A DNA stretch of 64,000 bases, from positions 19,823 to 83,822 of the forward strand of contig JBGSVE010000007.1 in assembly GCA_041753075.1 (NCBI GenBank), read 5' to 3'. The notes under the pieces were generated by a model. It was not told where the DNA came from, did no database searches, and was given only the letters and a program-made list of their open reading frames with translations. This DNA is from Pirellulaceae bacterium (GTDB taxonomy: Bacteria; Planctomycetota; Planctomycetia; Pirellulales; Pirellulaceae). How positions within the stretch are numbered: the first letter of the stretch is position 1; each line of letters starts with the position of its first letter. Made by a program: the position numbers and the translations under genes. Shown here in pieces: positions 1 to 64,000 of the stretch.

Positions 1-28
1 GAGCAGCCAATATCGCTTTGCCCTTGAT

Positions 29-637
29 GTGGCAAACAACGCGTTGGCGTTGAGCGACTTTGCCACAAGCTTCGCTTCCCATTTGCGAACCCAGCGGCGG
101 CTGGCGATCGTCGGCCCACATGGCAGCGGCAAAACGACACTGCTGCGGTCGCTGGAACCGTCGCTGCTCCGTGAATACGAAACGCTCGCGTCGTTGAGGT
201 TGTCGTCAAGCGATCGATGCCCGCGAAGAACACTTGGGCGCTGGCTCGACGAACAATTGCTTTCATTGCCGAACCCAGCCGCGTCGACATGTTTGATCGT
301 CGATGGACTGGAGCAACTGGGTTGGCTCAGCCGCCGGTTGGCATTGTCGCGAATCGCCAAACGACCTGGCACCGTGTTGATCGTGACCAGCCACCAGCCG
401 CTCGCAGCGATCCGAACTGCTTGGACGACTACCTGGAATCACGAGTTGGCGCGGGCGTTGACGCGAGAGAAGATCAGCCACTGCGACGATTCGATCCAAC
501 GCGATTTGATCGCGTCGTATGACAAACAACTCGCCGCATCGGGTGCGTCCCCGAACTTGCGCGACGTGTGGTTCAGTCTTTATGACCGATACGAAATTCT
601 GCGGCGTAAAACAATATGCGCTCGTACTAGTGATTAA
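29..637 (+). CDS. P-loop NTPase-like hypothetical protein
   Basis: 202-aa ORF with a GTG start. It has a Walker A-like GPHGSGKTT and a Walker B-like hydrophobic strand plus Asp (CLIVDGLEQ). No closer family recognised, and upstream context lies outside the window. Confidence 0.5.
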   Translation: MANNALALSDFATSFASHLRTQRRLAIVGPHGSGKTTLLRSLEPSLLREYETLASLRLSSSDRCPRRTLGRWLDEQLLSLPNPAASTCLIVDGLEQLGWLSRRLALSRIAKRPGTVLIVTSHQPLAAIRTAWTTTWNHELARALTREKISHCDDSIQRDLIASYDKQLAASGASPNLRDVWFSLYDRYEILRRKTICARTSD

Positions 638-658
638 TTGGGACGAGACGATTGTAGT

Positions 659-708
659 ACGGTTGTCCCCAACGGTTTGAGATCGCCTAAACGGTTGAGG
701 ACAACCGT
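659..708. terminator. Possible bidirectional terminator hairpin between convergent genes
   Basis: Perfect 10-bp inverted repeat acggttgtcc (659-668) / ggacaaccgt (699-708), followed by an A/T-rich run (taaaatttta). The 30-nt loop is large, so confidence is low. Confidence 0.3.
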
Positions 709-748
709 TCTAAAATTTTACTGACCCGAAATTTGAGCTGCGACGCTG

Positions 749-934
749 CTAACCGTTAACGTTCGGGCGAGCCGAAGCGGTGTTATGGAAATCGGGCTGG
801 TAGCGCCGATATTCAATGAACATCGCGATCACGGCAATCAGCATGAACAACATGCTCAGCAGTAACATAATGGTATAGATATTCGCCGGCTGCTTGCGCG
901 GACGATCACTCGATGGCTGTGTCGACACGGTCAC
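749..934 (-). CDS. Small single-pass membrane protein, hypothetical
   Basis: 61-aa ORF with one strongly hydrophobic segment (IYTIMLLLSMLFMLIAVIAMFI). It overlaps the 3' end of the upstream coiled-coil gene by 29 nt on the same strand. Confidence 0.4.
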   Translation of the reverse strand: MTVSTQPSSDRPRKQPANIYTIMLLLSMLFMLIAVIAMFIEYRRYQPDFHNTASARPNVNG

Positions 935-1745
935 CCTCTTGAATCACACCTTCGCTGTAGTCCGCCAAAATTTGGCCTACCGAACGATCCGGTTCGGTTC
1001 TCAACACTTTCACCTTGGCAATATAGCGACCACTGCGGGTCACATCGAGCAAGTGTCCGTTCCTCAGGCCGTCGTCAAAGCCGATCGACAGTTCGACCAT
1101 CTTGCGACCACGATCGATCACCAGCACCGTGCCATTGCGATCCGGTGGTGCACCGTTGAGCGGTTCGTTGATATCGATGCCCTTGAGATCAACCACTTCT
1201 TTGTAGCGCCGGACCTGGGTCATCAATTGATCATTGCGGTTAGTTTGTTCTTGTACGATTCCCCGCAAGCGATTCATCTGGTCGACCAATTCCAACGTCT
1301 CGGCAAACAACGAGTCGCGGTCTTCTTGTTCTTTGCGAATTTGTTCGCGCAGCTTGCGGGTTTCTTCGGTCAGGCGTTGTAATTCTTCGGCGCGGCTGCG
1401 ATCGACCTGGGACAATTCGGTGCTCTTGGCTTCGAGCTGGGCAACGGTCGCTTCGCTTTTGCTGAGCAATTGTTCGAGTTGGTCGAGTTGGGTTTGAAGA
1501 GCGGCCAGCGCGGTGCGGCGCGAAGCTTGTTCGCGGTCCAGGGCAAGCTGGGTGCGTTCGCGAGCGTCGCGCAGTTGTTGATTGGATTGTTCAACCGTCT
1601 CGATTCGTTTCTTCAGCCCGGTATCAGGATTCAGCACCACGTCGCGCCAATTGCGGTGCGATGCGTTGGCGACCAATGCCAATACCATGAACACGATGCT
1701 CAAAAAGCACGTGAAGGCCAAAAACCATTTGCCCAGTAGTGTCAT
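906..1745 (-). CDS. Membrane-anchored coiled-coil protein, hypothetical
   Basis: 279-aa ORF with an N-terminal TM helix (WFLAFTCFLSIVFMVLALVA). A long heptad-like Q/E/R/L-rich region follows. No enzymatic motif seen. Confidence 0.6.
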   Translation of the reverse strand: MTLLGKWFLAFTCFLSIVFMVLALVANASHRNWRDVVLNPDTGLKKRIETVEQSNQQLRDARERTQLALDREQASRRTALAALQTQLDQLEQLLSKSEATVAQLEAKSTELSQVDRSRAEELQRLTEETRKLREQIRKEQEDRDSLFAETLELVDQMNRLRGIVQEQTNRNDQLMTQVRRYKEVVDLKGIDINEPLNGAPPDRNGTVLVIDRGRKMVELSIGFDDGLRNGHLLDVTRSGRYIAKVKVLRTEPDRSVGQILADYSEGVIQEGDRVDTAIE

Positions 1746-2090
1746 TGCGTTTGATTCTCGGTCGAACAGGAGCCAAGCAGACTAGCGAAACCGGTTGTCG
1801 TGAATTGCCGTCGGACAGCCCGCTGGGTGGCAATTGATAAGCGCCTCGGGGCCATCGCTCACGACTGTCAAAAGTATAGTTGCCGACCAAAAGATCTGTC
1901 AAAGAAATTTGGCCCTGCTTCAGTTTCCTTATTCGGACTACCCGTCACAACCCAATCGGCTATCCGTAATCGGTTCACTTTGCCCTGTCATTTGTACTGA
2001 TTTCCCAGGCCGCCGTAACCTAGGCTTGCCGCAACAAGCTTTTCTCGCGCCGCGGCCAACGACGCTCGGCGACCTGATTTTTTACGACAG

Positions 2091-3251
2091 TTGAGTAGTA
2101 ACATGATCCGCTCAATCACCGCAGCACTTGCCAATCGCGACGAATTTCAGCCCGCCGAACGCCGCGCACTCCGCTGGATCGCCTTGGCCACGATGCTGGG
2201 AAGTTGTGCTGCGGCACTGACCGGCACGGCCGCCGAACACGAACAAAACCCGCCGGTTGCTGCCGCCGCCGATCCGGTGCTAGTCGTTGGCAACGCCGCG
2301 TGCGTCAAATGCCACGCATCGGAACAGGCGGTCTGGTCAGCAACGCCGCACGCGCGAACGTTCGATGAATTGCATCGACGCCCCGAGGCTGCACAAATCG
2401 CGGCCAAACTCGGCGTCGCCTCGGTCAAACACGGCGACCGCTGCGTCGCTTGTCATTACACCCAACAAGTTGCCGGCGACCCCAATGCCGTCACCACGGT
2501 CTCGCGCTCCAGCACACCCGCCAACGCTAACTTTCACTCGATCGCCGGCGTCGCTTGCGAATCGTGCCACGGTGCGGCCAAGAATTGGCTCGAAGTACAC
2601 CACGATTACGGCTCGCCATCGGCAACGCGTTTGACCGAATCGGCGGCGCATCGTAGGGACCGAATCACCCGCAGTGTGGCGCTCGGGATGCGGAATCCAC
2701 ATAACGTTTACCTGGTTGCCCAAAGCTGTTATCGCTGTCACACCACCGGCAACGAAACGCTTGTCAATGTCGGCGGTCACTCGGCCGGTAGCCTCGATTT
2801 CGAATTCGTATCCTGGAGCCAAGGAACCGTTCACCACAATTTTGTGAATAGCGATGGCAAGCAGAACCAGGCCAGCTCACCGGAGCGATTGCGGTTCATG
2901 TTTTTGGCCGGTGTGATTGCCGACACCGAAGCGTCGCTGCGGGCGCTGGCAACGGCAACCGTGAAAGAGACCTATGCGATGACCGTGGCCAAGCGCGCCG
3001 CGCGAGCCGGTTCACGCTTGCGCAGCGTCGCCGAAAAGATCGACGATCCGCGCCTGGCACAAGCCGTTGCCGTGTTTGACGCTGTGGCGATCAAATTGAA
3101 CAATGGCCCACAGCTTGAATCGGGGGCGAATGAGTTGGCGATGATCGGCTGGGAGTTGGCCGATGCCGAGACGAACGAAGCGGGAGCAGCGCTGCGCGCC
3201 AAATTGCCCGCGCTCGATCCATTCATTCCCGCACGCCAGACTTGGAAGTAG
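2091..3251 (+). CDS. Tetrahaem c-type cytochrome with non-haem C-terminal region
   Basis: 386-aa ORF with a TTG start. It has four CXXCH motifs (CVKCH, CVACH, CESCH, CYRCH) and an N-terminal hydrophobic segment with a possible lipobox (MLGSC). Confidence 0.75.
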   Translation: MSSNMIRSITAALANRDEFQPAERRALRWIALATMLGSCAAALTGTAAEHEQNPPVAAAADPVLVVGNAACVKCHASEQAVWSATPHARTFDELHRRPEAAQIAAKLGVASVKHGDRCVACHYTQQVAGDPNAVTTVSRSSTPANANFHSIAGVACESCHGAAKNWLEVHHDYGSPSATRLTESAAHRRDRITRSVALGMRNPHNVYLVAQSCYRCHTTGNETLVNVGGHSAGSLDFEFVSWSQGTVHHNFVNSDGKQNQASSPERLRFMFLAGVIADTEASLRALATATVKETYAMTVAKRAARAGSRLRSVAEKIDDPRLAQAVAVFDAVAIKLNNGPQLESGANELAMIGWELADAETNEAGAALRAKLPALDPFIPARQTWK

Positions 3252-3257
3252 CGTTAG

Positions 3258-4091
3258 CTATTGGCCGATGGAATTGATGGCGTCGGGGAACCGAAAATAC
3301 GTATGGTCGGCACTGTGCATCCGCGTATTCTTGTCATCGTGAACGCTCGACCAAATCGATTGGTCCTTAAACGACAGATAGATCTCATGATCAGTCATGC
3401 GGATCGGTGCCAATCGCCATTTCCAAATGCCTTGAATGCGATGCGCTTCCACCAGCAACATCAGCTCCGGATCGGCACCGGCGTCGCCAAGCATTGAAAA
3501 CAACGCTCCCGCTCGGTCGGGGCTGTTGTAAGTTGTCAACTCCTTCGGCATAAGTCGCAACTGCCATCGCTTCTGTTCCGCATCAATCGTGTGGGCGGTA
3601 ACAAAACGAGTGAGCTGCCGGATCGTCAGCATTCGTCGCTGCGGATTCTCAGGCACCTCAGTGCTCCCGGCGAGTTCGATAAACTCAATTCCTTTCACTG
3701 GCTTCCAAGCCTGCGTTGCTCGCGTATTAGTCGAATCAAGGACTGACTCGGAAAGCGAATGCAGCTCGTGAACAATCCGTTGTTGCGTGGGATTGAGTTG
3801 CCAAGGAAAGGAAAACAAGGTTGCCAAGGCGGCGGGCACCTCACCGTCATCCCAAAGAAACAGGTGCCCAATTTGGCCGCCGGCTCGCCGCGGATTCGTC
3901 CACACCATCACTGGCTGCTCCCTGAGCACAAACTGTCGCTGGTGCGTCGCATCCGCGTACAGGTCGTATTGTTTTGCGGCCTCGAGATGAATCGGCAACA
4001 TCGTGTCCGCTGACACGGTTTGCCCGCGCGCCGGATTCGCTGCAGCAAGCCAGGTCAATGCAACCACACAAAGCAAAAATCGTTGCGTCAA
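3258..4091 (-). CDS. Secreted hypothetical protein
   Basis: 277-aa ORF with a signal-peptide-like N-terminus (MTQRFLLCVVALTWLAAANPARGQ). No recognised domain. Confidence 0.55.
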   Translation of the reverse strand: MTQRFLLCVVALTWLAAANPARGQTVSADTMLPIHLEAAKQYDLYADATHQRQFVLREQPVMVWTNPRRAGGQIGHLFLWDDGEVPAALATLFSFPWQLNPTQQRIVHELHSLSESVLDSTNTRATQAWKPVKGIEFIELAGSTEVPENPQRRMLTIRQLTRFVTAHTIDAEQKRWQLRLMPKELTTYNSPDRAGALFSMLGDAGADPELMLLVEAHRIQGIWKWRLAPIRMTDHEIYLSFKDQSIWSSVHDDKNTRMHSADHTYFRFPDAINSIGQ

Positions 4092-4328
4092 GGTGTTCTC
4101 CGATTAGGCCAAGGGTTCGCCAGCGACTGGATTTTAGACACATTGTCTGTGTCGGTCAATTCGCCCCGGCGGCCTTTTCGACGGAGTGAAGCGGGAGCGA
4201 GTTTGCGATCTGTTTGTGTAGCTTGAAACCGAAGTATCCGTCGGTCAAGCCGATGGGATTACGACGAACTAGGTTACAATGATGCTCCCGACCAAACTAT
4301 TTCCCGCCAACGTATCAAGTTAATTTCG

Positions 4329-6614
4329 ATGATGAGTCCTTTCCGCTGTTCCTGCTTTGGTTGGCCATTACTTTCTGTTTTGACGACGACGTTGATCTGC
4401 CTCGTCAGCAACGCCGATGACGCAACTGAAACGCCACCCGAAGCGGGACACAGTGCTCACGGTGAGGCGTTCGACGACGGACCGCGCCAAGCGGCTCGGT
4501 TGTTGAGCGGTCTGGCCAAGATCACGTTTCCTACCGCTGCGAAGAATTCTCAGGCGCAGGCGTTCGTTGAACAAGGTGTCGCGCAACTTCATGGCTTTTG
4601 GTATTTCGAGGCGGAACGTTCTTTTCGACAAGCAGCGGCGATTGAACCTGAGTTGGCAATTGCCTACTGGGGCTGCGCGATGGCCAACATCGAAAACTCC
4701 AAACGCGCGATCGGGTTTATTGGCGAGGCGAAGAAACGCTGCGGCGCGCCGACGACCGGCCGCGAGAAATTGTATATCGAAGCTCTGGATCGATATTCAA
4801 CCGCCCGCGACAAGGCGCAGGAGTCAACCGACGACAAGAAAAAAGAAGCCCAGCAACAGGCGCATCAACGTTACATCGCGGACCTCGAAAAAATCATTGA
4901 CGACTTCCCCAACGACAACGAAGCGAAAGCGTTCTTGGTCTTACAACTGTGGCTCGCCGATCAAGATGGCTTGAAGATGCCCAGTCGCTATGCCGTCAGC
5001 GCCTTGCTCGATGGCATCTTCGCATCACAACCGCTGCACCCGGCGCATCATTATCGAATCCACCTGTGGGATAAACAACGTCCCAAGAACGCCCTTGATT
5101 CGGCTGCCAAGTCCGGTCCCGCCATGCCCGGTGTCGCTCACATGTGGCACATGCCCGGCCATACCTACTCAAAGTTGTTCCGCTACGACGACGCCGCCTG
5201 GCAACAGGAAGCCGCAGCGCGTGTCGATCATGCCTTCATGATCGACACCCGGCTGATTCCTGACCAGATTCATAACTTCGCCCACAACCATGAGTGGATG
5301 ATCCGCAATTGGCTCAACCTGGGACGAGTGCAAGACGCGATCCGACATTCCAAGTACTTAATCAGCCTGCCACAACACCCAAAATACAATACCCATAAGA
5401 AAGGTAGTTTTCATTTTGGACGTGAGCGATTGCTGCAAACCCTGACATCGTTTTCCTTATGGCCACAATTGATCGAAGAGGCGTCTGGGCCGTTTCTGTC
5501 AACGATCGACAATGAAGCAGCTAACCAAGAACGCAATGCTTGGTTGGCGGTGGCCTACGTTATGGAAGCAAACAGGGCGGAAGGTCAGAGCCGTCTGCGG
5601 GCGTTGCGTCGGAAGAAAATCGAATGCGAAACTCGGTTGCTCGATGCCGAGGAGCAATTGGCCACGGGAGATACCGATAAAACATTGACCGACTCGATTA
5701 AGGAGTCAAAGCAGCAGATCAAGCATTTTCAATCACAATTGGCGCGCGTCCAGGCTGCGGCTGCGACCATGCGTGGTGACAAAGAATCGTTGGCACGAAC
5801 CGCCAAGACCGCAAAACTCGATTCCGTCATGCTGGCCCAGTGGCAAGTCATTGCAAAAGATTTGGAGGGCGCGCAGAAAACAGCCGAATTGGCGGTCAAA
5901 GCAAAACGCGGCGAGGTGTTGCCGCTGGCTGTCTTGATCGACATTTTATGGCGACAAGACAAGCATGACGAAGCGTTGAAACGCTTTAGCGAACTGCGAA
6001 AAATCGCCCACGTCGCGGATCTCGACACGCCCGTGCTGACTCGCTTAGCCGCGGTCGCCGGAGCTGCCAAAGTGAGCGGGGATTGGCGAATTGCCAAGAA
6101 GATGTCCAGCGACGTTGGCGAGCGACCGGATTGGAAGGCGCTCGGGCCAGAGTTTTGGCATGCCGGTGCCGCCCCTACGTTTGACGTCGAAGCCACCGAC
6201 GGCAGCATTTTCACGAGTAATGACTTGGGTAGCAAACCGCGTTTGGTGTTTTTCTATCTCGGCTTTGGTTGCCTGCACTGCATCGAGCAATTGAAAGCAT
6301 TTTCACCATTGGTTGAGCAGTTTCGCGCACTTGGCATTGAGGCAATCGCGATCAGCAACGAGGATCTGAAAACATTAAAATTGGGCATCGAAAATTTTCC
6401 CGACCCGATCCCAATTCCCTTATATGCCGACTCGCAACAAGCCGCCTTCAAAGCGTTTCGCTGTTGGGATGATTTTGAAGCCGCGCCGCTGCATGGAACT
6501 TATTTATTAGATGCTCAAGGCCAAATTCGCTGGCAAGACATCGGCCCCGAGCCATTCAACGATGCAAAGTTCTTGCTAACTGAAGCCGAACGTTTATTAG
6601 CGCTGCCCGATTGA
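4329..6614 (+). CDS. TPR-like helical repeat protein fused to a C-terminal thioredoxin-fold (AhpC/TSA-like redoxin) domain
   Basis: 761-aa ORF with an N-terminal hydrophobic signal/anchor and a long helical region. The C-terminal segment PRLVFFYLGFGCLHCIEQL carries a CXXC motif in the typical redoxin context. Confidence 0.7.
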   Translation: MMSPFRCSCFGWPLLSVLTTTLICLVSNADDATETPPEAGHSAHGEAFDDGPRQAARLLSGLAKITFPTAAKNSQAQAFVEQGVAQLHGFWYFEAERSFRQAAAIEPELAIAYWGCAMANIENSKRAIGFIGEAKKRCGAPTTGREKLYIEALDRYSTARDKAQESTDDKKKEAQQQAHQRYIADLEKIIDDFPNDNEAKAFLVLQLWLADQDGLKMPSRYAVSALLDGIFASQPLHPAHHYRIHLWDKQRPKNALDSAAKSGPAMPGVAHMWHMPGHTYSKLFRYDDAAWQQEAAARVDHAFMIDTRLIPDQIHNFAHNHEWMIRNWLNLGRVQDAIRHSKYLISLPQHPKYNTHKKGSFHFGRERLLQTLTSFSLWPQLIEEASGPFLSTIDNEAANQERNAWLAVAYVMEANRAEGQSRLRALRRKKIECETRLLDAEEQLATGDTDKTLTDSIKESKQQIKHFQSQLARVQAAAATMRGDKESLARTAKTAKLDSVMLAQWQVIAKDLEGAQKTAELAVKAKRGEVLPLAVLIDILWRQDKHDEALKRFSELRKIAHVADLDTPVLTRLAAVAGAAKVSGDWRIAKKMSSDVGERPDWKALGPEFWHAGAAPTFDVEATDGSIFTSNDLGSKPRLVFFYLGFGCLHCIEQLKAFSPLVEQFRALGIEAIAISNEDLKTLKLGIENFPDPIPIPLYADSQQAAFKAFRCWDDFEAAPLHGTYLLDAQGQIRWQDIGPEPFNDAKFLLTEAERLLALPD

Positions 6615-6768
6615 TTACGGCTGGGAACTTCATTTGGTGCAATCCATCTTCCGATTGCGCCTTCCGAGCAGAAAGTGTACGGCATCGAACAAAGTTATCT
6701 TGCCTGATCGATGTGAACAAAGGTTCGGCAATAGCTGACTTAGTCGCCTAAGCAGTGCGAAAGGCGAA

Positions 6769-8205
6769 CTATGGCAATTCGATGGGCTCGGCCATTTCGC
6801 TGTCTAGCGCCAACCAGGCGTGAACCAATTCACGCAGCTTCGTCGGTTGGTCAGCGGCCAGGTTATTGGTCTCCGAAATGTCGGCGGCTAGGTGATAGAG
6901 TTCGAATGGTTCCTTTGCGCTGGGCCGAACAATTTTCCAATCGCCTTGGCGAAGCGCGGTCTTGCCGCCTTGCATTCGCCAGTAGACGCGGTCATGCATC
7001 GCGCCGAGTCGTTTGCCGCTTAAGAACGGCATCACATTGACACCATCGAGCGCTACGTCGGATTCGAGGCCGGCCATGTCGAGCGCCGTTGCCGCAACGT
7101 CGAGACTCAGCACGACACGCGGCTCGGCAACATCGGCTGGCAATGTGCCTGGCATCGACCAAATCATTGGCACGCGAATTCCGCCTTCGTATAAATCACC
7201 CTTGCCGCCGCGAAGTGGTGCATTGCTGCTGGTCAATTCTTTAGTCGGACCGCCGTTGTCGCTAACAAACACGATCAACGTGTTTTCGATAAGACCACGC
7301 TCTTGCAGCGCAGCGGTGATTGCCGCGACGCCACGATCCAGTGCAATCAACATCGCGGCGAAAATCTTGCGTTGTGGATCATTGATTCCATATACTTGGT
7401 CGACGTCGGATTTCCGTGCCTGCATTGGGCTGTGGACGGCGTTGTAGGAAACGACAAGTGCCAGCGGCGAAGCGTGGTCTTGGTGAATGTACTCGACGGC
7501 GTTGTGTGTAATCGCATCGGTTAAATAATCACGTTCTTTGATCGATTTGTCGCCGCGAACAAGCGGATTTTCGTCGTCGTAGGCTGGTTCGTCATTGCCG
7601 GTGTAATTGCCACGAAACAAATCGCCGGATCGCACCATCTCACCCGCCGAGACCGATTTACTCCTGAGCATGGTGTAAACGTTTTCATACGGCGGCCCCG
7701 GAACGTAATAGTGGCCCTCGTGCAAAAAACCATAAAATGAATCAAAACCTCGCGCCAACGGTTGCTTCGCTTCCGAGGCACCAAGATGCCATTTGCCGAT
7801 CAATGCCGTGCGGTAACCACTGTGCTTCAATTCGGAGATGAACGTGGTCTCGGTAACCGGTAGGCCGGCGGCCGCCAGCAGGTTGCGTTTGCCCGTTGGA
7901 TTCATGTCATAGCCGAAGCGAGATTGAAAACGCCCCGTCAAGATTCCAGCTCGACTGGGGCTGCAATACGACGACGTGACGTAGCCCGCGGTACAGCGAA
8001 CACCGCTCTTGGCCAATGCGTCGATACCGGGCGTGGGAATTTGTTGGTTGCCTTGCATCCCGGTTTCGCCGTAGCCAAGATCATCGGCAATTATCAAGAC
8101 AATGTTTGGTCGGTCGCTTGAGTCGGCCTTGAGTAACGATAAACTAAAGGCTTGAGCGAAGAGTGTTGCCAGCGCCGCAGTGGCGAGCGGAGTTGATTTG
8201 ATCAT
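6769..8205 (-). CDS. Formylglycine-dependent sulfatase (arylsulfatase family)
   Basis: 478-aa ORF with a signal peptide, the metal-binding start [14 protein letters not shown] and the sulfatase signature [12 protein letters not shown]. Its start overlaps the stop of the upstream AraC gene as ATGA (8202-8205). Confidence 0.9.
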
Positions 8206-9149
8206 TGCGATTCCCAGGCAGATGGACTCAGATTGCTGTTACGATAATCTCTTGGTGATGTTCCGGTCAAAGCACGGAATTGTCGGCTGAAGTAGTTGCT
8301 GTCCGTAAAGCCAACGGCCATGGCAATCGCCGTGACGCTGCTGTCGCTTTGTGCGAGTAATTTACACGCTTGACGAATTCGTAATCGAATTAAATAAGCG
8401 ATCGGCGGACAACCCATTGTCGACTCGAATGTTCGCAGGAAATTTCGCCGCGACATGCCAGAGATTTCGACCAGCTCGTCCAGCGAAACGGGGTCCGCGT
8501 AGTGCCGTTCAATCAGCGAGATCGCCTCCGCAATCCGCAACAGTGACTTGCTTCGTGGATTGCGCGATTGGCTGTAGCAGCGAGAAAGAAAAGTGACCAA
8601 CTGCAATAGTGTTGTTGTCGCCATCACGCCAAACCCGGGGCCACGGTCGGTGAGCTCCAAACTAAGCTGATCCACCAAACTAATCGCCTGCACCAATTCG
8701 GGCGGTGACAATTGCAAACGGCTATCGAACCCGTGGCGTTTTCGCCAAGCAGGTTCGAGTGTGAACAACGCGTGATATCCGGGAAGCGACGGCAAATCAC
8801 TCAGCGTCATCGGCAACTCGGATGCGTCGAACAAGACGTTGATCAGCCGCAGTTGATCCATATTCAAATAGTCGTGCGGTCGCGTTGGCCCGATCACAAA
8901 CGTGTCGCCTGTCGCCAGTACGTAGGAATCCTCGCCGGTGATGTGCTCGCCTTTGCCACCCGTGATGATCACGATCTCCGAGAACTCGTGGGAGTGCAGC
9001 CCAAAAGGCTTTTGGGGATCACGCCGCTCCACAACGATCGGAAAACCATCCTCGTGAAACCAGTCCTGCTTCTTCAGCACCTGCATAGCGAATCGTTGCC
9101 CATAATGTAGAATCGGCTGCCGGTAGGAAGCGGAAAGGTTGTGCATCAC
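8202..9149 (-). CDS. AraC/XylS-family transcriptional regulator (cupin sensor + HTH), RhaS/RhaR-like
   Basis: 315-aa ORF. It has an N-terminal cupin-like region ([18 protein letters not shown]) and a C-terminal AraC HTH ([32 protein letters not shown]). It is divergent from rhaA. Confidence 0.85.
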
Positions 9150-9286
9150 GTTATCGGGTTCGACCTAAAGACCGACCGCAGGCTGGCACTATTGTGCTGG
9201 TACGTGTCGCAATCGTCAAGGTTTCCGAGACCCCGGCGGCTTAACGTATTGTCACGTCTCTCTCACTCGCCCCAGGACATCGCGGC
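9150..9286. promoter_or_regulatory. Divergent control region between the AraC-type regulator and rhaA
   Basis: 137-bp gap between divergent start codons. Promoters and operators are inferred from this arrangement; no specific site was validated. Confidence 0.4.
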
Positions 9287-10573
9287 ATGACGAATTCGGC
9301 AAACCTTCAAAAAGCTTTTGAGCTTTCGGTTGAACAATATGAATCACTTGGTGTGAACGTTTCACAAGCTCTGAACAAGCTGCGCGAAGTTTCGATTTCG
9401 GTCCAATGTTGGCAAGGCGACGACGTCGCTGGCTTTGAAGGGAACAAAGACGCACTGGGTAACGGGCTTGCGGTGACAGGCAATTATCCTGGCCGAGCAC
9501 GCACGCCCGATGAGCTGCGCAGTGACTTGGAACTCGCCTATTCGCTGATCCCAGGGAAGCAGCGTTTGAATTTGCATGCGCTGTACGGTGAATTCGATGG
9601 CCCCGTTGATCGTGATGCGATCGGCGTCGAACACTTTCAAGGTTGGATAGATTGGGGTCGTGGTCAAGGTGTGAAACTGGATTTCAACCCCAGTTATTTC
9701 TCGCACGAAAAAGCGAGCGACGGATTCACGTTAACGCACGCCGATTCTGGCATCCGTCAATTTTGGATCGATCATGGAATCGCTTGCCGCAAGATTGCCG
9801 CTGCGATCGGCGCGGCTCAAGGCAATCCTTGTATCAACAACTTCTGGGTACCCGACGGATCGAAAGACACGCCGGCCAGCCGAAAGGATCCTCGCCAGCG
9901 GCTTGCCGAATCGCTTGATGAGATCTTTAACGAAGAACTTTCGCCCAGTCACACGCTTGATGCGGTGGAGTGCAAACTGTTTGGCATCGGCAGCGAAAGT
10001 TATGTCGTTGGGTCGCATGAGTTTTATATGGGCTATGCGATTTCCAGAAACAAAATGCTGTGCCTTGATGCTGGACACTTTCATCCAACCGAGATGATTT
10101 CGGACAAGATTTCTGCGGTGCTGATGTATGTGCCGGAGTTGCTGTTGCACGTCAGTCGTGGAGTGCGCTGGGACAGCGACCATGTCGTGACTTACACGGA
10201 CGAATTGCAAGCGATCATGCAAGAGATTGTTCGTGGCGATTATCTCAATCGCGTTCATATTGGACTCGATTTCTTTGACGCCAGTATCAATCGTGTTGCA
10301 GCTTGGGCCATCGGAACTCGCAACGCGTTGAAGGCAGTTCTTGCGGCGTTGTTGGAACCAACCGAAACGCTGCGACAACTTGAGCGTGATGGTGATTACA
10401 CGGCGCGGTTGGCTTTGATGGAAGAACAAAAGTCGATGCCGTTGGGCGCGGTTTGGAATCATTATTGCCAAACGTCCGGCGTTCCCGTCGGAGCCCAGTG
10501 GCTGGAGAAGGTGCGTGACTATGAGAGGAATGTTCAATCTTTGCGCCACAACGAATTGGGTGCGGTGATTTAA
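9287..10573 (+). CDS. rhaA: L-rhamnose isomerase
   Basis: 428-aa ORF collinear with E. coli RhaA as I recall it. Shared segments include [75 protein letters not shown] and [16 protein letters not shown]. Confidence 0.95.
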
Positions 10574-10578
10574 TTTGC

Positions 10579-10642
10579 GAGCGGACGGGCGCTAGCCGCC
10601 GGTTTCGATCGGCAAATACCAGGGGCTAGCGCCCGCCCGCTC
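10579..10642. repeat. REP-like palindromic element, copy A
   Basis: Arms are gagcggacgggcgctagcc (10579-10597) and ggctagcgcccgcccgctc (10624-10642): 19 bp with 1 mismatch and a 26-nt loop. It starts 6 nt after the rhaA stop. The left-arm 25-mer is shared with copies at 19720 and 44786. Confidence 0.6.
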
Positions 10643-10698
10643 ACTAAACCTTCGTGCTGTTCAGCTAATCAAACTTTTAACAATCGGAACCTACTTTC

Positions 10699-12147
10699 AT
10701 GAGTGAAGACAACTCAAATTCAGGCGGAGAATTTGAACGCGAACCCGTTCCCGATTCGGCGTTGCTGGGAGCGGGCAAGTTCTGGGGCATGTATGCCGGC
10801 GAACACGCCGCAGGCACCGAGTTCATGATCGGCCCTTTGTTTTTGGCCGCAGGAGCGAGTTTGCAAAACTTGATCCTAGGCTTGCTGCTGGGCAACTTCC
10901 TGGCAGTTTTGACTTGGCGTTTTCTTGTCGTCCCGATCGCGATGGTAAAACGGTTGACACTGTATTACCAACTTGAGCGCATTGCCGGTGGTTCGCTGGT
11001 CAAGTTCTACAACTTGGTCAACGGTCTGCTATTTTGTTTTCTTGCCGGAGCAATGGTCACCGTGTCCGCGTCGGCAGTCGGCGTACCGTTCGGCATAGCG
11101 TTCGATGTGCCTGAGGCAATGTTTGGACTCAGCAATCTATCGTTCACCGCCTTGGTCGCGATCGTCGGCGTGTTGATCGCCGTGATTGCAGCGGGCGGAT
11201 ATGAGCGTGTTGCTCGAATTGCGAATATCGCGGCACCATGGATGATTGCCGTGTTTGCCGCTTGTGGCATCGTATCGCTGGTGCAAATGGATGTAACGAG
11301 TATGGCCGCTTTCTCGGAAGGCAAGTTTTGGACTGACGCGATCGCATTTGTGCAAGAGAAGAATGGGCCACAGACTTTTGGCTTCTGGCAGATTGTTGTG
11401 TTCGCCTGGCTGTGCAACGGAGCGATGCACTTTGGGATGGCCGACTTGACGATCTTTCGATTCGCTCGCAACAAAGCTTCGGGATGGGCACCTTCGATCG
11501 GCATGTTTCTGGGGCACTACATGGCCTGGATTGCCGCGGCCCTGCTGCTTGCCGCGCTGATCAAAATTCAGCCATCGCTCGCGCTCGGTTCCGATGGCAA
11601 GGTAACCGCGAATCCAGGGCTGCTCGCTTTCCAATCGCTCGGATGGACGGGCATCATTTGTGTTGTGATCGCCGGATGGACGACGGCGAATCCGACGATT
11701 TATCGCGCCGGTTTGGCCTTCCAGGGTGTGTTGCCAAACAGCTCTCGAACCGCCATGACACTCGTCGCGGGCGCGGTGGCGACGATTGCCGGAGCGTTCC
11801 CGAATCTGTCGGCACAGTTGCTCGGTTTCGTCGGGACATACGGAACGATTCTCGGCCCGATGGGAGCCATCATCTTTGTCGACTTCTACTTGATGAGAAA
11901 GTTTGGCCTGCGAGATGAAGACGCGTTTCATCGGAGAACGAAAGTCAATATCGCGGTGTTGATCGCCTGGCTCCTTCCGGTCGCCGTCGGACTCTATCTG
12001 ATCATGGTGCCGACGATTTGGTTTCCTGAAAAGCTCTTCGCCGCTTACGCCGTGATTCCTTGTTGGGTTGCATGCGGAGTGCTCTACCTCGTGCTCAGCA
12101 AGTTCACTCAAAACAAAGTCACAGCAAACAAAGGAAACGTCGAATGA
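10699..12147 (+). CDS. NCS1/purine-cytosine permease-like membrane transporter
   Basis: 482-aa ORF with about 12 hydrophobic segments. The N-terminal pattern (EREPVP...FWGMYAGEHAAGTEFMIGPLF...LLLGNFLAVLTW) resembles CodB/NCS1-type permeases. It lies downstream of rhaA on the same strand. Confidence 0.7.
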   Translation: MSEDNSNSGGEFEREPVPDSALLGAGKFWGMYAGEHAAGTEFMIGPLFLAAGASLQNLILGLLLGNFLAVLTWRFLVVPIAMVKRLTLYYQLERIAGGSLVKFYNLVNGLLFCFLAGAMVTVSASAVGVPFGIAFDVPEAMFGLSNLSFTALVAIVGVLIAVIAAGGYERVARIANIAAPWMIAVFAACGIVSLVQMDVTSMAAFSEGKFWTDAIAFVQEKNGPQTFGFWQIVVFAWLCNGAMHFGMADLTIFRFARNKASGWAPSIGMFLGHYMAWIAAALLLAALIKIQPSLALGSDGKVTANPGLLAFQSLGWTGIICVVIAGWTTANPTIYRAGLAFQGVLPNSSRTAMTLVAGAVATIAGAFPNLSAQLLGFVGTYGTILGPMGAIIFVDFYLMRKFGLRDEDAFHRRTKVNIAVLIAWLLPVAVGLYLIMVPTIWFPEKLFAAYAVIPCWVACGVLYLVLSKFTQNKVTANKGNVE

Positions 12148-12341
12148 ATACGTCTGCAAAAATTGTTTCCCTGATCGCCCTCAGTGCAGTCATCATTCCG
12201 TGTCTTCTGTTCTTCATCGGCATGATTGGACTGGATGCTGTGAAATGGGCGGCGCTGGCTGGCACGATCGGTTGGTTCGTCGCAACGCCGATCTGGATGA
12301 GCCGCGAACTGCCAAAGGATGCAGCGGAAGTGGAGATTTAG
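12144..12341 (+). CDS. Small two-TM membrane protein, hypothetical
   Basis: ATG at 12144 overlaps the permease stop as ATGA. The 65-aa product (MNTSAKIVSLIALSAVIIPCLLFFIG...GTIGWFVATPIWM) has two hydrophobic helices. The longer ORF from 12060 is rejected because it would overlap the permease. Confidence 0.45.
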   Translation: MNTSAKIVSLIALSAVIIPCLLFFIGMIGLDAVKWAALAGTIGWFVATPIWMSRELPKDAAEVEI

Positions 12342-12436
12342 GATGCACTGAACGCGTGGTCCGTCAAATCCCAATGGTTACGGGTCCAAAATTAGCAGAT
12401 GGGCTGTTAGAATTTATCTGCAACGCAGCGTTAGAT

Positions 12437-14275
12437 TCAATTTGAACCAGCGCTATTGAACCCGCGCATCCAGATCTGCTTTTCGAATTGGTTTCCGGCA
12501 GCAATCAAATGGCTCATGCACGCTAGGTAGGCAGCTTCGAGCGAGCAGGTTTTTTCGATGACGCCAGCGCCGCGACTGCGCGATTCGTTGCGCCGTTGGC
12601 TGGCTGAGATCGCGAGTACGTCCAGTAGTTGCGTGGCTGTCGTTTGGTAACTTTGTTGGAGTCGTCGTTGTTCTCGTCGATGGGTTTGGGTGCCCAGGGC
12701 TGGGACCGACATGCGACCGCCCAGCGCGAGCCCGGTCAGACGACGGCGCAGCGAATCAAGGCCATCCGGGGGCGAACCAGGCTGCGGTGTTTCATCGCTT
12801 AAGATCAGTTCGTCGCTCCAGCGTCCAATGCCAGTGAAGTGATGTCGTTGCAGTCGATCCAATCCGATGTTGCACACACTGTCCCACTGCGGCGGCAGGT
12901 CCAGTTCGGGTCGCGCACCTTTTGTCGCGTCGTCATTGATGTTTAAAGTGGTCGGGGCAATCGCGATCAGATCGACTGCACCCGCCGCAGCAAGTCTTAA
13001 GCGACCAAGGCATCGCAGCGACAAGCCTGGGCAACGCGCCAACAGGGCCAAGTTTTCGCGATACGCCAATTGTGCATCATCGATCGCAATTGTCAGCCGC
13101 CAGGGAAGACTGACTCGTTCGACATCGACCAATACACTCGCACCGCGTGGGCCGACAATCACAGCATCGAACGCGACCAAATCCCAACCACCATGACGCT
13201 GCGGCTCGGACATTAACGCACGCTGAAACACTCGCCGAATTTGCTCGTCCAGCGGCAAGCCGAAACGCCCCGCAGCGAGCCGACCGTCGCTCCCACGCGT
13301 CGCGTGCACGGCCCAGCGAGTCGTCTTGCCTTTGCCGAGGCGGCCATCGCCGGACACCTGCAAATTTTGTACAGCAAGCAAACCGCGACACAACGCTTTG
13401 GCGTCCAACGTCACGGTTCCCAGGTCAATGCCACCGCCATACGCCTGCAAAACAAGTTGCCGATCGCCAGGCCGTAGTTCATTGACCGTGAACAAATCTT
13501 CGTCACCCGCCACACTGCCTTGCAGGTAAACGCATACGCCTGCGTAGCCGCTGAGCGTCAGGATCGGCTCGGCACAAATGCCTTCGAGCTTGCGTACGTC
13601 GATGGGATCAAAGCCTCGGCGCGATTGGCCAACGAGCCACTGCGGCGCGCTGGTTTGTGTGTTGATGCGGTGAGCAGTTAACAGCGCACTAGCGAGGTCA
13701 TCCCTTAACGCGCCTGCATCGGATGTATCGCGATTGGCCCGCAATCGTCCGCTGCCTTCGACAATTCGCAAGAGCGTATTGCCCAGCGCAACCAATCCGC
13801 ACTCGCGACACTGATGCGCCGCTCGCAGGATACTCGATTGCACCAGCAACCCCGCACCGCTTGCGCCGACGCGAAGCAGTGCCGCGACCGCAGCTTGGGC
13901 CAATCGCGCCGCCGTTTGCATTTCTTCAGTGATTGTGGACGTGGCTGGGGCTGCCTCAGTCTCCTGACTCTGATCCGCAGAATCATCGTCCGTTGCCGTC
14001 GCCAAGATGTTGATGCACGCGACGACGTGAAAACATTTTGGTGTCAACAAGCAACTGCATTGCAATTGCTCGGAGGAAACAATCACGCCGCCCTCGCTGC
14101 GTAACTCAACGGTTTCTTCGCCGGCTGCGATCGACCATCGGTCTGCGTTGAAAACCCATTGCCAACGATCGGCAACCACGGGTTCGGCATCGAGTCGTTT
14201 GCGAACACGGCCGGGCATTGAATCGATCAGTTCGGCCAGTAAGATCGCGCTGATTCGCGGTCGCGGTACGTTCAT
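12437..14275 (-). CDS. SWIM zinc-finger protein (YehQ-like)
   Basis: ATG at 14273-14275 overlaps the stop of the upstream vWA gene as ATGA. The SWIM signature CxCx(n)CxH is present as LQCSCLLTPKCFHVVAC. The remaining ~500 aa are unrecognised. Confidence 0.8.
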   Translation of the reverse strand: MNVPRPRISAILLAELIDSMPGRVRKRLDAEPVVADRWQWVFNADRWSIAAGEETVELRSEGGVIVSSEQLQCSCLLTPKCFHVVACINILATATDDDSADQSQETEAAPATSTITEEMQTAARLAQAAVAALLRVGASGAGLLVQSSILRAAHQCRECGLVALGNTLLRIVEGSGRLRANRDTSDAGALRDDLASALLTAHRINTQTSAPQWLVGQSRRGFDPIDVRKLEGICAEPILTLSGYAGVCVYLQGSVAGDEDLFTVNELRPGDRQLVLQAYGGGIDLGTVTLDAKALCRGLLAVQNLQVSGDGRLGKGKTTRWAVHATRGSDGRLAAGRFGLPLDEQIRRVFQRALMSEPQRHGGWDLVAFDAVIVGPRGASVLVDVERVSLPWRLTIAIDDAQLAYRENLALLARCPGLSLRCLGRLRLAAAGAVDLIAIAPTTLNINDDATKGARPELDLPPQWDSVCNIGLDRLQRHHFTGIGRWSDELILSDETPQPGSPPDGLDSLRRRLTGLALGGRMSVPALGTQTHRREQRRLQQSYQTTATQLLDVLAISASQRRNESRSRGAGVIEKTCSLEAAYLACMSHLIAAGNQFEKQIWMRGFNSAGSN

Positions 14276-17200
14276 GATAAGAGGGTTCCTTGCGGTGAAT
14301 TCGCTGTCTGTCCAGCTTGTCCGCGAATTTGATCGCCGACCCAATCGGCCAATCGTTCGGGGCTGACCGCGGCCACCGGCATGCCCGCGGCCGCGACCAT
14401 TTGTGCGTAGCCTTGATGAAACCGCGCCGTGCCTGTGTCATCCAGCGCGGCCAGCCCGACGCACTTCGCACCGGACTGCGCAATCGCGCGAACTTCGGCG
14501 AGCATCTCGCCCACCGAAACTCCCTCCTCAAAATCCGACACCAACACGACGATCGATCGCGACGGCACTTTCAATCGGGACCTGGCGGCACCTAGTCCCA
14601 AACCAATATGCGTCCCGCCGCCAACCTGCACCTCCAACAGCAATGCCAACGGATCAGTCACATGCTCGCTCAGATCAATCACCTCGGTACTGAACGCCAA
14701 GAACCGAACCGATAGCGCCGGCAACTCCGCAAAAATTGCCGCGCACAACGCAGAATAAACAACCGATGTGGTCATCGATCCCGAGACATCGACCACAAAC
14801 GTTAAATGCCAATCCATCTCGCGTCGCGATTGCGTGTTGAATAGCAATGACTTGGCCACGATCGCTGGCCGGCCATCGTCGCGTCGATAGGCATTGATCA
14901 AGTTTTCGCGAATCGTTCGTGGCAAGTTCAAGCGGCGCGAACGTCGCCGCGTCGGCCTCGGCGATGACAATCCGCTCATCGCGGGGCGAAGGCGGACGGC
15001 CAGGCGTTTGGCCAGTTGTTCTGTGATCCGCTTGGCCAATCGCCTCATCCGCTCGGCTCGAACTTCGGCCAAGCCGCCGGCGAGCGACAACACCTGTTGC
15101 AACAATTCGATCGACGGCGTGACCGCATCGGGATCAAGCAAGTCCAAGGCAACTTGATTTCCCCTGCCCGCCGACTCGCCCAACACTTCTTGACAAATGT
15201 CGGCACCAAACAATGCTTCCAAATCATCCGCCCACTGGGCTGTCGTCGGCATCGGTGCTTCGGTGCCGCCGGATTGGCGGTTGGCCAGACCGCCTTGCGA
15301 GCCTTCGCCGCGTCCGCGACCGAACAATTGATCTAAACTACTCGCTGCACCGGAGCTTGCTTGCCGATTCTCCGGCGGCAGTCCAAGTATCATTCGCCAA
15401 CGATCCGCGAGCGTGATTCCATGCGCGGGATCTGTCGCGGCGATCTCATCGGCGGACGAGTCGTCAGTTATTTTTTCTTCGCTTGCCGGCGCGTTGGCTA
15501 AATCAAATTGAAAATTCGGAAAGATCGCCAGCACAGCTTGGCGTCCCGCCGAATCGGCCTCGCGCCGCATCGCGACCAACTCCGTCACATCACTGAAGCC
15601 ATCGGAAGCAATCGCGGCGAATGCGGAACCACGCTCGTGGTAGGATTGCAAACGAGCTTCCAGCAGTCGTATTCGGTTGGCGGGTGAAAATTTATGAAAC
15701 GCACCGCGCAGCGACGGTAGTCGTTGTAAAAACGAATCGTCGTCGGCGGTGCGAATCCGCGACTCCAATCCGTCTAACCAAACCATGTCGCCTTGCATCA
15801 TTGCCAAGAGCACGTGTACCGATCCCGCTAACGCATTCCTCAGGCGACTTCGCGACTGAGTATCCACGGCGGCATCGAACCAACCGCCGAGCAATTCCGC
15901 GAACTGTTCCGCCGTCTGTTTTTGCAGCACGCACAGCATTCCTGCGGCCGCTCCGCGCATCAAATCGCTGCCTCGCCCCAGCGTCCGCTGGCACCAATGA
16001 ACCAATCGCAATTGACCCGCGTCGAGCAGCGCAATCGCCGTCTTGTTGCCATTATCGAGATCGCATTCCAGCACTTCGCGCAAGTCACCGTTGAACCAAT
16101 GGACCAGATCGCTGACACCGATCACATCGTTGTCATCGTGCGAGCCTTCGAGTCCTTCCAAGCGATCCAAGCAGGCGCGCAACAGCGCCGCCATTTGCAA
16201 AGAAACATTCGTATCGCGAAACACCGCGAGTATCGGCGGATACGAATTGGCTTCGTCGCGCGGCAGACCCGGAATGTGTCCAGCGGAGATGCGTCCAAGT
16301 ATCGTGGCCGCAGCGACCAACTCGACCAACCCGCCGGTTCTCAGCAATGTCTGGTCAAGTGTTTGCAAGCTCCGGTGTACGAATTGGTTTAAGCCACACT
16401 GCGTCGCGATCTCCAATTGCTGGACAATCGACGCAGGTGGTGTCTGGTCACTCGTCACACTTCGCAAGATCCCTTCGACCACCTGCGGCAGCGCCACGCC
16501 AAAGCGCGACACCGCTTCAATGGTCGCCGAGGTCCCTTGGTGCCAAGCGACTTTCCAGCGCTCGGCAAGGTTCTCGCGTTGACCTTGTTCGATTGAATCG
16601 ACACGCGTCGCATAAGGGATTGAGGCCGCGCACAATCGTCTCAACACCACGGCTTTGGCGCGTTCACGCGGCGATCGCAGCACATCCAATCGGACCTCGC
16701 GCGGTTCGTCGCCAAGGGTCCCTTGCGTGGGCAAATGCAACGATTGTAGCAGCGTTTCGAGCGACACGGCCAAACCGCAACGCGGCACACGCCCGGACAC
16801 CGCTCCTTGGCGATTACCAATCAAAACATGCGCCGACGCTTTAGAAACCTCGCGCGCCCGGCCGTGCAATTCGCCTTGCACCAAGCAGGACTGAATCGAC
16901 TCGATCAATTCGCTTCTGCCCGCCGCGGCAAGTCCCCGCAATCGCGCCAGATCGCGCATCATTCGCATGATCTCGCTGGCGTCCGGCGTTCCGGCGACAT
17001 GACCGCGATGACGCATTTGGCGGCAGATGGCGACGATGATCTCACCCGCTGCGGCATCCATGGCGGTGAGGCTGTCGGCGGTGACCATTCGTTGGTGCCA
17101 AACCGGATCCAGAATCCCAGCCGGATAGCCGCTGCGTTCATCAAGTTGTTCAAAGCTGTAAGGCACCAGTGAGACGCCGACCGCCTCGGACGATGCGGAA

Positions 17201-17904
17201 AGTTCGGCCAGCAGTTTTTGATCATTCGTCGCTTCACGTTCAACAACTTCGCGAACCAGCGCCGCGGCGTGGAACGAACCGATTACGGCGGCGCTATGCG
17301 GCGGTGCGGCGCGAATGCACTGGCGCATCGCAGCCTCGCGCAATCGATCTCTTGGCGAAACGATCGGCGAGCTGTGGCGGACGGCCCAGCCGAACATCAG
17401 CGCCGCTTGGCGAGTTGCGTCGGGATCAGCGAGCATTGCCGGTGATTCGACCAAGCGTTCCCACAATTGACCCGTGTCACGAGAACTTGTTCGTCGCAGC
17501 AGTTCGTCCAACAGCAGGCAAGGATCCGCAAGTTCTACAGTGTCCACGACCAAGTTCGCCTTCGCACTCACCGATAGATCACAAGCGACAACCGGCACAC
17601 TGTGCTTAAACGCCCACTTGATGGCGACCAGTTCAGGAGAAAAATCGGCGAGCGGATAGAACGCCAAATCGCCACTCGCGTTGGCTGCAGAAATCGCAAT
17701 CGGAGCGACCGTGTCCTGGTCCGCCAAATACTCAAGCCATGGATTGAAATCCGCAGGCATCTCGACCAACAATTGATCCGGCTTGAATGAATCGAGCATT
17801 GCCCGAATCGTTCGCGCGATCGCCGCGGAATGATGACGAACGCCAATCAGCAGCGGCGTTCGACATTCGCACAGCGGTGCGATATGATCGGAAGGGTCGT
17901 TCAT
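14272..17904 (-). CDS. Fusion protein: TraB/TIKI-like N-terminus, large DUF5682-like middle region and C-terminal vWA (MIDAS) domain (YehM+YehP-like)
   Basis: Start taken at the ATG at 17902-17904; the ORF extends to a TTG at 17949. The N-terminus has LIGVRHHS..(x15)..PDQLLVEMP. The C-terminus has a CoxE-like vWA domain with the MIDAS motif FVVDVSGSM, plus GGGTHIG and VVLVSDFEEG. Confidence 0.8.
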   Translation of the reverse strand: MNDPSDHIAPLCECRTPLLIGVRHHSAAIARTIRAMLDSFKPDQLLVEMPADFNPWLEYLADQDTVAPIAISAANASGDLAFYPLADFSPELVAIKWAFKHSVPVVACDLSVSAKANLVVDTVELADPCLLLDELLRRTSSRDTGQLWERLVESPAMLADPDATRQAALMFGWAVRHSSPIVSPRDRLREAAMRQCIRAAPPHSAAVIGSFHAAALVREVVEREATNDQKLLAELSASSEAVGVSLVPYSFEQLDERSGYPAGILDPVWHQRMVTADSLTAMDAAAGEIIVAICRQMRHRGHVAGTPDASEIMRMMRDLARLRGLAAAGRSELIESIQSCLVQGELHGRAREVSKASAHVLIGNRQGAVSGRVPRCGLAVSLETLLQSLHLPTQGTLGDEPREVRLDVLRSPRERAKAVVLRRLCAASIPYATRVDSIEQGQRENLAERWKVAWHQGTSATIEAVSRFGVALPQVVEGILRSVTSDQTPPASIVQQLEIATQCGLNQFVHRSLQTLDQTLLRTGGLVELVAAATILGRISAGHIPGLPRDEANSYPPILAVFRDTNVSLQMAALLRACLDRLEGLEGSHDDNDVIGVSDLVHWFNGDLREVLECDLDNGNKTAIALLDAGQLRLVHWCQRTLGRGSDLMRGAAAGMLCVLQKQTAEQFAELLGGWFDAAVDTQSRSRLRNALAGSVHVLLAMMQGDMVWLDGLESRIRTADDDSFLQRLPSLRGAFHKFSPANRIRLLEARLQSYHERGSAFAAIASDGFSDVTELVAMRREADSAGRQAVLAIFPNFQFDLANAPASEEKITDDSSADEIAATDPAHGITLADRWRMILGLPPENRQASSGAASSLDQLFGRGRGEGSQGGLANRQSGGTEAPMPTTAQWADDLEALFGADICQEVLGESAGRGNQVALDLLDPDAVTPSIELLQQVLSLAGGLAEVRAERMRRLAKRITEQLAKRLAVRLRPAMSGLSSPRPTRRRSRRLNLPRTIRENLINAYRRDDGRPAIVAKSLLFNTQSRREMDWHLTFVVDVSGSMTTSVVYSALCAAIFAELPALSVRFLAFSTEVIDLSEHVTDPLALLLEVQVGGGTHIGLGLGAARSRLKVPSRSIVVLVSDFEEGVSVGEMLAEVRAIAQSGAKCVGLAALDDTGTARFHQGYAQMVAAAGMPVAAVSPERLADWVGDQIRGQAGQTANSPQGTLLS

Positions 17905-17936
17905 CAAGTAAATCGTATGGCAACGAGGGGGTTGGG

Positions 17937-18170
17937 ATGTCAGTAGCAAATCAAGCCAAGGAGGTTTACGAAGCGGATTTGCGCCAACGATTGGAAGCCG
18001 AGCATTTCGGTGAGTTTGTTGCGATCGAACCCGATTCGCGTGATTATTTTATTGCGATCACTTTCATTGATGCCGCGATGGCCGCGAAGAAATGTCACCC
18101 GACCAAGAAATCTTTTGTGTTGCGAGTTTGTCACGAAGCGGCAGTGCATCTCGGAGCGGCCACTAAGTGA
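17937..18170 (+). CDS. Small protein, DUF5678-like partner of a retropepsin-like protease
   Basis: 77-aa product from the ATG at 17937, preceded by a GAGG-like Shine-Dalgarno sequence. The pattern FGEFVAIEPDSRDYFIA...AAMAAKKCHP resembles the small proteins usually encoded upstream of AF_0612-type aspartic proteases. It overlaps the next gene by 4 nt. Confidence 0.5.
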   Translation: MSVANQAKEVYEADLRQRLEAEHFGEFVAIEPDSRDYFIAITFIDAAMAAKKCHPTKKSFVLRVCHEAAVHLGAATK

Positions 18171-18544
18171 TCGGCCGCGTTGACGACAACAAGCGCGCTT
18201 TGTTACCAGTTCAAGTTCGTGCGAAGTTCGCGAAGCAATCATTTTCGGTTGATGCGTGGATTGACACCGCGTTCGATGGACACTTTGTTTTTGCGTTGGC
18301 GTTGATCGATCAGCTTGGTCTTGAGACGCTGGTAGAAACCGAGGCTATTTTTGCGGACGGCAGTAAGGTGACTCTGGAAACATTTGTCGCGTACCTCGAT
18401 TGGTTTGGAGCTGTGATTCCGGTTCAGGTTGTTGCGAACGATAGGCAATACCCACTTCTTGGAACAGCGCTGCTTGAAAATTGTCGCTTGACGATTGACA
18501 CCAACAAATTGGTTGAGTTGAATTTAGTCGAATTGGCGCACTAA
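18167..18544 (+). CDS. Retropepsin-like (clan AA) aspartic protease, AF_0612-like family
   Basis: 125-aa ORF with a GTG start overlapping the previous stop. The active-site-like motif is WIDTAFDG (DTA variant of DTG). FADGSKV, YLDWFG and the flap/dimer motif PLLGTALLENCRLTID follow. Its stop codon overlaps the stop of the convergent ATPase gene. Confidence 0.7.
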   Translation: MIGRVDDNKRALLPVQVRAKFAKQSFSVDAWIDTAFDGHFVFALALIDQLGLETLVETEAIFADGSKVTLETFVAYLDWFGAVIPVQVVANDRQYPLLGTALLENCRLTIDTNKLVELNLVELAH

Positions 18545-19692
18545 CCCTCCAAGTCTCCTCGCAATTCAGCGAGTCTTTTCCAAAGAAATGCACCCGTATC
18601 GGCGCGACGCCGCACCGCTCCGTCCCAATAGCCGAGCAAACGCTCGCGATCCTTTGAATCATCCTTCATCACGACGCCTAGTAGATGTCCGGGCAATCGC
18701 GAGACAGGGTCAAAGCCCGACGGAAAGAACACGCCCTCACGATGAATCGCCGTCGTGATTGCGACTGCCTCGGCGGTGCTCATCACTGTGCTGGGTTGCT
18801 GAACTTGCCAACCCTCGGACGTACGGCCGGATCTCAAGTCGCGGAAAACAGTGACCAACAATTCCACCAGCGCTTTGTCAACCGCCGGCGCAGGACCGCC
18901 GGCCGACAAGATCGCTGTGGCGCGGCGCGAGACCAATTCGACTTCACGATCGGCGTCGGCGATCGGTGCGATCGTCTCAAAGTTGAAGCGTCGTTTCAGT
19001 GCCGCTGACATCTCCGACACGCCGCGATCACGCAGGTTTGCCGTGGCGATGACGTTGAACCCCGGCGAAGCAAAAACGCTCGAATCATCACCGCTCAATT
19101 CAGGAATCATCATCCGTCGCTCGCTCAAGATTGAAATCAATCCGTCCTGCACTTCGGGTAAACAGCGTGTGACTTCTTCGAACCGCACGAGCTTGCCGCT
19201 GTTCATCGCTTGCATCACCGGTGAGGCAACGAGTGCGTCAGGCGTTGGCCCGCGATCAAGCAACATCGCGTAATTCCAGCCGTAGCGAATTTGATCTTCC
19301 GTGGTGCCGGCGGTGCCTTGAATCGTTAGCGCCGACGTACCGCTAATCGCGACGGCAAGCAGTTCGCCCAGCATCGATTTCGCCGTTCCCGGTTCGCCAA
19401 CGAGCAACAAGCCACGTTCGCCCGCCAAGGTGACGACGCAGCGTTGAATGATGTCGCGCGGACCGAGAAATTTTTCCTCGATAACCATTGATTTTGTTTT
19501 CGACGGACCGATCCGTTGGCCATCGGTGCCGCAAATAAAGTCGATGATCGCTTGTGGAGAAAGCAACCAACCGGCCGGACGATGGGCGGTGTCGATTTCG
19601 GCAAGCAGTTGCAATTCGTCACGATGCCGCAGCTCCGCCGGAGGATTTTGCATGGTGGCGGTAGCTGCAGTCGATGCAGATTTCTTTGGCAT
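18541..19692 (-). CDS. MoxR/AAA_5-type AAA+ ATPase (YehL-like)
   Basis: Walker A is LLLVGEPGTAKS and the Walker B-like motif is KLVRFEEVTRC. LPEVQDGLISILSERRMMIPE, FNVIATANLRDRGVSEMSAALKRRF and an arginine-finger region follow. Start set at the ATG at 19690-19692, because the longer ORF to 19998 would overlap the upstream gene. Confidence 0.85.
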   Translation of the reverse strand: MPKKSASTAATATMQNPPAELRHRDELQLLAEIDTAHRPAGWLLSPQAIIDFICGTDGQRIGPSKTKSMVIEEKFLGPRDIIQRCVVTLAGERGLLLVGEPGTAKSMLGELLAVAISGTSALTIQGTAGTTEDQIRYGWNYAMLLDRGPTPDALVASPVMQAMNSGKLVRFEEVTRCLPEVQDGLISILSERRMMIPELSGDDSSVFASPGFNVIATANLRDRGVSEMSAALKRRFNFETIAPIADADREVELVSRRATAILSAGGPAPAVDKALVELLVTVFRDLRSGRTSEGWQVQQPSTVMSTAEAVAITTAIHREGVFFPSGFDPVSRLPGHLLGVVMKDDSKDRERLLGYWDGAVRRRADTGAFLWKRLAELRGDLEG

Positions 19693-19719
19693 AGTTGACG
19701 ATGATTGGGGATCGAGTGT

Positions 19720-19783
19720 GAGCGGATCGGCGCTAGCTGCCGGTTCCGAGTGCGAACGACCGGTGGCTAGCGCCAATCCGCTC
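19720..19783. repeat. REP-like palindromic element, copy B (inside the operon)
   Basis: Arms are gagcggatcggcgctagctgccggt (19720-19744) and accggtggctagcgccaatccgctc (19759-19783): 25 bp with 3 mismatches and a 14-nt loop. The right arm overlaps the stop codon (19782-19784) of the 1683-aa gene. Confidence 0.6.
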
Positions 19784-22700
19784 ACTGCTTGCGTTTTTTC
19801 TTGGTGATGGTGTCTTCGTAACGCGGGATGTCGCCGTGTTCGATCCTTGACCATGTTGATTGGAAGTGGCCAGCGATTGAACCGTGGAGCACGATTCGGT
19901 CCGCGCTGCCGCCGCGCAGACGATCGGTATTGGCGTGTCCGAACAACGGCAACTTCCATGATTCGATCGGCAAGTTCGGTTGCTTGAGCGGTTCCCATCC
20001 GCCGGGCAAGAAGATGTCTCGACCGGCGCGTTCACGTTTGGCTTCGACCAAGTGCCCGGCGGCGACCAACTCGCTGGCCGCGGCGGCGTAGTCCTTCGTC
20101 GCCCACTGGTTCCATCGCTTCACGTTGGCCGCCGTGGGATCGTACAGTGCCAGAACCTGTAGATACAAAGCGGCCGCTGATTCGCTGACCTTCAACTTCT
20201 TAGCACAAGCCTTGACAATTTCCGGCACTGACAACCTCGGGTCTTGTTCCCAGCTTCCTGCGGGCAACGTGCTACTGCGGATCTCGCTGGCCAGTCGCGT
20301 CATTGCATCACTGCGCATTAGCATCACGCCTTGGGCCGCAAGATTATGATGCACGCCTGGTTCCGAATAATCGAATGTTGCGTTGACCGCTGCGGACAAC
20401 TTGGCAAACGCTTTATCATCCGTCAATTGCGCCGAGCGAAACAGCATTCGGATTGCCGGAGGTATTGTAGCGACGACAACCAACCCGTTATCGCCGCGAT
20501 ACAAACCATCAGCCGCTAACTCCAGTTTGGTGATCGTCGTGCTGAGCCTGATGATGGTATCGTCAAGCTTCAACTCTTGATCGAGGGGCGCGGTAAAATT
20601 GGCCCCGAAAGGAAATAATGTTGACGGTTCATCTAGGAACTTGCGAACTTCGTCGACCACATCCGGAATCGCAACGCGAGCTTCGGCACCGGTGGGTAAT
20701 TCGTAATTGATCATGGCGAGCGATAGAAGCACATCGCCCAATAGCGTCTCAGGCACAAACCGCGGCGTGGGATCGTATTTCCTGTCGATCATGTGGTAGA
20801 CCGCAGGCCGACCGGTCGGGACCAATGACATGGTTCGCCGCTGCAAAAACTCGGACGCCTGCGGGTCGGCGAGTAGGCTGGCAATGTGCGGTTGGTGATC
20901 GCCCAAATCAAGTTTCTTCAGCAGCTCTGCGGGCAACGAAATCGTCTTCTTCAAAAACTGTGTCCACTTGGCAATCATCTGGTCAAACGCACGATCACGT
21001 CCATCGAGCATCGCACCACCCGGATTATTTCGCACGCCAATCGAACCGACGGTTGACGCTAATTCGATGGCGTTTAGCTCGGCGATCGCGGTTTGGATAT
21101 CTTTGACTTTCCACGAGTAGAAATCACGAAGCTCTTTGGTCAGCTTCTCTTGGCCGTAGTTAACGGTGCGCAGGTTGCTCATCCACGCCAGCGCCGGTGT
21201 GATCGGATGAACACCGATTTTTGCAGCGGCGTCAGCCAATTGTTCCGTTGACGGCAGCGGCAACGCCTGCACCGTTTTCACTCCTTTGATGAATGACAAC
21301 AAGCTGTTGCGGTTCCAGCCTGGGTCAAGCACGGTTGTTGAATCAACGGTCAAACCTTTTGGTGGTTTTGGTTTCCCGTTGGCTGAATAACCGATTACAG
21401 TCAGGACGTTTTCGTAATAGCTGTGTTGCACAATCGCAACGAATCGATTGTGGCCTTCGACAAAAGTGATCGGATGGGCGTCCGCTCGCGCGGCCAGTGA
21501 ATCGGGCTTCGGTGTTTGGTCTGCGCCTAACGCCACATGATATAGGTGTATCTTCTCGCTGAGCTGTAGCAGGCCGGAATCAGCCAAACAACTCAGCGCA
21601 TCAAGCCACGGGCCCCCGAGCCGCTGGGGTATCGATTCCCCAGCAGACTCGTTCACACCAAGTGACCAAAAACATTTCCAGACTAACGATGGTAAATCGT
21701 CGAGCAGTCCAAGCCAAAAGGTTTGGCAAGCAGGGATTTCATCGTTATCGCAGCCGCTCAGGAATTTCCCCACCGCCATCACATTGGCCGAAATCGAACG
21801 CTCTTCGCTAGGCTGGTAATAACAAATCGGCGACCGTTTCTGTTGCGTCATAAACGTGAAACCCGCGTCGGCTCGCTGGGCGTCGAACGTCGGCAATGCG
21901 GCTTGCGGCGTGTTGGGATCAGGCAACACTCGCGTCAACAGATTTTGCAACGAAATCGATTCTTCAGCGGCCAAGCGTGCCAACCGCGCAATGCCCGCAA
22001 TCAATCGCGGCGGTGCTTGGGGCAGTATTCGCGTGGCAACCGTGGCGGCAATCGTGCGCTCGGGGTCAGGGTTGGCCGGATCATCTTTCCTTTTGTATGC
22101 CTGGTGATTCGTCAGGCCAGCTTCCAGCAACTCGCTCGCTTGCTTGAGCGTAAGTTTTCGCAGCTTCTTCGATGAGTCGAGGCAACGTGGTTGCATTAAG
22201 TTCAAGAAGATAGTGGGAAGCACTGCGGGTTGGCCGAAAGCGTACTTCTGGTGGCCATCATAAGACCCGAAAGCGATCCCGGTTTCTGAATCAACGAGCT
22301 TGCCACCGTCATGCAAAATCCAAAATGAGTTTGACCCCGGCTTGTCGATCATCGCCTCGGCGAAGCGGTATCGAGACGTGGTTTGCTGGTCCGCCGTGAC
22401 CACACTTTTGCGACCATCAATCCCCTGGTACTCAATTGCCGCATCACGACGGCGAACCACACGCCAACCGATCAAACCAGCCTTACTGCCCAATGGCGAT
22501 TGGCCCGCTTGAGTTGGTTGTGGCATCAGATAGCTGGACCCATAGACAATTGTTGCACCGGAGGGCAGCGACTCCTCGAAAAACGGCGGGACGCTATCGC
22601 GCAATTCTTTGCCGGTGCGCGGATCAAGCTCCGCAATCGCCGCCGGCGGAATTGTCGTCTCGTTGTGATTCGACCAATGAACCGCGTCTTCCTTCACACG

Positions 22701-24833
22701 CCAAAACCGAGCGCCATCATGGAACCACTGCCGTGTTGGCCTTGGCCACTGGGCATCGCCGGTGCGGACAGCCCGCTCGCCGCAAAAGTATTCGTCGTCG
22801 CCCAACGGGACAATTTGCGATCGATGCGAACCGTAATAATGGCCTTCGTCATGCTGGGTGGATTTGCCCGGTTCGCTGAGCCAACGTACGAACGTGTGCC
22901 AACCCAATGCCGAATCACGAACCATCATGAGCACATCGTCGCCGAGCGGAACCAGGTAGTTCAGAGATTCGGTCGGCGACAATTTTACCTCGCGCGGCGG
23001 GCAACTACTGGCCGGATCAATCACATGCACGAAGCCGTCGAGCACATAAGCCAATCGCGGAAACGATGGAAAAATCAATTGCTCATGCCGTCGACTCACC
23101 TTCGGCAACGGCTTTTCATCGGCGGCCTTGTCCAATTCCGGCCAACCGTATTCGTCGAACACACCGGCGATTAGCGTGCGGTGCAGAATCGTTGCGAAGT
23201 CGATGCTCCGCAATCGTTTGACAAGCTCAGGAAACTCGACCAACACGCGCGGGCGAATGCAGTTTTGCAATTCATTGGCGGCCTGCTCGACGTCCACCAA
23301 CCCACCGACTTCGAACGCCTTCAATTGTTTGTCGAGGTATTGCCACCAGGCATCACGCACGACCGGATGTCCCGCCGCCGCTTCATCAAACGCGCGTCGA
23401 GGGGCCACGTCGCGAGACCACGACGAACCCTTACCCGGACTGTCTCCCGCGAACGAAACCAAGCTTGGGATCGCAACCTGCAGCGCTGCGATAAACTGTG
23501 GCTGGGCCGCGACGTGCTTCAATTGCGAGTTGCGCCGCGGGTGATCGACATCACTTCGCAGCCAACCCGCAAAGTCGAGTTCAAACCACGGGGGAATCGG
23601 CACCTCAAGTCCCAGATCGAGGTACGTTTCCAGCACATCAACGTCAATGCTGCGACCGCGATGAACCGAGGTGAATGTCATCGGTTTGGCTTCCGCTTTC
23701 AACACCTCGGCCATCGATTCCAACAACTCGAACACGCGTTTGTTCGGCGAGCTTTCGACTGCGGCAATCGCGCCGATCCAATGAGCTCGTCCGCCGGGCA
23801 ATTCGACTTCCTTGGGCCATTGGTCCAGCGGTTGCGAAATCATCGGCAACACGCCCCACTCATCGAGCAGATCCAGCCATTGCCAAACGGGACTGTCGGT
23901 GCGGTAACTATATTGAGGGTTGGTATGGACGAGTAACCAAGCGGCAAAAGTTCGCTCACGTTTGGCGATGCGCGCGGCGGCTTGCTTAACCGACTTCCAA
24001 AACTGGATCGACGCACGGGCCATCGCGGGTGAGGTGATGATCGCCTCGAGCACCGACTCCAGTTCAACGATCGGATCAAGCTTCGCCGCCTTAGCCATGC
24101 GGTTAAGGTCGATTGCGACGTTGGTTACCGGTGGCATACCGCCGAGCGTGCGACGAATGACTAAATCCTTGAACGTCTCGTAAGCATCGGCGGGCTTGAA
24201 TTGTTTCTCGAGGTCTTTGGCATAATCGGACAACGCCTTGCCCGACAAACAACCGCTGAGTGCAAATTCAAGCACCGCATCACGGCGATGCTCGCGATCA
24301 ACCTTCAACGCATGAACCCGCTCGGCTTCGAGTGCCTTGTTGAGGCCGCGACCGGCGTAGGTTTGGTTGCCCAAGTCTTTGAACGTCCGCGCGACCTGCT
24401 CCCAAAACGGCGGCAACAAATCACGCACCGACTTGTTCAACTCGTCGGCCATCTCGGTGTATAAATCCCACGCGGAACCTGGTTTCGACGCAGCCTTGCG
24501 GGCCGTCGATTTCATTCGTTTGACGAGGTCCAATGCGTACTTGGCATGCTGGGGTTGATGCACCAGCGACCAGTGTGCGAAATCGAGCGCGGTGCGCGTC
24601 TGCATCGCAATCGGTTCGCTGATCGCGGTGCCTTGAAGTCCCAGAAATTCCATCGCCAAGTCTTCAGCCGGCACCAACCGATCGGCGCTGAGCGTGATGA
24701 TGACGCGATTCCCCAGGACCGCGGCAGCGTAAGTTCGGGCGACGATCGTTTCCGTCGTCTTGGGATCGCATTTCGATTTTATGGCCACCAAGCCGCCGGC
24801 AGCGAGCTGAGATTCGACAAAGTCTTTGCTCAT
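19782..24833 (-). CDS. Giant (1683 aa) cytoplasmic protein of unknown function, operon member
   Basis: Uninterrupted 5052-nt ORF whose ATG overlaps the stop of the upstream DUF4132-like gene as ATGA (24830-24833). It has no signal peptide, TM segment or catalytic motif that I recognise, and a Lys-rich C-terminal tail (TKKKRKQ). Confidence 0.8.
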   Translation of the reverse strand: MSKDFVESQLAAGGLVAIKSKCDPKTTETIVARTYAAAVLGNRVIITLSADRLVPAEDLAMEFLGLQGTAISEPIAMQTRTALDFAHWSLVHQPQHAKYALDLVKRMKSTARKAASKPGSAWDLYTEMADELNKSVRDLLPPFWEQVARTFKDLGNQTYAGRGLNKALEAERVHALKVDREHRRDAVLEFALSGCLSGKALSDYAKDLEKQFKPADAYETFKDLVIRRTLGGMPPVTNVAIDLNRMAKAAKLDPIVELESVLEAIITSPAMARASIQFWKSVKQAAARIAKRERTFAAWLLVHTNPQYSYRTDSPVWQWLDLLDEWGVLPMISQPLDQWPKEVELPGGRAHWIGAIAAVESSPNKRVFELLESMAEVLKAEAKPMTFTSVHRGRSIDVDVLETYLDLGLEVPIPPWFELDFAGWLRSDVDHPRRNSQLKHVAAQPQFIAALQVAIPSLVSFAGDSPGKGSSWSRDVAPRRAFDEAAAGHPVVRDAWWQYLDKQLKAFEVGGLVDVEQAANELQNCIRPRVLVEFPELVKRLRSIDFATILHRTLIAGVFDEYGWPELDKAADEKPLPKVSRRHEQLIFPSFPRLAYVLDGFVHVIDPASSCPPREVKLSPTESLNYLVPLGDDVLMMVRDSALGWHTFVRWLSEPGKSTQHDEGHYYGSHRSQIVPLGDDEYFCGERAVRTGDAQWPRPTRQWFHDGARFWRVKEDAVHWSNHNETTIPPAAIAELDPRTGKELRDSVPPFFEESLPSGATIVYGSSYLMPQPTQAGQSPLGSKAGLIGWRVVRRRDAAIEYQGIDGRKSVVTADQQTTSRYRFAEAMIDKPGSNSFWILHDGGKLVDSETGIAFGSYDGHQKYAFGQPAVLPTIFLNLMQPRCLDSSKKLRKLTLKQASELLEAGLTNHQAYKRKDDPANPDPERTIAATVATRILPQAPPRLIAGIARLARLAAEESISLQNLLTRVLPDPNTPQAALPTFDAQRADAGFTFMTQQKRSPICYYQPSEERSISANVMAVGKFLSGCDNDEIPACQTFWLGLLDDLPSLVWKCFWSLGVNESAGESIPQRLGGPWLDALSCLADSGLLQLSEKIHLYHVALGADQTPKPDSLAARADAHPITFVEGHNRFVAIVQHSYYENVLTVIGYSANGKPKPPKGLTVDSTTVLDPGWNRNSLLSFIKGVKTVQALPLPSTEQLADAAAKIGVHPITPALAWMSNLRTVNYGQEKLTKELRDFYSWKVKDIQTAIAELNAIELASTVGSIGVRNNPGGAMLDGRDRAFDQMIAKWTQFLKKTISLPAELLKKLDLGDHQPHIASLLADPQASEFLQRRTMSLVPTGRPAVYHMIDRKYDPTPRFVPETLLGDVLLSLAMINYELPTGAEARVAIPDVVDEVRKFLDEPSTLFPFGANFTAPLDQELKLDDTIIRLSTTITKLELAADGLYRGDNGLVVVATIPPAIRMLFRSAQLTDDKAFAKLSAAVNATFDYSEPGVHHNLAAQGVMLMRSDAMTRLASEIRSSTLPAGSWEQDPRLSVPEIVKACAKKLKVSESAAALYLQVLALYDPTAANVKRWNQWATKDYAAAASELVAAGHLVEAKRERAGRDIFLPGGWEPLKQPNLPIESWKLPLFGHANTDRLRGGSADRIVLHGSIAGHFQSTWSRIEHGDIPRYEDTITKKKRKQ

Positions 24834-25735
24834 GATTCCGGCGACTCCTGCTTTTCAACCTTGCGCTTGGCGTAGATCGCGCTGGCCATGCGAACCCCTT
24901 CGCTGAACGTTACCGCACCGACATCACGAATCGTGACCGCCTGTTGACTCTTGTTGACAAAAATCAATTCACCAGTCTCCGTTTCCGCTTCGGGATACTC
25001 GCCGCCGATGTAATAGCGCGCTTCCAGCGGCAGGATGCCTTCCCAAACTTTGCAGGTTGCATAGCCACCACGAACGGGATACCCAAGCCGACGACAAACA
25101 CCAATGGCAAAGTTCAGTTGTTCGAACACGCCACCTTGGTAATCACGAATCGACGTCAACGCAGATTGTTCTTCGGTCGGTTGATAGACGGGGCGGTACA
25201 ATTGTTCGATTGGTTGCACAGCCTTGATGTCACCGGCCAATTCACGCAGGTCGTCAAGTTCGGCAATCAGGATCGGATGCACAACGGCGATGGCGGCGCT
25301 CTTGAGCCACTTCGATTCGCCATCAAGGTCAACGATACCGATGCCTTTTTTTGCGTCCACATCGCGGAGCAATCCGACATGCTCAACGTCGAGCTTGCCG
25401 GCCGCGTTGGCCCCGGCGATCACCATGTTTTCCAGCGCCGCGCGCCAAGCGTCGTCGGGCCAAGTGTTGACAATGACCTCGCGGGGAACGACCAGAGACC
25501 GGAGCATCCAATGTTCGACGGTGTGTAGGCAATGCAGCGCATGGTCATTCATCCACGCGGCGAGGGCTTGCAGTTGATCGAAGACCGGTTCCTCTTTGAG
25601 CCATGACGGAACCGAGGCGAGCCGTTTGCCTTTGGCGTTCAAGCAAACAACTTTGCCGTCGTCGAGACCGAGCTGATGTTCTTTCGGAGCATCGAGCCAC
25701 GAAGTGGGCATTGAGGCCGGTGCATGAACAGCCAA
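24830..25735 (-). CDS. DUF4132-like protein (MolR/YehI C-terminal domain-like)
   Basis: 301-aa ORF. The TTG start at 25735 is preceded by GGGAG; an alternative ATG lies at 25711. The pattern W..D..W.....N.V and then VHPILIAELDDLRELAGDIKAVQPIEQLYRPVY matches my recollection of the DUF4132 core (HP..l....W......qPF.QL.R). Confidence 0.6.
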   Translation of the reverse strand: MAVHAPASMPTSWLDAPKEHQLGLDDGKVVCLNAKGKRLASVPSWLKEEPVFDQLQALAAWMNDHALHCLHTVEHWMLRSLVVPREVIVNTWPDDAWRAALENMVIAGANAAGKLDVEHVGLLRDVDAKKGIGIVDLDGESKWLKSAAIAVVHPILIAELDDLRELAGDIKAVQPIEQLYRPVYQPTEEQSALTSIRDYQGGVFEQLNFAIGVCRRLGYPVRGGYATCKVWEGILPLEARYYIGGEYPEAETETGELIFVNKSQQAVTIRDVGAVTFSEGVRMASAIYAKRKVEKQESPES

Positions 25736-26007
25736 AGGTTGCTCCCTATCGTTGAACGGTTAGAGAAAAGTATGTCGTAGCTTAAAGCAGCAGGATAGCG
25801 ATTTGAACTGTGCTGCGGGAAAAATCTTTGCCACGCCTGATTCGCTAATTCATCTCAAATTCTCGCGGTTTCTTCGCCAATTCAGCGGCGGCAACTTAAC
25901 GTCAAGTTAACGCTGCGCTGACCGACTATTCGCTGTTTCATTTTGGGCGAGCACTACTTTATCGCCTGCACAAACTGGGCGTCAGCTTCAAAAAAAGGAA
26001 TGTTTCA

Positions 26008-29000
26008 ATGGCGGGTTTCATTGCGAATACACTTCGTTTGGTGAGTACGAAGAAGCGAGCTCGAGCGTCTTCGACGTTGAAGCGCCGACGACAAATGATC
26101 GAGCATCTCGAAGCACGCAACCTCTTTGCCGCCAGTCTGAATATCGAGTTTGGCGGCTTTTGTGTTCCTGAGTTCAACCCGCTGCCGCAAATCACGAAGG
26201 GGTCAGGCTCCGGTGGTCCGAACCCAACGATCACGCCCGACTACACATTGCAGCTTTTGCATTTTGCCGATGGCGAAGCGGGTTTGTTGGCACCGACGAC
26301 GGCACAGAACTTGGCCGCGCTGGTCGATGCGTTTGATGGTACCTATGCGAACACTTTGATCTTGTCGGGCGGTGACAATTGGATACCTGGGCCGTTTGTT
26401 GCTGGCGGCACCGACGCAGCGGTTCGTGCAGTGCTTAATGACGTCAGCGGTTCAACAATCGCCGCCGGAGTTAACATTCCGATCGCAGCGGTCGATATTG
26501 CGATTCATAACGAGATCGGTGTCGAAGCATCGGCGGTTGGCAATCATGAGTTCGATCTTGGCTCGCGAGTCTTTCGCGATAGCTTCTCGCCTAACCTTGG
26601 CGCGGCGGGCTGGTTCGGGGCAAACTTCGTTCACGTCACGGCCAACCTCGACTTCTCGGGCGACGCCGATCTCGCTTCGCGATTTACCAATACACTCGAC
26701 GGCGGTACGACGACGCTGATTCCCGAGGCGACGACGCTGCGAGGGCGAATCGCTCCGTCGGCCGTGATCACCAAGGGTGGCGAGAAGATCGGGCTTGTCG
26801 GTGCCACGACTCAACTGATCGAATCGATCTCATCACCCTCGGGCACCGAAGTGCGCGGCTTCCCCGTTGGTCCAGGGCCCAATGGCGAAACGGACAACAT
26901 GACGTTGCTGGCCGCGCAGCTTCAACCCGTGATCGATGAGCTGCGGGCCGAGGGTGTCGACAAGATTGTGTTGATGTCGCACTTGCAAGTCATCGCCAAC
27001 GAGCAATTGTTGGCGACGCTGCTCAATGGCGTGGACATCATTTTATCAGCCGGCTCGAACACGCGACTTGGAGACGCCGACGATGTTCCCGTCGCGTTCC
27101 CAGGCCACGCGGCAAACTTCGCCGGCACCTACCCGCTGGTGACTGCGGGCACAGACGGCAAGCCAACGTTGATCGTCAATACGGACAATGAATACACCTA
27201 CCTTGGCCGTTTGGTTGTTGATTTCGATGCCGCTGGCGACATCATCGTCTCGAACCTAGCGGGCTTAACGGCGATCAACGGTGCCTACGCATCGACGACT
27301 GCCAACGTCGCGGCGGCGTGGGGAGTCAGCGAAGCAAACTTGGCGACGACGGCATTTGCCGATGGCACCAAGGGTGAAGAGGTCCAAGATTTAACCGACG
27401 CAGTCCAGGCGGTGATTGCCGCCAAGGATGGCAACGTCGCTGGGTTCACGAATGTCTATTTGCAGGGCGAGCGGTTGGCCGTGCGAAACCAAGAAACCAA
27501 TCTTGGCAACTTAAGCGCCGATGCGAATTCGGATGCGCTGGCGTCGGCCTTGGGCGCAAGCTCCAGCTCGACGTTCGTCGTCTCGCTGAAAAACGGTGGC
27601 GGGATTCGTGCGCAAATCGGCACGGTTTCGGCACCTGATCCCGTGACGGGCGAAGTAAATTTCTTGCCGCCGCCAGCGAACCCCAGTGCGAATAAACCGG
27701 CGGGCGCGGTGTCGCAGCTTGACATCGAAAATTCGCTCCGGTTCAACAATACGTTAATGGCGTTTGACACCACGCCGGTTGGACTCAAGGCGATTCTTGA
27801 ACATGGCGTTGCGTCGTTGCCCAATCAAGGTCGCTTTCCTCAAATCGGTGGCGTGTCGTTCTCATTCGATCCGACTCGATCGGCGAATGACCGCGTCCGC
27901 AACATCGCTTTGATCGATGAAAATGACCGCGTGATTGTCAAGGTGTTCGAGAACGGTGTTGTCGCGTCGACCGCACCGACATCGATCACCGTTGTCACGT
28001 TGAACTTCTTGGCTCAAGGTGGCGACGGATATCCGATCAAGGCGAATGGTGACAATTTCCGCTACCTGCTCGATGGCCCGACGATCACTTTGTCAGCGCC
28101 GGTTGACGAAACACTCGACTTCAGCGCGGCGCAGAATTTGCCGGCCAACGTGCTGGGTGAGCAAATGACGCTTGCCGATTACCTTGGCACACGTTATCCA
28201 ACCGCACAAACGGCGTACAATCTCGCTGACTCGCCAGCGACGCGTGATCGGCGAATTCAAAATGTGTCAGTGCGAAACGATGGCGTCTTCGACAATCTGC
28301 CGGCATTGGCCGTCACGCTGCAAAACACGATCGTCTCGTTGCCGGAAAATGCCAGTACGAGTGCCGCGACGAAGCTCGCTGATATCGTCATCTCCGATGA
28401 CATCTTTGGCACCAACGCACTGAGTCTCAGCGGAGCCGACGCGGCGAATTTTGAAATCGTCGGCACCGAGTTGCGGTTGAAGGCCGGTACAAAGATCGAC
28501 TTCGAGGCTCGCACCAGCTTTGCGATCACCGTGCAAGTCGATGACCCAGCGGTTGGCGCTTCACCTGACGCATCGACGAACTTGAAGTTGTCGATCACCG
28601 ACGTTGCCGACGGTGCCGCACCTTTGGCCAGCAACTCGCTCGTCGTTGTACCCACGGGCTCGTATGTCAGCGGCAATGTAGGTGTAGCGGAAATCGTCGC
28701 GCACGATCCCACGCTGCAACGACTGTTTAGTCTCAATGGCGTGCTGAACCAACTTGATGTGCTGGACATCTCCAACCCGGCCAACCCGACGTTGCTCGCG
28801 CCTATCAGCTTGTCTCCGTTCGGTACGCTGCCGAACAGTGTTGCCGTCAATAACGGCGTGATCGCCGTTGCCATGGAAGCCTCGACGAAAACCGAACCGG
28901 GAACGGTTGTGTTGTTCTCGACCGCGGGCGTGTTGCTCAACCAGTTAACCGTCGGAGCCCAACCGGATAGTTTGACGTTTACGCCGGATGGTTTGAAGGT

Positions 29001-32000
29001 TTTGGTAGCCAATGAAGCCGAACCGAATGTCGGCGACACGATCAACCCCGCTGGATCGGTCAGCATCATTAATCTTGCCACCGGCGTTGCTGCCGCGACC
29101 GTAACGACAGCGACGTTCGACGCCTTCAATGGCCAAGAAGACAAGCTTCGCGGACAAGGCGTTCGCATCTCGGCCGGCAAGAGTTTCGCGATCGACGCAG
29201 AACCTGAATACATCGCCGTATCGCCTGATGGGCTGACCGCGCGGGTCACGTTGCAAGAGAACAATGCCTTCGCGGTTCTCAACCTCACGACCAACACGAT
29301 CACGGAAATCCAGGCGTTGGGTTTGAAGGACTACAGCACCGGAACGCCGGTGGTGACGACGTATGACTTCGATGACGCGGCGCTGCCCGTGATCGGCACA
29401 ACGGCTACCGGCCAAGACCTTAAGCTCGGCGGTTTCTCCGGTTTGCACTTCGAGGGCACTGACGCGGTGACTGGCAACCTGCGGTTCATCGCCAATACTG
29501 ACCGTGGACCCAACGGCGAACCGAGCAATGTGCTTCCCGCGGTGCCCGGCAACGAGCGACCGTTCGCGCTGCCGAACTTCGTGCCCGAGTTGACGCGCTT
29601 CGAGCTCAACCAAACGACGGGTCAGGTTTCGATCACCAGTCGCATTCAACTGACTCGCGCCGACGGCACGCCGCTATCTGGCTTGCCCAACTTGCAATCC
29701 GGTGCCCAGGGTACGGCTTATACCGATGAAGTCGGCGTTGATCTGAACGGCAATCAAATCGCCAACGATCCATTTGGCGCGGACTTGGAAGGGATTGTCG
29801 TCGCGCCGGACGGCAGCTTCTGGTTGCCCGATGAATACCGACCAGCGATTTACCACTTTGATTCAACTGGCAAATTGCTTGACCGATTCATACCACAAGG
29901 CACCGCTGCGGCCGCCGGCCAACCTCTGGGCACGTATGGAACCGAAGCGCTGCCAGCCGTCTACGGACAATTCCGCCGCGCCAATCGTGGGTTCGAGGCG
30001 ATTGCGTTGGAAGGCAACAAGATCTACGCCTTCATTCAAACCAACCTCGACAATCCAAGCGGGTCTGCCGCAGTTCGCAACAACGGTGTCATCCGCGTGA
30101 TTGAGTTCGATATCACGACCAGCGCCGTGACGGGTGAGTTTGTCTATGTGATGCGCGACACGACCGCCGCCGGAACCGCAAAGACCGACAAAATTGGTGA
30201 CGCCGTTTCGCTCGGTGGCGGTCGATTCCTGGTCGTTGAACGCGATGACCGCACGACAACAGACTCCAACAAATTGATCTATGAAATCAATCTCACGGGC
30301 GCGACCAATGTCTTCGAAACTCCGATCGCAACGGCAACTTCGGGAACAACGCTGGAGAGTCTCAATCCCGCCGGTTTGGTAGCCAACGGCATTCGCGCCG
30401 TCGATAAGCGATTGGTCGTTAACGCGGGCGCAATCGGATACACCGGAGTCGGCAAACTGGAAGGCTTGGCCGTCGTCGACAACAACACGATCGCGCTGCT
30501 TAACGATAATGATTTCCAACTATCCGGCGCGATCCTCGGTAACGGCTCGGCACCGCTGAACCCAACCCCAGAACCGATTCGCTTGGGTTTGATCGACTTC
30601 AGCGGCAGCAACGGACTGGATGCGAGTGATCGTGATGTCGATGGGACCGCGCTGGGTGGCGGGCGCACCAGCATCAACGATCAACCGGTGTTTGGTTTGT
30701 TCATGCCTGACAGCGTCGCGGCCTATGCTGTCGGTGGCAAGAATTATTTTGTCACGGCCAACGAAGGCGACGACCGCAATGACTTCATTGTTCCGGTCGA
30801 GACTCGTCTTGTTGGTGCGACCACATACGACCTCGATGACACCGCGTTCCCCAATGAGCTGGCCTTAAAGGACAATGCCGTGCTTGGTCGGTTGACGGTT
30901 TCCAGTCTTGACGGCGACATTGATGGCGACGGTGACTTCGATCGAATTGTCAGCTACGGAGCGCGGTCGTTTACGATCTGGGACGCGGCGGGCAATCGCG
31001 TGTTCGATTCCGGTGATGCGCTGGAACAAATCACCGCGGCCCAGGTGCCGGCTTTGTTCAATGGCAACGGCGCGGCGGCTACGTTCGACACGCGGTCGGA
31101 CAACAAGGGTCCCGAACCCGAAGGCGTTACGATTGGCGAAATCGCCGGACGAACTTATGCGTTTGTCGGACTTGAACGCGTTGGTGGCTTCATCACGTTT
31201 GATATCACCGACCCACTGAGACCCGAGTTTGTCACCTACACCAACCCAGCGGCCGGTCCAAGTGGAACTCCAGGCCAGACCGATGTTTCGCCGGAAGGGA
31301 TCATCTTTGTTTCGGCTGCGGACAGCCCCAGTGGCAACCCATTGGTCATCATCGGCAACGAAGTCAGCGGCTCGGCGACGATCTATACCGTCAACGTGCC
31401 GGGCAGTCCTCCGGTCTTTACCAGCGGTACGGCGTTCAGTGTTGGCGAAGCCAATACGCTCGGCGCGACGGGGCCTTCGACTTCGGCAAGTCCCTATTTG
31501 ACTTCGGCAAACTCCGACGTCCAGTTCACATCAATCTTGACCGTTGGCGACGCAATCAGCGGATACCGGTTTGTTGGGATTCCGGATGGAATGGGAGCTT
31601 ATGACAACGGCGACGGGACGTTTACCTTGTTGCTCAATCATGAACTCAACAACACCGTCGGCATCGCGCGAGATCATGGACAACGCGGTGCGTTTGTCTC
31701 GCGTTGGGTGATCAATAAGTCGACGCTCGAGGTGGTTAGCATCGAAGATTTCCTTGGCGATGGAACCAGCGTTTACCTGAGCAACAACAATCCGACCAAC
31801 GGCGCAGCTCACACCGCGTACCTTGCCGCGGCGACGACGGTGTTCAGCAGACTTTGCTCGGCGGACTTAGGACCGGTTAGCGCTTACCAGTGGACCGACC
31901 CGGTCACCGGAACAACATTCGGCACCCCGGCCCGAATTTTCCAAAGCGGTGAAGAGTCCAGCGGATCGGCCGCATCGCCTTTGGGCCCTGAATCGACGGT

Positions 32001-34059
32001 TCTGTTCGGGCGACAGTTTGCATTTGTCGCAACCGATGACCCCAACACAACGCTCGACGAAAGCGGCACCGCTTGGGAGCTGCCGCACGGCGGGTTGTTC
32101 GCCTGGGAAAACAACCTCGCCAGCCCATTTGCACAACGCAAGACAATCGTTGCTGGGCTCGACGACAGCAACGGTGGCCAAATCTATTTTTGGGTCGGCG
32201 ATAAACAGGCGACCGGCAATGTGGTCGAGCGAGCTGGGTTAACCAAGCAAGGCGCAGGCGACAATCTATATGTTCTTCGCGTGCCAGGATTGACCACGCT
32301 TGATGTCAACGGCGTGCCCACCGAAACGGCATCGGCTCCGATCAACGGCGCGTTTTCACTGGTCAACGAAGGCGACGTTTCGGCGCTCACGCTGCCTGGC
32401 TTGGAAGCGCTCAGCGACAGCAACGGCGCGGCACAATTCCTGCGCCCCGAAGACGGTCAATGGGACCCGAGCAATCCTAACGACTTCTATTTCGTTACCA
32501 CGCATCAATACGACCAAGTCAAAGATGGCGTCGGTAGCCAAGTGGGCCGCAGCCGGTTGTATCGCTTACGTTTCACTGACATTGCCGATCCGTTGGCCGG
32601 AGGTACGATCACCGCTGTGCTGGATGGAACCGAGCGCGGCAACATGCTTGACAACATGACCATTGATGGCAATGGAATGATCATCTTGCAAGAGGACGTC
32701 GGCAATCAAGACCACTTGGGCAAGGTTTGGCAATACAACATCGCGACTGATTCGCTTACCGAATTGGCACAACACGACCGGGCCCGGTTTGGCGATGTCG
32801 GGATTCCGCCGGTCGCTCCGTTTAGTCGCGACGAGGAAAGCTCCGGTGTGATTGATGTGTCATCAATCTTGGGTGCGGGCAGTTATTTGGTGAATGTCCA
32901 GGCGCACTACAACATCGGCGATCCTGAGTTGGTCGAAGGCGGCCAGTTGTTGCTGATGCAAGCCAATGTGATCAGCGGCGAGCAGTTCGTTGCGACCATC
33001 ACGGCAAGTGATCCCGATAACACAGCGCTGACGTTTGCCATCGCCGGTGGCGTTGATGCGGCGGACTTCACGATCGATCCGCTGACGGGGCGATTGAGTT
33101 TTGTCGTCGCGGCCGATTTTGAGGCTCCGGCGGATGCCGATGGCAACAACGTGTATGAGGTCCAAATCAGCGTCACCGACTTCAACAATCCGCCGGTGAC
33201 ACAGTCGATTCAAGTCACGGTTAACAACGTCAACGAGTCGCCGACGAATACGACCGTCGAGGCCGTCAACGTTCCCGAGAACACGACTGCCGTAACGATG
33301 GCAACGGGGATCGATCCCGAGGGCGTGCCGCTTGTGTTTGCGATCAGCGGTGGTGCCGACGCGTCGCGGTTCACGATCAATTCGACCAGCGGTGCATTGT
33401 CGTTCTTGACGGCACCGAACTTTGAAGCTCCGACGGACAATGGTGCGAACAACTCATACTTTGTCACTGTTACCGTTTCCGATGGAGTCAATCCGCCGGT
33501 CAACAAGACCGTCGTCGTCACCGTGACTCCGGTTACGGAGGTTCAAGGAATCGATATCCAAACCGGCCAAACGCAACGATCGTTTGTCCGCAATGTCGAT
33601 GTGATTTTTGATTCGCCAACCGGCATCGCCGACTTGCTGACGAACAATCGCCTGCAATTGACCCGGCGGAATCTTGATGGAACCGGCGGAGTGAACGTGC
33701 CGTTGCCGACGGGTGCTGGAACAACTGTTGTTGGCAACCAGATTCGACTTGATTTTGGGGCTCAAGGCATTGGTGGCAACCGCAACTCGAACGTGGGCGA
33801 TGGCTACTACGAGGTCGCCGTCGATTTGGATGGCGACGGCAGCTTCGACTCACGCCAATATTTCTTCCGCTTGTTCGGTGATTTGACGGGCGATGGCCGC
33901 GTCGATGGCAGCGACAAGATCAAGGTGCTGCAACTCAACGGCAGCTTATCGCCGGAAGGTGACGCCAACGGCGACGGCGTGGTCAATGCAATCGATGCGT
34001 TGTATTCGACTCGCGCATTCAGTCGCCGACTGGGCGATGGGCTGCCGGTCAATGATTGA
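26008..34059 (+). CDS. Giant secreted multi-phosphoesterase with cadherin-like and dockerin modules
   Basis: 2683-aa ORF. The modules, in order, are as follows. (1) 5'-nucleotidase/metallophosphatase (LQLLHFADGEAG, GGDNWIPGPF, GNHEFDLG, NLGNLSADA). (2) A cadherin-like repeat. (3) A beta-propeller of the choice-of-anchor I/LVIVD type. (4) A phytase-like esterase module inserted in that propeller (GFSGLHFEG, NTDRGPNGEP, NRGFEAIALEG). (5) A DUF839/PhoX-like module (GIPDGMGAYDNGDGTFTLLLNHEL). (6) Two cadherin repeats. (7) Dockerin-type repeats (GDLTGDGRVDGSD, GDANGDGVVNAID). Confidence 0.9.
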   Translation: MAGFIANTLRLVSTKKRARASSTLKRRRQMIEHLEARNLFAASLNIEFGGFCVPEFNPLPQITKGSGSGGPNPTITPDYTLQLLHFADGEAGLLAPTTAQNLAALVDAFDGTYANTLILSGGDNWIPGPFVAGGTDAAVRAVLNDVSGSTIAAGVNIPIAAVDIAIHNEIGVEASAVGNHEFDLGSRVFRDSFSPNLGAAGWFGANFVHVTANLDFSGDADLASRFTNTLDGGTTTLIPEATTLRGRIAPSAVITKGGEKIGLVGATTQLIESISSPSGTEVRGFPVGPGPNGETDNMTLLAAQLQPVIDELRAEGVDKIVLMSHLQVIANEQLLATLLNGVDIILSAGSNTRLGDADDVPVAFPGHAANFAGTYPLVTAGTDGKPTLIVNTDNEYTYLGRLVVDFDAAGDIIVSNLAGLTAINGAYASTTANVAAAWGVSEANLATTAFADGTKGEEVQDLTDAVQAVIAAKDGNVAGFTNVYLQGERLAVRNQETNLGNLSADANSDALASALGASSSSTFVVSLKNGGGIRAQIGTVSAPDPVTGEVNFLPPPANPSANKPAGAVSQLDIENSLRFNNTLMAFDTTPVGLKAILEHGVASLPNQGRFPQIGGVSFSFDPTRSANDRVRNIALIDENDRVIVKVFENGVVASTAPTSITVVTLNFLAQGGDGYPIKANGDNFRYLLDGPTITLSAPVDETLDFSAAQNLPANVLGEQMTLADYLGTRYPTAQTAYNLADSPATRDRRIQNVSVRNDGVFDNLPALAVTLQNTIVSLPENASTSAATKLADIVISDDIFGTNALSLSGADAANFEIVGTELRLKAGTKIDFEARTSFAITVQVDDPAVGASPDASTNLKLSITDVADGAAPLASNSLVVVPTGSYVSGNVGVAEIVAHDPTLQRLFSLNGVLNQLDVLDISNPANPTLLAPISLSPFGTLPNSVAVNNGVIAVAMEASTKTEPGTVVLFSTAGVLLNQLTVGAQPDSLTFTPDGLKVLVANEAEPNVGDTINPAGSVSIINLATGVAAATVTTATFDAFNGQEDKLRGQGVRISAGKSFAIDAEPEYIAVSPDGLTARVTLQENNAFAVLNLTTNTITEIQALGLKDYSTGTPVVTTYDFDDAALPVIGTTATGQDLKLGGFSGLHFEGTDAVTGNLRFIANTDRGPNGEPSNVLPAVPGNERPFALPNFVPELTRFELNQTTGQVSITSRIQLTRADGTPLSGLPNLQSGAQGTAYTDEVGVDLNGNQIANDPFGADLEGIVVAPDGSFWLPDEYRPAIYHFDSTGKLLDRFIPQGTAAAAGQPLGTYGTEALPAVYGQFRRANRGFEAIALEGNKIYAFIQTNLDNPSGSAAVRNNGVIRVIEFDITTSAVTGEFVYVMRDTTAAGTAKTDKIGDAVSLGGGRFLVVERDDRTTTDSNKLIYEINLTGATNVFETPIATATSGTTLESLNPAGLVANGIRAVDKRLVVNAGAIGYTGVGKLEGLAVVDNNTIALLNDNDFQLSGAILGNGSAPLNPTPEPIRLGLIDFSGSNGLDASDRDVDGTALGGGRTSINDQPVFGLFMPDSVAAYAVGGKNYFVTANEGDDRNDFIVPVETRLVGATTYDLDDTAFPNELALKDNAVLGRLTVSSLDGDIDGDGDFDRIVSYGARSFTIWDAAGNRVFDSGDALEQITAAQVPALFNGNGAAATFDTRSDNKGPEPEGVTIGEIAGRTYAFVGLERVGGFITFDITDPLRPEFVTYTNPAAGPSGTPGQTDVSPEGIIFVSAADSPSGNPLVIIGNEVSGSATIYTVNVPGSPPVFTSGTAFSVGEANTLGATGPSTSASPYLTSANSDVQFTSILTVGDAISGYRFVGIPDGMGAYDNGDGTFTLLLNHELNNTVGIARDHGQRGAFVSRWVINKSTLEVVSIEDFLGDGTSVYLSNNNPTNGAAHTAYLAAATTVFSRLCSADLGPVSAYQWTDPVTGTTFGTPARIFQSGEESSGSAASPLGPESTVLFGRQFAFVATDDPNTTLDESGTAWELPHGGLFAWENNLASPFAQRKTIVAGLDDSNGGQIYFWVGDKQATGNVVERAGLTKQGAGDNLYVLRVPGLTTLDVNGVPTETASAPINGAFSLVNEGDVSALTLPGLEALSDSNGAAQFLRPEDGQWDPSNPNDFYFVTTHQYDQVKDGVGSQVGRSRLYRLRFTDIADPLAGGTITAVLDGTERGNMLDNMTIDGNGMIILQEDVGNQDHLGKVWQYNIATDSLTELAQHDRARFGDVGIPPVAPFSRDEESSGVIDVSSILGAGSYLVNVQAHYNIGDPELVEGGQLLLMQANVISGEQFVATITASDPDNTALTFAIAGGVDAADFTIDPLTGRLSFVVAADFEAPADADGNNVYEVQISVTDFNNPPVTQSIQVTVNNVNESPTNTTVEAVNVPENTTAVTMATGIDPEGVPLVFAISGGADASRFTINSTSGALSFLTAPNFEAPTDNGANNSYFVTVTVSDGVNPPVNKTVVVTVTPVTEVQGIDIQTGQTQRSFVRNVDVIFDSPTGIADLLTNNRLQLTRRNLDGTGGVNVPLPTGAGTTVVGNQIRLDFGAQGIGGNRNSNVGDGYYEVAVDLDGDGSFDSRQYFFRLFGDLTGDGRVDGSDKIKVLQLNGSLSPEGDANGDGVVNAIDALYSTRAFSRRLGDGLPVND

Positions 34060-34126
34060 TACCGACCACGTTTGCCACAAAAAATGTTTGTTTTCGACCG
34101 CCACTTCCTCGACGAGGTTAACCCCG

Positions 34127-34756
34127 ATGATTAAGCCGTTTCTATCTCTCACAATTTGGTTGACATCGTTGGCAATTTGCTCGCACGCTTCGGCCGCAAT
34201 CACGTTGTCCTACAGCAACCCCAACCCAAACCCGTTAGTCGCTGGTTCCCAGGGCATTATCGATGTGTTCATACGCGATGACATGGCAGCGGCTTCGCTG
34301 GATGCGTTTCTGGTCGAATTCGGACTCTCCGGCGGTCCGGCGGGTGGACTGGTCTTTAGCGCTACCCAGTCCGACGCACAGCTTGCCGATCCGCAATATG
34401 TGTTCGCGGGGCGAAGCAGTGCCGTGATCAACGCTACGCCGGTTGGAACGGTGGTCGATCCCGTTACGTACAGCGGATTTGACGCGACCAATGACGGTCT
34501 AGGCGGAGCTTTTCCGATCGCCTTGTCAGCATCGAACCAATTGTTGTTCCGCTTGGATTTAAATGCGTTGGCGGCAGGCACATACACGCTCAGCGCGAGC
34601 GCGACGAATAGTCTATTCCTCGACGGTGGCGTGTCCGAAATACCGTTCAGCGATCCAGGAACGACGATTACCGTGGCCGTGCCCGAGCCGTCAACCATGC
34701 TACTTTCCTGCTTTGCCTTAGCCGGTATGGGCTATCGACGTATTCGCAATCGTTAA
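34127..34756 (+). CDS. PEP-CTERM sorting-domain protein
   Basis: 209-aa product from the ATG at 34127. It has a signal peptide (MIKPFLSLTIWLTSLAICSHASA) and a C-terminal VPEPSTMLLSCFALAGMGYRRIRNR (PEP motif, TM segment, basic tail). Confidence 0.75.
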   Translation: MIKPFLSLTIWLTSLAICSHASAAITLSYSNPNPNPLVAGSQGIIDVFIRDDMAAASLDAFLVEFGLSGGPAGGLVFSATQSDAQLADPQYVFAGRSSAVINATPVGTVVDPVTYSGFDATNDGLGGAFPIALSASNQLLFRLDLNALAAGTYTLSASATNSLFLDGGVSEIPFSDPGTTITVAVPEPSTMLLSCFALAGMGYRRIRNR

Positions 34757-35070
34757 AACACGTCGAGCATGAAGTGGTGGCCGCTGTGGTAGCGGCGGTT
34801 CGATGGATAGAAGTTATGCCACTGCTTGTTGTAAACCGGAATTCGCATTTCCGGTGGATAACGGTGGTACAAACTATTGCTGCTTTGGTAATACTCTTGC
34901 CCATAGAAGTTTTGGGGATAGTAAACGTAGGGGTAGTGATAAAAACGGTTCCAGTCGGTCGAACCGTTCGCTCCGCCCCAGGTGCGGCCGTAGGCGCGCT
35001 GTTCCGCCGAGGCGGTGGTGGCCGAGGCCAAAGAAACCGCCATGGCAGCGGCTAATACGTATCGAAACAT
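34753..35070 (-). CDS. Small secreted Tyr/His-rich protein, hypothetical
   Basis: Start taken at the ATG at 35068-35070, giving a signal peptide MFRYVLAAAMAVSLASATTASA. The mature part is aromatic-rich (FYHYPYVYYPQNFYGQEYY...RYHSGHHF). The longer ORF to 35217 lacks a signal peptide. Confidence 0.5.
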   Translation of the reverse strand: MFRYVLAAAMAVSLASATTASAEQRAYGRTWGGANGSTDWNRFYHYPYVYYPQNFYGQEYYQSSNSLYHRYPPEMRIPVYNKQWHNFYPSNRRYHSGHHFMLDVF

Positions 35071-35319
35071 CGCAATCCCCCCCGGATTCCAACGACCCAT
35101 TTTGCGCGTGCACGCGAATCTCAACCGCCGCACCCTGTGCGGTGCCGCGATCAACAAAATCCACAGTACCGGTTTCTTCGGCATTCTCGTTACGACTGGT
35201 TCAGCAAAAGTTTTCACGACAATCGGTAAGCAGGTTCACAGAATCCGATTCGCCGCTGGGCAATAATTCCGTTGCAAAGAAACTTTACCCGCCATCCACG
35301 TACGTTTTGGAGAACCGAA

Positions 35320-35913
35320 ATGAGCGATTTTTCCTCACCCGCAGATCAAAACCCCGCCGAGCTTTCCGCCCATTCCGCCGGCGCGATGGCTGTTGATGGC
35401 TCCGAGTCCGCCGAGTCCTGTCCCCAGGCTTGTGCGATCCACAAGCCGATGAGGATCGCCAGCTTCGCGGTCATCGGCAGTTTGGTTGCGGCGTATGCGG
35501 TGTTGGCGGTTGCTCCGCAGGCGGTCAATGTGCTGCCGCCGGAATTGTTGAGCATGGTCGGTCTTGAGACACCGACGCATTGCACCAGCCACGCGGTCCA
35601 GGCTCCGGTTTTGGCAAGCATGGTGACCGACGATATGCCGCTGCAGACTTTTACGGGCGAAACTTCATGCGCGCAGTGCGAACACCACATCGCACCGCTG
35701 TTGGCTCCCAGCACGCTCGGTCTGGCGCTGATCAGTAAAGATGGCAACATCATTGTTGTCGAGAACGCTCACGAAATGTATCCCGAGATTTATCGTGACC
35801 GCTTCAATCATCTCGCAGCCGAAGTCGTCGGCAAGGTGGTTCGCACCGAAGGCAGCACGCTATGGCTCGAACCGGAGTCGTTGAAGTTGGTCGCCGCTGC
35901 GGCGGCGCCGTGA
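35320..35913 (+). CDS. Membrane-anchored hypothetical protein
   Basis: 197-aa product from the ATG at 35320 with one TM segment (IASFAVIGSLVAAYAVLAVA). No recognised domain. Same strand as, and 82 nt upstream of, the YHYH gene. Confidence 0.45.
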   Translation: MSDFSSPADQNPAELSAHSAGAMAVDGSESAESCPQACAIHKPMRIASFAVIGSLVAAYAVLAVAPQAVNVLPPELLSMVGLETPTHCTSHAVQAPVLASMVTDDMPLQTFTGETSCAQCEHHIAPLLAPSTLGLALISKDGNIIVVENAHEMYPEIYRDRFNHLAAEVVGKVVRTEGSTLWLEPESLKLVAAAAAP

Positions 35914-35995
35914 ACGGTTTGGCATAACCGTTCTACAATTCTTGTAAACCGAGACGCTTCACGTTGCGTTCAGGTTGGCTTGTTATTTTGTCGAC

Positions 35996-37177
35996 ATGAA
36001 AACGCAAAACAACACCTTCCGACTGATCGTCGCTGCAATCCTCGGCTTCATGTCGACAGGTCAAGTATCCACTGGCCGCGGTGAAACGCCGGATAGTCTA
36101 AAGCCGATCGGAGGCCGCTGGTTCGCCAATGATGCCCAACCACCCGTCTACTACTTCAAGGACGGTGATCGATTCGTTGACCTGTTTTCTTACCACACCC
36201 AGGATTCCAACGGCGACGGGATTGCGAATCTTCAGCTCGCTCATGACGATGAATTCATCATCATCAAAAGCCAGGGTTACCCCAATCATCCGACGGCGGT
36301 GTTTCCCAACAGCGGCAATCCGAATTCGATTCGCGTTCAACAGTTCACGTTTCGATTGCCGCTGGAGCCAAAGCTCGCCAAATCAATCACGCGATTGCCA
36401 ATGGGACCGATCGGCGTGGCGCTTAACGGGGTGGTGTTCTTCAATCCGTTTGAGCAGGAGGGAATGAATGCGGTCGAGGGTTATTCCGAAGTCTGGCTCG
36501 ATTCATGTTGCGGCCATCCCCAGCAATCGGGGGTTTATCACTACCACAAGTATCCCAGTTGTGTGAAGTCACCGTTTTCCGATGATGGAAAACAACATTC
36601 ACCGCCGCTTGGATTCGCCTTCGACGGTTTCCCAGTTTATGGGCCTTATGAATCGGCCGGCCTGATGGCCAAGGACATTGACGGTGACCAAGCACTCGAT
36701 GCCTGCAGCGGCCACCAAGACGACCAGCGTGGGTATCACTATCACGTCACACCGGGCCGATTCCCGTACATCATGGGTGGCTATGCCGGAGTCGTCGAGC
36801 AATCGAACAATCGCGGCATGCGTCGCGCCGGAACCGGTGCGCTCGTTGACAACACCCAACCCGGCGAGCGTAATCGACCTGTGGTGACCAGCGTTCGCCC
36901 GGGAACGGTTTCGCGCGGAGCGGTTCATCAAATTCAATTTGACATTGCGCCCGAGAACGCAACGCGTCGACAGGTTCCCGACGAGAGCCCGTCATGGGTT
37001 CAAGTTGGTCCGTATGAAGCGACGACCATGTCACGCGAAGGCAATACGATCAAAGCCCAGTTCACAATTCCCGCCGACGCATCGATTGGCATTTGGCTCG
37101 ATTGCCACCTCGAATTCGGCGACCGGCGCAATCCCTTAGTGATCAAAAAGAACGATGTGCTGCGCGTGGTCGAATAG
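35996..37177 (+). CDS. YHYH-domain secreted protein
   Basis: Signal peptide after the ATG at 35996. It has two copies of the eponymous motif (GVYHYHKYPSC and RGYHYHVTPG) plus FDGFPVYGPY, typical of the YHYH family. Confidence 0.7.
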   Translation: MKTQNNTFRLIVAAILGFMSTGQVSTGRGETPDSLKPIGGRWFANDAQPPVYYFKDGDRFVDLFSYHTQDSNGDGIANLQLAHDDEFIIIKSQGYPNHPTAVFPNSGNPNSIRVQQFTFRLPLEPKLAKSITRLPMGPIGVALNGVVFFNPFEQEGMNAVEGYSEVWLDSCCGHPQQSGVYHYHKYPSCVKSPFSDDGKQHSPPLGFAFDGFPVYGPYESAGLMAKDIDGDQALDACSGHQDDQRGYHYHVTPGRFPYIMGGYAGVVEQSNNRGMRRAGTGALVDNTQPGERNRPVVTSVRPGTVSRGAVHQIQFDIAPENATRRQVPDESPSWVQVGPYEATTMSREGNTIKAQFTIPADASIGIWLDCHLEFGDRRNPLVIKKNDVLRVVE

Positions 37178-38201
37178 GTTGCTGTTGGCTGGAGCAGTGC
37201 CAGGCACCGCGGCCCAGGATGTAGTCGCTGGCGTCGGCGGTGATTACGTCGTGATGGGGACATAACTCGATTAACAACTTCTTGGCGCGCGAATCTGATT
37301 TCGCATGGCCAAATGTTGGCATTAAAATCGCACGGTCGCCAAGCATCACAAAATTGCAATAGCTTTCGGGCACACGCTGCTTGCCAATCATTCGTGGCGG
37401 TGGCGTTGGTAATGAGTGAATCATGACGGTGGGCGTCGTTTGCTCGGCCCAGGATTGCAATTGAGCCAGGTTCCGAGATAAGCCAGATGCATTGGCATCT
37501 TTCGAATCCGCTGAAACCGCGACGACGACGTCGGTGGGACTAACAAACCTTGCCAATTGATCAATATGTCCGTCGGTGTCGTCGCCTTCCAGTCCGCCGC
37601 CGTCGATCCAAACGATTTCGGTTACGCCCAGTCGCTTGTGCAGCTCGCGCGAGATCCGGTCACGACTCCAACCTCGATTGCGTGTTGGCGTTTCGAGACA
37701 ATCGGGCGTTGTTAGCAATCGGCCAAGTCCATCGGTCTCGATCGCACCGCCTTCGAGTGTCAACTTGCTCGCTTCGACTTTCACGCTGGCGAGATTGCAA
37801 ACTTGCGCCGCAGCTGCCGCATCATCATCCCATGGTGGATACTTGCCGCCCCAGGCGTTAAATCGCCAATCGATGCCGACGACTTGATCGCCATCGAAAA
37901 CAAATGTCGGGCCGTAGTCGCGGATCCAAGTGTCGTTGGTCGCAATGTCGATGAGTTCAACGTTACCAGCGAGCAATTTCTTCGCCGCAGTTGCCAACTT
38001 GCCGACCGGGGCGAGCACTTTGACGTTCGTGTACTGCGACGCGGCGCTTGCGGCAGCGGCGAATGCGGCGGGGATGGGTCCAAAATGGTTGGGCCAAGTT
38101 TTTTTGCGATGCGGCCAAGCAAACCACAACGCCTCCTGTGGCTCCCACTCGGCCGGCCAGCGTCGCGCAGGCGGCGCTACTTTCGTTGGCTGTGTAGCCA
38201 T
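37143..38201 (-). CDS. aguA: Agmatine deiminase / Porphyromonas-type peptidyl-arginine deiminase family
   Basis: 352-aa ORF with WPAEWEPQEALWFAWPH, NDTWIRDYGPTFV, NAWGGKY, EGGAIETDG.G, DDTDGHIDQLARF, YCNF and the C-terminal catalytic-Cys context GAWHCSSQQQP. Confidence 0.8.
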   Translation of the reverse strand: MATQPTKVAPPARRWPAEWEPQEALWFAWPHRKKTWPNHFGPIPAAFAAAASAASQYTNVKVLAPVGKLATAAKKLLAGNVELIDIATNDTWIRDYGPTFVFDGDQVVGIDWRFNAWGGKYPPWDDDAAAAAQVCNLASVKVEASKLTLEGGAIETDGLGRLLTTPDCLETPTRNRGWSRDRISRELHKRLGVTEIVWIDGGGLEGDDTDGHIDQLARFVSPTDVVVAVSADSKDANASGLSRNLAQLQSWAEQTTPTVMIHSLPTPPPRMIGKQRVPESYCNFVMLGDRAILMPTFGHAKSDSRAKKLLIELCPHHDVITADASDYILGRGAWHCSSQQQPIRPRAAHRSF

Positions 38202-39043
38202 GCGAATAAATCATCCCGCTGGTAGGTTTCGGTCCAAACGTCATGTGCGCCGTTTTCGTACTCGGTGTATTTGGTCTGGGGCATTTGCTCGGCCGCGACT
38301 AACGCTTCAATCATCTCGCGCGAGCGGCCAACGGGCACCGCCGTGTCGGCCGATCCATGGAACGCCCAGATCGGCATGCCAGCGTATTGCGCCACCCAAT
38401 CGGGATCACCGCCACCACAAATCGGGACCGCTGCGGCGAACGGATTGCCGGGCATTGCGGAGGCGAACCAAGTGCCGTAGCCGCCCATCGAAATGCCGGT
38501 CACATAAACTCGCGATCGATCCACTCGGCCGCCGGCAATCCATTGGCCTACGATCCCCAGCGCCATCTTCATTGACGGTGACGGTTGATCGGGAAACGTG
38601 CCCTTGCCGGACTTCGGGGACCAATCAACGCTGACCCATTTCTGCTCAGCCGGACATTGGGGAACGATCACGATGCAAGGATATTGTGACTGCCGATCGG
38701 GCCGAGCAAATTCACCGATACCATGTTTCAATTGCGTCGCGTTATCGTCACCGCGCTCACCCGCACCATGCAAAAACAACACCAGCGGATATTGTTTGGA
38801 CTCGTCTTCGCGAAAATTCGTTGGCAACAACAAACGGTAGCGATGTTCAATCTTGGCGTCGTCAACGAACGTTTTTTCAATCACGCGACTGGCCAACGGC
38901 ACGGCCGCCGAATCGCCAGGAGTTTGAGCGCACAGCGGCACGAGCGTCCCCACGATCAAGCCCAGCGCGAAAAAGGAAGCGATGAGCTGCCGAGGCAAAG
39001 CTCGCCGGGGAAAATCCGTCATCAGGTTGTTCCTCGGAGTCAC
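38177..39043 (-). CDS. Secreted alpha/beta hydrolase (carboxylesterase/peptidase S9-like)
   Basis: 288-aa ORF with an N-terminal hydrophobic segment, LVLFLHGAGERGDDN, the nucleophile elbow GISMGGYGTW and FHGSADTAVPV. Its 3' end overlaps the aguA-like start by 25 nt. Confidence 0.7.
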   Translation of the reverse strand: MTPRNNLMTDFPRRALPRQLIASFFALGLIVGTLVPLCAQTPGDSAAVPLASRVIEKTFVDDAKIEHRYRLLLPTNFREDESKQYPLVLFLHGAGERGDDNATQLKHGIGEFARPDRQSQYPCIVIVPQCPAEQKWVSVDWSPKSGKGTFPDQPSPSMKMALGIVGQWIAGGRVDRSRVYVTGISMGGYGTWFASAMPGNPFAAAVPICGGGDPDWVAQYAGMPIWAFHGSADTAVPVGRSREMIEALVAAEQMPQTKYTEYENGAHDVWTETYQRDDLFAWLHSQRK

Positions 39044-39360
39044 TCGAGTTGAATTTCTTCTTTCACCTTTTGGATGAAATGCGGACTCTTTCCGCCTTTG
39101 CTCAATTCCTCGGCGCGGGCTTCGGCATCGGACTTTTGGTCAAATTCAAACACCGCGACGCGTTTGAGGTTTTGGCTGAACACACCCCAATACAGCTTTT
39201 TGCGAACTTCGATCGCAACCTTTGACTTAGTTTTTCGCGGCGCGGCCTTGCGAGTGCTCGCTTTCCTTTTCGTCGCCTTTTTGGGAGCCGTGATTTCGCG
39301 TGCTGCGGCGGCTTCAACTTCAGCGGCTTTCGCCTTACGGCTGACGACCTTTCGGGCCAT
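39040..39360 (-). CDS. Small protein with a Lys/Ala-rich basic N-terminal tail, hypothetical
   Basis: 106-aa ORF. The first ~55 aa are K/A/R-rich (histone H1-like composition). The C-terminal ~50 aa look globular. GGAAGGAGG lies upstream of the ATG. Confidence 0.5.
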   Translation of the reverse strand: MARKVVSRKAKAAEVEAAAAREITAPKKATKRKASTRKAAPRKTKSKVAIEVRKKLYWGVFSQNLKRVAVFEFDQKSDAEARAEELSKGGKSPHFIQKVKEEIQLE

Positions 39361-39427
39361 AGTGGGTGCGGTTCAGAGAGAGGAAGGAGGTTGGTTAAGC
39401 AATCAGGCCTAATAGCTTAGCTTTTCA

Positions 39428-41221
39428 TCATTTTTTTGACCACAGGGGTGCATCGGCTTGGAACCGCAGGCTTTCCCCCGTGCCCGGGTGCGTGAACTGC
39501 AAACGCCAAGCATGAAGCTGCATCGCGCCAGGCGGTTCTTCGTCGAGCGTTTGAGTCGCACCGATTTCGCCACCGGCCAAATACATCGGATCGCCAACGA
39601 TCGAGTGTCCCAGATGCCACAGGTGAAGTCGAATTTGGTGCGTCCGCCCGGTCAATGGATGGGCCTGGATGATCGAAGTCTGGTCGGCAAGTTTTTCATT
39701 GACAACGAACTCGGTCCGCGCGGCTTGGGCTTCGTTGATCGTTGCGATCGCACGTCCACCCGCCGGCGTCTTCTCCTTTGCGATTGGCGCGTCGCAATCA
39801 TACCTTTGCCATTCTGGCCAACCGTGACAACGCGCCAGGTAGGTCTTGTGAACCGCACCGCTAGAGAACAAACGCTGCAATTGACCCGCGAACAATTGCG
39901 TCTTGGCCAACACCACGATGCCCGTTGTGTTTGCATCAAGTCGGTGGGCCGGTCGCAATGTCGGCAGCGTCAGCGCGGTTCGCAAAATCCAAATCAATGA
40001 ATTGCGATTAAACCGACCGCTGGGGTGCATCGGCAGCGGTGCCGGTTTGTTGACTACGATCATCGTGTCATCTTCGTATAACACCGCGATGTCGGCGCTG
40101 ACGTCCGGTTCGATCGTATTAGGAAACAGATGCGCATACCGTTGGCCGGCTTGCGCGATCGCATCACCACCAACGACCATTTCACCCAAGCGAATCCGTC
40201 CCAAGCGGAACTCGTCGTCCCAGTGTGCGTGGCTGAATCCGGGAAACAATTGTTCAACGCACCGGCGCATCGGCGTTTGGTCCAGCGCCAAGTGGATGCG
40301 AATCGGCCGCACGTTGTCGTAGGCAATGCTGCCGGGCAACGGAGTCGTCGCCGCATGGATTGCAGCCTCGCGCTCTTCGATCGTCGGCAATGGCAACGCC
40401 TTGGCTTTATCAATGCAGTGCGGGCATGATTCGGCGGGGACATACGACGGTGACGCTTGGTCCGCCTCAGTAAGCACCGCTTGGCAAGCGAAGCACAACG
40501 CCAAGCCCGTTTCCTCGAGCTGCGGATTCAGCGCCACGCGTTTGTCGAACACGAAGCAATCACCATCGTAATGCGCGTCGCCGCATTCTTCGAAGTATTT
40601 CAAAATGCCGCCATCAAGTTGAAAGACATTTTGAAAACCGTGCTGCTGCATATAAGGTCCGGCCTTCTCGCAACGAATCCCACCGGTACAAAACATCACG
40701 ATCGGTTGTTGCCGCAGTTCACTGGGCAACGCCTCAACCGCGCCGCAAAAATTACTGAAGTGGTCGATGCCAATTGCCTTCGCACCGGCGAACGTGCCGA
40801 CTTCGACTTCATAATCGTTGCGGACGTCGAGCAGCGTGACGTTGCGGCCTTCGTCGAGCCATGCCTTCAATTCACGCGGGCGCAATTTTGGCGACGATGC
40901 GCGAATCGGATCGATGCCGGGAACGCCCATCGAGATAATTTCTCGCTTCAATCGCACCAGCATCCGGCTGAACGGTTGGTGATCGCTCCAACTTTCCTTG
41001 ACATCCAGTCTGGCAAACTCCGGTGCCGCGGTTAGCCATTCGAGGAACGATCGCAGCGGTGTTTCTTCACCGGCAAGGAACATGTTGAGTCCCTCGCGGC
41101 TGACCAAAATCGTGCCCCGAAGCTGGGCCTGGGCAGTGCGAGATTTCAGCTCGCGGCGGCGGCGCTCGAGGTCATCCAGCGGCACGAATCGGTAGGAGGC
41201 AATGTTGAGGAAACGAGGCAT
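39428..41221 (-). CDS. Fusion of TrhO/YceA-like rhodanese-domain tRNA U34 hydroxylase and an RluA-family pseudouridine synthase
   Basis: Start at the ATG at 41219-41221. The N-terminal half has UPF0176/TrhO features (NIASYRF, LLDVRNDYE, active-site loop FCTGGIRCEKA, CxxC...CxxC knuckle CFACQ...CPHC). The C-terminal half has RluA motifs (VVNKPAPLPMHPSG, HRLDANTTGIVVLAK, GRTHQIRLHL). Confidence 0.85.
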   Translation of the reverse strand: MPRFLNIASYRFVPLDDLERRRRELKSRTAQAQLRGTILVSREGLNMFLAGEETPLRSFLEWLTAAPEFARLDVKESWSDHQPFSRMLVRLKREIISMGVPGIDPIRASSPKLRPRELKAWLDEGRNVTLLDVRNDYEVEVGTFAGAKAIGIDHFSNFCGAVEALPSELRQQPIVMFCTGGIRCEKAGPYMQQHGFQNVFQLDGGILKYFEECGDAHYDGDCFVFDKRVALNPQLEETGLALCFACQAVLTEADQASPSYVPAESCPHCIDKAKALPLPTIEEREAAIHAATTPLPGSIAYDNVRPIRIHLALDQTPMRRCVEQLFPGFSHAHWDDEFRLGRIRLGEMVVGGDAIAQAGQRYAHLFPNTIEPDVSADIAVLYEDDTMIVVNKPAPLPMHPSGRFNRNSLIWILRTALTLPTLRPAHRLDANTTGIVVLAKTQLFAGQLQRLFSSGAVHKTYLARCHGWPEWQRYDCDAPIAKEKTPAGGRAIATINEAQAARTEFVVNEKLADQTSIIQAHPLTGRTHQIRLHLWHLGHSIVGDPMYLAGGEIGATQTLDEEPPGAMQLHAWRLQFTHPGTGESLRFQADAPLWSKK

Positions 41222-41479
41222 GAGGAATGCAGCTTGAGTCAACGGACCAGTCAACCAATAGGTTATCAAAAATCGCCGTTCTTCCAATCCAGCAACGGTG
41301 GTCGTCGATCTGGGGGAGGTTTGACCATCAAATACACGAATGACACGAAATAAACAAATTGATTAACGATTTGATAAGTCTGTCCAAAACGTTTGATGCA
41401 AACAAAGTGAAACTCCTTTAACGAAATCTGCCATCCATTCTTATTTCTTGTAGTTCGTGATTCTCGTGGTTACCGATCG

Positions 41480-41730
41480 CTAGCTGACAATTCGTTCGTA
41501 CTGAAGTTGTGGATAATGGCCGAAGTTAACGATGATGGCGAGACGAAAGCCGGCTGCTTTTAAGTAGTTATGAACCTGGGCACGATGCTGGTCCGTGATC
41601 TCTTTTGCGGCTTATAGCTCGAGCACAATCGCCCCGTAGCAGATGGCGTCAGGGATGTATTTCGATTGCAGACATCGAACATCGCCCCCATGATCGCGTA
41701 GCTCTCGTCCTTGAACAGAATCTCGGCCAT
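41480..41730 (-). pseudogene. Degraded GxxExxY-family (PD-(D/E)XK-like) gene remnant
   Basis: The ATG at 41730 opens MAEILFKDESYAIMGAMFDV. After a frame change the C-terminal half reads KYIPDAICYGAIVLEL*AAKEITDQHRAQVHNYLKAAGFRLAIIVNFGHYPQLQYERIVS with an in-frame TAA. No ORF of 60 aa or more is reported here. The region is AT-richer. Confidence 0.55.
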
Positions 41731-41850
41731 TTTTTTATCGTCTCCTAAACTTTGAATCCGCGATCATATTACGGACGACTTTCACGCTGTGCGAGCAATC
41801 TGGATGCCACGTTGATTCACAAAACACCATCGCACGCTAAAATTGGTTCC

Positions 41851-43350
41851 ATGAACCAGACTTACGAATCTACGGGTGCCGCTGCGAACGATGTACAAGC
41901 ACCCGCCGCCCAGCACGCTGAGCTGCGCGTTTTGGTTGTCGATAACGAAGCCGCACACGCTCGCGCGATGTCCGAAAGCCTTGAAAAAGTCGGTTTTCGT
42001 TGCGAAATTGCGACTCGCGGGCCCGATGCGTCGAAATTGATCGATCGCGAAACCTACGACATCATCGTGACCGACATGGTGATGAACGATGTCGATGGAA
42101 TGCAGATTCTGGCCCAGGCCCGCCAGCGATTGCCCGACTGTGAAGTCGTGATGGTGACTGGCCATGCGACGGTTCCGGTGGCTGTCGAGGCGATGCAAAA
42201 AGGTGCGTTCAACTTTCTTGAAAAGCCGATCACGCCGGTGAGGTTGCGGGCGATTGTCGAGAAGGCGGCCGAAGCGGTGGGACTGCGGCGGACCAACACC
42301 GAGCTGCGGCAACGGCTCGACGAACGCTTCGGATTCGAGGGCATCATCTACACCAGCGACGCGATGCAAAAGGTCATCGATCGCTTGCGCCGTATCGCCG
42401 CGACGGACGCAACGGTGCTCGTCACCGGCGAAAGCGGCACGGGCAAGGAGATGATTGCCCAGGCGATTCACCAAAACAGTCCGCGTCGTGCCAAACGAAT
42501 CGTTGCACTCAATACCCGCGCGGTCAGCGAGAATCTTGTCGAGAGCGAATTGTTCGGTCACATCAAAGGCTCATTCACCGATGCGGTCAGCGATCGCGTT
42601 GGTGCGTTCGAATACGCCAACGGCGGCACGCTGTTCCTTGACGAAGTCGGCGACATGCCGATGAGCACGCAGATCAAGCTGCTTCGCGTGCTCGAAGAAC
42701 ACCAGATCACTCGCGTCGGTGACAACAAACCGATCAAGGTCAATGTGCGGTTGATCTCGGCAACCAATCGACCGCTCGAAGCGATGGTCGCCGATGGTTC
42801 ATTCCGCAACGACTTGTATTTTCGTTTGAAGGTTGTGACGGTCGAGCTGCCGCCGCTGCGTGCTCGACGTGACGACGTGATTCCGTTGATGGATCATTTT
42901 CGCAAGATGTTTTTGCGGCGTTATGAGAAACCGGCGGCGCATTTTTCACCCGCGGTGACGAAGCGGTTTTTTCATTACGATTGGCCGGGCAACATTCGCC
43001 AGCTTCGCAACTTTGTCGAGACGATGGTCGTGCTTGATACCGACAACGTGCTCAGCGAAGAAGACCTGCCGCCGGAGTTGGTTGACCCGGCGGACGCCGA
43101 TTTGCCGCGCGGCGATGGAGCGTCGATGCCATTGCTTATCGATGCATCGCAGGACGGTTTGATCGGCCAACCGCTGGCCGCGATCGAGAAATGGGCGATC
43201 GAAGAAACGTTGCGGCTAACGGGAGGCAATCGCGAAGAGGCCGCAAAAGTACTCGGCATTGGAGCCCGCACGTTGTACCGCCGTTTGGACCAGTATAAAA
43301 AAGACGACGGTGAGGTGGATGATGACTTCGAGTCGGACGAATCGGCGTAA
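41851..43350 (+). CDS. Sigma-54-dependent response regulator (NtrC family: REC + AAA+ + Fis-type HTH)
   Basis: Start taken at the ATG at 41851. REC features are LVVDNE...TDMVMNDVDG. The AAA+ domain has Walker A GESGTGKE, Walker B GTLFLDEVG and ESELFGH followed by a GAFTGA-like loop GSFTDA. The C-terminal HTH is NREEAAKVLGIGARTLYRRL. Confidence 0.9.
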   Translation: MNQTYESTGAAANDVQAPAAQHAELRVLVVDNEAAHARAMSESLEKVGFRCEIATRGPDASKLIDRETYDIIVTDMVMNDVDGMQILAQARQRLPDCEVVMVTGHATVPVAVEAMQKGAFNFLEKPITPVRLRAIVEKAAEAVGLRRTNTELRQRLDERFGFEGIIYTSDAMQKVIDRLRRIAATDATVLVTGESGTGKEMIAQAIHQNSPRRAKRIVALNTRAVSENLVESELFGHIKGSFTDAVSDRVGAFEYANGGTLFLDEVGDMPMSTQIKLLRVLEEHQITRVGDNKPIKVNVRLISATNRPLEAMVADGSFRNDLYFRLKVVTVELPPLRARRDDVIPLMDHFRKMFLRRYEKPAAHFSPAVTKRFFHYDWPGNIRQLRNFVETMVVLDTDNVLSEEDLPPELVDPADADLPRGDGASMPLLIDASQDGLIGQPLAAIEKWAIEETLRLTGGNREEAAKVLGIGARTLYRRLDQYKKDDGEVDDDFESDESA

Positions 43351-44749
43351 GTGGCTGTTTCGCAGCGTGGCGCTGGCGCTTGGCGTGATGCCGATCGTCG
43401 GTGCGGAGTTGGCCTTGCGCGTGATGGGCGTGGCGGCGGCCGATTCGCAGTCGCTCAGCGCGATCGACAATCGTCCGCTGGTTGACCTGCATTCGCTGCG
43501 ACCGTTGTTCGAGCGTTCCAGTGACTCCGCCAGGATGCAGATTGGCCAGTCACGAATGAATTACTTTTGTCCCGCCAATTTTCGCGTCGAGAAGTCGGCG
43601 AACGAGTTGCGAGTCTTTGCCTTGGGCGGTTCGACGACCCAGGGCCAACCGTATCGCACCGAAACCGCCTTTCCGTTTTGGTTGGGGCTGCGATTGCAGT
43701 CGGCGATGCCGTCGCGCGATGTGCAAGTGGTCAATTGTGGCGGCATTTCTTATGCGAGTTACCGCGTGGCGGCGATTCTCGATGAAGTGCTGCGGTACGA
43801 ACCGGATTTGATTGTGCTTTACACCGGGCACAATGAATTTCTCGAGGCGCGGACGTATCACTTGCAGCGCCAAGTGCCACGTTGGTTGGCGGGACCATTG
43901 TCAATCGTCGCCGACTTGCGATTGGGACGTCTGGCGGCGCGATGGATTTCCTCGGATGAATCGGCGGTGCCGCCGACGTCACTGTCCAGCGAAGTCGATA
44001 CCTTGCTTGACCATACCGATGGCATGGAGGCATATGTGCGCGATGACGATTGGAATGCGGGCGTTCACCGGCACTTCGAGTCGACGCTGGCCGCGATGGT
44101 CCGTCGCTGCCAAGTTGCCAAAGTGCCGCTGGTGCTTTGTGTTCCCGCAGGCGACTTGGTCAAGACACCGCCGTTTAAGTCGCCGCCGCCGCTTGATCTT
44201 GAAACTTTAAGCGATGCGGCGGCGGAGATCGCTGCGGCGAAGGCGATGCTGGCGAGTGAGCCGCGACACGCTTTGTCGCATTTTATTCTTGGCCGGTCGT
44301 TGTTCGACGAAGGCGAGTCACAGCTTGCCCAAGCACGATCGCATTTGGTCGCCGCTCGCGATGAAGACATTTGCCCGCTGCGTGCCACAAGCCGAATCGA
44401 AACGACCGTTCGTCAATACGCCGTTGCCGATGGAGTATATCTAATCGATGCACCGGAGCGATTGGACGAGCGCAATCATGCCGGTGCGAACTTTCCCGAC
44501 GGCATTCCGGACCCACGCTGGTTTGTTGATCATGTTCATCCCACGATTGCGGGGCATCAGGTGATTGCCGGCGAAATCTATAAGCACTTGGTGCAGCGAG
44601 GTTGGTGCGAACCAATTGACGGGGCCGAAGTGACTTACCAGCAATCGCTCGCCGACCACATGACGACACTGGGTGATGAATACTACGGCCGCGCCAAACA
44701 GCGGCTCGAAGGAGTCAATCGTTGGTCACGACGCTTGCGTGATCGCTAA
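43319..44749 (+). CDS. SGNH/GDSL-type hydrolase with helical insert
   Basis: Start at the Met pair at 43319, overlapping the regulator gene by 32 nt. It has an N-terminal TM/signal segment. Block I is VFALGGSTTQG, block III-like is YTGHNEF and block V is DHVHPTIAGH. Confidence 0.6.
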   Translation: MMTSSRTNRRKWLFRSVALALGVMPIVGAELALRVMGVAAADSQSLSAIDNRPLVDLHSLRPLFERSSDSARMQIGQSRMNYFCPANFRVEKSANELRVFALGGSTTQGQPYRTETAFPFWLGLRLQSAMPSRDVQVVNCGGISYASYRVAAILDEVLRYEPDLIVLYTGHNEFLEARTYHLQRQVPRWLAGPLSIVADLRLGRLAARWISSDESAVPPTSLSSEVDTLLDHTDGMEAYVRDDDWNAGVHRHFESTLAAMVRRCQVAKVPLVLCVPAGDLVKTPPFKSPPPLDLETLSDAAAEIAAAKAMLASEPRHALSHFILGRSLFDEGESQLAQARSHLVAARDEDICPLRATSRIETTVRQYAVADGVYLIDAPERLDERNHAGANFPDGIPDPRWFVDHVHPTIAGHQVIAGEIYKHLVQRGWCEPIDGAEVTYQQSLADHMTTLGDEYYGRAKQRLEGVNRWSRRLRDR

Positions 44750-44785
44750 GGAAACGTCCCCATTTAGAATTATGGTTCGTTAGTT

Positions 44786-44845
44786 GAGCGGATCCGTACT
44801 AGCCGCCGGTAGTTCGATTCACCGGTGGTAAGCGCCGTTCCGCTC
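44786..44845. repeat. REP-like palindromic element, copy C (degenerate)
   Basis: Arms are gagcggatccgtactagccgccggt (44786-44810) and accggtggtaagcgccgttccgctc (44821-44845): 25 bp with 7 mismatches and a 10-nt loop. It lies between two convergent genes, 37 nt after the SGNH hydrolase stop. Confidence 0.5.
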
Positions 44846-44917
44846 ACGAACTGAGAATACGACGGCGGAGCGTCGCAGAACACTGCGCCGAACGCAGGAC
44901 TCCCTTTCGATGAAGCA

Positions 44918-46414
44918 CTACGGCGCGACCATTCCGTGCACTCCGCCGAAACTTTTGACCGTTCGCCCGCGAGCCAACTCGGCTGCGGTTTGGCGACCAG
45001 TGCGGACAATCATCACCCCAGGACGCGATGCGCGGGCTGTCAAATCCACCGCGACAACGTTGTCGCATCGATAAGGACCGGACAGCGGAAACGTTAGATA
45101 CCACTGCGCCTTTACAATCGACTGCGGATCATTTGTCGTTAGCAAACGCGGCGATTCGATCAAGCCCGCGCTCAAGTAAACGGTTTCCGTAGGATCGATT
45201 CGCTCGTTGATCCAGGCGACAGCACCGCGCCAATCTTCGCCGCGTCGTATCAGTTGAAACTTTCCGCTGGACAGCTTTGCCATCGTGCCTTGTTGAAACA
45301 TCAACGTCAACAGAATCGCCAGCGCCATCATGGTTCTTGCCAGTACGCCCGCACCAAGCGGCTGAAGTTCATGGGAATGAACTGACCGCAGTGGCGCGAT
45401 CGCTGCGCCCGCTGTCCAGGCGAGCAGCGGTAGCGCGGCAACAAAGTATCGCCGATGAAAGATCGGTGCGATTTGAAGGTAGGCGATGAGCCAATAGCCA
45501 AGCACGCTGAAGATCGCGACCAGGCCCGGTAGCCAAAACGGACAGACGGCTTTTGTCGCCGCGTCGATTGTCCTCGAGTCAACGCGATGACGCCTTTGCA
45601 GTAGTCGCCATGCAAACGGAATTCCAATCAATGAAAACCACGGCCAAGCCTGCCAGATTTGCATGATCGACCTTGCCGCGCCGAACGATTGCCACTGCGA
45701 CCTGTTCTGCCAAGCCTGGCCCAGCACGCTGGCGATTGGCCACGCTGTCGAGGCGATCAATACAACAAAGAGTACCAAGATCAATCCAGGGCGACCGATC
45801 GCTGGCGAAGCCGTGTGCAACCCGCGACTCCAAGCGAACCGAGCAATCACAAACAAGGCGAGGACGCCCAACGATGTTGGTTGGCACGCGGCGGCAACGG
45901 CAACCGTCACGATCGCGGTCATGTGGTGCCAACGAGTTTGATTGTTCGACATCGTCAAACCGACGGCAACCGCACTGCACAAAATCACAACCGCGTAAGG
46001 ACGCAGTTCGGTGCCGTAGAAAATTGCGTCGGACTCCAGCGCGATGACTGCACCCGCCACCGCACTGGCCAGCGCACTTTGATAAGTTCGATACACGGCG
46101 GCGGACATGACGACGGCGGCGGCGGCGGTCGCCAAAACGCTCGACAATCGCAACACAAGTTCCGAGTCGCCGACGATCAGTCTCCAAATCCAAAGTCCCC
46201 AGAAATAGATTGGCGCTTGGTTGCCAGCGGCGGCGCGCGCGGCGACATGGTCAAACCGGCCCCAGACCGACCATGCCGAATGCAGTTCGTCGAGCCAGAA
46301 ACTTTCGCTGCATGACGGCAACCGCACCGCGATTGCCAACAGCGCGACCAAGCTGGGAATTGCAAACCTTTGCCATCGCCAACCGCGCGAATCGAACCGT
46401 GCTAAATCATCCAC
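44918..46414 (-). CDS. Polytopic membrane glycosyltransferase, GT39/PMT_2 (ArnT-like) family
   Basis: Multiple TM helices. It has the signature FWLDELHSAW, then APIYFWGLWIW...GDSELVLRLSSVL and YGTELRPYAVVIL. The start is uncertain. A GTG at 46412-46414 lies 1 nt after the ltaE stop, and the ORF track extends to 46543, which would overlap ltaE by 128 nt. Confidence 0.6.
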   Translation of the reverse strand: MDDLARFDSRGWRWQRFAIPSLVALLAIAVRLPSCSESFWLDELHSAWSVWGRFDHVAARAAAGNQAPIYFWGLWIWRLIVGDSELVLRLSSVLATAAAAVVMSAAVYRTYQSALASAVAGAVIALESDAIFYGTELRPYAVVILCSAVAVGLTMSNNQTRWHHMTAIVTVAVAAACQPTSLGVLALFVIARFAWSRGLHTASPAIGRPGLILVLFVVLIASTAWPIASVLGQAWQNRSQWQSFGAARSIMQIWQAWPWFSLIGIPFAWRLLQRRHRVDSRTIDAATKAVCPFWLPGLVAIFSVLGYWLIAYLQIAPIFHRRYFVAALPLLAWTAGAAIAPLRSVHSHELQPLGAGVLARTMMALAILLTLMFQQGTMAKLSSGKFQLIRRGEDWRGAVAWINERIDPTETVYLSAGLIESPRLLTTNDPQSIVKAQWYLTFPLSGPYRCDNVVAVDLTARASRPGVMIVRTGRQTAAELARGRTVKSFGGVHGMVAP

Positions 46415-46415
46415 T

Positions 46416-47468
46416 TCAATGCGCGGCCACCGCGTGGGGACTCGGCGACGCGGCGCGGCGCAAGATTTCACAGGCTTGGTCGATATCGCTTCGCGACACA
46501 TCAAGATGAGTGACCAAGCGAATGGATTGCGGCGAGATCGCAAAGCAATTCAGTCCCGCCGCGTAAAATTGCTTTACGAACTGCACTGCCGTGCCCCATC
46601 GAGCGTCAATCGCGATGGCGACGATGTTGGTGTCGATCGCATCGCCAATCACGGACAACGATTCGCACTGGCCCACCGCGGTGCCGAGCAATTGGGCGTG
46701 AGCATGATCTTCGACAAGCCGATCGCGATGGTGCGTCATTGCGAACAGTGCGCCCGCGGCGATCATGCCTGATTGACGCATCGCACCGCCAAACAATTTT
46801 CGCGTCCGCCGCGCCTCGTTGATGAATTCATGCGACCCGGCCAGAGCGGACCCGACCGGTGCACCGAGACCCTTGCTAAAACAAACGCTAACGGAATCAA
46901 ACGGTTCGCTTAGCTCGCTTTCCGGTACGCCCAGTGCAGCCGCCGCATTCCACAACCGCGCCCCGTCCAGGTGTGTGTTCAGTCCATTGGCATGTGCCCA
47001 ATCGCAAATCTCGCTGGTGATTACGGTGGGTTGAATACGGCCGCCGGCGCGATTGTGTGTGTTTTCCAAACAGACTAATCGCGTTCGCACCATGTGGTCG
47101 TTTTCGGGGCGAATCAGGTGCTGCAATTGGTCAAGCTGCAGGATTCCATTTTCGCCCATCACTGTTTGCGTCACGATCCCGGACAATTGAGCGAACGCGG
47201 CTTGTTCGTAGTTGAAAATGTGGCAATTTGATTCGCAGATAAATTCGGTGCCGCGGTCGCAATGAATTCGCAGTGCGATTTGATTGGTCATCGAGCCGCT
47301 GGGCATAAAGATTGCGGCTTCTTTGCCAAGCAGCTCGGCCGTGGTGCGTTCCAGCCGATCGGTCGTCGGATCGACATCGATCACCGCGTCGCCCACTTCC
47401 GCTGCGGCAATCGCGCGACGCATCGCCGGGGTTGGTCGAGTGACGGTATCGCTTCGCAAGTCAATCAT
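46416..47468 (-). CDS. ltaE: Low-specificity L-threonine aldolase
   Basis: Start at the ATG at 47466-47468. Motifs are IDLRSDTVTRPT, DDV.. region (VGDAVIDVDPT), FMPSGSMTNQIAL and the PLP-lysine context SVCFSKGLGAPVGS. Confidence 0.85.
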   Translation of the reverse strand: MIDLRSDTVTRPTPAMRRAIAAAEVGDAVIDVDPTTDRLERTTAELLGKEAAIFMPSGSMTNQIALRIHCDRGTEFICESNCHIFNYEQAAFAQLSGIVTQTVMGENGILQLDQLQHLIRPENDHMVRTRLVCLENTHNRAGGRIQPTVITSEICDWAHANGLNTHLDGARLWNAAAALGVPESELSEPFDSVSVCFSKGLGAPVGSALAGSHEFINEARRTRKLFGGAMRQSGMIAAGALFAMTHHRDRLVEDHAHAQLLGTAVGQCESLSVIGDAIDTNIVAIAIDARWGTAVQFVKQFYAAGLNCFAISPQSIRLVTHLDVSRSDIDQACEILRRAASPSPHAVAAH

Positions 47469-47482
47469 TTTGGATTCTCTTT

Positions 47483-48226
47483 TCAAGCGACGGCGTCGGT
47501 CCAATGTTCGTTGACCAAACGCTGCTGGGGTAAAAACCGGGCTTTGTAATTCAGGTGCGAATTCGCGGCGACATACATTCCCAGATATAAGAATTGCCGT
47601 TTCGTCTGAATCGCCAATTCGATCTGCTTGAGGATGGAATAGGTGCCCAGGCCGTAGCGGGCCATTTCAGGGTCGAAGTACGTGTAGACGGCTGACAGCG
47701 ATTGGCGTGCTTGATCGATGATTGAAACCGCAATCAATTGATCTTCGCGATAAAAACTCAATTCAAATGTGTCGCAGCACGATTCGACCAGGAACGCTCG
47801 ATAGCCCTCCTCGTCAACCCAATCTTCGCCGCGGGCCAGGGACCGCTGGCAGCGATGTTGATTGAACAACAACACCCGCTGGGCGTCGCACTGCGGTACA
47901 CCGATATCGGCTCGCAATTCCTGGTCGCCGCGCTTGAGGACGCGTCGAAACGATTTCGTCCAAACAAAATCAGCCACACTGACGCGAGTCGGCTCGCAGG
48001 CCGAGCAACTGGGACACTGTGTGCGGTACACAAAATCACCACTGCGCCGAAACCCGCGGGCCAGCAGATCGTCGGTCGTCGAGCCGCGCAGCCTACCGAC
48101 GGGCAATCGCAACGGCATTCGCGCCGTCATGTCTGGCAAATACGGGCAAACCTGGGGTGCATCTTGGACAATGATCAACCTCGCTTCGACGCTCGGTCTG
48201 GTCGCCGGATCATCAGGGTGCTTCAT
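47483..48226 (-). CDS. bpt: Arginyl/leucyl-tRNA--protein transferase (Bpt/ATE family)
   Basis: 247-aa ORF with CPYLPD, LLARGFRRSG and the Cys cluster YRTQCPSCSACEPTRV. SAVYTYFDP, GLGTYSILKQIE, YLYLGMYV and YKARF follow, all typical of bacterial Bpt. Confidence 0.85.
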   Translation of the reverse strand: MKHPDDPATRPSVEARLIIVQDAPQVCPYLPDMTARMPLRLPVGRLRGSTTDDLLARGFRRSGDFVYRTQCPSCSACEPTRVSVADFVWTKSFRRVLKRGDQELRADIGVPQCDAQRVLLFNQHRCQRSLARGEDWVDEEGYRAFLVESCCDTFELSFYREDQLIAVSIIDQARQSLSAVYTYFDPEMARYGLGTYSILKQIELAIQTKRQFLYLGMYVAANSHLNYKARFLPQQRLVNEHWTDAVA

Positions 48227-48606
48227 CGCTGGTGCCGCGTTGCATCCAAAAGTCTGGTGTCGCTCTCATTAGCCGTTGTGCGTTAGCCCCAATTATTGCC
48301 GAGAGAACTATGGCCAAGGTCAAAACAGCTACTAAAATTGTATCTAAACTGGTTATCGCCGCCTACAGTTCGACGGGCGGCGTGCGAGCGATCTCGCCAA
48401 AGCCGTTGCCACTGAGCCAGTTATTGATTCGACGTTCCAAAGACCACTCAATTCCGTAAAAATTGGTAAAAAGTAGCGATTGGGTTGCTTGTAGCTAGTG
48501 CCTCTCGTTGATTAGTATGCTGTCGTCTGTTCTCAATCGTTGGTTAGTTACACCTTATTCTTTTTTCGCAGCGTCCTTTCTGCGGCGGATCGTTATCTTG
48601 AAAACA

Positions 48607-51600
48607 ATGCGTTTCGCCCTAGCGCTGGCCTTCTTGTCTGCCCAAATCGCCCAGCCACTTTTGGCCGTGGATTATTACTGGGAGCCGGTGCCGAGTTCAG
48701 GTAACGGCGACGACGTGCTCGATGGCGGCGGCGGCACCTGGAACACAACGACCGCAAATTTCACCACCAGCCCCACCGATTCGTCCGCAACGACGCACAA
48801 CGTTTGGAGTTCGGTACTCAACGGTGCGGGAACCGACACATTGATTTTCGGTGGTGCGGCCGGCGGTACCGTGACATTAAACACATTCGCCAGCGGCGCT
48901 CAGATTTCTAACAGCACGACGACCGCTGTGAATAATTTGACCTTTAACACCGATGGCTACACACTCTCAGGCTCAGGCACGCTGCGGTTCGTCAACAACG
49001 GCGCCATCGGCGGTTCGATCACGGTCGGCAGCGGCTTGACTGCGACCATTTCCAACGGGATTCAAGGCAGCAACAGCGGTGCACTTGTGACTGGCGCAGG
49101 CAGCGGCCAAGTCGACAACAACGTTGAAATCAACGGCGGTGGCACACTGCGGCTAAGCGGCAATAACGGTTCGATTGGCTTTACCATTGACGGCAATACG
49201 ACGGTCGAAGTCTTCGGTGGCACATTCAGCGGTTTCAACGACAACACCATTAACGCGGGCAGCACGCTGCGTGTGGTTGGCAATAATCGTTTGTCCCAAC
49301 CATCGACGTTCAGCGGTGGTGGTTTGCTCGATCTAAATGGAACCGCGCAAACGATTTCAACCATCGGCGGCGCTTTGTCCGTGAACAATTCAACATCAAC
49401 TGCCAGCAACGTATTCAACTTGTCGGTGAACCGCACGAGCTTGGTCCACACAGGCAATATCTCGAACGGTGCCGGGAAGCTGTCGCTGGCGACAATCGGA
49501 ATTTTGCAACAAGGCAACAACTTCAACAACAGTTCGTCATTTGCTCAGCAAACGTTCGCCGGTGCGAACACCTACACAGGCAGCACGACGCACAGTCGCG
49601 GCACAATCGAGTTGAATTTTGCCAACGCGGCGTCGCCCTCCGAAAATATCCTCTACAACGCTGGCTTTGTCGGCAACGATCCCAACGCCGACGATGGCGT
49701 GCTGTTCTTCCGGCGCTCTAACCAATCGATCGATGGTGCCAACGAAGCTTCCGACGGATCACTCGCCACGTTGCGACTAGTTGGTAGTGCCACGCAGGCC
49801 AACAGTCAAACTTTCAATGGCACGATTCTCGAAGCAAATTCAGCGGCCAGCATCATTCTGTTGCCAAACACGACGACGCCACAAGCTTTGACGCTTGATC
49901 TCGGAGCCCTGGATCGTGACAGCGGCAGTGTGATCAATTTTGGCACCACCAATATCACTACGGTGCTCGATGCGAATTCAATTGTCCGCACCAGCACAGG
50001 CACCGCCAGCTCGCTGTTGACCGACATCAATGGCGTTGCCTACGCGACGATTGGCGGAACGGACTGGGCGGCCAAGAATGCGGCCAACGACACGATCGTT
50101 GCCGCCACCTACACCAATTCGACGACAACGGGATTCACGACGGGGGCAAATATCACGACCATCGCTGCGGGCGGTGCCGCCAACGACATCAAGCTGTCGG
50201 CAAACACGTCTATCGCGTCATTGCGATACAGCAGTACCGCGCGAACGGGAATTGAACTTAGCGGTACCACCCTAACCACCGGTGGTATTCTGGTTTCACC
50301 AATCAACAACAGCTCTGGATCGTTTCTTAGCGGTGGATCAGTGACGACGCCCGGTGCGGACCTGACCGTGGTTCACTACCGTGGTAGCAACAGCCGCTGG
50401 TTTGGACTCGATGCCGTCGTCGCCAATGGTGCCAACGGTGCGATCGGGTTGACCAAATCCGGTAACGGCACCACACAACTCCTGGCCAACAATACGTTCA
50501 GCGGTGCGCTTAACGTTCACGAAGGCGGCTTGATCATCACCGGCACCAACGACAATGTTTCGGCTGTTTTCGTTAATGGTAGTCAATCCAACGCAATGGG
50601 CAGCCAGTTGCCTGGTCAAAACACCAACGGCTCCTACATCCAACTGGGTAATTCCAATGCCTCGGGATCACTGGGGTCGGCCGAAATCAACCTCGGCGTG
50701 CAGGCGTTGCTCGCGGTCAAACGCAGTGACGATTTCACACTCACTAATAATGTCTCGGGCCTTGGCGGTCTAACCCAAGGCGGCACCGGCACCACGACTC
50801 TTTTGGCCGATGCCAGTTTCCGCTATCGCTACGCCGGTGATACGACGGTGACAGCGGGCACACTCAAGCTCGATTACGCCGCCTCGAACAATAGTATCAT
50901 CAGCAACAACTCGCGAATCGTCTTGGGCGGCGGAACGCTCGAGTACGCCGGTGTAGCCGGTACGACTCACGCCGAAGTCTTCCGCGAAGCATTGCTTATC
51001 TCCGGTGGTTCGACTCTGACCAAGACCGGCGGCGAAGTGGCGGGACGCTTCCGCTTGAACACATTCAACGGCAACAACGCCGGCGCGACGCTCAATATCA
51101 TGGGTGACAGTATCGCCGACTCCGATTCGAATGTCACAAACGGAATTCTGACCGGGCAAGCTCGCATCACTGTTACCAATGGAAGCAACGTCGATTGGGC
51201 TACCAAAGTCAATGGTGGCGACACGGTCATCACCGGCACAACCGCCTACACTGCCGCCGCGACTTCAGGAACCAACACGCTGCAGTCGCGAGTCCAAAAC
51301 GCTTCACTTGCTTTGACTGCGAACACGACTACCAACACGTTAAAAATCGAAAATACAAGCGGGAATCTGCAGACTGTCAACAACGACACGTTCCAGCACA
51401 CGCTGACCGCTGGCGGACTACTTGTCACCGGTATCGACGCGGTGGAAATCAATGGTGGTACGTTGCGAAGCAATACGACGACTAACTCCGACCTCATTAT
51501 CCACCAATACAACAGCGGTGGCTTGACCATCAACTCGACGATCGTCAACGGTGCCGGGGCCAGTACACTGACGAAAAGCGGCAGCGGCGATTTGACGCTC

Positions 51601-54024
51601 ACGGGAACGAACACGTACACCGGCCAGACCTATCTCAACGGCGGTGTCACGACGATCGCTGCCAATGCCAACCTCGGTGCTGAAGCAAGCGGCCAGACGT
51701 TGAACTTAAATAATGCAACGCTGCGTGTGACCAGCAACGTCGGACTATTCAACGGTGCGGTCGGCACCAACAATCGTGCGATCAATTTGAACGGTGCAGG
51801 CGGCACATTTGACGTTGGTGCCGGAGCGACTTTGACGACGGCTGGTACGATCGCTGGTCCTGGTGAACTAACTAAAATTGGCACAGGTACGTTGCAGGTG
51901 CGAACTGCTACTTACACAGGGCCCACGAATGTAAATGCGGGCGTGTTGCAATACGGTTCCGCAGGTAACCCACTCTATTCCGCCATCAAGATTGGCTCTG
52001 CGGGAACGGTCGATCTGAACAACTTCGGTAACACGATCGGATCTCTGGAAGGTACTGGCGTCATCACTAATGCCGGGGCGACCATAGTCACTCTGACGAC
52101 CGGTGCATTGCACAGCGATACAACCTTCTCCGGCCAAATTTCCGGGGCGTTAAACCTTACGAAGGACGGTGCTGGAGTCCAAACATTAACCGACAACGGC
52201 CACACTTACACAGGCAGCACAACCATCGGTGGTGGTGTGCTCGCACTTACCGGTGCCGGTGCCTTGCCGATCGGCTCCGCCGTGAACGTCTCCAGCGCCG
52301 CCGCGACGTTTGACATCTCCGGTGTCACCGCAACCAGTTCATCGATCCGTTCACTCGCTGGCGTAAACGCGTCATCGGTTGTGCTCGGTGACAAGGAATT
52401 GATTCTGGCCGGCAGCGGCAACACCAATTTCGCTGGCGTCATCAGCGGTATCGGCTCGGTTACGATCAATCGCACCACTTCGGGCGTGCAGACATTTAGT
52501 GGTGCGAACACCTACGACGGTGTGACCAACATCAACACCGGAGTTTTGTCCGTCACCAACAATTCAGGCTTGGGTAGTACCGCTGGAAACACCATCATTA
52601 ACTTCAACGCCGGCACGACGACGGGCGGTCGGTTGGAACTTAGCAACAATGTGACGATCGGTGAAAATATTCTGATCCAAGGCACCGGTGATGCCTCACC
52701 ATTTGGACGCGCAATCTCTGCCAGCGCCGGCAATAACACGATCAACGGCGTGGTCACCTTGAACAGCACCCAGAATTATCGCTTTGGTGCCGCGGGGGCA
52801 GGCACGGTCTTAAATCTCGGCTTGGTCCAACGAAGCACTGCCTCGGGCGGTACGATTACCGCTGACGTGTCCGCTGGTGCGACGATGATGATCAACCAAG
52901 CGATCGACAACAACGGTGGCCAATTGACTGTTCATGGCGGCGGCGGGACGCTCGTCTTGACCGCAGCGAACAACGATGTCGGCAATGTTGTCGTGCAGAA
53001 CTTCAGCACTCTTCAAACGACAGTTAGCGATTCGCTTGCCGCAAATCGCAACTTGCAAATTGGCAACGGTGTCGGTAACACGAGCACCGGCAATGGCAAT
53101 GACGTCGGCACGTATGTGTGCGACGGCGCGACACAGACGGTCAACGCACTGATCGGCGTTGCAAACGGTGGCACCATGCCAAACAATGCCACGCCAAGCT
53201 CCAGTCGCCGCATCACCAGCACGACCGCCATCGCCAAGACGCTGACCATCGGTAACGGCAACGGTTCGAGTACCTTCGACGGCGTGATCGAAGACGGTGT
53301 CGGTGCCGGTCCGCTTTCGATCGTCAAAGTCGGTACCGGTACTCAACGATTGCTAGGTCCCAGCACCTACACCGGCACTACAACGATCGTTGCCGGCAAC
53401 CTAGCCGTCAACAATACCGTCGGCAGCGGCACGGGAACCGGTGCGGTCACAGTCCAGTCCGGCGGGATTCTTTCAGGCAGCGGTTTCCTTGGTGGCGATG
53501 TTACGTTCCAAAATGGCGGCTCGCACAATCCCGGCAACAGCCCCGGCGTGCAAACGTTCGCCAGCAACGTCAACTACGACGGCGGGTCAGTTTTCAATTG
53601 GGAACTAACTGGCAACACCGAAGCCGGTCGTGGCGTCAGCTTTGACGGCGTCGATCTGACGACCGGCGTCTTGAACATCAACTCCGGTGCCATCTCGAAC
53701 CTCAGCTTTAACAGTGCCGGCTCAAACGTGTTGTTCGCTGATTCATTCTGGGATGACAATCGCCAATGGTTGGTGTTCGACAATGTCGCTGCCCCATCGC
53801 CAACCGTGTTTGGAACGCTCAACGTCGGATTGGATAGCGGCGGCAACGCTCTCTTGGCAACGCGCGGTGCGTTTGCTTGGACCCTGAATTCCAACGACGT
53901 CTTCCTCAGCTACACCGCCGTTGCAGTGCCCGAACCCGCAACCTGCGGATTGTTAGCACTGCTATCGGCAGGCGTCATCGCTCGCCGTCGCCGCAAACAA
54001 CGAGTTTTACGAACCCCGGCTTAA
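48607..54024 (+). CDS. Giant autotransporter-associated beta-strand-repeat protein with a C-terminal PEP-CTERM anchor
   Basis: Start inferred at Met34 of the tracked ORF (48508-54024), which gives a signal peptide MRFALALAFLSAQIAQPLLA. Dozens of G.GTL.L.G.NTYTG.T.I..G.L units are present. The C-terminus is VPEPATCGLLALLSAGVIARRRRKQ. Confidence 0.85.
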   Translation: MRFALALAFLSAQIAQPLLAVDYYWEPVPSSGNGDDVLDGGGGTWNTTTANFTTSPTDSSATTHNVWSSVLNGAGTDTLIFGGAAGGTVTLNTFASGAQISNSTTTAVNNLTFNTDGYTLSGSGTLRFVNNGAIGGSITVGSGLTATISNGIQGSNSGALVTGAGSGQVDNNVEINGGGTLRLSGNNGSIGFTIDGNTTVEVFGGTFSGFNDNTINAGSTLRVVGNNRLSQPSTFSGGGLLDLNGTAQTISTIGGALSVNNSTSTASNVFNLSVNRTSLVHTGNISNGAGKLSLATIGILQQGNNFNNSSSFAQQTFAGANTYTGSTTHSRGTIELNFANAASPSENILYNAGFVGNDPNADDGVLFFRRSNQSIDGANEASDGSLATLRLVGSATQANSQTFNGTILEANSAASIILLPNTTTPQALTLDLGALDRDSGSVINFGTTNITTVLDANSIVRTSTGTASSLLTDINGVAYATIGGTDWAAKNAANDTIVAATYTNSTTTGFTTGANITTIAAGGAANDIKLSANTSIASLRYSSTARTGIELSGTTLTTGGILVSPINNSSGSFLSGGSVTTPGADLTVVHYRGSNSRWFGLDAVVANGANGAIGLTKSGNGTTQLLANNTFSGALNVHEGGLIITGTNDNVSAVFVNGSQSNAMGSQLPGQNTNGSYIQLGNSNASGSLGSAEINLGVQALLAVKRSDDFTLTNNVSGLGGLTQGGTGTTTLLADASFRYRYAGDTTVTAGTLKLDYAASNNSIISNNSRIVLGGGTLEYAGVAGTTHAEVFREALLISGGSTLTKTGGEVAGRFRLNTFNGNNAGATLNIMGDSIADSDSNVTNGILTGQARITVTNGSNVDWATKVNGGDTVITGTTAYTAAATSGTNTLQSRVQNASLALTANTTTNTLKIENTSGNLQTVNNDTFQHTLTAGGLLVTGIDAVEINGGTLRSNTTTNSDLIIHQYNSGGLTINSTIVNGAGASTLTKSGSGDLTLTGTNTYTGQTYLNGGVTTIAANANLGAEASGQTLNLNNATLRVTSNVGLFNGAVGTNNRAINLNGAGGTFDVGAGATLTTAGTIAGPGELTKIGTGTLQVRTATYTGPTNVNAGVLQYGSAGNPLYSAIKIGSAGTVDLNNFGNTIGSLEGTGVITNAGATIVTLTTGALHSDTTFSGQISGALNLTKDGAGVQTLTDNGHTYTGSTTIGGGVLALTGAGALPIGSAVNVSSAAATFDISGVTATSSSIRSLAGVNASSVVLGDKELILAGSGNTNFAGVISGIGSVTINRTTSGVQTFSGANTYDGVTNINTGVLSVTNNSGLGSTAGNTIINFNAGTTTGGRLELSNNVTIGENILIQGTGDASPFGRAISASAGNNTINGVVTLNSTQNYRFGAAGAGTVLNLGLVQRSTASGGTITADVSAGATMMINQAIDNNGGQLTVHGGGGTLVLTAANNDVGNVVVQNFSTLQTTVSDSLAANRNLQIGNGVGNTSTGNGNDVGTYVCDGATQTVNALIGVANGGTMPNNATPSSSRRITSTTAIAKTLTIGNGNGSSTFDGVIEDGVGAGPLSIVKVGTGTQRLLGPSTYTGTTTIVAGNLAVNNTVGSGTGTGAVTVQSGGILSGSGFLGGDVTFQNGGSHNPGNSPGVQTFASNVNYDGGSVFNWELTGNTEAGRGVSFDGVDLTTGVLNINSGAISNLSFNSAGSNVLFADSFWDDNRQWLVFDNVAAPSPTVFGTLNVGLDSGGNALLATRGAFAWTLNSNDVFLSYTAVAVPEPATCGLLALLSAGVIARRRRKQRVLRTPA

Positions 54025-54055
54025 GCCAACCGTTCTTCATATTAGCGACAATCCC

Positions 54056-55729
54056 CTAACCCCTTGCCTCGATCTTGCCCCATGTATCCCTCAGCGGCAC
54101 GATGCGATTGAACACCGGTTGGCATGGTTGGCTATCGCGATCGACGCTGTAATACCCCAGTCGCTCGAACTGCACTCGGTCACCCACGGTAACTGCCGCC
54201 AAACTCGGCTCGGCCTTCGCAGTGACAACCTGCAGTGACTGCGAATTCATGAAATCCAAAAACGTTTTTCCCGCCTCGGCGGACTCCGGGTTCTCGACCG
54301 TAAACAACCGATCGTACAAACGCACCTCGATAGTTGCGGCATGTGGCTCGCTGACCCAGTGAATCGTGCCTTTGACTTTGCGTCCCGAATTGTCTTCACC
54401 GCTTTTTGTCGCGGGATCATACGTGCAAAGAATTTCTACCACATTACCTTCGGCATCCTTCACCACGTCATGGCAATCGACGATGTAAGCCGCTCGCAAT
54501 CGCACCGCGCCACCTTTCTTCAGCCGAAAGAATTTGCTTGGTGCGGTTTCGCGAAAGTCTTCTTGCTCAATCAACAACGAACCTGAAAACGGTAATTCGC
54601 GAACACCCGCCGATTCATCTTCGGGGTTATTCGTCGCCGCAACCATTTCGACCACGTCTTTGCCCGCCGCATCCTGGGGCCAATTGGTGATCGTCAATTT
54701 GACCGGATCAAGTACCGCCATCCGGCGCGGTGCAACTTGGTTCAAGTGGTCACGAATCGCATTCTCCAGCCGCACAATTTCAATCGTGCTATTGAATTTC
54801 GCGATACCCACATCGGCAGAAAAGTTCCGCATCGACTCCGGCGTATAACCGCGACGACGCAATCCGCTGATCGTCGGCATGCGTGGATCGTCCCAACCGC
54901 TGACGTGCTTTTCCTTGACCAATTGCAACAACTTGCGTTTGCTCAGCACCATGTAGGTAACGTTCAATCGCGCAAACTCAATTTGGCGTGGTTGATGAAT
55001 CCGCAGGTTTTCGCAGAACCAATTGTAAAGCGGTCGGTGATTCTCGAACTCGAGCGTACAAATCGAAAACGAAATGTTCTCGATCGAATCACTCTGGCCA
55101 TGCGCCCAATCGTACATCGGATAAATACACCACTGGTCGCCGGTCCGGTGGTGATGAGCGCGCAGAATTCGGTACATCACCGGATCGCGCAAGTTCAAAT
55201 TGTCCGACGCCATGTCGATCTTCGCTCGCAGCGTCCGCGCCCCATCGGGGAACTCGCCGGCACGCATCGACCGAAACAATTTTAAATTTTCATCAACCGA
55301 GCGATCACGAAACGGACTGTTTCGTCCCGGCTCGGTCAACGTGCCGCGATACTCGCGCGTTTGGTCGCCATTTAAATCGCAAACATAAGCGTTGCCGTCG
55401 GTGACCAATTTCTCGGCCCATTGGTACAGTTGCTCGAAGTAATCACTCGCGTAATGCAACTCATCCCACTCGAAGCCCAACCAGCGAACGTCGTCCATAA
55501 TCGATTCGACGTATTCGGCTTCTTCCTTGGCCGGATTCGTATCGTCAAAACGCAGATTGCAAGTGCCGCCGTATTTTTGCGCCAGCCCAAAATTCAAGCA
55601 GATGCTTTTCGCATGGCCAATGTGCAGATAACCGTTTGGCTCCGGCGGAAAACGAGTATTGACGGCGTCAAAGCGTCCGGCGGCCAAATCAGCGTCGATC
55701 GCTTGTTCGATAAAATGTGTCATGTTCAA
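54056..55729 (-). CDS. glnS: Glutaminyl-tRNA synthetase
   Basis: 557-aa ORF with the class I HIGH motif ([14 protein letters not shown]), the KMSKS-type motif (MVLSKRKL) and the GlnRS-type C-terminal anticodon-binding beta-barrels. Confidence 0.95.
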
Positions 55730-55868
55730 TCATCAAGGGTCATTGCGGCAGCACTACGCTTCGCCGGTGAATGTCACGTGAGCGTACTTTAGCGAAATTG
55801 CCCCCAACCCGGAACGGCGAGCCCAAGTTCGGCGTTTCCAAATTTGAGAAATGGTTCTATAATTTGCA

Positions 55869-57650
55869 TCAAAATTTCCAGCGATACTCGAACCGGCTGC
55901 CGTACACATCGCCGTCGTCCTTCCAGCCATACATCGTGTCAAAGCGGATGATCGAGCGATGCGAAATCGCTACTTGATATCGCGTACCCAGTGCGAATTG
56001 ATCGCCGGACACAAATGAACGATTCCCGGTCGTCGTCAGGTAAGACGCCTCGAGCAACCATTGGCTATCGAGATCATCGCCAATCAAATCAACACCCAGC
56101 GAACCACCAGCCGTGTCCGCCGCCGTCGAATCCAGCGTCGGATATCCGTTGAGCCCATCGATCTCGAAATTGATACCCGTGTTTCGCAACACACCGCCGG
56201 ACACACCCGCCCGCGCGACCGATTGCGGACGGTCATAGCCCGCAAACAAATTGAAATACGGCACCACGGTCAAAGGCTCGGCGGTGACGAGGCTATTTTC
56301 AACCAGCAACAATACGCCGTCGGCCGTGCGATCTTGCTTATCAAGATCTTGGCCAGTGTTAACGATCACGCGGACGCTGTTGCTGATCTTGTCAAAGTAT
56401 CGGCGCGTGAAGCTGAACGTTGCGTTATGGTAGCTGCGGCCTAAGTCGTCGCGATCGTTCAAGTACGCGTAGCCGGTTTCGATATAGCCGCCGTACGCAT
56501 CGATGAACCACGCGGTGCCGAAGCCTTGCGCAGCGTGGTTGTCAGTGCCAAACGCCGGACTGTTGATCTGGTCAAAAATCGCAAAGAACGTGGCGTCGAA
56601 GTTAGACCAATTCAGCAGCCGACTGTGCCGCGCGGGAATTGCCACCGCCACACCGCTGACCGCATCTTCGAGCCACACGCCGTTTTGAAAAACCAACGGC
56701 ACCAGCCCCGCGGTGATCGGCACTTCGGCTGGCGACGACGTGCCCGCCGCACCGCCGAGCAACGCGCCGGCATCGCCCTCGAAGAACGCGGTGACCGGGT
56801 TGAGATTGTAAAACGATTGATACTCAAGCTCGTCGTCGACCAACTCGACACGCGAGAATTGATTGGCCCGATTTAGTGGACCAAAGAACGCATGAAAGCG
56901 TTCGGTGGCGGTGATCCGGTAATCAAGGTCCAGGTTCAAACGACTGGCCCAATTGTCAATTCGCCCAAAGTCATTGCGCCCCGAGGCGATGCCGGTACGA
57001 TAATCTCCGTACAAATAGACCTGCTGTTGAACCAAATTCGTTTCGCCCAACCACGTCTCGCTCGGCGGCGTAATTCCGCTGCCGTAAAATCGTCGGCCCC
57101 ATTCGATCAGCGGTCGCTGCGTTGGCACCGCGTGTTTATTGTCATACACGGATTGCTCAGTCGAAGGATCGTGCAACATTGAAGCGGGCGGTAACGGCGT
57201 CGCCGAGAAATCATCGCTGTGTGAATGGGCCATCACGTCCGAAAGCGGTGGCGCGAAGGTGATGGGGTCCGTGATTTCGGGTTCCCAATAACCGACTCGC
57301 TGGACCGACTTGGCGCTGTCGCCGGTTGGTTGACTTGGCAAACTTTGCGGTTGCCAATAATCAAAACTTGGTGATTCAAGCGCAGACGGTGCCATTTCGA
57401 TCATTGGCAACCTCAGTGGCTGCTCGAGCGGCGATGGACCAGGCAAACGGATCGGTCGTCGTTTAGCAATTGGCGCTTGTGCGGTGCCCGAATTATTCGT
57501 CAATGTGCTCGGCAACCGACCCGGCAACGAAGCCTTCGCCATCGATTCCGCAGCGGCGACGTTGACCCCAATCGTCGCCAGCGCAACCGCCATTAAGGCG
57601 ATGATTACATCGCGTCGATAGGCCGGTGAGAATAACGAAGGACAATTCAT
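55869..57650 (-). CDS. Predicted outer-membrane beta-barrel protein
   Basis: 593-aa ORF with a signal peptide (IIALMAVALATIGVNVAAAES). The C-terminal ~400 aa are rich in alternating aromatic/Gly residues, and the protein ends in the OMP-like terminal motif FEYRWKF. It starts 24 nt downstream of the cytochrome gene. Confidence 0.5.
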   Translation of the reverse strand: MNCPSLFSPAYRRDVIIALMAVALATIGVNVAAAESMAKASLPGRLPSTLTNNSGTAQAPIAKRRPIRLPGPSPLEQPLRLPMIEMAPSALESPSFDYWQPQSLPSQPTGDSAKSVQRVGYWEPEITDPITFAPPLSDVMAHSHSDDFSATPLPPASMLHDPSTEQSVYDNKHAVPTQRPLIEWGRRFYGSGITPPSETWLGETNLVQQQVYLYGDYRTGIASGRNDFGRIDNWASRLNLDLDYRITATERFHAFFGPLNRANQFSRVELVDDELEYQSFYNLNPVTAFFEGDAGALLGGAAGTSSPAEVPITAGLVPLVFQNGVWLEDAVSGVAVAIPARHSRLLNWSNFDATFFAIFDQINSPAFGTDNHAAQGFGTAWFIDAYGGYIETGYAYLNDRDDLGRSYHNATFSFTRRYFDKISNSVRVIVNTGQDLDKQDRTADGVLLLVENSLVTAEPLTVVPYFNLFAGYDRPQSVARAGVSGGVLRNTGINFEIDGLNGYPTLDSTAADTAGGSLGVDLIGDDLDSQWLLEASYLTTTGNRSFVSGDQFALGTRYQVAISHRSIIRFDTMYGWKDDGDVYGSRFEYRWKF

Positions 57651-57674
57651 AAAGACTAAGGATCGAACGGAAGA

Positions 57675-59597
57675 TTACTGTCGGACTTTAAACGTGTGCG
57701 AGCTGGTTTCGATATCGATAATGTTTTCGTTCAAACGTCGAATCATCTCCGGCGTCGCCTTGACCAAACGCATGAAATACGGCGGCTCAGGGCGGCTGCG
57801 CAGTCGCACGCTCAGCCGATACAACCCGGGCTTGCACAGCAATTCCGCCGGCACTTTGTAGTGGGCAATCCGGTGGTCCAACGGTGCGATTGAATGCGCT
57901 TCCATACGGATCAGCGGCGGATGATTCAGCACGCTGACCGGTACCGCACCGGGCCGCAAGAACACGAGTTGGTCGAGGCTGAAGTTCAGCGGCACGGCGG
58001 CTTCGCGATCGGTGCCGCGAATGTTGTTGATCAAAAACTTCGTCTGCAGATTGAACAACTGCGCATCGCGATCGAGTCGATGTTTGTTGACTTCGACCGA
58101 TTGCAAATCCGCCAGATCACCGTTGCGATCGAGATATCCGGTTTCCCAAATTCGTTTGCCTTGCGGATCAATCAGCGCGACGTTGAGCCACATTTGCGGT
58201 TGCGCACCCAGCGATCCGGTGGGCAGATTGTGACCCTCGCTGATGTTGGCCACGCGATAGGAAAAGCTCAACGGCGCGACAGTGACGGGCGCGGCGTCGA
58301 AATGCGGACCATCGACGCGTGCCCCCGCGGCCAACGTCAACGTTGCGGCGGCGCGTTTTTCGTCCAGCTTGAGAAGGTTCGCATCAATTACTTTGCGACC
58401 ATCGATTCGGTCATCGCGATGATCCCACGGCGACGGAAACACACAACCCGCGGGCACCGCATCTTCAAACTCCGGCGTTCCCCATCCGGCGCGATAATCA
58501 AACTCAAGCCATTGTCGCGGCGAGTATCGACTCGCGTCCGGGTTATGAGGAAAAACGCCTGGATGGGCGATCGAGTAACCGGGACCCCAAAATAAATGAT
58601 TCGAATGCTTACGTGGCTCGCCGAATGGTTTGTCATTCAACTTCGCCACATGTGCAAATTCGTAACCCGTTGCTTTGCCCGGTTCGGACCCCATGTGACA
58701 TTGTTGGCAAGTGATACCTTTATCATGAGCCGGACCCGATCGATATTGTGCATGAACAATCTCGAGCCAAATCCCGGGATGAACGGCGACTTGGTGGCAT
58801 GAGGCACAAAAGTCGCTCTGCGCAATCGGCTCGAACGGCCCGCAATGTTGGTGCATCGCTTGGCCAGGACCGCTGTCATCGCGGCTGAGTTTCAGTTTGA
58901 GTTCGTTGGCCTGCGAGATTGCGTTGCGAACACCGCTGCCATCGGTCGCACCATAGATTGGTGCATGGATATCGCCCGGCTCGATGCGGCGGTCCCCGTT
59001 GGTTCGTCCAACCGCTTCTTTGATGCGGTGACAAGCGACGCAAGTGATCCCTTCGCGAATGACCGTCGGTGCCTCCAACCATGATGCCGACGGCGGCGTA
59101 CAAAGCTGAGTAGCAACGGGAGCATGGCAGCGAACGCAAAACGATCCCACGGTACCTTGCGTCAAATCTTGCATCGATTGCTCGAAACATTGAAACATTG
59201 GCGACGCACTGGCATAGGCATGACCACTGGACCGCCACTCGTTGTAGTGCGTGGGGTGGCATTTTGCGCACGTCTGCGCCGAGGGATAGACCGCTTCAAG
59301 CTCATCAACGGTGACCTTAGCCGCAGCATCAATCGACAACTTTGGTTCGCGTCGCGGTGTCGGCAGCGGCAGGGCCAGTGCATCAACCTCATCCGCATTG
59401 TTGTCAAGCAATACGTCGCCGACCGAATCACCCAGCAAATCGTCTGCATCAGCCGCAACCACATCAGCCGCAACCGCTGGCAATCGAGTCGGTTTGCCAG
59501 CGTCAAGTCGATCTTGTCCCTGCACCGGAGCTATGACAATGCCAAGTGCGAGCAATATCAGACCGGCGATTGGGTAAGTGATTTTTTGAACTATCAT
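57675..59597 (-). CDS. Pentahaem c-type cytochrome with a large non-haem C-terminal domain
   Basis: Start at the ATG at 59595-59597, giving a signal anchor MIVQKITYPIAGLILLALGIVIAPVQG. It has five CXXCH motifs (CAKCH, CVRCH, CVACH, CASCH, CQQCH). The longer ORF to 59714 runs into the hairpin-repeat region. Confidence 0.8.
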   Translation of the reverse strand: MIVQKITYPIAGLILLALGIVIAPVQGQDRLDAGKPTRLPAVAADVVAADADDLLGDSVGDVLLDNNADEVDALALPLPTPRREPKLSIDAAAKVTVDELEAVYPSAQTCAKCHPTHYNEWRSSGHAYASASPMFQCFEQSMQDLTQGTVGSFCVRCHAPVATQLCTPPSASWLEAPTVIREGITCVACHRIKEAVGRTNGDRRIEPGDIHAPIYGATDGSGVRNAISQANELKLKLSRDDSGPGQAMHQHCGPFEPIAQSDFCASCHQVAVHPGIWLEIVHAQYRSGPAHDKGITCQQCHMGSEPGKATGYEFAHVAKLNDKPFGEPRKHSNHLFWGPGYSIAHPGVFPHNPDASRYSPRQWLEFDYRAGWGTPEFEDAVPAGCVFPSPWDHRDDRIDGRKVIDANLLKLDEKRAAATLTLAAGARVDGPHFDAAPVTVAPLSFSYRVANISEGHNLPTGSLGAQPQMWLNVALIDPQGKRIWETGYLDRNGDLADLQSVEVNKHRLDRDAQLFNLQTKFLINNIRGTDREAAVPLNFSLDQLVFLRPGAVPVSVLNHPPLIRMEAHSIAPLDHRIAHYKVPAELLCKPGLYRLSVRLRSRPEPPYFMRLVKATPEMIRRLNENIIDIETSSHTFKVRQ

Positions 59598-59654
59598 GCG
59601 ACGACTTCGCTTTGCTGGACTAGTGTTCTCGGCAACACTCTGAAGCATTTTTGC

Positions 59655-59808
59655 GGGGCAAAGCCCCATTAGTTTACCTAGCCCAGGCCGACGGCCTGGG
59701 TATCCGTTGAACAACCGATCAGTCGGGCCGTTGGCCCTCTGTATACGTATCGTTTGTGTGATCCGGCCCGTTGGGCCGGGCTAGGTAAATGGGATGGGCC
59801 TTTGGCCC
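59655..59808. repeat. Cluster of GC-rich short hairpins inside a composite palindrome
   Basis: The hairpins are ggggc-aaa-gcccc (59655-59667), cccaggcc-gac-ggcctggg (59682-59700) and gggcc-gtt-ggccc (59725-59737). Two more are ccggccc-gtt-gggccgg (59763-59779) and gggcc-ttt-ggccc (59796-59808). An outer inverted repeat is tttacctagccc (59673-59684) / gggctaggtaaa (59778-59789). Confidence 0.6.
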
Positions 59809-60099
59809 GAAAAACTTCAATTCCTGCGGGATAACACCGCTGAATCAAGATCGACCGTCGCGGACGGTCGTCGGCAGACGAATCGCTGCGAGCCGAATCA
59901 TGCAGATAATCGTCAAGGTCGCGACTTTTGCGGCAGCCTGCAGCCCGCGAATTTGGCGCAAACATTAAAGTCGAGACCGAGAACGACCGCCGACCTGGGA
60001 ACTTGGAGAAACTTTGTGGGAACCGTTGTTATTCGCCTCTGGCGTCACCTAAACTCCCGTGGTGACCTACTTATCAACAAATGTCCGCGAGCTTCTCCC

Positions 60100-60609
60100 A
60101 TGCGTCACGCCAAATCCAACGAACACGATCCGCATTTCTTTCGTTGCCCCGTGCAAGAAGAAGACTCCGTAGCGACGATTGTGATTCTTGGCAAAAAAGT
60201 CCCAGCCAAGTTGCAGGACAAATCGATCGACGGATTCTCAGTGCTCGTCGAGCCGAAACACGTTCGCAAGTTACAAGTCGGACCGCGTTGGATTTTGCAT
60301 TCGGGAAATGAAGTCACCGAAGTCTGGGCCCAGTGGATGTTCAACGCTCCGGACGGTCGTGTGCAACTTGGCCTGCGCCGACTGCAAGACTTGACGCCCC
60401 AGCCTAAGGCGCCGTGGTTCCCGCGTATTGGTGCGTACCGACGGCACAGCGGCAACCCCGAATTGATGATTGCCGGTTTGATAATGTTTGGCTTTTTAAC
60501 GTTGTCATTGCCCGGCCTTGGCGACAAGTTGGGCACCGCCGGAATGATTCAAAGCGGACTCGCCGAAGTGTGCAAGTTGGTTTGCGAAAGCGTCGGTCAA
60601 TACTGGTAA
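60100..60609 (+). CDS. Small protein with a degenerate PilZ-like N-terminal domain and a C-terminal TM segment
   Basis: 169-aa product from the ATG at 60100. A DxSxxG-like motif (DKSIDGF) is present, but the RxxxR half of the PilZ signature is not evident. The TM segment is LMIAGLIMFGFLTLSLPGL. The family call is tentative. Confidence 0.4.
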   Translation: MRHAKSNEHDPHFFRCPVQEEDSVATIVILGKKVPAKLQDKSIDGFSVLVEPKHVRKLQVGPRWILHSGNEVTEVWAQWMFNAPDGRVQLGLRRLQDLTPQPKAPWFPRIGAYRRHSGNPELMIAGLIMFGFLTLSLPGLGDKLGTAGMIQSGLAEVCKLVCESVGQYW

Positions 60610-60627
60610 TCGCGCCCCACAAAAAAA

Positions 60628-60654
60628 CCTCTGGCACGCCGAGCGCGCCAGAGG
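60628..60654. terminator. Hairpin terminator between convergent genes
   Basis: Stem cctctggc (60628-60635) / gccagagg (60647-60654), preceded by an A7 run. A second palindrome, gtcactga/tcagtgac, lies at 60670-60687. Confidence 0.45.
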
Positions 60655-60689
60655 TCAGATTGGTAGCATGTCACTGAACTCAGTGACGC

Positions 60690-61937
60690 TTAGAACTCAG
60701 ACTTCAGCACTTCTTTGCTGCCGCGAGTTCCCAACGATCCCCATAGTCCGAACGGACTTTGGGAGCCTGGTGGTAACGCAGTGGCCAGGTTGAAGTGAAC
60801 CGTGGGGCTATTTTGATTGCCCGATTCGATCGAATCGGTAATGAACTTCACCGCACCGTCAGCCATGATCACGTGGCAACCGCCTTGGTGGCGACTGCTG
60901 GGCGGCAGATAGCCAGTCGAGGCATCACCGCCGCCGAAACAGATTTCACGGTTGGGAGCCAAGATCGTGTTAAAGCCGGTATACAACGGCGCACCGTCGG
61001 CCCAGCGGTAACCACGATATTGGTTGGCGTTGACGCCCGGCAATGTCGGCGCTGTGCAACCGGTCCCGCCGGCCGTGGGACACCAGAACCGCGGACGCAA
61101 TGGATCGATCTGCATCTTCGATTGGCACAACTGTGGCATCGTATGAACATCGGCCCACGGTTGATTCGTAATCGACGGTGCCGTCGACTTGTCACGATCA
61201 CCAAGGTCCGACGAAGCTTCGCCAGCCATAATCGTGTTGGCGGTGCCGTCAAGCACGTCGCGCAAACCAAGTTGCATTCGCGAAACAAACACACCCCGGC
61301 AGGATGCGCGGGCACGTTGTGAATTGTCCGGCCAATTCATGTTCATACCGTTCCACTGCGAGCCGCCCTCGTTGACCCAGTCGGTCGTATCACCAAGGCA
61401 GGCGACATAGTTGGTTCGCCCCAAAGCTGGCAAGCCAACGCCCGGGTCGCTGGGACAACGGAACGTCGAAACGTCCGTCACCCATGGAGCATAATCCGTG
61501 GTCCAAGGTGCTGGACCCATTGCTGCCCAGAATTGGCCCGCAGGCAACTGAGTGCCGTTCGCCTTGAACGCGTAAGGACTACTGATTTGCTCCCACAGCG
61601 CTTGTTGCTCGACGAATGGCGTCAGGCCAGCTAGAAAGCTCAACCGGCGGCGGTTGTTGCTTGGGTTCGCCCCGGCACCGACCGCCATTGTTCCACCCGC
61701 ATTTGCATTCAACTCATACGTGCCCTGATTTTGATAGGGCAACTTGTTGTAGGCCGCATGATAGTTATGCAGGCCCAAACCGATTTGTTTCATGTTATTG
61801 CCACAGCTCATGCGGCGAGCCGCTTCGCGAGCCGCTTGGACGGCGGGCAATAACAATCCGACCATCACACCAATAATGGCGATGACGACAAGCAGTTCCA
61901 CCAACGTGAAACCACGACGAGACGAAGATCTTTGCAT
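60690..61937 (-). CDS. DUF1559 protein with prepilin-type N-terminal cleavage/methylation domain (H-X9-DG family)
   Basis: 415-aa ORF. The N-terminus is [36 protein letters not shown] and the C-terminal H-X9-DG motif is [12 protein letters not shown]. This type is a hallmark of Planctomycetota. Confidence 0.9.
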
Positions 61938-62094
61938 TCACAAACTCCTCGAAAAAGGCTTAAAACTAGACTTAGCGTGGAGAAATCCTCCGCTAACTAC
62001 CGAACATAGTGATTTCTCGCCCAGATAGCCAATTTATTCTGGAAAAAAGCGATTTTATCCAGAACTTTTTTTGAGTACGCCGCTGAACAACGAC

Positions 62095-63390
62095 TTATCC
62101 GAGATTGAATGCTGCTCTTAGTTCGTCGATAACGGCGTTGGGCATCACCGAAATTTCGCCAACCGATCGCGCGTTGATGACGGCTTCGGCGGTCGACTCA
62201 AGCACTTCCAAACGGTCGAAGGCATCAAGCACGCTGCGTCCGGTCACCACGACTCCATCGCTATCGAGCATCGCGGCCGGAAATTTTTCGGAGACGTAGT
62301 CCGCGATCTGTCCGTCGTCTCGGTATTGAGTTCCGTACGGCACTCGCTTGACGTCACGTAGAAAAACGTAGCTTTCAGGAATCGTGCGAACATCGAATGG
62401 TGAGTCGGTGACGCTCATCGCAGTCGCGTTCACTGGGTGTGCAAACACGATCGCTTGGACGCCAGGATGTTTGTCGTAAATCGCTTGGTGAGCAACGGCG
62501 GCGCGGCTGGCCAGCTTACCTCGCTCGCGAGCTTGCGATTTCACCAGCACAAAATCATCAACTCGCAACCGCTCGCGATCCTGACGCGTCGGCGTGATCA
62601 AGAATGCGTCGTCACCGAGCCGCGCCGAAAAGCTGCCTTCGGTACTGATCAGCAACCGTTGGCGGCAACCTCGGCGGATGAACTCACAGAGCTGACGTCG
62701 CAGTTCGCGTTCCTCGGAGGTCGCCGTTGGCGGGTCAAATGATTCATAGTCAATACTGCGATCCGCTGCCAATCGAAGTTGGTCGTCGTCGAGGAACCGC
62801 ACTTTGCCAACTTGATTCGCTTTAATGAGAGTCTTGCCGGCAAACTCGAAGGCTTCAAATCGTTCGAAGGCATGAGCGAGTGACTCGCCGCCAACGACCA
62901 CACCGTGATTTTCCAGGATGACGCTGTCACACGCCTGAGCAAACGTGGCCGCAATGCTGGCTCCCAAAGCTTCGCTGCCTGGGCACGCGTAAGGAGCGAA
63001 GCCGGTTTTTCCGCAGACCGAATGTGCTTGATGGAACAGTCGTGTGTTGGGCGTCTGGCGACAAATGCTGAACGCGACCAAGGCAACTGGATGCGCATGG
63101 ACGATCGCCTTGATGTCGGGACGTGCGGCGTAGATCGCTTTATGAAATGGAAATTCGGATGATGGCGGATGGCGACCATCAACGCTTCCATCGGTGCGAA
63201 CGCAGACGATGTCGTTTCGCGTCAAACTTCCTTTGTCAACACGAGCCGGCGATATCCAAATATCGCCCGCTTCGTCGCGGATCGACAAGTTGCCGCCGGA
63301 CGTGGTCGTCATGCGATAACGATAGATGCGATCCATCGTTTGCATGATTTCATCGCGTGGATGAAGTAAGCTTCGCACAGCACTCATCAA
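62095..63390 (-). CDS. Tandem class II aldolase/adducin-domain protein
   Basis: 431-aa ORF with two aldolase_II-like halves. The first has [11 protein letters not shown]...[11 protein letters not shown]...IVHAHP. The second has [13 protein letters not shown]...[20 protein letters not shown]. Confidence 0.8.
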
Positions 63391-63399
63391 ATCATTTCT

Positions 63400-64000
63400 C
63401 TACAGTGGCCGCACGACGGACGTGCTGCGGTAGTAATCCATCAAAGTTTCAATCGATAGGACGCCACCGCCCAGCCCGCTCTTGTTGACGCCACCGTACG
63501 GAACGCCATGTGCAAACACGTTGTGTGCGTTGATCCAACTATTGCCGGCAATCATCGCTTCACCGACTCGTGCCGCACGCACGTTGTCGCTGGTCCAAAC
63601 ACTGTTCGCCAAACCGTACTGCGTGTCGTTGGCCATCGCGATCGCTTCTGCTTCGGTCTCGAACTTTGCCAGAAACGCGACGGGGCCAAAGATCTCCTCG
63701 CGAGCTGCAACGTTGTCAAGCGAGCCGGCCATCAGCGCTGGCTTGACATAGTTGCCTTCGTAGCCATCGACGGTTGCCGGCCCGCCGCCAAAGAGTATTT
63801 CCGCTCCGTCGGCTTTGCCTTTCTCTTGGTATCCAAGCACTCGACTGCATTGCTTCGGATTGACGACGGGGCCCATATCGCTGTTGGGGTCCAGTGGATG
63901 GCCGATGCGGACCTTCTTCATCTGTTCGACGCAGTGACCGACAAACTCGTCATAGATGTTTTCCTGGATCAACCACCTCGTGGCGTCACAACAAACCTGC
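63400..64000 (-). CDS. NAD(P)-dependent aldehyde dehydrogenase (5'-truncated by the window edge)
   Basis: C-terminal ALDH motifs are EEIFGPV, ANDTQYGLANSVWT and PYGGVNKSGLG. The reading frame continues upstream of the tracked start to the window end, encoding the catalytic-Cys motif QVCCDATR. Confidence 0.85.
   Translation of the reverse strand, partial: QVCCDATRWLIQENIYDEFVGHCVEQMKKVRIGHPLDPNSDMGPVVNPKQCSRVLGYQEKGKADGAEILFGGGPATVDGYEGNYVKPALMAGSLDNVAAREEIFGPVAFLAKFETEAEAIAMANDTQYGLANSVWTSDNVRAARVGEAMIAGNSWINAHNVFAHGVPYGGVNKSGLGGGVLSIETLMDYYRSTSVVRPL

Follow-up and report, generated by a model that had tools for sequence, protein, structure and literature searches.

A widespread giant-subunit cassette related to the uncharacterised yeh and ddrTUVWX gene sets

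A five-gene cassette in a 64,000-nt stretch of Pirellulaceae DNA (the window) is a genuine, well conserved operon and represents a widespread, undescribed variant of the uncharacterised yeh/ddrTUVWX gene set. By sequence comparison, the YehL-type MoxR family divides into three fixed architectures, that of E. coli (A), that of Deinococcus (B) and the giant-subunit type described here. We propose, with about an even chance of being right, that the products of the five genes make up a single, self-contained machine driven by ATP, a giant-subunit branch of the YehL-type MoxR systems that is possibly linked to DNA damage. The features discussed below are as follows.

25736..26007, no strand assigned: region upstream of g1, divergent intergenic, presumed promoter region
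24830..25735, minus strand: g1, stand-alone DUF4132 protein, 301 aa (Pfam PF13569)
19782..24833, minus strand: g2, giant subunit, 1683 aa (ORF and AF2 models)
18541..19692, minus strand: g3, probable extent of the YehL-subfamily MoxR AAA+ ATPase, 383 aa (AAA_5; the ORF runs to 19998); Walker A GEPGTAKS, Walker B VRFEEV, sensor-1 ATAN, KRRF
17937..18544, plus strand: insertion of two overlapping small ORFs on the opposite strand, in the g3-g4 spacer
14272..17904, minus strand: g4, DUF5682::VWA_CoxE fusion, 1210 aa (Pfam DUF5682 and VWA_CoxE)
about 17125-17874, minus strand: g4 N-terminal ~250 aa, with GVRHHS, VEMP, DFSPE, REAAMR and GSFHAAA
about 14338-15003, minus strand: g4 C-terminal vWA domain, with an intact MIDAS (DVSGSM, GGGTH, VSDFEEG)
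12437..14275, minus strand: g5, SWIM-like zinc-finger protein, 612 aa (CSCLLTPKCFH at aa 73-83, about 14027-14059)

The ORF list contained five minus-strand frames (24830-25735, 19782-24833, 18541-19998, 14272-17949 and 12437-14344), which bears out the earlier description of five co-directional genes running from 25735 to 12437. Direct reading of the minus strand found ATGA at 24830-24833, where the TGA stop of g1 overlaps the ATG of g2, and at 14272-14275, where the ATG of g5 overlaps the stop of g4; both of the start/stop overlaps described before are therefore real. The motifs GEPGTAKS, VRFEEV, DVSGSM and CSCLLTPKCFH were all found in the window and are kept across 50-58 related loci. Pfam profiles recovered the expected DUF4132, DUF5682, AAA_5 and VWA_CoxE domains, but not SWIM, even at E 10.

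The cassette occurs in the same order in more than 50 Planctomycetota loci from four orders, including Gimesia and Singulisphaera, with unrelated flanks, and also in three Streptomycetaceae replicons (chromosomes and a linear plasmid) and a metagenome contig. Co-localisation, shared direction and shared order of the genes in more than 50 loci thus agree with the neighbourhood conservation that had been put forward as a check, whereas the description of the cassette as a locally rearranged form does not hold, its architecture being fixed across Planctomycetota and Streptomycetaceae. Component lengths and order are fixed, sequence divergence follows taxonomy, no variable effector position was seen among the cassette loci, and none of the flanking gene families recurs in more than 7 of about 80 loci. 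All five genes are inherited as one block while their neighbours change. In a few loci g1 and g2 are present without g3-g5 within about 9-10 kb, which suggests that the g1-g2 pair can exist independently. In the window, metabolic genes flank the cassette: those for rhamnose isomerase and a sulfatase, together with an AraC regulator gene and one for a giant, secreted, phosphatase-like protein. The Gimesia copy adjoins PT-HINT toxin cassettes, a transposase and a reverse transcriptase, and plasmid-borne copies were seen in Streptomyces, Rhizobium, Bacillus and Deinococcus.

The first gene, g1, matched PF13569 over the full model (E 7.6e-26), in agreement with its earlier assignment as a DUF4132-like protein of 301 aa; this length is given by a TTG start, and Met9 is a possible alternative. 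Among more than 60 loci g1 is 45-69% identical, and the giant gene always lies directly downstream. As had been reported, g2 has no recognisable domain: Pfam, NCBIfam and PADLOC gave no match, nor did the PDB by sequence. Its AF2 (AlphaFold) models are confident (pLDDT 87.2 and 87.9) and predict the following regions.

g2 aa 1-80: N-terminal alpha/beta domain (AF2 model)
g2 aa 85-575: alpha-solenoid (AF2 model)
g2 aa 587-860: beta-propeller (AF2 model)
g2 aa 880-1530: mixed alpha/beta region lacking any match to a known fold (AF2 model)
g2 aa ~1530-1683: helix-helix-helix-hairpin C-terminus (AF2 model)

For the N-terminal half of g2, Foldseek returned nothing beyond generic matches to ARM/HEAT repeats and propellers, and for the C-terminal half no match better than E 0.06 and none in the PDB. 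No catalytic domain was detected in g2, and for its C-terminus both the name 'DNA-binding protein' and a winged-helix reading lack statistical support. The giant-protein family comprises 674 cluster representatives at E<=1e-3, nearly all of 1550-1700 aa, and its actinobacterial members are homologous to g2 along the full length (hhalign E 3e-131).

The alignment with YehL begins at residue 116 of the g3 ORF, so 19692 is the most likely start rather than the first ATG at 19998. The protein matched AAA_5 with E 2e-34 (Pfam), confirming an AAA_5/MoxR-type ATPase with the Walker A motif GEPGTAKS, and its 344-aa alignment with E. coli YehL shows 48% identity (E 2e-101). All catalytic motifs are intact, namely Walker A and B, sensor-1 and the arginine finger. 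Identity between loci is 62-78%, and the motifs are invariant in 57-58 homologues. Its FEEV Walker B had been called unusual, but is typical of the subfamily: the motif reads VRFEEI in E. coli YehL, and R-x-E-E is present in 58 of 58 homologues. By sequence, the nearest solved relative is the Midasin AAA ring (PDB, E 3e-10).

Between g3 and g4 there is a gap of 636 nt and no tight junction. The two small ORFs in this spacer encode a 77-aa protein of unknown family and a 125-aa retropepsin-like clan AA protease (TIGR03698, E 1.7e-12, under the curated cut-off); the GC content is 0.49, against 0.56-0.59 in the cassette, and positions 17860-17888 of the plus strand resemble a promoter. This insertion is missing from all other loci compared and is no part of the system. 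As it splits g3 from g4 on the opposite strand, co-expression of the two genes in this window may be disturbed.

In g4, DUF5682 (PF18934) was covered over the full model (E 1.3e-130) and VWA_CoxE (PF05762) matched with E 1.4e-49, so that the fusion ending in a CoxE-like vWA domain with the MIDAS motif DVSGS stands as described. The MIDAS motifs DVSGSM, GGGT and [ST]DFEEG are kept in 49-50 loci. The N-terminal domain carries an RHH/E/SPE/D/E/RE..M/G..H constellation, which was invariant in all DUF5682 proteins examined, from all three architectures; the g4 motifs of this domain are kept in ~50 loci. Four of these motifs (strand-GxxH, hhhE, R[EN]xx[MW] and hhhGxxH) have counterparts in TraB/PrgY/GumN/Tiki/EreA proteins that are similarly spaced and follow one another in the same order, the comparison covering E. 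coli YbaP and four further TraB/GumN members; DUF5682 differs in the extra invariant residues RHH and SPE and in running on for about 700 residues more. Profile comparison with TraB/GumN by hhalign was co-linear over 182 columns but below significance (E 1.3e-3, probability 18%), PF01963 was matched by 1 of 28 DUF5682 members (E 0.077), and a PDB profile search with the domain came back empty. More speculatively, the N-terminal domain of DUF5682 may hold a putative TraB/GumN/Tiki-type hydrolase site.

The last protein, g5, had been called a SWIM zinc-finger protein. Pfam gave nothing for it even at E 10, SWIM included, but 50 loci carry its CxCLLxPxCFH (CxCx5CxH) motif without variation, and hhalign with a 4-sequence YehQ-type profile gave E 3.6e-5 (probability 71%), the motif aligning to the second SWIM of YehQ. 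Full-length Streptomyces homologues (E 1e-35 to 1e-41) are annotated as SWIM-type domain proteins, and similarity to a single Deinococcus SWIM protein was not found. On the basis of the invariant motif, the gene position and the hhalign comparison with YehQ-type proteins, there is moderate support for regarding g5 as SWIM-like.

The one-machine reading is based on the domain and motif assignments, the inheritance as one block, the tight spacing with ATGA overlaps, the confident scaffold-like fold of g2, and the fact that the closest solved relative of g3 by sequence, Midasin, is an AAA ring working through a MIDAS domain. By analogy with MoxR-vWA pairs and Midasin, g3 would assemble into a ring of six subunits; a partner would be gripped at an acidic residue by the MIDAS of the vWA domain, and would be pulled or remodelled as ATP is hydrolysed. 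The giant protein would serve as the platform, its repeat surfaces binding proteins and its possibly winged-helix-like C-terminus binding nucleic acid, with the DUF4132 and SWIM-like proteins as specificity or sensor subunits. If the DUF5682 N-terminal domain is a hydrolase site, the complex would process its client besides remodelling it.

Regulation of related operons by DNA damage is the sole published functional lead, and the earlier note had missed it. In Deinococcus, ddrTUVWX belongs to the RDR regulon and is radiation-induced, IrrE-dependent and endowed with an RDRM motif (PMC5552922, PMC4007540, PMC2669436); it is the only relative having expression data (PMC5552922). Depletion of DdrO derepresses DRA0166 (DUF4132) and DR2173 (WGR) (PMC8533742). 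In E. coli, molR, which precedes yehI, is listed with the genes whose SOS box is known (PMC6590174). With relatives under LexA (molR) and under IrrE/DdrO (ddrTUVWX and the DUF4132 and WGR genes), a damage- or stress-response role is favoured, and the cassette possibly acts in DNA damage or a related stress, on a nucleoprotein or damaged-protein substrate. In our analysis this link derives from the E. coli and Deinococcus architectures, not from giant-type operons. Neither a LexA-, Cheo- or RDRM-like box nor a conserved upstream word turned up, either at this locus or in the set of 70 upstream regions. An imperfect palindrome, AACTTGACGTTAAGTT, was read directly at 25893-25908, between g1 and its divergent neighbour, and is not kept upstream of g1 in 69 other loci. 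A broader proposal, which we consider improbable, is that the cassette, yehLMPQ and ddrTUVWX together constitute an unrecognised cross-phylum damage-response machine, in which a Midasin-like motor and a TraB/Tiki-type hydrolase would extract and process damaged nucleoprotein. Candidate substrates would be a DNA-protein crosslink or a stalled complex held on the 1683-aa solenoid/propeller platform, and eukaryotic Cdc48/p97 with Wss1/SPRTN would be the functional analogue.

Against the one-machine reading stands the view that the cassette is an anti-phage or conflict system, with the MoxR-vWA pair gating a large complex for sensing or effector action. Predicted conflict systems are built around such pairs (PMC7159879), the giant protein has a beta-propeller, and the Gimesia neighbours and plasmid copies point the same way. 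We nevertheless hold this view to be unlikely: none of the five proteins matched PADLOC-DB 2.0 (E 0.01), leaving defence as a previously proposed role unsupported, and nuclease, protease, TIR, caspase and other effector domains were not found in the cassette. The lack of a variable effector position, the fixed lengths and order, the divergence along taxonomy, and the metabolic flanks here with no recurrent flanking family elsewhere also argue against it. Membership of the vWA-MoxR ternary systems, to which the earlier note had pointed, was rejected; g3 scored 19.6 bits against bpMoxR over 50 residues only (Pfam cut-off 27), PADLOC was blank, and the eLife paper defining these systems never mentions YehL, SWIM or DUF4132 (PMC7159879). 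The ternary systems (Kaur, Burroughs, Iyer and Aravind 2020, PMC7159879) do resemble the cassette in combining a MoxR-vWA core with extra conserved component(s), occur in planctomycetes and actinobacteria, and include one class with a beta-propeller. There, however, the propeller is fused to the vWA component, whereas in the cassette it is part of the separate giant protein and the vWA is fused to DUF5682; VMAP, iSTAND, FtsH and effector domains are absent from the cassette.

Two further explanations treat the motor as a dedicated chaperone. In one, which we judge quite unlikely, the giant protein is itself the client, folded, assembled or activated by the MoxR-vWA pair with the DUF4132 and SWIM-like proteins as assembly factors. 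Known MoxR-vWA pairs serve one dedicated partner encoded nearby (PMC7159879; PMC2669436), and the loci with g1 and g2 alone would fit; yet architectures A and B retain MoxR, DUF5682, vWA and SWIM without the giant protein, so the motor module is independent of it, and no catalytic domain needing activation was detected in the giant protein. The other, very unlikely in our estimate, is that the cassette serves cofactor insertion or maturation of an enzyme encoded elsewhere, like CoxD/CoxE, NorQ/NorD and CbbQ/CbbO. The vWA domain is of the CoxE-like family, and CoxD/CoxE are reported to act in metal-cluster assembly (PMC4240915, PMC3471820). However, a survey of about 80 loci showed no conserved client enzyme gene adjoining the cassette, the partners that are conserved are not metalloenzymes but zinc-finger, DUF4132 and scaffold proteins, and the 'molybdate regulator' name of MolR is unsupported by expression data (PMC8533742).

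Few bacterial AAA+ modules without a known function are as widespread as the YehL-type MoxR systems, and their E. coli and Deinococcus members have remained unexplained for years in SOS and radiation-response gene lists. What is new here is the recognition of three fixed architectures, one with a very large, structurally confident and unmatched scaffold whose family spans hundreds of sequence clusters in two phyla, and of an enzyme-like DUF5682 constellation invariant in all members examined. These provide concrete testable handles, and suitable organisms exist, since genetic work is feasible in Streptomyces and E. coli, and ddrTUVWX has transcriptomics and proteomics in Deinococcus.

Kinship with the E. 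coli K-12 cluster yehF/yehH(molR)-yehI-yehK-yehL-yehM-yehP-yehQ, proposed earlier, was upheld against NC_000913: besides YehL, g4 is 26% identical to YehM (E 4e-30) and 33% to YehP (E 6e-53). No published function was found, as had been stated, nor any functional paper on DUF4132 or DUF5682. The yeh cluster and the cassette share the YehL-type ATPase, DUF5682, VWA_CoxE and DUF4132, and the relative order is identical, with ATPase, DUF5682, vWA and then the SWIM (yehQ) or SWIM-like (g5) gene; the DUF5682 gene is next after the ATPase gene, as in yehLMPQ, and both end in an about 610-aa protein carrying CxCx5CxH. All three of the differences listed earlier are real. In E. coli, DUF4132 ends a 1210-aa protein (relatives' version starts with WGR), whereas g1 stands alone; DUF5682 and vWA are in separate genes, with a small YehK in addition, whereas here they are fused; and a homologue of the giant protein is absent from the yeh cluster (hhalign negative). 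YehQ, moreover, has two SWIM motifs and passes Pfam SWIM (E 1.2e-7), which g5 does not. The interpretation offered before thus stands as to yeh kinship and the three differences, but not as to local rearrangement, ternary conflict membership or a Pfam SWIM domain.

The Deinococcus operon ddrTUVWX (Deide_18730-18690) likewise has five genes and shares MoxR ATPase, DUF5682 and CoxE-like vWA proteins with the cassette; it also encodes a SWIM protein. In a D. taeanensis operon of the same composition, standing in for D. deserti, the ATPase is 44% identical to g3, and DUF5682 and vWA matched with E 3e-35 and E 2e-41. The SWIM gene is first in ddrTUVWX, the SWIM-like g5 last in the cassette, DUF5682 and vWA are separate genes rather than one fusion, and DUF4132 and the giant protein are replaced by a DUF5691 protein, in which no similarity to the giant one was detected.

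Midasin/Rea1, RavA-ViaA, CbbQ-CbbO, NorQ-NorD and CoxD-CoxE resemble the cassette in pairing an AAA_5-type ATPase with a MIDAS vWA domain; in them a ring pulls on a partner via this domain, as is predicted for the cassette. In CbbO and NorD, as in g4, the vWA domain sits at the C-terminus behind a large N-terminal region. In these systems the client is known (pre-60S assembly factors, Rubisco, NOR, CO dehydrogenase) and often encoded nearby, and compared with the characterised MoxR-vWA pairs the cassette has three additional conserved subunits.

Five co-directional ORFs occupy the minus strand of the window from 25735 to 12437, as the earlier note had claimed, and the two start/stop overlaps it described are real: ATGA stands on the minus strand at both 24830-24833 and 14272-14275, and g1 and g2, like g4 and g5, therefore share four bases. 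Homology places the g3 start at Met103 of its long ORF (position 19692), giving 383 aa, and the g4 start at 17904, giving 1210 aa. Pfam searches assigned g1 to DUF4132 (E = 7.6e-26), g3 to AAA_5 (E = 2e-34) and g4 to DUF5682 (E = 1.3e-130) followed by VWA_CoxE (E = 1.4e-49). The giant protein g2 (1683 aa) and the SWIM-like protein g5 (612 aa) matched nothing in NCBIfam or PADLOC, nor in Pfam with the threshold relaxed to E = 10. Among solved structures, the Midasin AAA ring was the best relative of g3 by sequence; PDB sequence and profile searches with g1, g2, g4, g5 and the DUF5682 N-domain yielded no useful match. GC and GC3 of g1-g5 agreed with those of the adjoining genes, and recent horizontal transfer of the cassette was therefore unsupported. 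The features around and within the cassette are as follows.

33893-34756, plus strand: PEP-CTERM protein, after the 2683-aa protein
26008-34059, plus strand: divergently transcribed 2683-aa protein with 5'-nucleotidase C, phytase-like, choice-of-anchor I, PhoX-like and cadherin domains
25893-25908: imperfect 16-bp palindrome AACTTGACGTTAAGTT, upstream of g1 in the intergenic region that separates it from the divergent 2683-aa gene
17937-18544, plus strand (opposite to the cassette): two small ORFs with a 4-nt overlap, between g3 and g4
17860-17888: promoter-like site near these small ORFs
10699-12147, plus strand: 482-aa ORF between rhaA and the cassette, no Pfam match

The 2683-aa giant protein probably scavenges phosphate in a secreted or anchored state. 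The g3-g4 spacer (17905-18540) measures 636 nt in the window, compared with 45-250 nt in the other loci. Its first ORF (77 aa) had no family match, and the second (125 aa) has a sub-cut-off likeness (TIGR03698, E = 1.7e-12) to retropepsin-like aspartic proteases of clan AA. GC of the two ORFs is 0.49 versus 0.56-0.59 in the cassette, neither was present in any other locus, and the pair has the look of a small mobile unit of two genes. Because opposite-strand ORFs lie in this long spacer, co-transcription of g4-g5 with g1-g3 may be disturbed.

What the earlier note had taken for a rearranged form proved to be a fixed, widespread architecture that recurs across Planctomycetota and on actinobacterial replicons. 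Scanning one genome per species gave 78 loci, nearly all in Pirellulales, Planctomycetales, Isosphaerales and Gemmatales, and tblastn found the order g1-g2-g3-g4-g5 wherever the contig was long enough. Identity to the window protein across loci was 62-78% for the ATPase g3, 45-69% for the DUF4132 protein g1, 39-59% for g4, 28-52% for the giant g2 and 29-48% for g5. No flanking gene family was common to more than 7 loci, so the five genes form a unit. Homologues of g2 were full-length and of near-constant length (about 1640-1765 aa) across Planctomycetota. The same architecture, with the DUF5682::vWA fusion and a small DUF4132 protein, was found on Yinghuangia and Actinacidiphila chromosomes; it was also present on an 846-kb linear Streptomyces plasmid, whose ATPase is 63% identical, and on a metagenome contig. 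The alignment of the actinobacterial giant protein with the planctomycete profile ran from end to end (E = 3e-131). When residues 1-1200 were searched exhaustively, the giant family came to 674 cluster representatives at E<=1e-3, of which 363 reached E<=1e-30; almost all measure 1550-1700 aa.

Several homologous loci in other genomes, denoted by L numbers, showed individual features. In eight Pirellulaceae loci (L004, L005, L011, L013, L018, L039, L049 and L055) g5 lies upstream of and divergent from g1, not at the operon end. L015, L041 and L076 carry DUF4132 and giant genes with no ATPase, DUF5682-vWA or SWIM gene within ~9-10 kb downstream, and L078 and L081 carry the giant gene alone; each of these five may represent a second copy or a system that has decayed. 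Outside Planctomycetota and Actinomycetota, giant homologues occurred in MAGs labelled Gammaproteobacteria (L028, with a DUF4132 gene after the giant gene and an ATPase ~9 kb off) and Chitinophaga (L068), which could reflect mis-binning or real transfer. The Gimesia maris cassette (L002) has four PT-HINT (polymorphic toxin) genes as neighbours at one end and a transposase and reverse transcriptase at the other (428-8743, 22488-25073).

AlphaFold models of the two halves of g2 reached pLDDT values of 87.2 and 87.9. In the predicted layout, residues 1-80 form a small alpha/beta domain, 85-575 an alpha-solenoid and 587-860 a beta-propeller; a mixed region follows, and three helices with a hairpin make up the C-terminus. 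With the N-half, Foldseek returned only generic ARM/HEAT and propeller proteins, at low TM-scores and a best E of 4.8e-5, and with the C-half no match better than E = 0.06; the RefSeq name 'DNA-binding protein' therefore stays putative.

The first ~250 residues of g4 contain an invariant set, GVRHHS, hhE, FSPE, D, W..E, RE..M and G..H, which is retained across ~50 loci and throughout the three architectures of the family described below. TraB/GumN proteins, E. coli YbaP among them, have GxxH / E / RNxx[MW] / GxxH motifs that match this set in order and spacing. In hhalign all four motifs were co-linear over 182 columns, but with E = 1.3e-3 and a probability of 18%, and PF01963 was matched by 1 of 28 DUF5682 members (E = 0.077). 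From these sequence likenesses, a hydrolase site in the DUF5682 N-domain is a lead, not a result.

We found no paper on DUF5682, and DUF4132 was mentioned only in passing. The paper defining vWA-MoxR ternary conflict systems mentions neither YehL nor SWIM nor DUF4132 (PMC7159879). In Deinococcus deserti, Deide_18730-18690 encode a SWIM protein, a conserved protein, a MoxR ATPase, an undescribed gene product and a CoxE-like vWA protein; this operon, named ddrTUVWX, has a radiation/desiccation response motif upstream and is strongly induced by radiation in an IrrE-dependent manner (PMC2669436, PMC4007540, PMC5552922). Depletion of DdrO in D. radiodurans derepresses DRA0165-DRA0166 (DUF4132) and DR2173 (WGR) (PMC8533742), and a list of genes with a known SOS box includes E. 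coli molR (PMC6590174). DNA-damage regulation of relatives recurs in two distant lineages. Upstream of g1, an operator search found no LexA, Cheo or RDRM box, and no 8-mer was common to more than 12 of 70 upstream regions. The palindrome AACTTGACGTTAAGTT was rejected as an operator, not being kept upstream of g1 in 69 other loci. An Rfam scan of the region gave one sub-threshold chance match only, and promoter and terminator counts were at or below chance.

In the cassette, both the AAA+ motor and the MIDAS adaptor are intact, three partners are conserved alongside them, and the whole is inherited as a single block. If it works like Midasin and the characterised MoxR-vWA pairs, a hexameric ATPase would pull on a partner through a MIDAS contact, and the giant, DUF4132 and SWIM-like proteins would form the platform holding that partner. 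More speculatively, the DUF5682 N-domain might cleave or modify the client, and the cassette might serve a DNA-damage response. A defence or conflict system seems unlikely, given the absent PADLOC match, the lack of an effector domain and the invariant architecture. It is still more doubtful that the giant protein is itself the client, as the E. coli yeh-like (type A) and Deinococcus ddrTUVWX-like (type B) systems have no giant protein, and we consider a cofactor-insertion chaperone quite improbable, no adjoining enzyme gene being conserved.

The earlier note was right about the yeh-like identity of the system. In E. coli K-12 the order is yehF (WGR), yehH (pseudogene), yehI, yehK, yehL, yehM, yehP and yehQ, the former molR being yehF and yehH together. 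The g3 product is 48% identical to YehL (E = 2e-101), and the N- and C-terminal parts of g4 are 26% identical to YehM (E = 4e-30) and 33% identical to YehP (E = 6e-53). BLASTP aligned only the Cys/His motif of g5 with YehQ; the g5 family profile against a 4-sequence YehQ-type profile gave E = 3.6e-5, a probability of 71% and 288 co-linear columns, the g5 motif falling on the second SWIM motif of YehQ. The FEEV Walker B, previously called unusual, is ordinary, because YehL reads VRFEEI and R-x-E-E occurs in 58 of 58 homologues examined. The yehI product has 1210 aa with DUF4132 at residues 954-1138, and g2 showed no similarity to it as a single sequence or as a profile. BLASTP and hhalign (single sequence and 4-sequence profile) were also blank for g2 as a counterpart of the N-terminal part of YehI-type large DUF4132 proteins or of DUF5691, leaving a 'split YehI' idea unsupported at the sequence level. 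Adjacency to metG, found only in E. coli and Singulisphaera, is a coincidence.

From annotated plasmid and chromosome records, three architectures were defined.

Type A: large DUF4132 protein (often with a WGR start), AAA, DUF5682, vWA, SWIM; E. coli, Bacillus mycoides, Streptomyces, Sinorhizobium
Type B: SWIM, DUF5691, AAA, DUF5682, vWA; Deinococcus taeanensis, Rhizobium etli
Type C: the giant-subunit form of the window

WGR is fused N-terminally to type A large DUF4132 proteins in L086 and L088, and in L001 a WGR-like stretch (10274-10672) matches the beginning of the yehI region of E. coli; WGR was absent from every giant-type locus. Type C is common in databases, yet undescribed in the literature as far as we found. 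These results indicate that the window system belongs to the YehL-type family, within which its architecture is distinct, and its moderate interest centres on that family as a whole, less on the copy in the window.

Follow-up and report, generated by a model that had tools for sequence, protein, structure and literature searches.

Several MoxR-vWA pairs are known which mature a known enzyme, namely RavA-ViaA, CoxD-CoxE, NorQ-NorD and CbbQ-CbbO. Among the systems closest to the locus described here is an uncharacterised one of E. coli, composed of yehI and molR (yehH) together with yehL-yehM-yehP-yehQ (b2118-b2122). This Yeh-type MoxR-vWA-SWIM-DUF4132 cassette is present in E. coli K-12 and in many phyla, with no published function. 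A MoxR protein, a vWA protein and a large third component with repeat or propeller modules resembling sensors are also combined in the ternary VMAP/iSTAND/beta-propeller conflict systems (PMC7159879), and the locus shares this composition.

The window, a stretch of 64,000 nucleotides from a Pirellulaceae bacterium (assembly GCA_041753075.1, contig JBGSVE010000007.1), carries on its minus strand an operon in which a giant protein of 1683 aa is encoded (Table 1). The open frame runs through 1683 codons without interruption, and its ATG (24831-24833) shares the letters ATGA with the TGA of the upstream DUF4132 gene. Both the intact frame and this coupling had been described in a first-pass annotation of the same DNA, which gave no strand; the upstream gene, there called DUF4132-like, proved to be a full-length match to PF13569. 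Judged by its sequence relatives the giant is encoded by a genuine gene rather than a chance frame, since full-length homologues occur in at least three phyla. The MoxR gene follows after a gap of 89 nt, and its translation contains the Walker A motif GEPGTAKS. Next come a fusion of DUF5682 with a CoxE-type vWA domain and a 635-aa protein without a Pfam match at E<0.01, of which the SWIM motif QCSCLLTPKCFHVV aligns with both SWIM motifs of YehQ. In size the giant well exceeds all other products of the operon, as had been noted before. The presumed promoter region is shared divergently with a plus-strand gene for a 2683-aa protein. Between MoxR and DUF5682-vWA the operon of the window is split by an insert of about 600 nt on the opposite strand, so that the local copy may lack full function.

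Table 1. Features of the operon and modules of the giant protein in the window.
Feature	Position	Strand	Basis
Intergenic region, presumed operon promoter, upstream of DUF4132 gene	25736..26007	(-)	ORF map
Stand-alone DUF4132 protein, 301 aa, TTG start	24830..25735	(-)	PF13569, E 7.6e-26, profile positions 1-179 of 179
Giant protein (P0001), 1683 aa	19782..24833, including stop codon	(-)	ORF map and homologues
Giant: small alpha/beta head, residues 1-80	24594..24833	(-)	AF2 model m1c54f9980e83, pLDDT 80-92
Giant: ARM/HEAT-like alpha-solenoid, residues 85-575	23109..24581	(-)	Helical repeat in AF2 model
Giant: beta-propeller, probably seven blades, residues 587-860	22254..23075	(-)	AF2 all-beta domain, ~26-28 strands
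Giant: variable middle with helical, beta-sheet and mixed modules, residues 861-1490	20364..22253	(-)	AF2 model m078dddbdeb69, pLDDT ~91
Giant: conserved C-terminal module, residues 1498-1672	19818..20342	(-)	AF2 model and invariant residues
Giant: disordered basic tail, residues 1673-1683 (EDTITKKKRKQ)	19785..19817	(-)	pLDDT 43-56
YehL-type MoxR AAA+ ATPase, 383 aa, ATG at 19692	18541..19692	(-)	PF07728 (AAA_5), E 2e-34
DUF5682-vWA(CoxE) fusion, YehM+YehP; start TTG 17949 or ATG 17904	14272..17949	(-)	PF18934, E 1.3e-130; PF05762, E 1.4e-49
YehQ-like protein, 635 aa, start codon uncertain	12437..14344	(-)	SWIM-type CxC...CxH motif QCSCLLTPKCFHVV

The operon of the window and the E. coli yeh genes have in common a YehL-type MoxR of the AAA_5 family, DUF5682, a CoxE-type vWA domain and a SWIM protein. 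DUF5682 and vWA are fused in the window, whereas YehM and YehP are separate proteins. Both systems contain a DUF4132 module, within YehI in E. coli and as a protein of its own in the window, where it corresponds to about the C-terminal 300 residues of YehI and is colinear with YehI 915-1209. Tandem paralogues of the large accessory protein are found on both sides, as yehH/yehI in E. coli and as arrays of giants elsewhere, and both systems have a regulatory link to DNA damage, which for the giant system was found in actinobacteria. Unlike the giants of the YehI/MolR type, the 1683-aa protein carries neither WGR nor DUF4132: no PF13569 match was found within it in Pfam at E<0.01 and no match to WGR (PF05406), and hhalign of its N-half with the WGR protein YehF gave a probability of 0.7%. 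Comparison of the giant profile with YehI gave a probability of 0.2%, and with an alignment of 11 YehI sequences 0.06% (E 0.73), the latter profile being shallow (Neff 2.1); a distant homology in sequence between the giant and YehI is not fully excluded. Classification as a YehI/MolR-type WGR-solenoid-DUF4132 protein was rejected on these grounds. The DUF4132 gene precedes the giant, so that the latter is not simply one part of a split YehI-like gene. The earlier remark on the lack of an E. coli yeh counterpart holds, with the profile comparison negative and no comparable gene in the yeh locus of K-12. Since sequence comparison revealed no homology to E. coli YehI, the operon represents, at that level, a separate variant of the Yeh-type system, which is itself uncharacterised.

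Gene context was compared at 80 loci carrying the giant gene, with denominators that differ by neighbour (76, 70, 64 and 69). In 73/76 loci the giant is directly preceded by the DUF4132 gene, and in 65/70 it is directly followed by the MoxR gene; the fusion gene for DUF5682-vWA follows downstream in 61/64, and the 4-nt overlap between the DUF4132 stop and the giant start is kept in 58 of 69 pairs. At most loci examined the SWIM protein stands at the operon end, and the order of the five genes is identical in Streptomyces, Gimesia and a deltaproteobacterial MAG. All six genomes without adjacency still have a DUF5682 ORF elsewhere, mostly of fusion size, and the five giant-carrying relatives likewise encode DUF5682, which brings the co-occurrence to 11/11 genomes. 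The giant is thus almost never separated from the MoxR and vWA genes; an independent occurrence in relatives, which by the first-pass annotation would have spoken against its reading, is not what was found. By its conserved operonic linkage, the giant is a component of a Yeh-type (YehL) MoxR-vWA system. At two loci (L029 and L034) the DUF4132-giant pair is separate from the motor genes and may thus also act alone. Myxobacterial DUF4132 partners carry H1-like N-terminal extensions rich in K, A and P.

A total of 159 homologues of the giant were found, nearly all of 1570-1765 aa. Clustered at 50% identity, the family, of which nearly all members have 1550-1750 aa, forms about 1,090 clusters at E 1e-3, 926 at E 1e-10 and 696 at E 1e-30; among the best 150 of the cluster matches, the C-half sits at the C-terminal end of full-length proteins. 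Members belong to the Planctomycetota, Myxococcota and Actinomycetota, and species-representative genomes contain at least 484 such loci; several members bear the NCBI name ‘DNA-binding protein’. The giant is carried by 5 of 61 close relatives and by 4 of 13 genomes within the genus. Arrays of two to three copies downstream of a single DUF4132 gene were seen at loci L039 and L022. Tandem paralogues in one genome diverge most in the middle region, with conserved ends, and across orthologues the ends are likewise conserved and the middle variable. The family is uncatalogued and undescribed, with rigid length and architecture. It had been suggested that the giant gives the system of ‘this lineage’ its specificity; the taxonomic distribution shows that it is not specific to planctomycetes, but it does mark a subtype of the system across several phyla.

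The giant had been called domain-less, which is correct for catalogued domains: no match was obtained in Pfam (E<0.01), NCBIfam, PADLOC or the sequences of the PDB. Walker A, GxxGxG, HExxH and CxxC motifs were sought and none was found; its 12 Cys form neither a CxxC nor a metal motif. Hydrophobicity on the Kyte-Doolittle scale, averaged over 19 residues, peaks at 1.39, under the usual threshold of ~1.6 for a transmembrane helix, and the N-terminus has no signal-peptide-like character. These scans bear out the earlier observation that signal peptide, transmembrane helix, nucleotide-binding loop and catalytic motif are all lacking. AF2 models of two segments, one with the head, solenoid and propeller and the other with the middle and C-terminal end, were obtained at pLDDT 90.6 and 90.8 and pTM 0.81 and 0.83, and show at least seven folded modules, so that ‘domain-less’ does not apply to the structure.

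Conservation along the protein is highest in residues 85-330 (0.6-0.73), in the predicted solenoid, which Foldseek matched to designed armadillo proteins, importin-alpha and Raptor (E 6e-4 to 2e-2). A beta-propeller had been guessed for residues of about 640-900 from their richness in W, G and Y. The composition was confirmed (W 3.1%, G 9.2% and Y 3.4%, against 2.3, 5.9 and 2.4% in the whole protein), and the guess is supported because the all-beta domain in the AF2 model, residues 587-860, has its best fold matches among seven-bladed propellers. Clathrin terminal domain, BamB and WD40 propellers were matched at E 3e-3 to 2e-2 with a probability of up to 0.95, and W651, W711, E735, P749 and G807 are invariant. 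The eukaryotic scaffolds Raptor and clathrin heavy chain share this combination of ARM/HEAT and propeller folds, each with a match at E 3e-3; the likeness is limited to the fold (8-13% identity, TM-scores of 0.1-0.3), with no sign of common descent or function. Residues 861-1490 are the most variable (conservation 0.21-0.5) and gave no match below E 0.02 against the folds of the PDB and BFVD; a catalytic site may be hidden in this unmatched middle.

The conserved C-terminal module is predicted to consist of a TrmB/MarR-like winged helix and a small alpha/beta domain ending in GDxPxYEE. As read off the model, helices 1551-1562, 1568-1575 and 1579-1591 are followed by two short strands which flank an invariant RxRxxR (pLDDT 92-99), an order that would fit a three-helix bundle with a beta-hairpin wing, and R1600, R1602 and R1605 of this Arg-rich wing are invariant. 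Basic character is lacking in the putative recognition helix (TKDYAAAASELVA). No HTH model passed its threshold with the giant homologues (TrmB E 0.084, HTH_67 E 0.011, HTH_36 E 0.25), and Foldseek of the C-half against the PDB returned nothing significant, with CodY on top at E 0.45. The basic end TKKKRKQ, reported earlier, is present and disordered in the model, and most homologues likewise end in a short K/R tail: the last 12 residues hold at least four K/R in 33/73 and two to three in most others. From fold and composition, DNA binding by the C-terminal end is probable, though winged helices can also serve contacts with proteins. Sequence, profile and fold comparison revealed no homology of the giant to a characterised family, which by the first-pass annotation would have spoken against its reading, the N-half having only generic ARM/HEAT and propeller folds and the C-half no match.

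The consensus binding motif of PafBC is tGTCgg(N10)tA(N3)T (PMC8635444). In 31/34 actinobacterial loci it was located not more than 120 nt ahead of the DUF4132 gene, in most cases at a distance of 23-37 nt, with 0.003 per locus expected in a 120-nt stretch. All ten matches to the exact form TGTCRGTG-N8-TANNNT in ~0.8 Mb of locus sequence (1.6 million positions on both strands) fell at the operon promoter spot. As far as the motif tells, the giant operons of the actinobacterial orthologues are placed behind a PafBC-type DNA-damage promoter; for other lineages the motif is no evidence. Outside the actinobacterial loci no PafBC-type, E. coli LexA-type or Gram-positive LexA-type box was found. Inspection by eye of the upstream region in the window revealed no regulator site or damage-type operator, the boxes sought being those of other groups and perhaps not those of a planctomycete. 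Literature examples of genes controlled by PafBC, LexA and DdrO are DNA-repair genes, with no mention of a defence system.

At roughly even confidence, it is proposed that the giant serves a five-gene Yeh-type (YehL) MoxR-vWA machine as a subunit without catalytic activity, a scaffold or sensor probably directed to nucleic acid. It would form a complex of about 1:1 with the DUF4132 protein and take the role of the WGR-solenoid part of YehI/MolR without homology to it. Its conserved N- and C-terminal modules would dock on the invariant partners (DUF4132, the vWA MIDAS, MoxR and SWIM), nucleic acid would be contacted by the winged helix, the Arg-rich wing and the basic tail, and a client or signal would be bound by the propeller and the fast-diverging middle. 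Whatever the giant holds would be remodelled or processed by the MoxR-vWA motor, in a process most likely linked to DNA damage. Of the roles suggested earlier (‘sensor, scaffold or effector’) the first two are reasonable because of the non-catalytic architecture, the conserved ends, the variable middle and the tandem paralogues; there is no sign of an enzymatic effector.

A bolder version, to be taken as tentative and rather unlikely, is that the cassette is an undescribed DNA-damage-induced, ATP-driven surveillance or repair machine. The giant would be held on DNA by its winged helix and basic tail and, in myxobacteria, by the H1-like tail of DUF4132. Propeller and middle would detect sites that are damaged or blocked by protein, such as DNA-protein crosslinks, stalled complexes or foreign DNA ends. 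These would be handed to the MoxR-vWA motor and the TraB/TIKI-like DUF5682 hydrolase for extraction or cleavage, and with tandem paralogues more kinds of lesions or targets would be recognised.

Possible, though on balance unlikely, is a role of the giant as the sensor (‘third component’) of an anti-phage or conflict system of the MoxR-vWA ternary type, in which the propeller and middle would recognise an invader and trigger the motor together with the DUF5682 (TraB/TIKI-like) hydrolase. Consistent with it are the patchy distribution among relatives, the tandem arrays with divergent middles and an occurrence in distant phyla whose members have large genomes and complex lifestyles, as for NTP-dependent conflict systems (PMC7159879); DNA-damage promoters could also serve the sensing of prophage induction. 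The window MoxR matches bpMoxR (PF20030) weakly, but at 19.6 bits it stays below the cut-off of 27. Unlike the ternary systems, the operon has no recognisable effector, adaptor or death domain in Pfam, NCBIfam or PADLOC, and none of its five proteins matched a PADLOC model (PADLOC-DB v2, E<0.01). The propeller is recognised by fold only, and membership in the MoxR-vWA-beta-propeller ternary systems was rejected. SWIM, WGR, DUF4132 and YehL are absent from the description of these systems (PMC7159879), the operon lies among housekeeping or metabolic genes and not in defence islands in the window and at loci L002 and L003, and the regulators named above have DNA-repair genes as their literature examples.

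By analogy with CoxD/CoxE, NorQ/NorD and CbbQ/CbbO, the giant might instead be a client that depends on the dedicated MoxR-vWA chaperone pair for folding, assembly or cofactor loading, which is quite doubtful. MoxR-vWA pairs usually serve a single neighbouring client; here too an AAA_5 MoxR is encoded near a vWA of the CoxE type (PF05762), and a large neighbour, the giant, is the likely partner or client. The conserved acidic YEE motif beside the disordered tail could be a handle for the MIDAS or the pore. Unlike the enzymes matured by those pairs, however, the giant shows no traits of an enzyme and has no motif for catalysis or cofactor binding that could be matured, and three more partners (DUF4132, DUF5682 and SWIM) are fixed. 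Other Yeh-type variants keep the same motor with different partners (YehI or DUF5691), which fits exchangeable adaptors better than one client, and paralogue arrays argue against a single client.

A very large one-component transcription regulator, with solenoid and propeller sensing a ligand and the winged helix controlling the operon or other genes, is very improbable. The strong conservation of the C-terminal winged-helix-like module and the ‘DNA-binding protein’ name of several records speak for it, but the recognition helix lacks basic character, HTH models stay under threshold, regulation in actinobacteria apparently comes from PafBC, and the DUF4132 overlap and near-constant linkage to the ATPase module would not be expected of a regulator. 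A planctomycete protocoatomer-type, membrane-coat-like protein shaping endomembranes, as the solenoid and propeller in one planctomycete protein and the matches to clathrin terminal domain and Raptor could suggest, is extremely improbable, with the solenoid preceding the propeller, opposite to the order in coat proteins, a fixed operon with MoxR, vWA and SWIM, Actinomycetota and Myxococcota equally rich in the family, so that there is no PVC restriction, and the giant absent from 56/61 planctomycete relatives.

Read as a scaffold or sensor, the giant defines a second, structurally distinct architecture of the Yeh-type system, in which a stand-alone DUF4132 protein and an unrelated scaffold of 1,600-1,700 aa replace the YehI/MolR body. 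This scaffold family of about a thousand sequence clusters is not represented in Pfam, NCBIfam, PADLOC or the PDB. Its confident AF2 models give module boundaries for constructs, and the pattern of conserved ends and variable middle indicates the likely sites of partner docking and target recognition. With LexA in E. coli and DdrO in Deinococcus as the other two, the PafBC motif is the third independent link between a DUF4132 system and DNA damage, and makes the function testable in genetically tractable Streptomyces.

The open frame of the giant protein was confirmed by ORF listing and translation: it runs for 1683 codons without interruption, and its ATG overlaps the TGA of an upstream 301-aa ORF as ATGA. 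This 301-aa ORF is DUF4132 from end to end (PF13569, E 7.6e-26). No matches to the giant protein were found in Pfam, NCBIfam, PADLOC or the PDB sequences, either with the single sequence or with a 50-sequence profile (PDB by phmmer and profile). Walker A, GxxGxG, HExxH and CxxC motifs were sought and none is present, and the highest hydrophobicity over 19 residues is 1.39. W, G and Y are over-represented at residues 640-900, and the C-terminus reads TKKKRKQ. The first-pass annotation had described an uninterrupted frame coupled by ATGA to a DUF4132-like gene, no sign of a TM helix, nucleotide-binding or catalytic motif, a W/G/Y-rich centre and a basic tail; all parts of this description proved correct, the minus strand being the sole addition.

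Features of the operon in the window, of the modelled giant protein (residues) and of DUF4132 partners in fetched myxobacterial loci (L numbers)
Feature	Position	Strand or length	Remark
DUF4132	24830-25735	-	first in operon order, before the giant protein
Giant protein	19782-24833	-	
Gap between giant and MoxR	19693-19781	89 nt	between giant stop and MoxR start
MoxR AAA_5 ATPase	18541-19692	-	E 2e-34
Two ORFs	17787-18170, 18167-18544	+	within the ~600-nt MoxR/DUF5682-vWA gap
DUF5682-vWA(CoxE) fusion	14272-17949	-	E 1.3e-130 (DUF5682), 1.4e-49 (vWA)
635-aa protein with SWIM-type CxC...CxH motif	12437-14344	-	last in operon order
Small alpha/beta head	giant 1-80		AlphaFold2 model
Alpha-solenoid	giant 85-575		AlphaFold2 model
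All-beta domain, ~26-28 strands	giant 587-860		AlphaFold2 model
Helical module	giant 861-1091		AlphaFold2 model
Beta-sheet module	giant 1095-1168		AlphaFold2 model
Helical module	giant 1175-1322		AlphaFold2 model
Mixed alpha/beta	giant 1334-1490		AlphaFold2 model
Helical, closing with winged-helix-like unit	giant 1498-1591		AlphaFold2 model
Small alpha/beta domain	giant 1592-1672		AlphaFold2 model
Disordered tail	giant 1673-1683		AlphaFold2 model
DUF4132 N-terminal extensions	L004 4637-4830; L045 8874-9120; L049 8538-9130; L074 6555-6735; L079 979-1495; L081 5154-5334		myxobacterial

Gene linkage was assessed in 80 fetched loci of giant homologues, counting only those with sufficient flanking sequence. 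DUF4132 lies directly upstream of the giant gene on the same strand in 73 of 76 loci. Of 69 adjacent pairs, 58 retain the 4-nt overlap of DUF4132 stop and giant start (ATGA or GTGA), which argues for co-translation of the two proteins at a fixed stoichiometry. Co-occurrence with the ATPase and vWA genes, a check proposed in the first-pass annotation, was borne out, MoxR following directly downstream in 65/70 loci and DUF5682-vWA being present in 61/64. The order of the five genes is identical in annotated Streptomyces, Gimesia and deltaproteobacterial loci. Among the exceptions, an acidobacterial and a planctomycete MAG (L029 7377-11092 and L034 8108-11816) carry unrelated genes after the DUF4132-giant pair, a two-component system and cytochrome oxidase, with a DUF5682 ORF on a separate contig, and in one locus (L070) the motor genes are convergent. 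A DUF5682 ORF, mostly of fusion size, is encoded elsewhere in all six exception genomes.

The exceptions also include tandem arrays of giants. In a Bradymonadales locus (L039 9048-24712) three full-length giants of 1555, 1645 and 1550 aa come after a single DUF4132 gene. A second array, in a locus whose order is giant, DUF4132, N-terminal-only giant of 1024 aa, 1684-aa giant and MoxR, is that of L022 (8871-23113). The ends of these paralogues are 44-77% identical, and the modules in 861-1490 are 21-38% identical in the more divergent pairs.

In Streptomyces and Gimesia loci the MoxR gene directly adjoins that of DUF5682-vWA; in the window ~600 nt separate the two, and the plus-strand ORFs may uncouple the operon halves. 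Giant and MoxR genes overlap by 4 nt in one myxobacterial locus (L004), compared with the 89-nt gap here. A direct repeat, CGTTAA[C/G]TTG, occurs in the intergenic stretch ahead of the operon (25830-25860; minus-strand reading CGTTAACTTGACGTTAAGTTG) and is a candidate operator.

The E. coli K-12 yeh locus comprises yehF (WGR), yehH, yehI (DUF4132, 1210 aa), yehK, yehL (MoxR), yehM (DUF5682), yehP (vWA) and yehQ (SWIM). Since the gene content of the operon matches this locus, the window holds a Yeh-type system. It differs in having the additional 1683-aa gene and in its DUF4132, a short stand-alone protein colinear with YehI 915-1209 alone, whereas in E. coli the domain lies within the 1210-aa YehI. 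The giant protein falls outside the YehI/MolR family, with neither DUF4132 nor WGR and no profile similarity. Homology to YehI was rejected (probability <1%, single sequence and profile hhalign), as was homology to the WGR protein YehF and to DUF5691, the partner in a different Yeh variant (both <1%). A weak alignment of giant 1524-1593 (window 20055-20264) with YehI 663-733 (L087, the E. coli locus) recurred in both hhalign runs at a probability <1%; it may have arisen by chance or reflect a module common to the two, directly upstream of DUF4132. The system is best described as of a known kind, the uncharacterised Yeh-type, in a new variant with the giant protein, an uncatalogued scaffold family in the place held by the YehI body in E. 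coli.

A word-seeded search yielded 159 relatives, aligned end to end and nearly all of 1570-1765 aa, from Planctomycetota (Pirellulaceae, Gimesia, Isosphaeraceae), Myxococcota and Actinomycetota (Streptomyces and others), and scanning a single genome per species by pattern gave at least 484 giant-encoding loci. With the C-half profile as query, an exhaustive HMM search retrieved 1,090, 926 and 696 clusters at 50% identity for E values of 1e-3, 1e-10 and 1e-30. Among the best 150 matches, full-length proteins of ~1,550-1,750 aa carry the match at their C-terminal end and shorter entries are mostly covered whole. Across these proteins the family keeps a rigid architecture. NCBI names it 'DNA-binding protein' in some records and hypothetical in most. 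Synonymous sites are expected to be saturated for dN/dS, because the closest orthologues are only 66-76% identical in protein. In 61 genomes (60 relatives and the window's own) the giant protein occurs in only five, all with DUF5682, and ten further relatives have DUF5682 without it; the giant protein thus marks one, patchily distributed, subtype of the Yeh-type system. One of the ten, a same-order genome (L089 6491-13883), encodes in order a 446-aa ORF (possibly SWIM), DUF5691 (E 1e-104), MoxR, DUF5682 and vWA_CoxE; in this variant DUF5691 replaces DUF4132 and the giant protein, neither of which is present.

Two AlphaFold2 models were made from 73-row alignments cut out of the fetched loci, residues 1-910 (pLDDT 90.6, pTM 0.81) and 891-1683 (pLDDT 90.8, pTM 0.83). 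Foldseek searches of the N-half against the PDB returned generic scaffolds alone (E 6e-4 to 2e-2). The solenoid matched designed armadillo proteins, importin-alpha and Raptor, and the all-beta domain matched the clathrin terminal domain, BamB and WD40 folds, in keeping with the beta-propeller suggested earlier for the W/G/Y-rich centre. For the C-half nothing significant came up in either the PDB (best E 0.45) or BFVD (best E 0.02); as modelled, the C-half is therefore an uncatalogued structural arrangement. CodY was dismissed as a fold match for this half (E 0.45).

Conservation per alignment column peaks at 81-280 (0.6-0.73) and 1541-1620 (0.62-0.73) and is lowest at 961-1020, 1101-1120, 1341-1360 and 1481-1500 (0.21-0.28). 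The invariant positions are concentrated in the head with the first solenoid repeats, the propeller (W651, W711, E735, P749, G807) and the C-terminal module (A1554, Y1557, Q1559, W1577, R1600, R1602, R1605, F1608, P1610, W1613, E1624, W1626, K1627). Conserved ends around a variable middle would be expected if the ends of a subunit dock to invariant partners while its middle recognises something variable. The segment LKVSESAAALYLQVLALYDPTAANVKRWNQWATKDYAAAASELVAAGHLVEAKRERAGRDIFLPGGW is spaced helix-helix-helix-wing, as in TrmB/MarR-type winged helices, and the model places three invariant arginines in its wing. Homologues gave TrmB, HTH_67 and HTH_36 matches, all sub-threshold, so that membership of a winged-helix family is putative. 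Most homologues end in a short K/R tail after a conserved GDxPxYEE. N-terminally, myxobacterial DUF4132 partners are extended by 30-190 aa that are rich in K/A/P and histone-H1-like; the window's copy has no such extension.

The promoter consensus of the DNA-damage regulator PafBC (RecA-NDp promoter), tGTCgg(N10)tA(N3)T (22 nt), is known from ChIP-seq and cryo-EM in mycobacteria (PMC8635444; PMC6789036). Of 34 actinobacterial loci (L002, L035-L085), 31 carry this motif on the coding strand in the 120 nt preceding the DUF4132 gene; the rest of the loci sets the expectation at 0.003 per 120-nt window. Among the matches listed, the start lies 23-81 nt before the gene, mostly at 23-37 nt. The exact form TGTCRGTG-N8-TANNNT has ten matches in ~0.8 Mb of loci (1.6 million positions, both strands), all ten at this spot. 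LexA boxes of the actinobacterial (TCGAAC-N4-GTTCGA), E. coli and Gram-positive types showed no meaningful enrichment upstream of the operons. Comparison by eye of the window operon's upstream region with those of recA and lexA of the same genome, short regions without statistical power, gave no convincing common operator. With no operator found for this planctomycete, a DNA-damage link of its operon would be by orthology with the actinobacterial operons.

The giant protein is in fixed pairing with DUF4132, and its association with the genes for MoxR, DUF5682-vWA and SWIM is likewise fixed. It is predicted to be a folded, non-catalytic-looking protein of multiple modules and is very probably a dedicated subunit of the Yeh-type system. 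In the mechanism we propose, it would form a ~1:1 complex with DUF4132 and dock to the motor by its conserved ends, the winged helix and tails would contact nucleic acid, the propeller and middle would recognise the target, and ATP would drive remodelling, possibly with cleavage by DUF5682; this composite as a whole is given an even chance. That the protein is instead the sensor of a defence system is unlikely; it has no entry in PADLOC and is not among the documented third components of the MoxR-vWA ternary conflict systems of Kaur et al. 2020 (PMC7159879). A chaperone client is a still more doubtful reading, and a transcription regulator, as the putative winged helix might suggest, is considered very improbable. 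A membrane-coat-like protein, despite the clathrin match, was dismissed on domain order and taxonomy. No functional study emerged from literature searches covering DUF4132, DUF5682, the yeh genes, or MoxR combined with vWA, SWIM and WGR. The giant protein belongs to a large, confidently modelled and unannotated family, and the PafBC link makes the function of the yeh genes a directly testable question.
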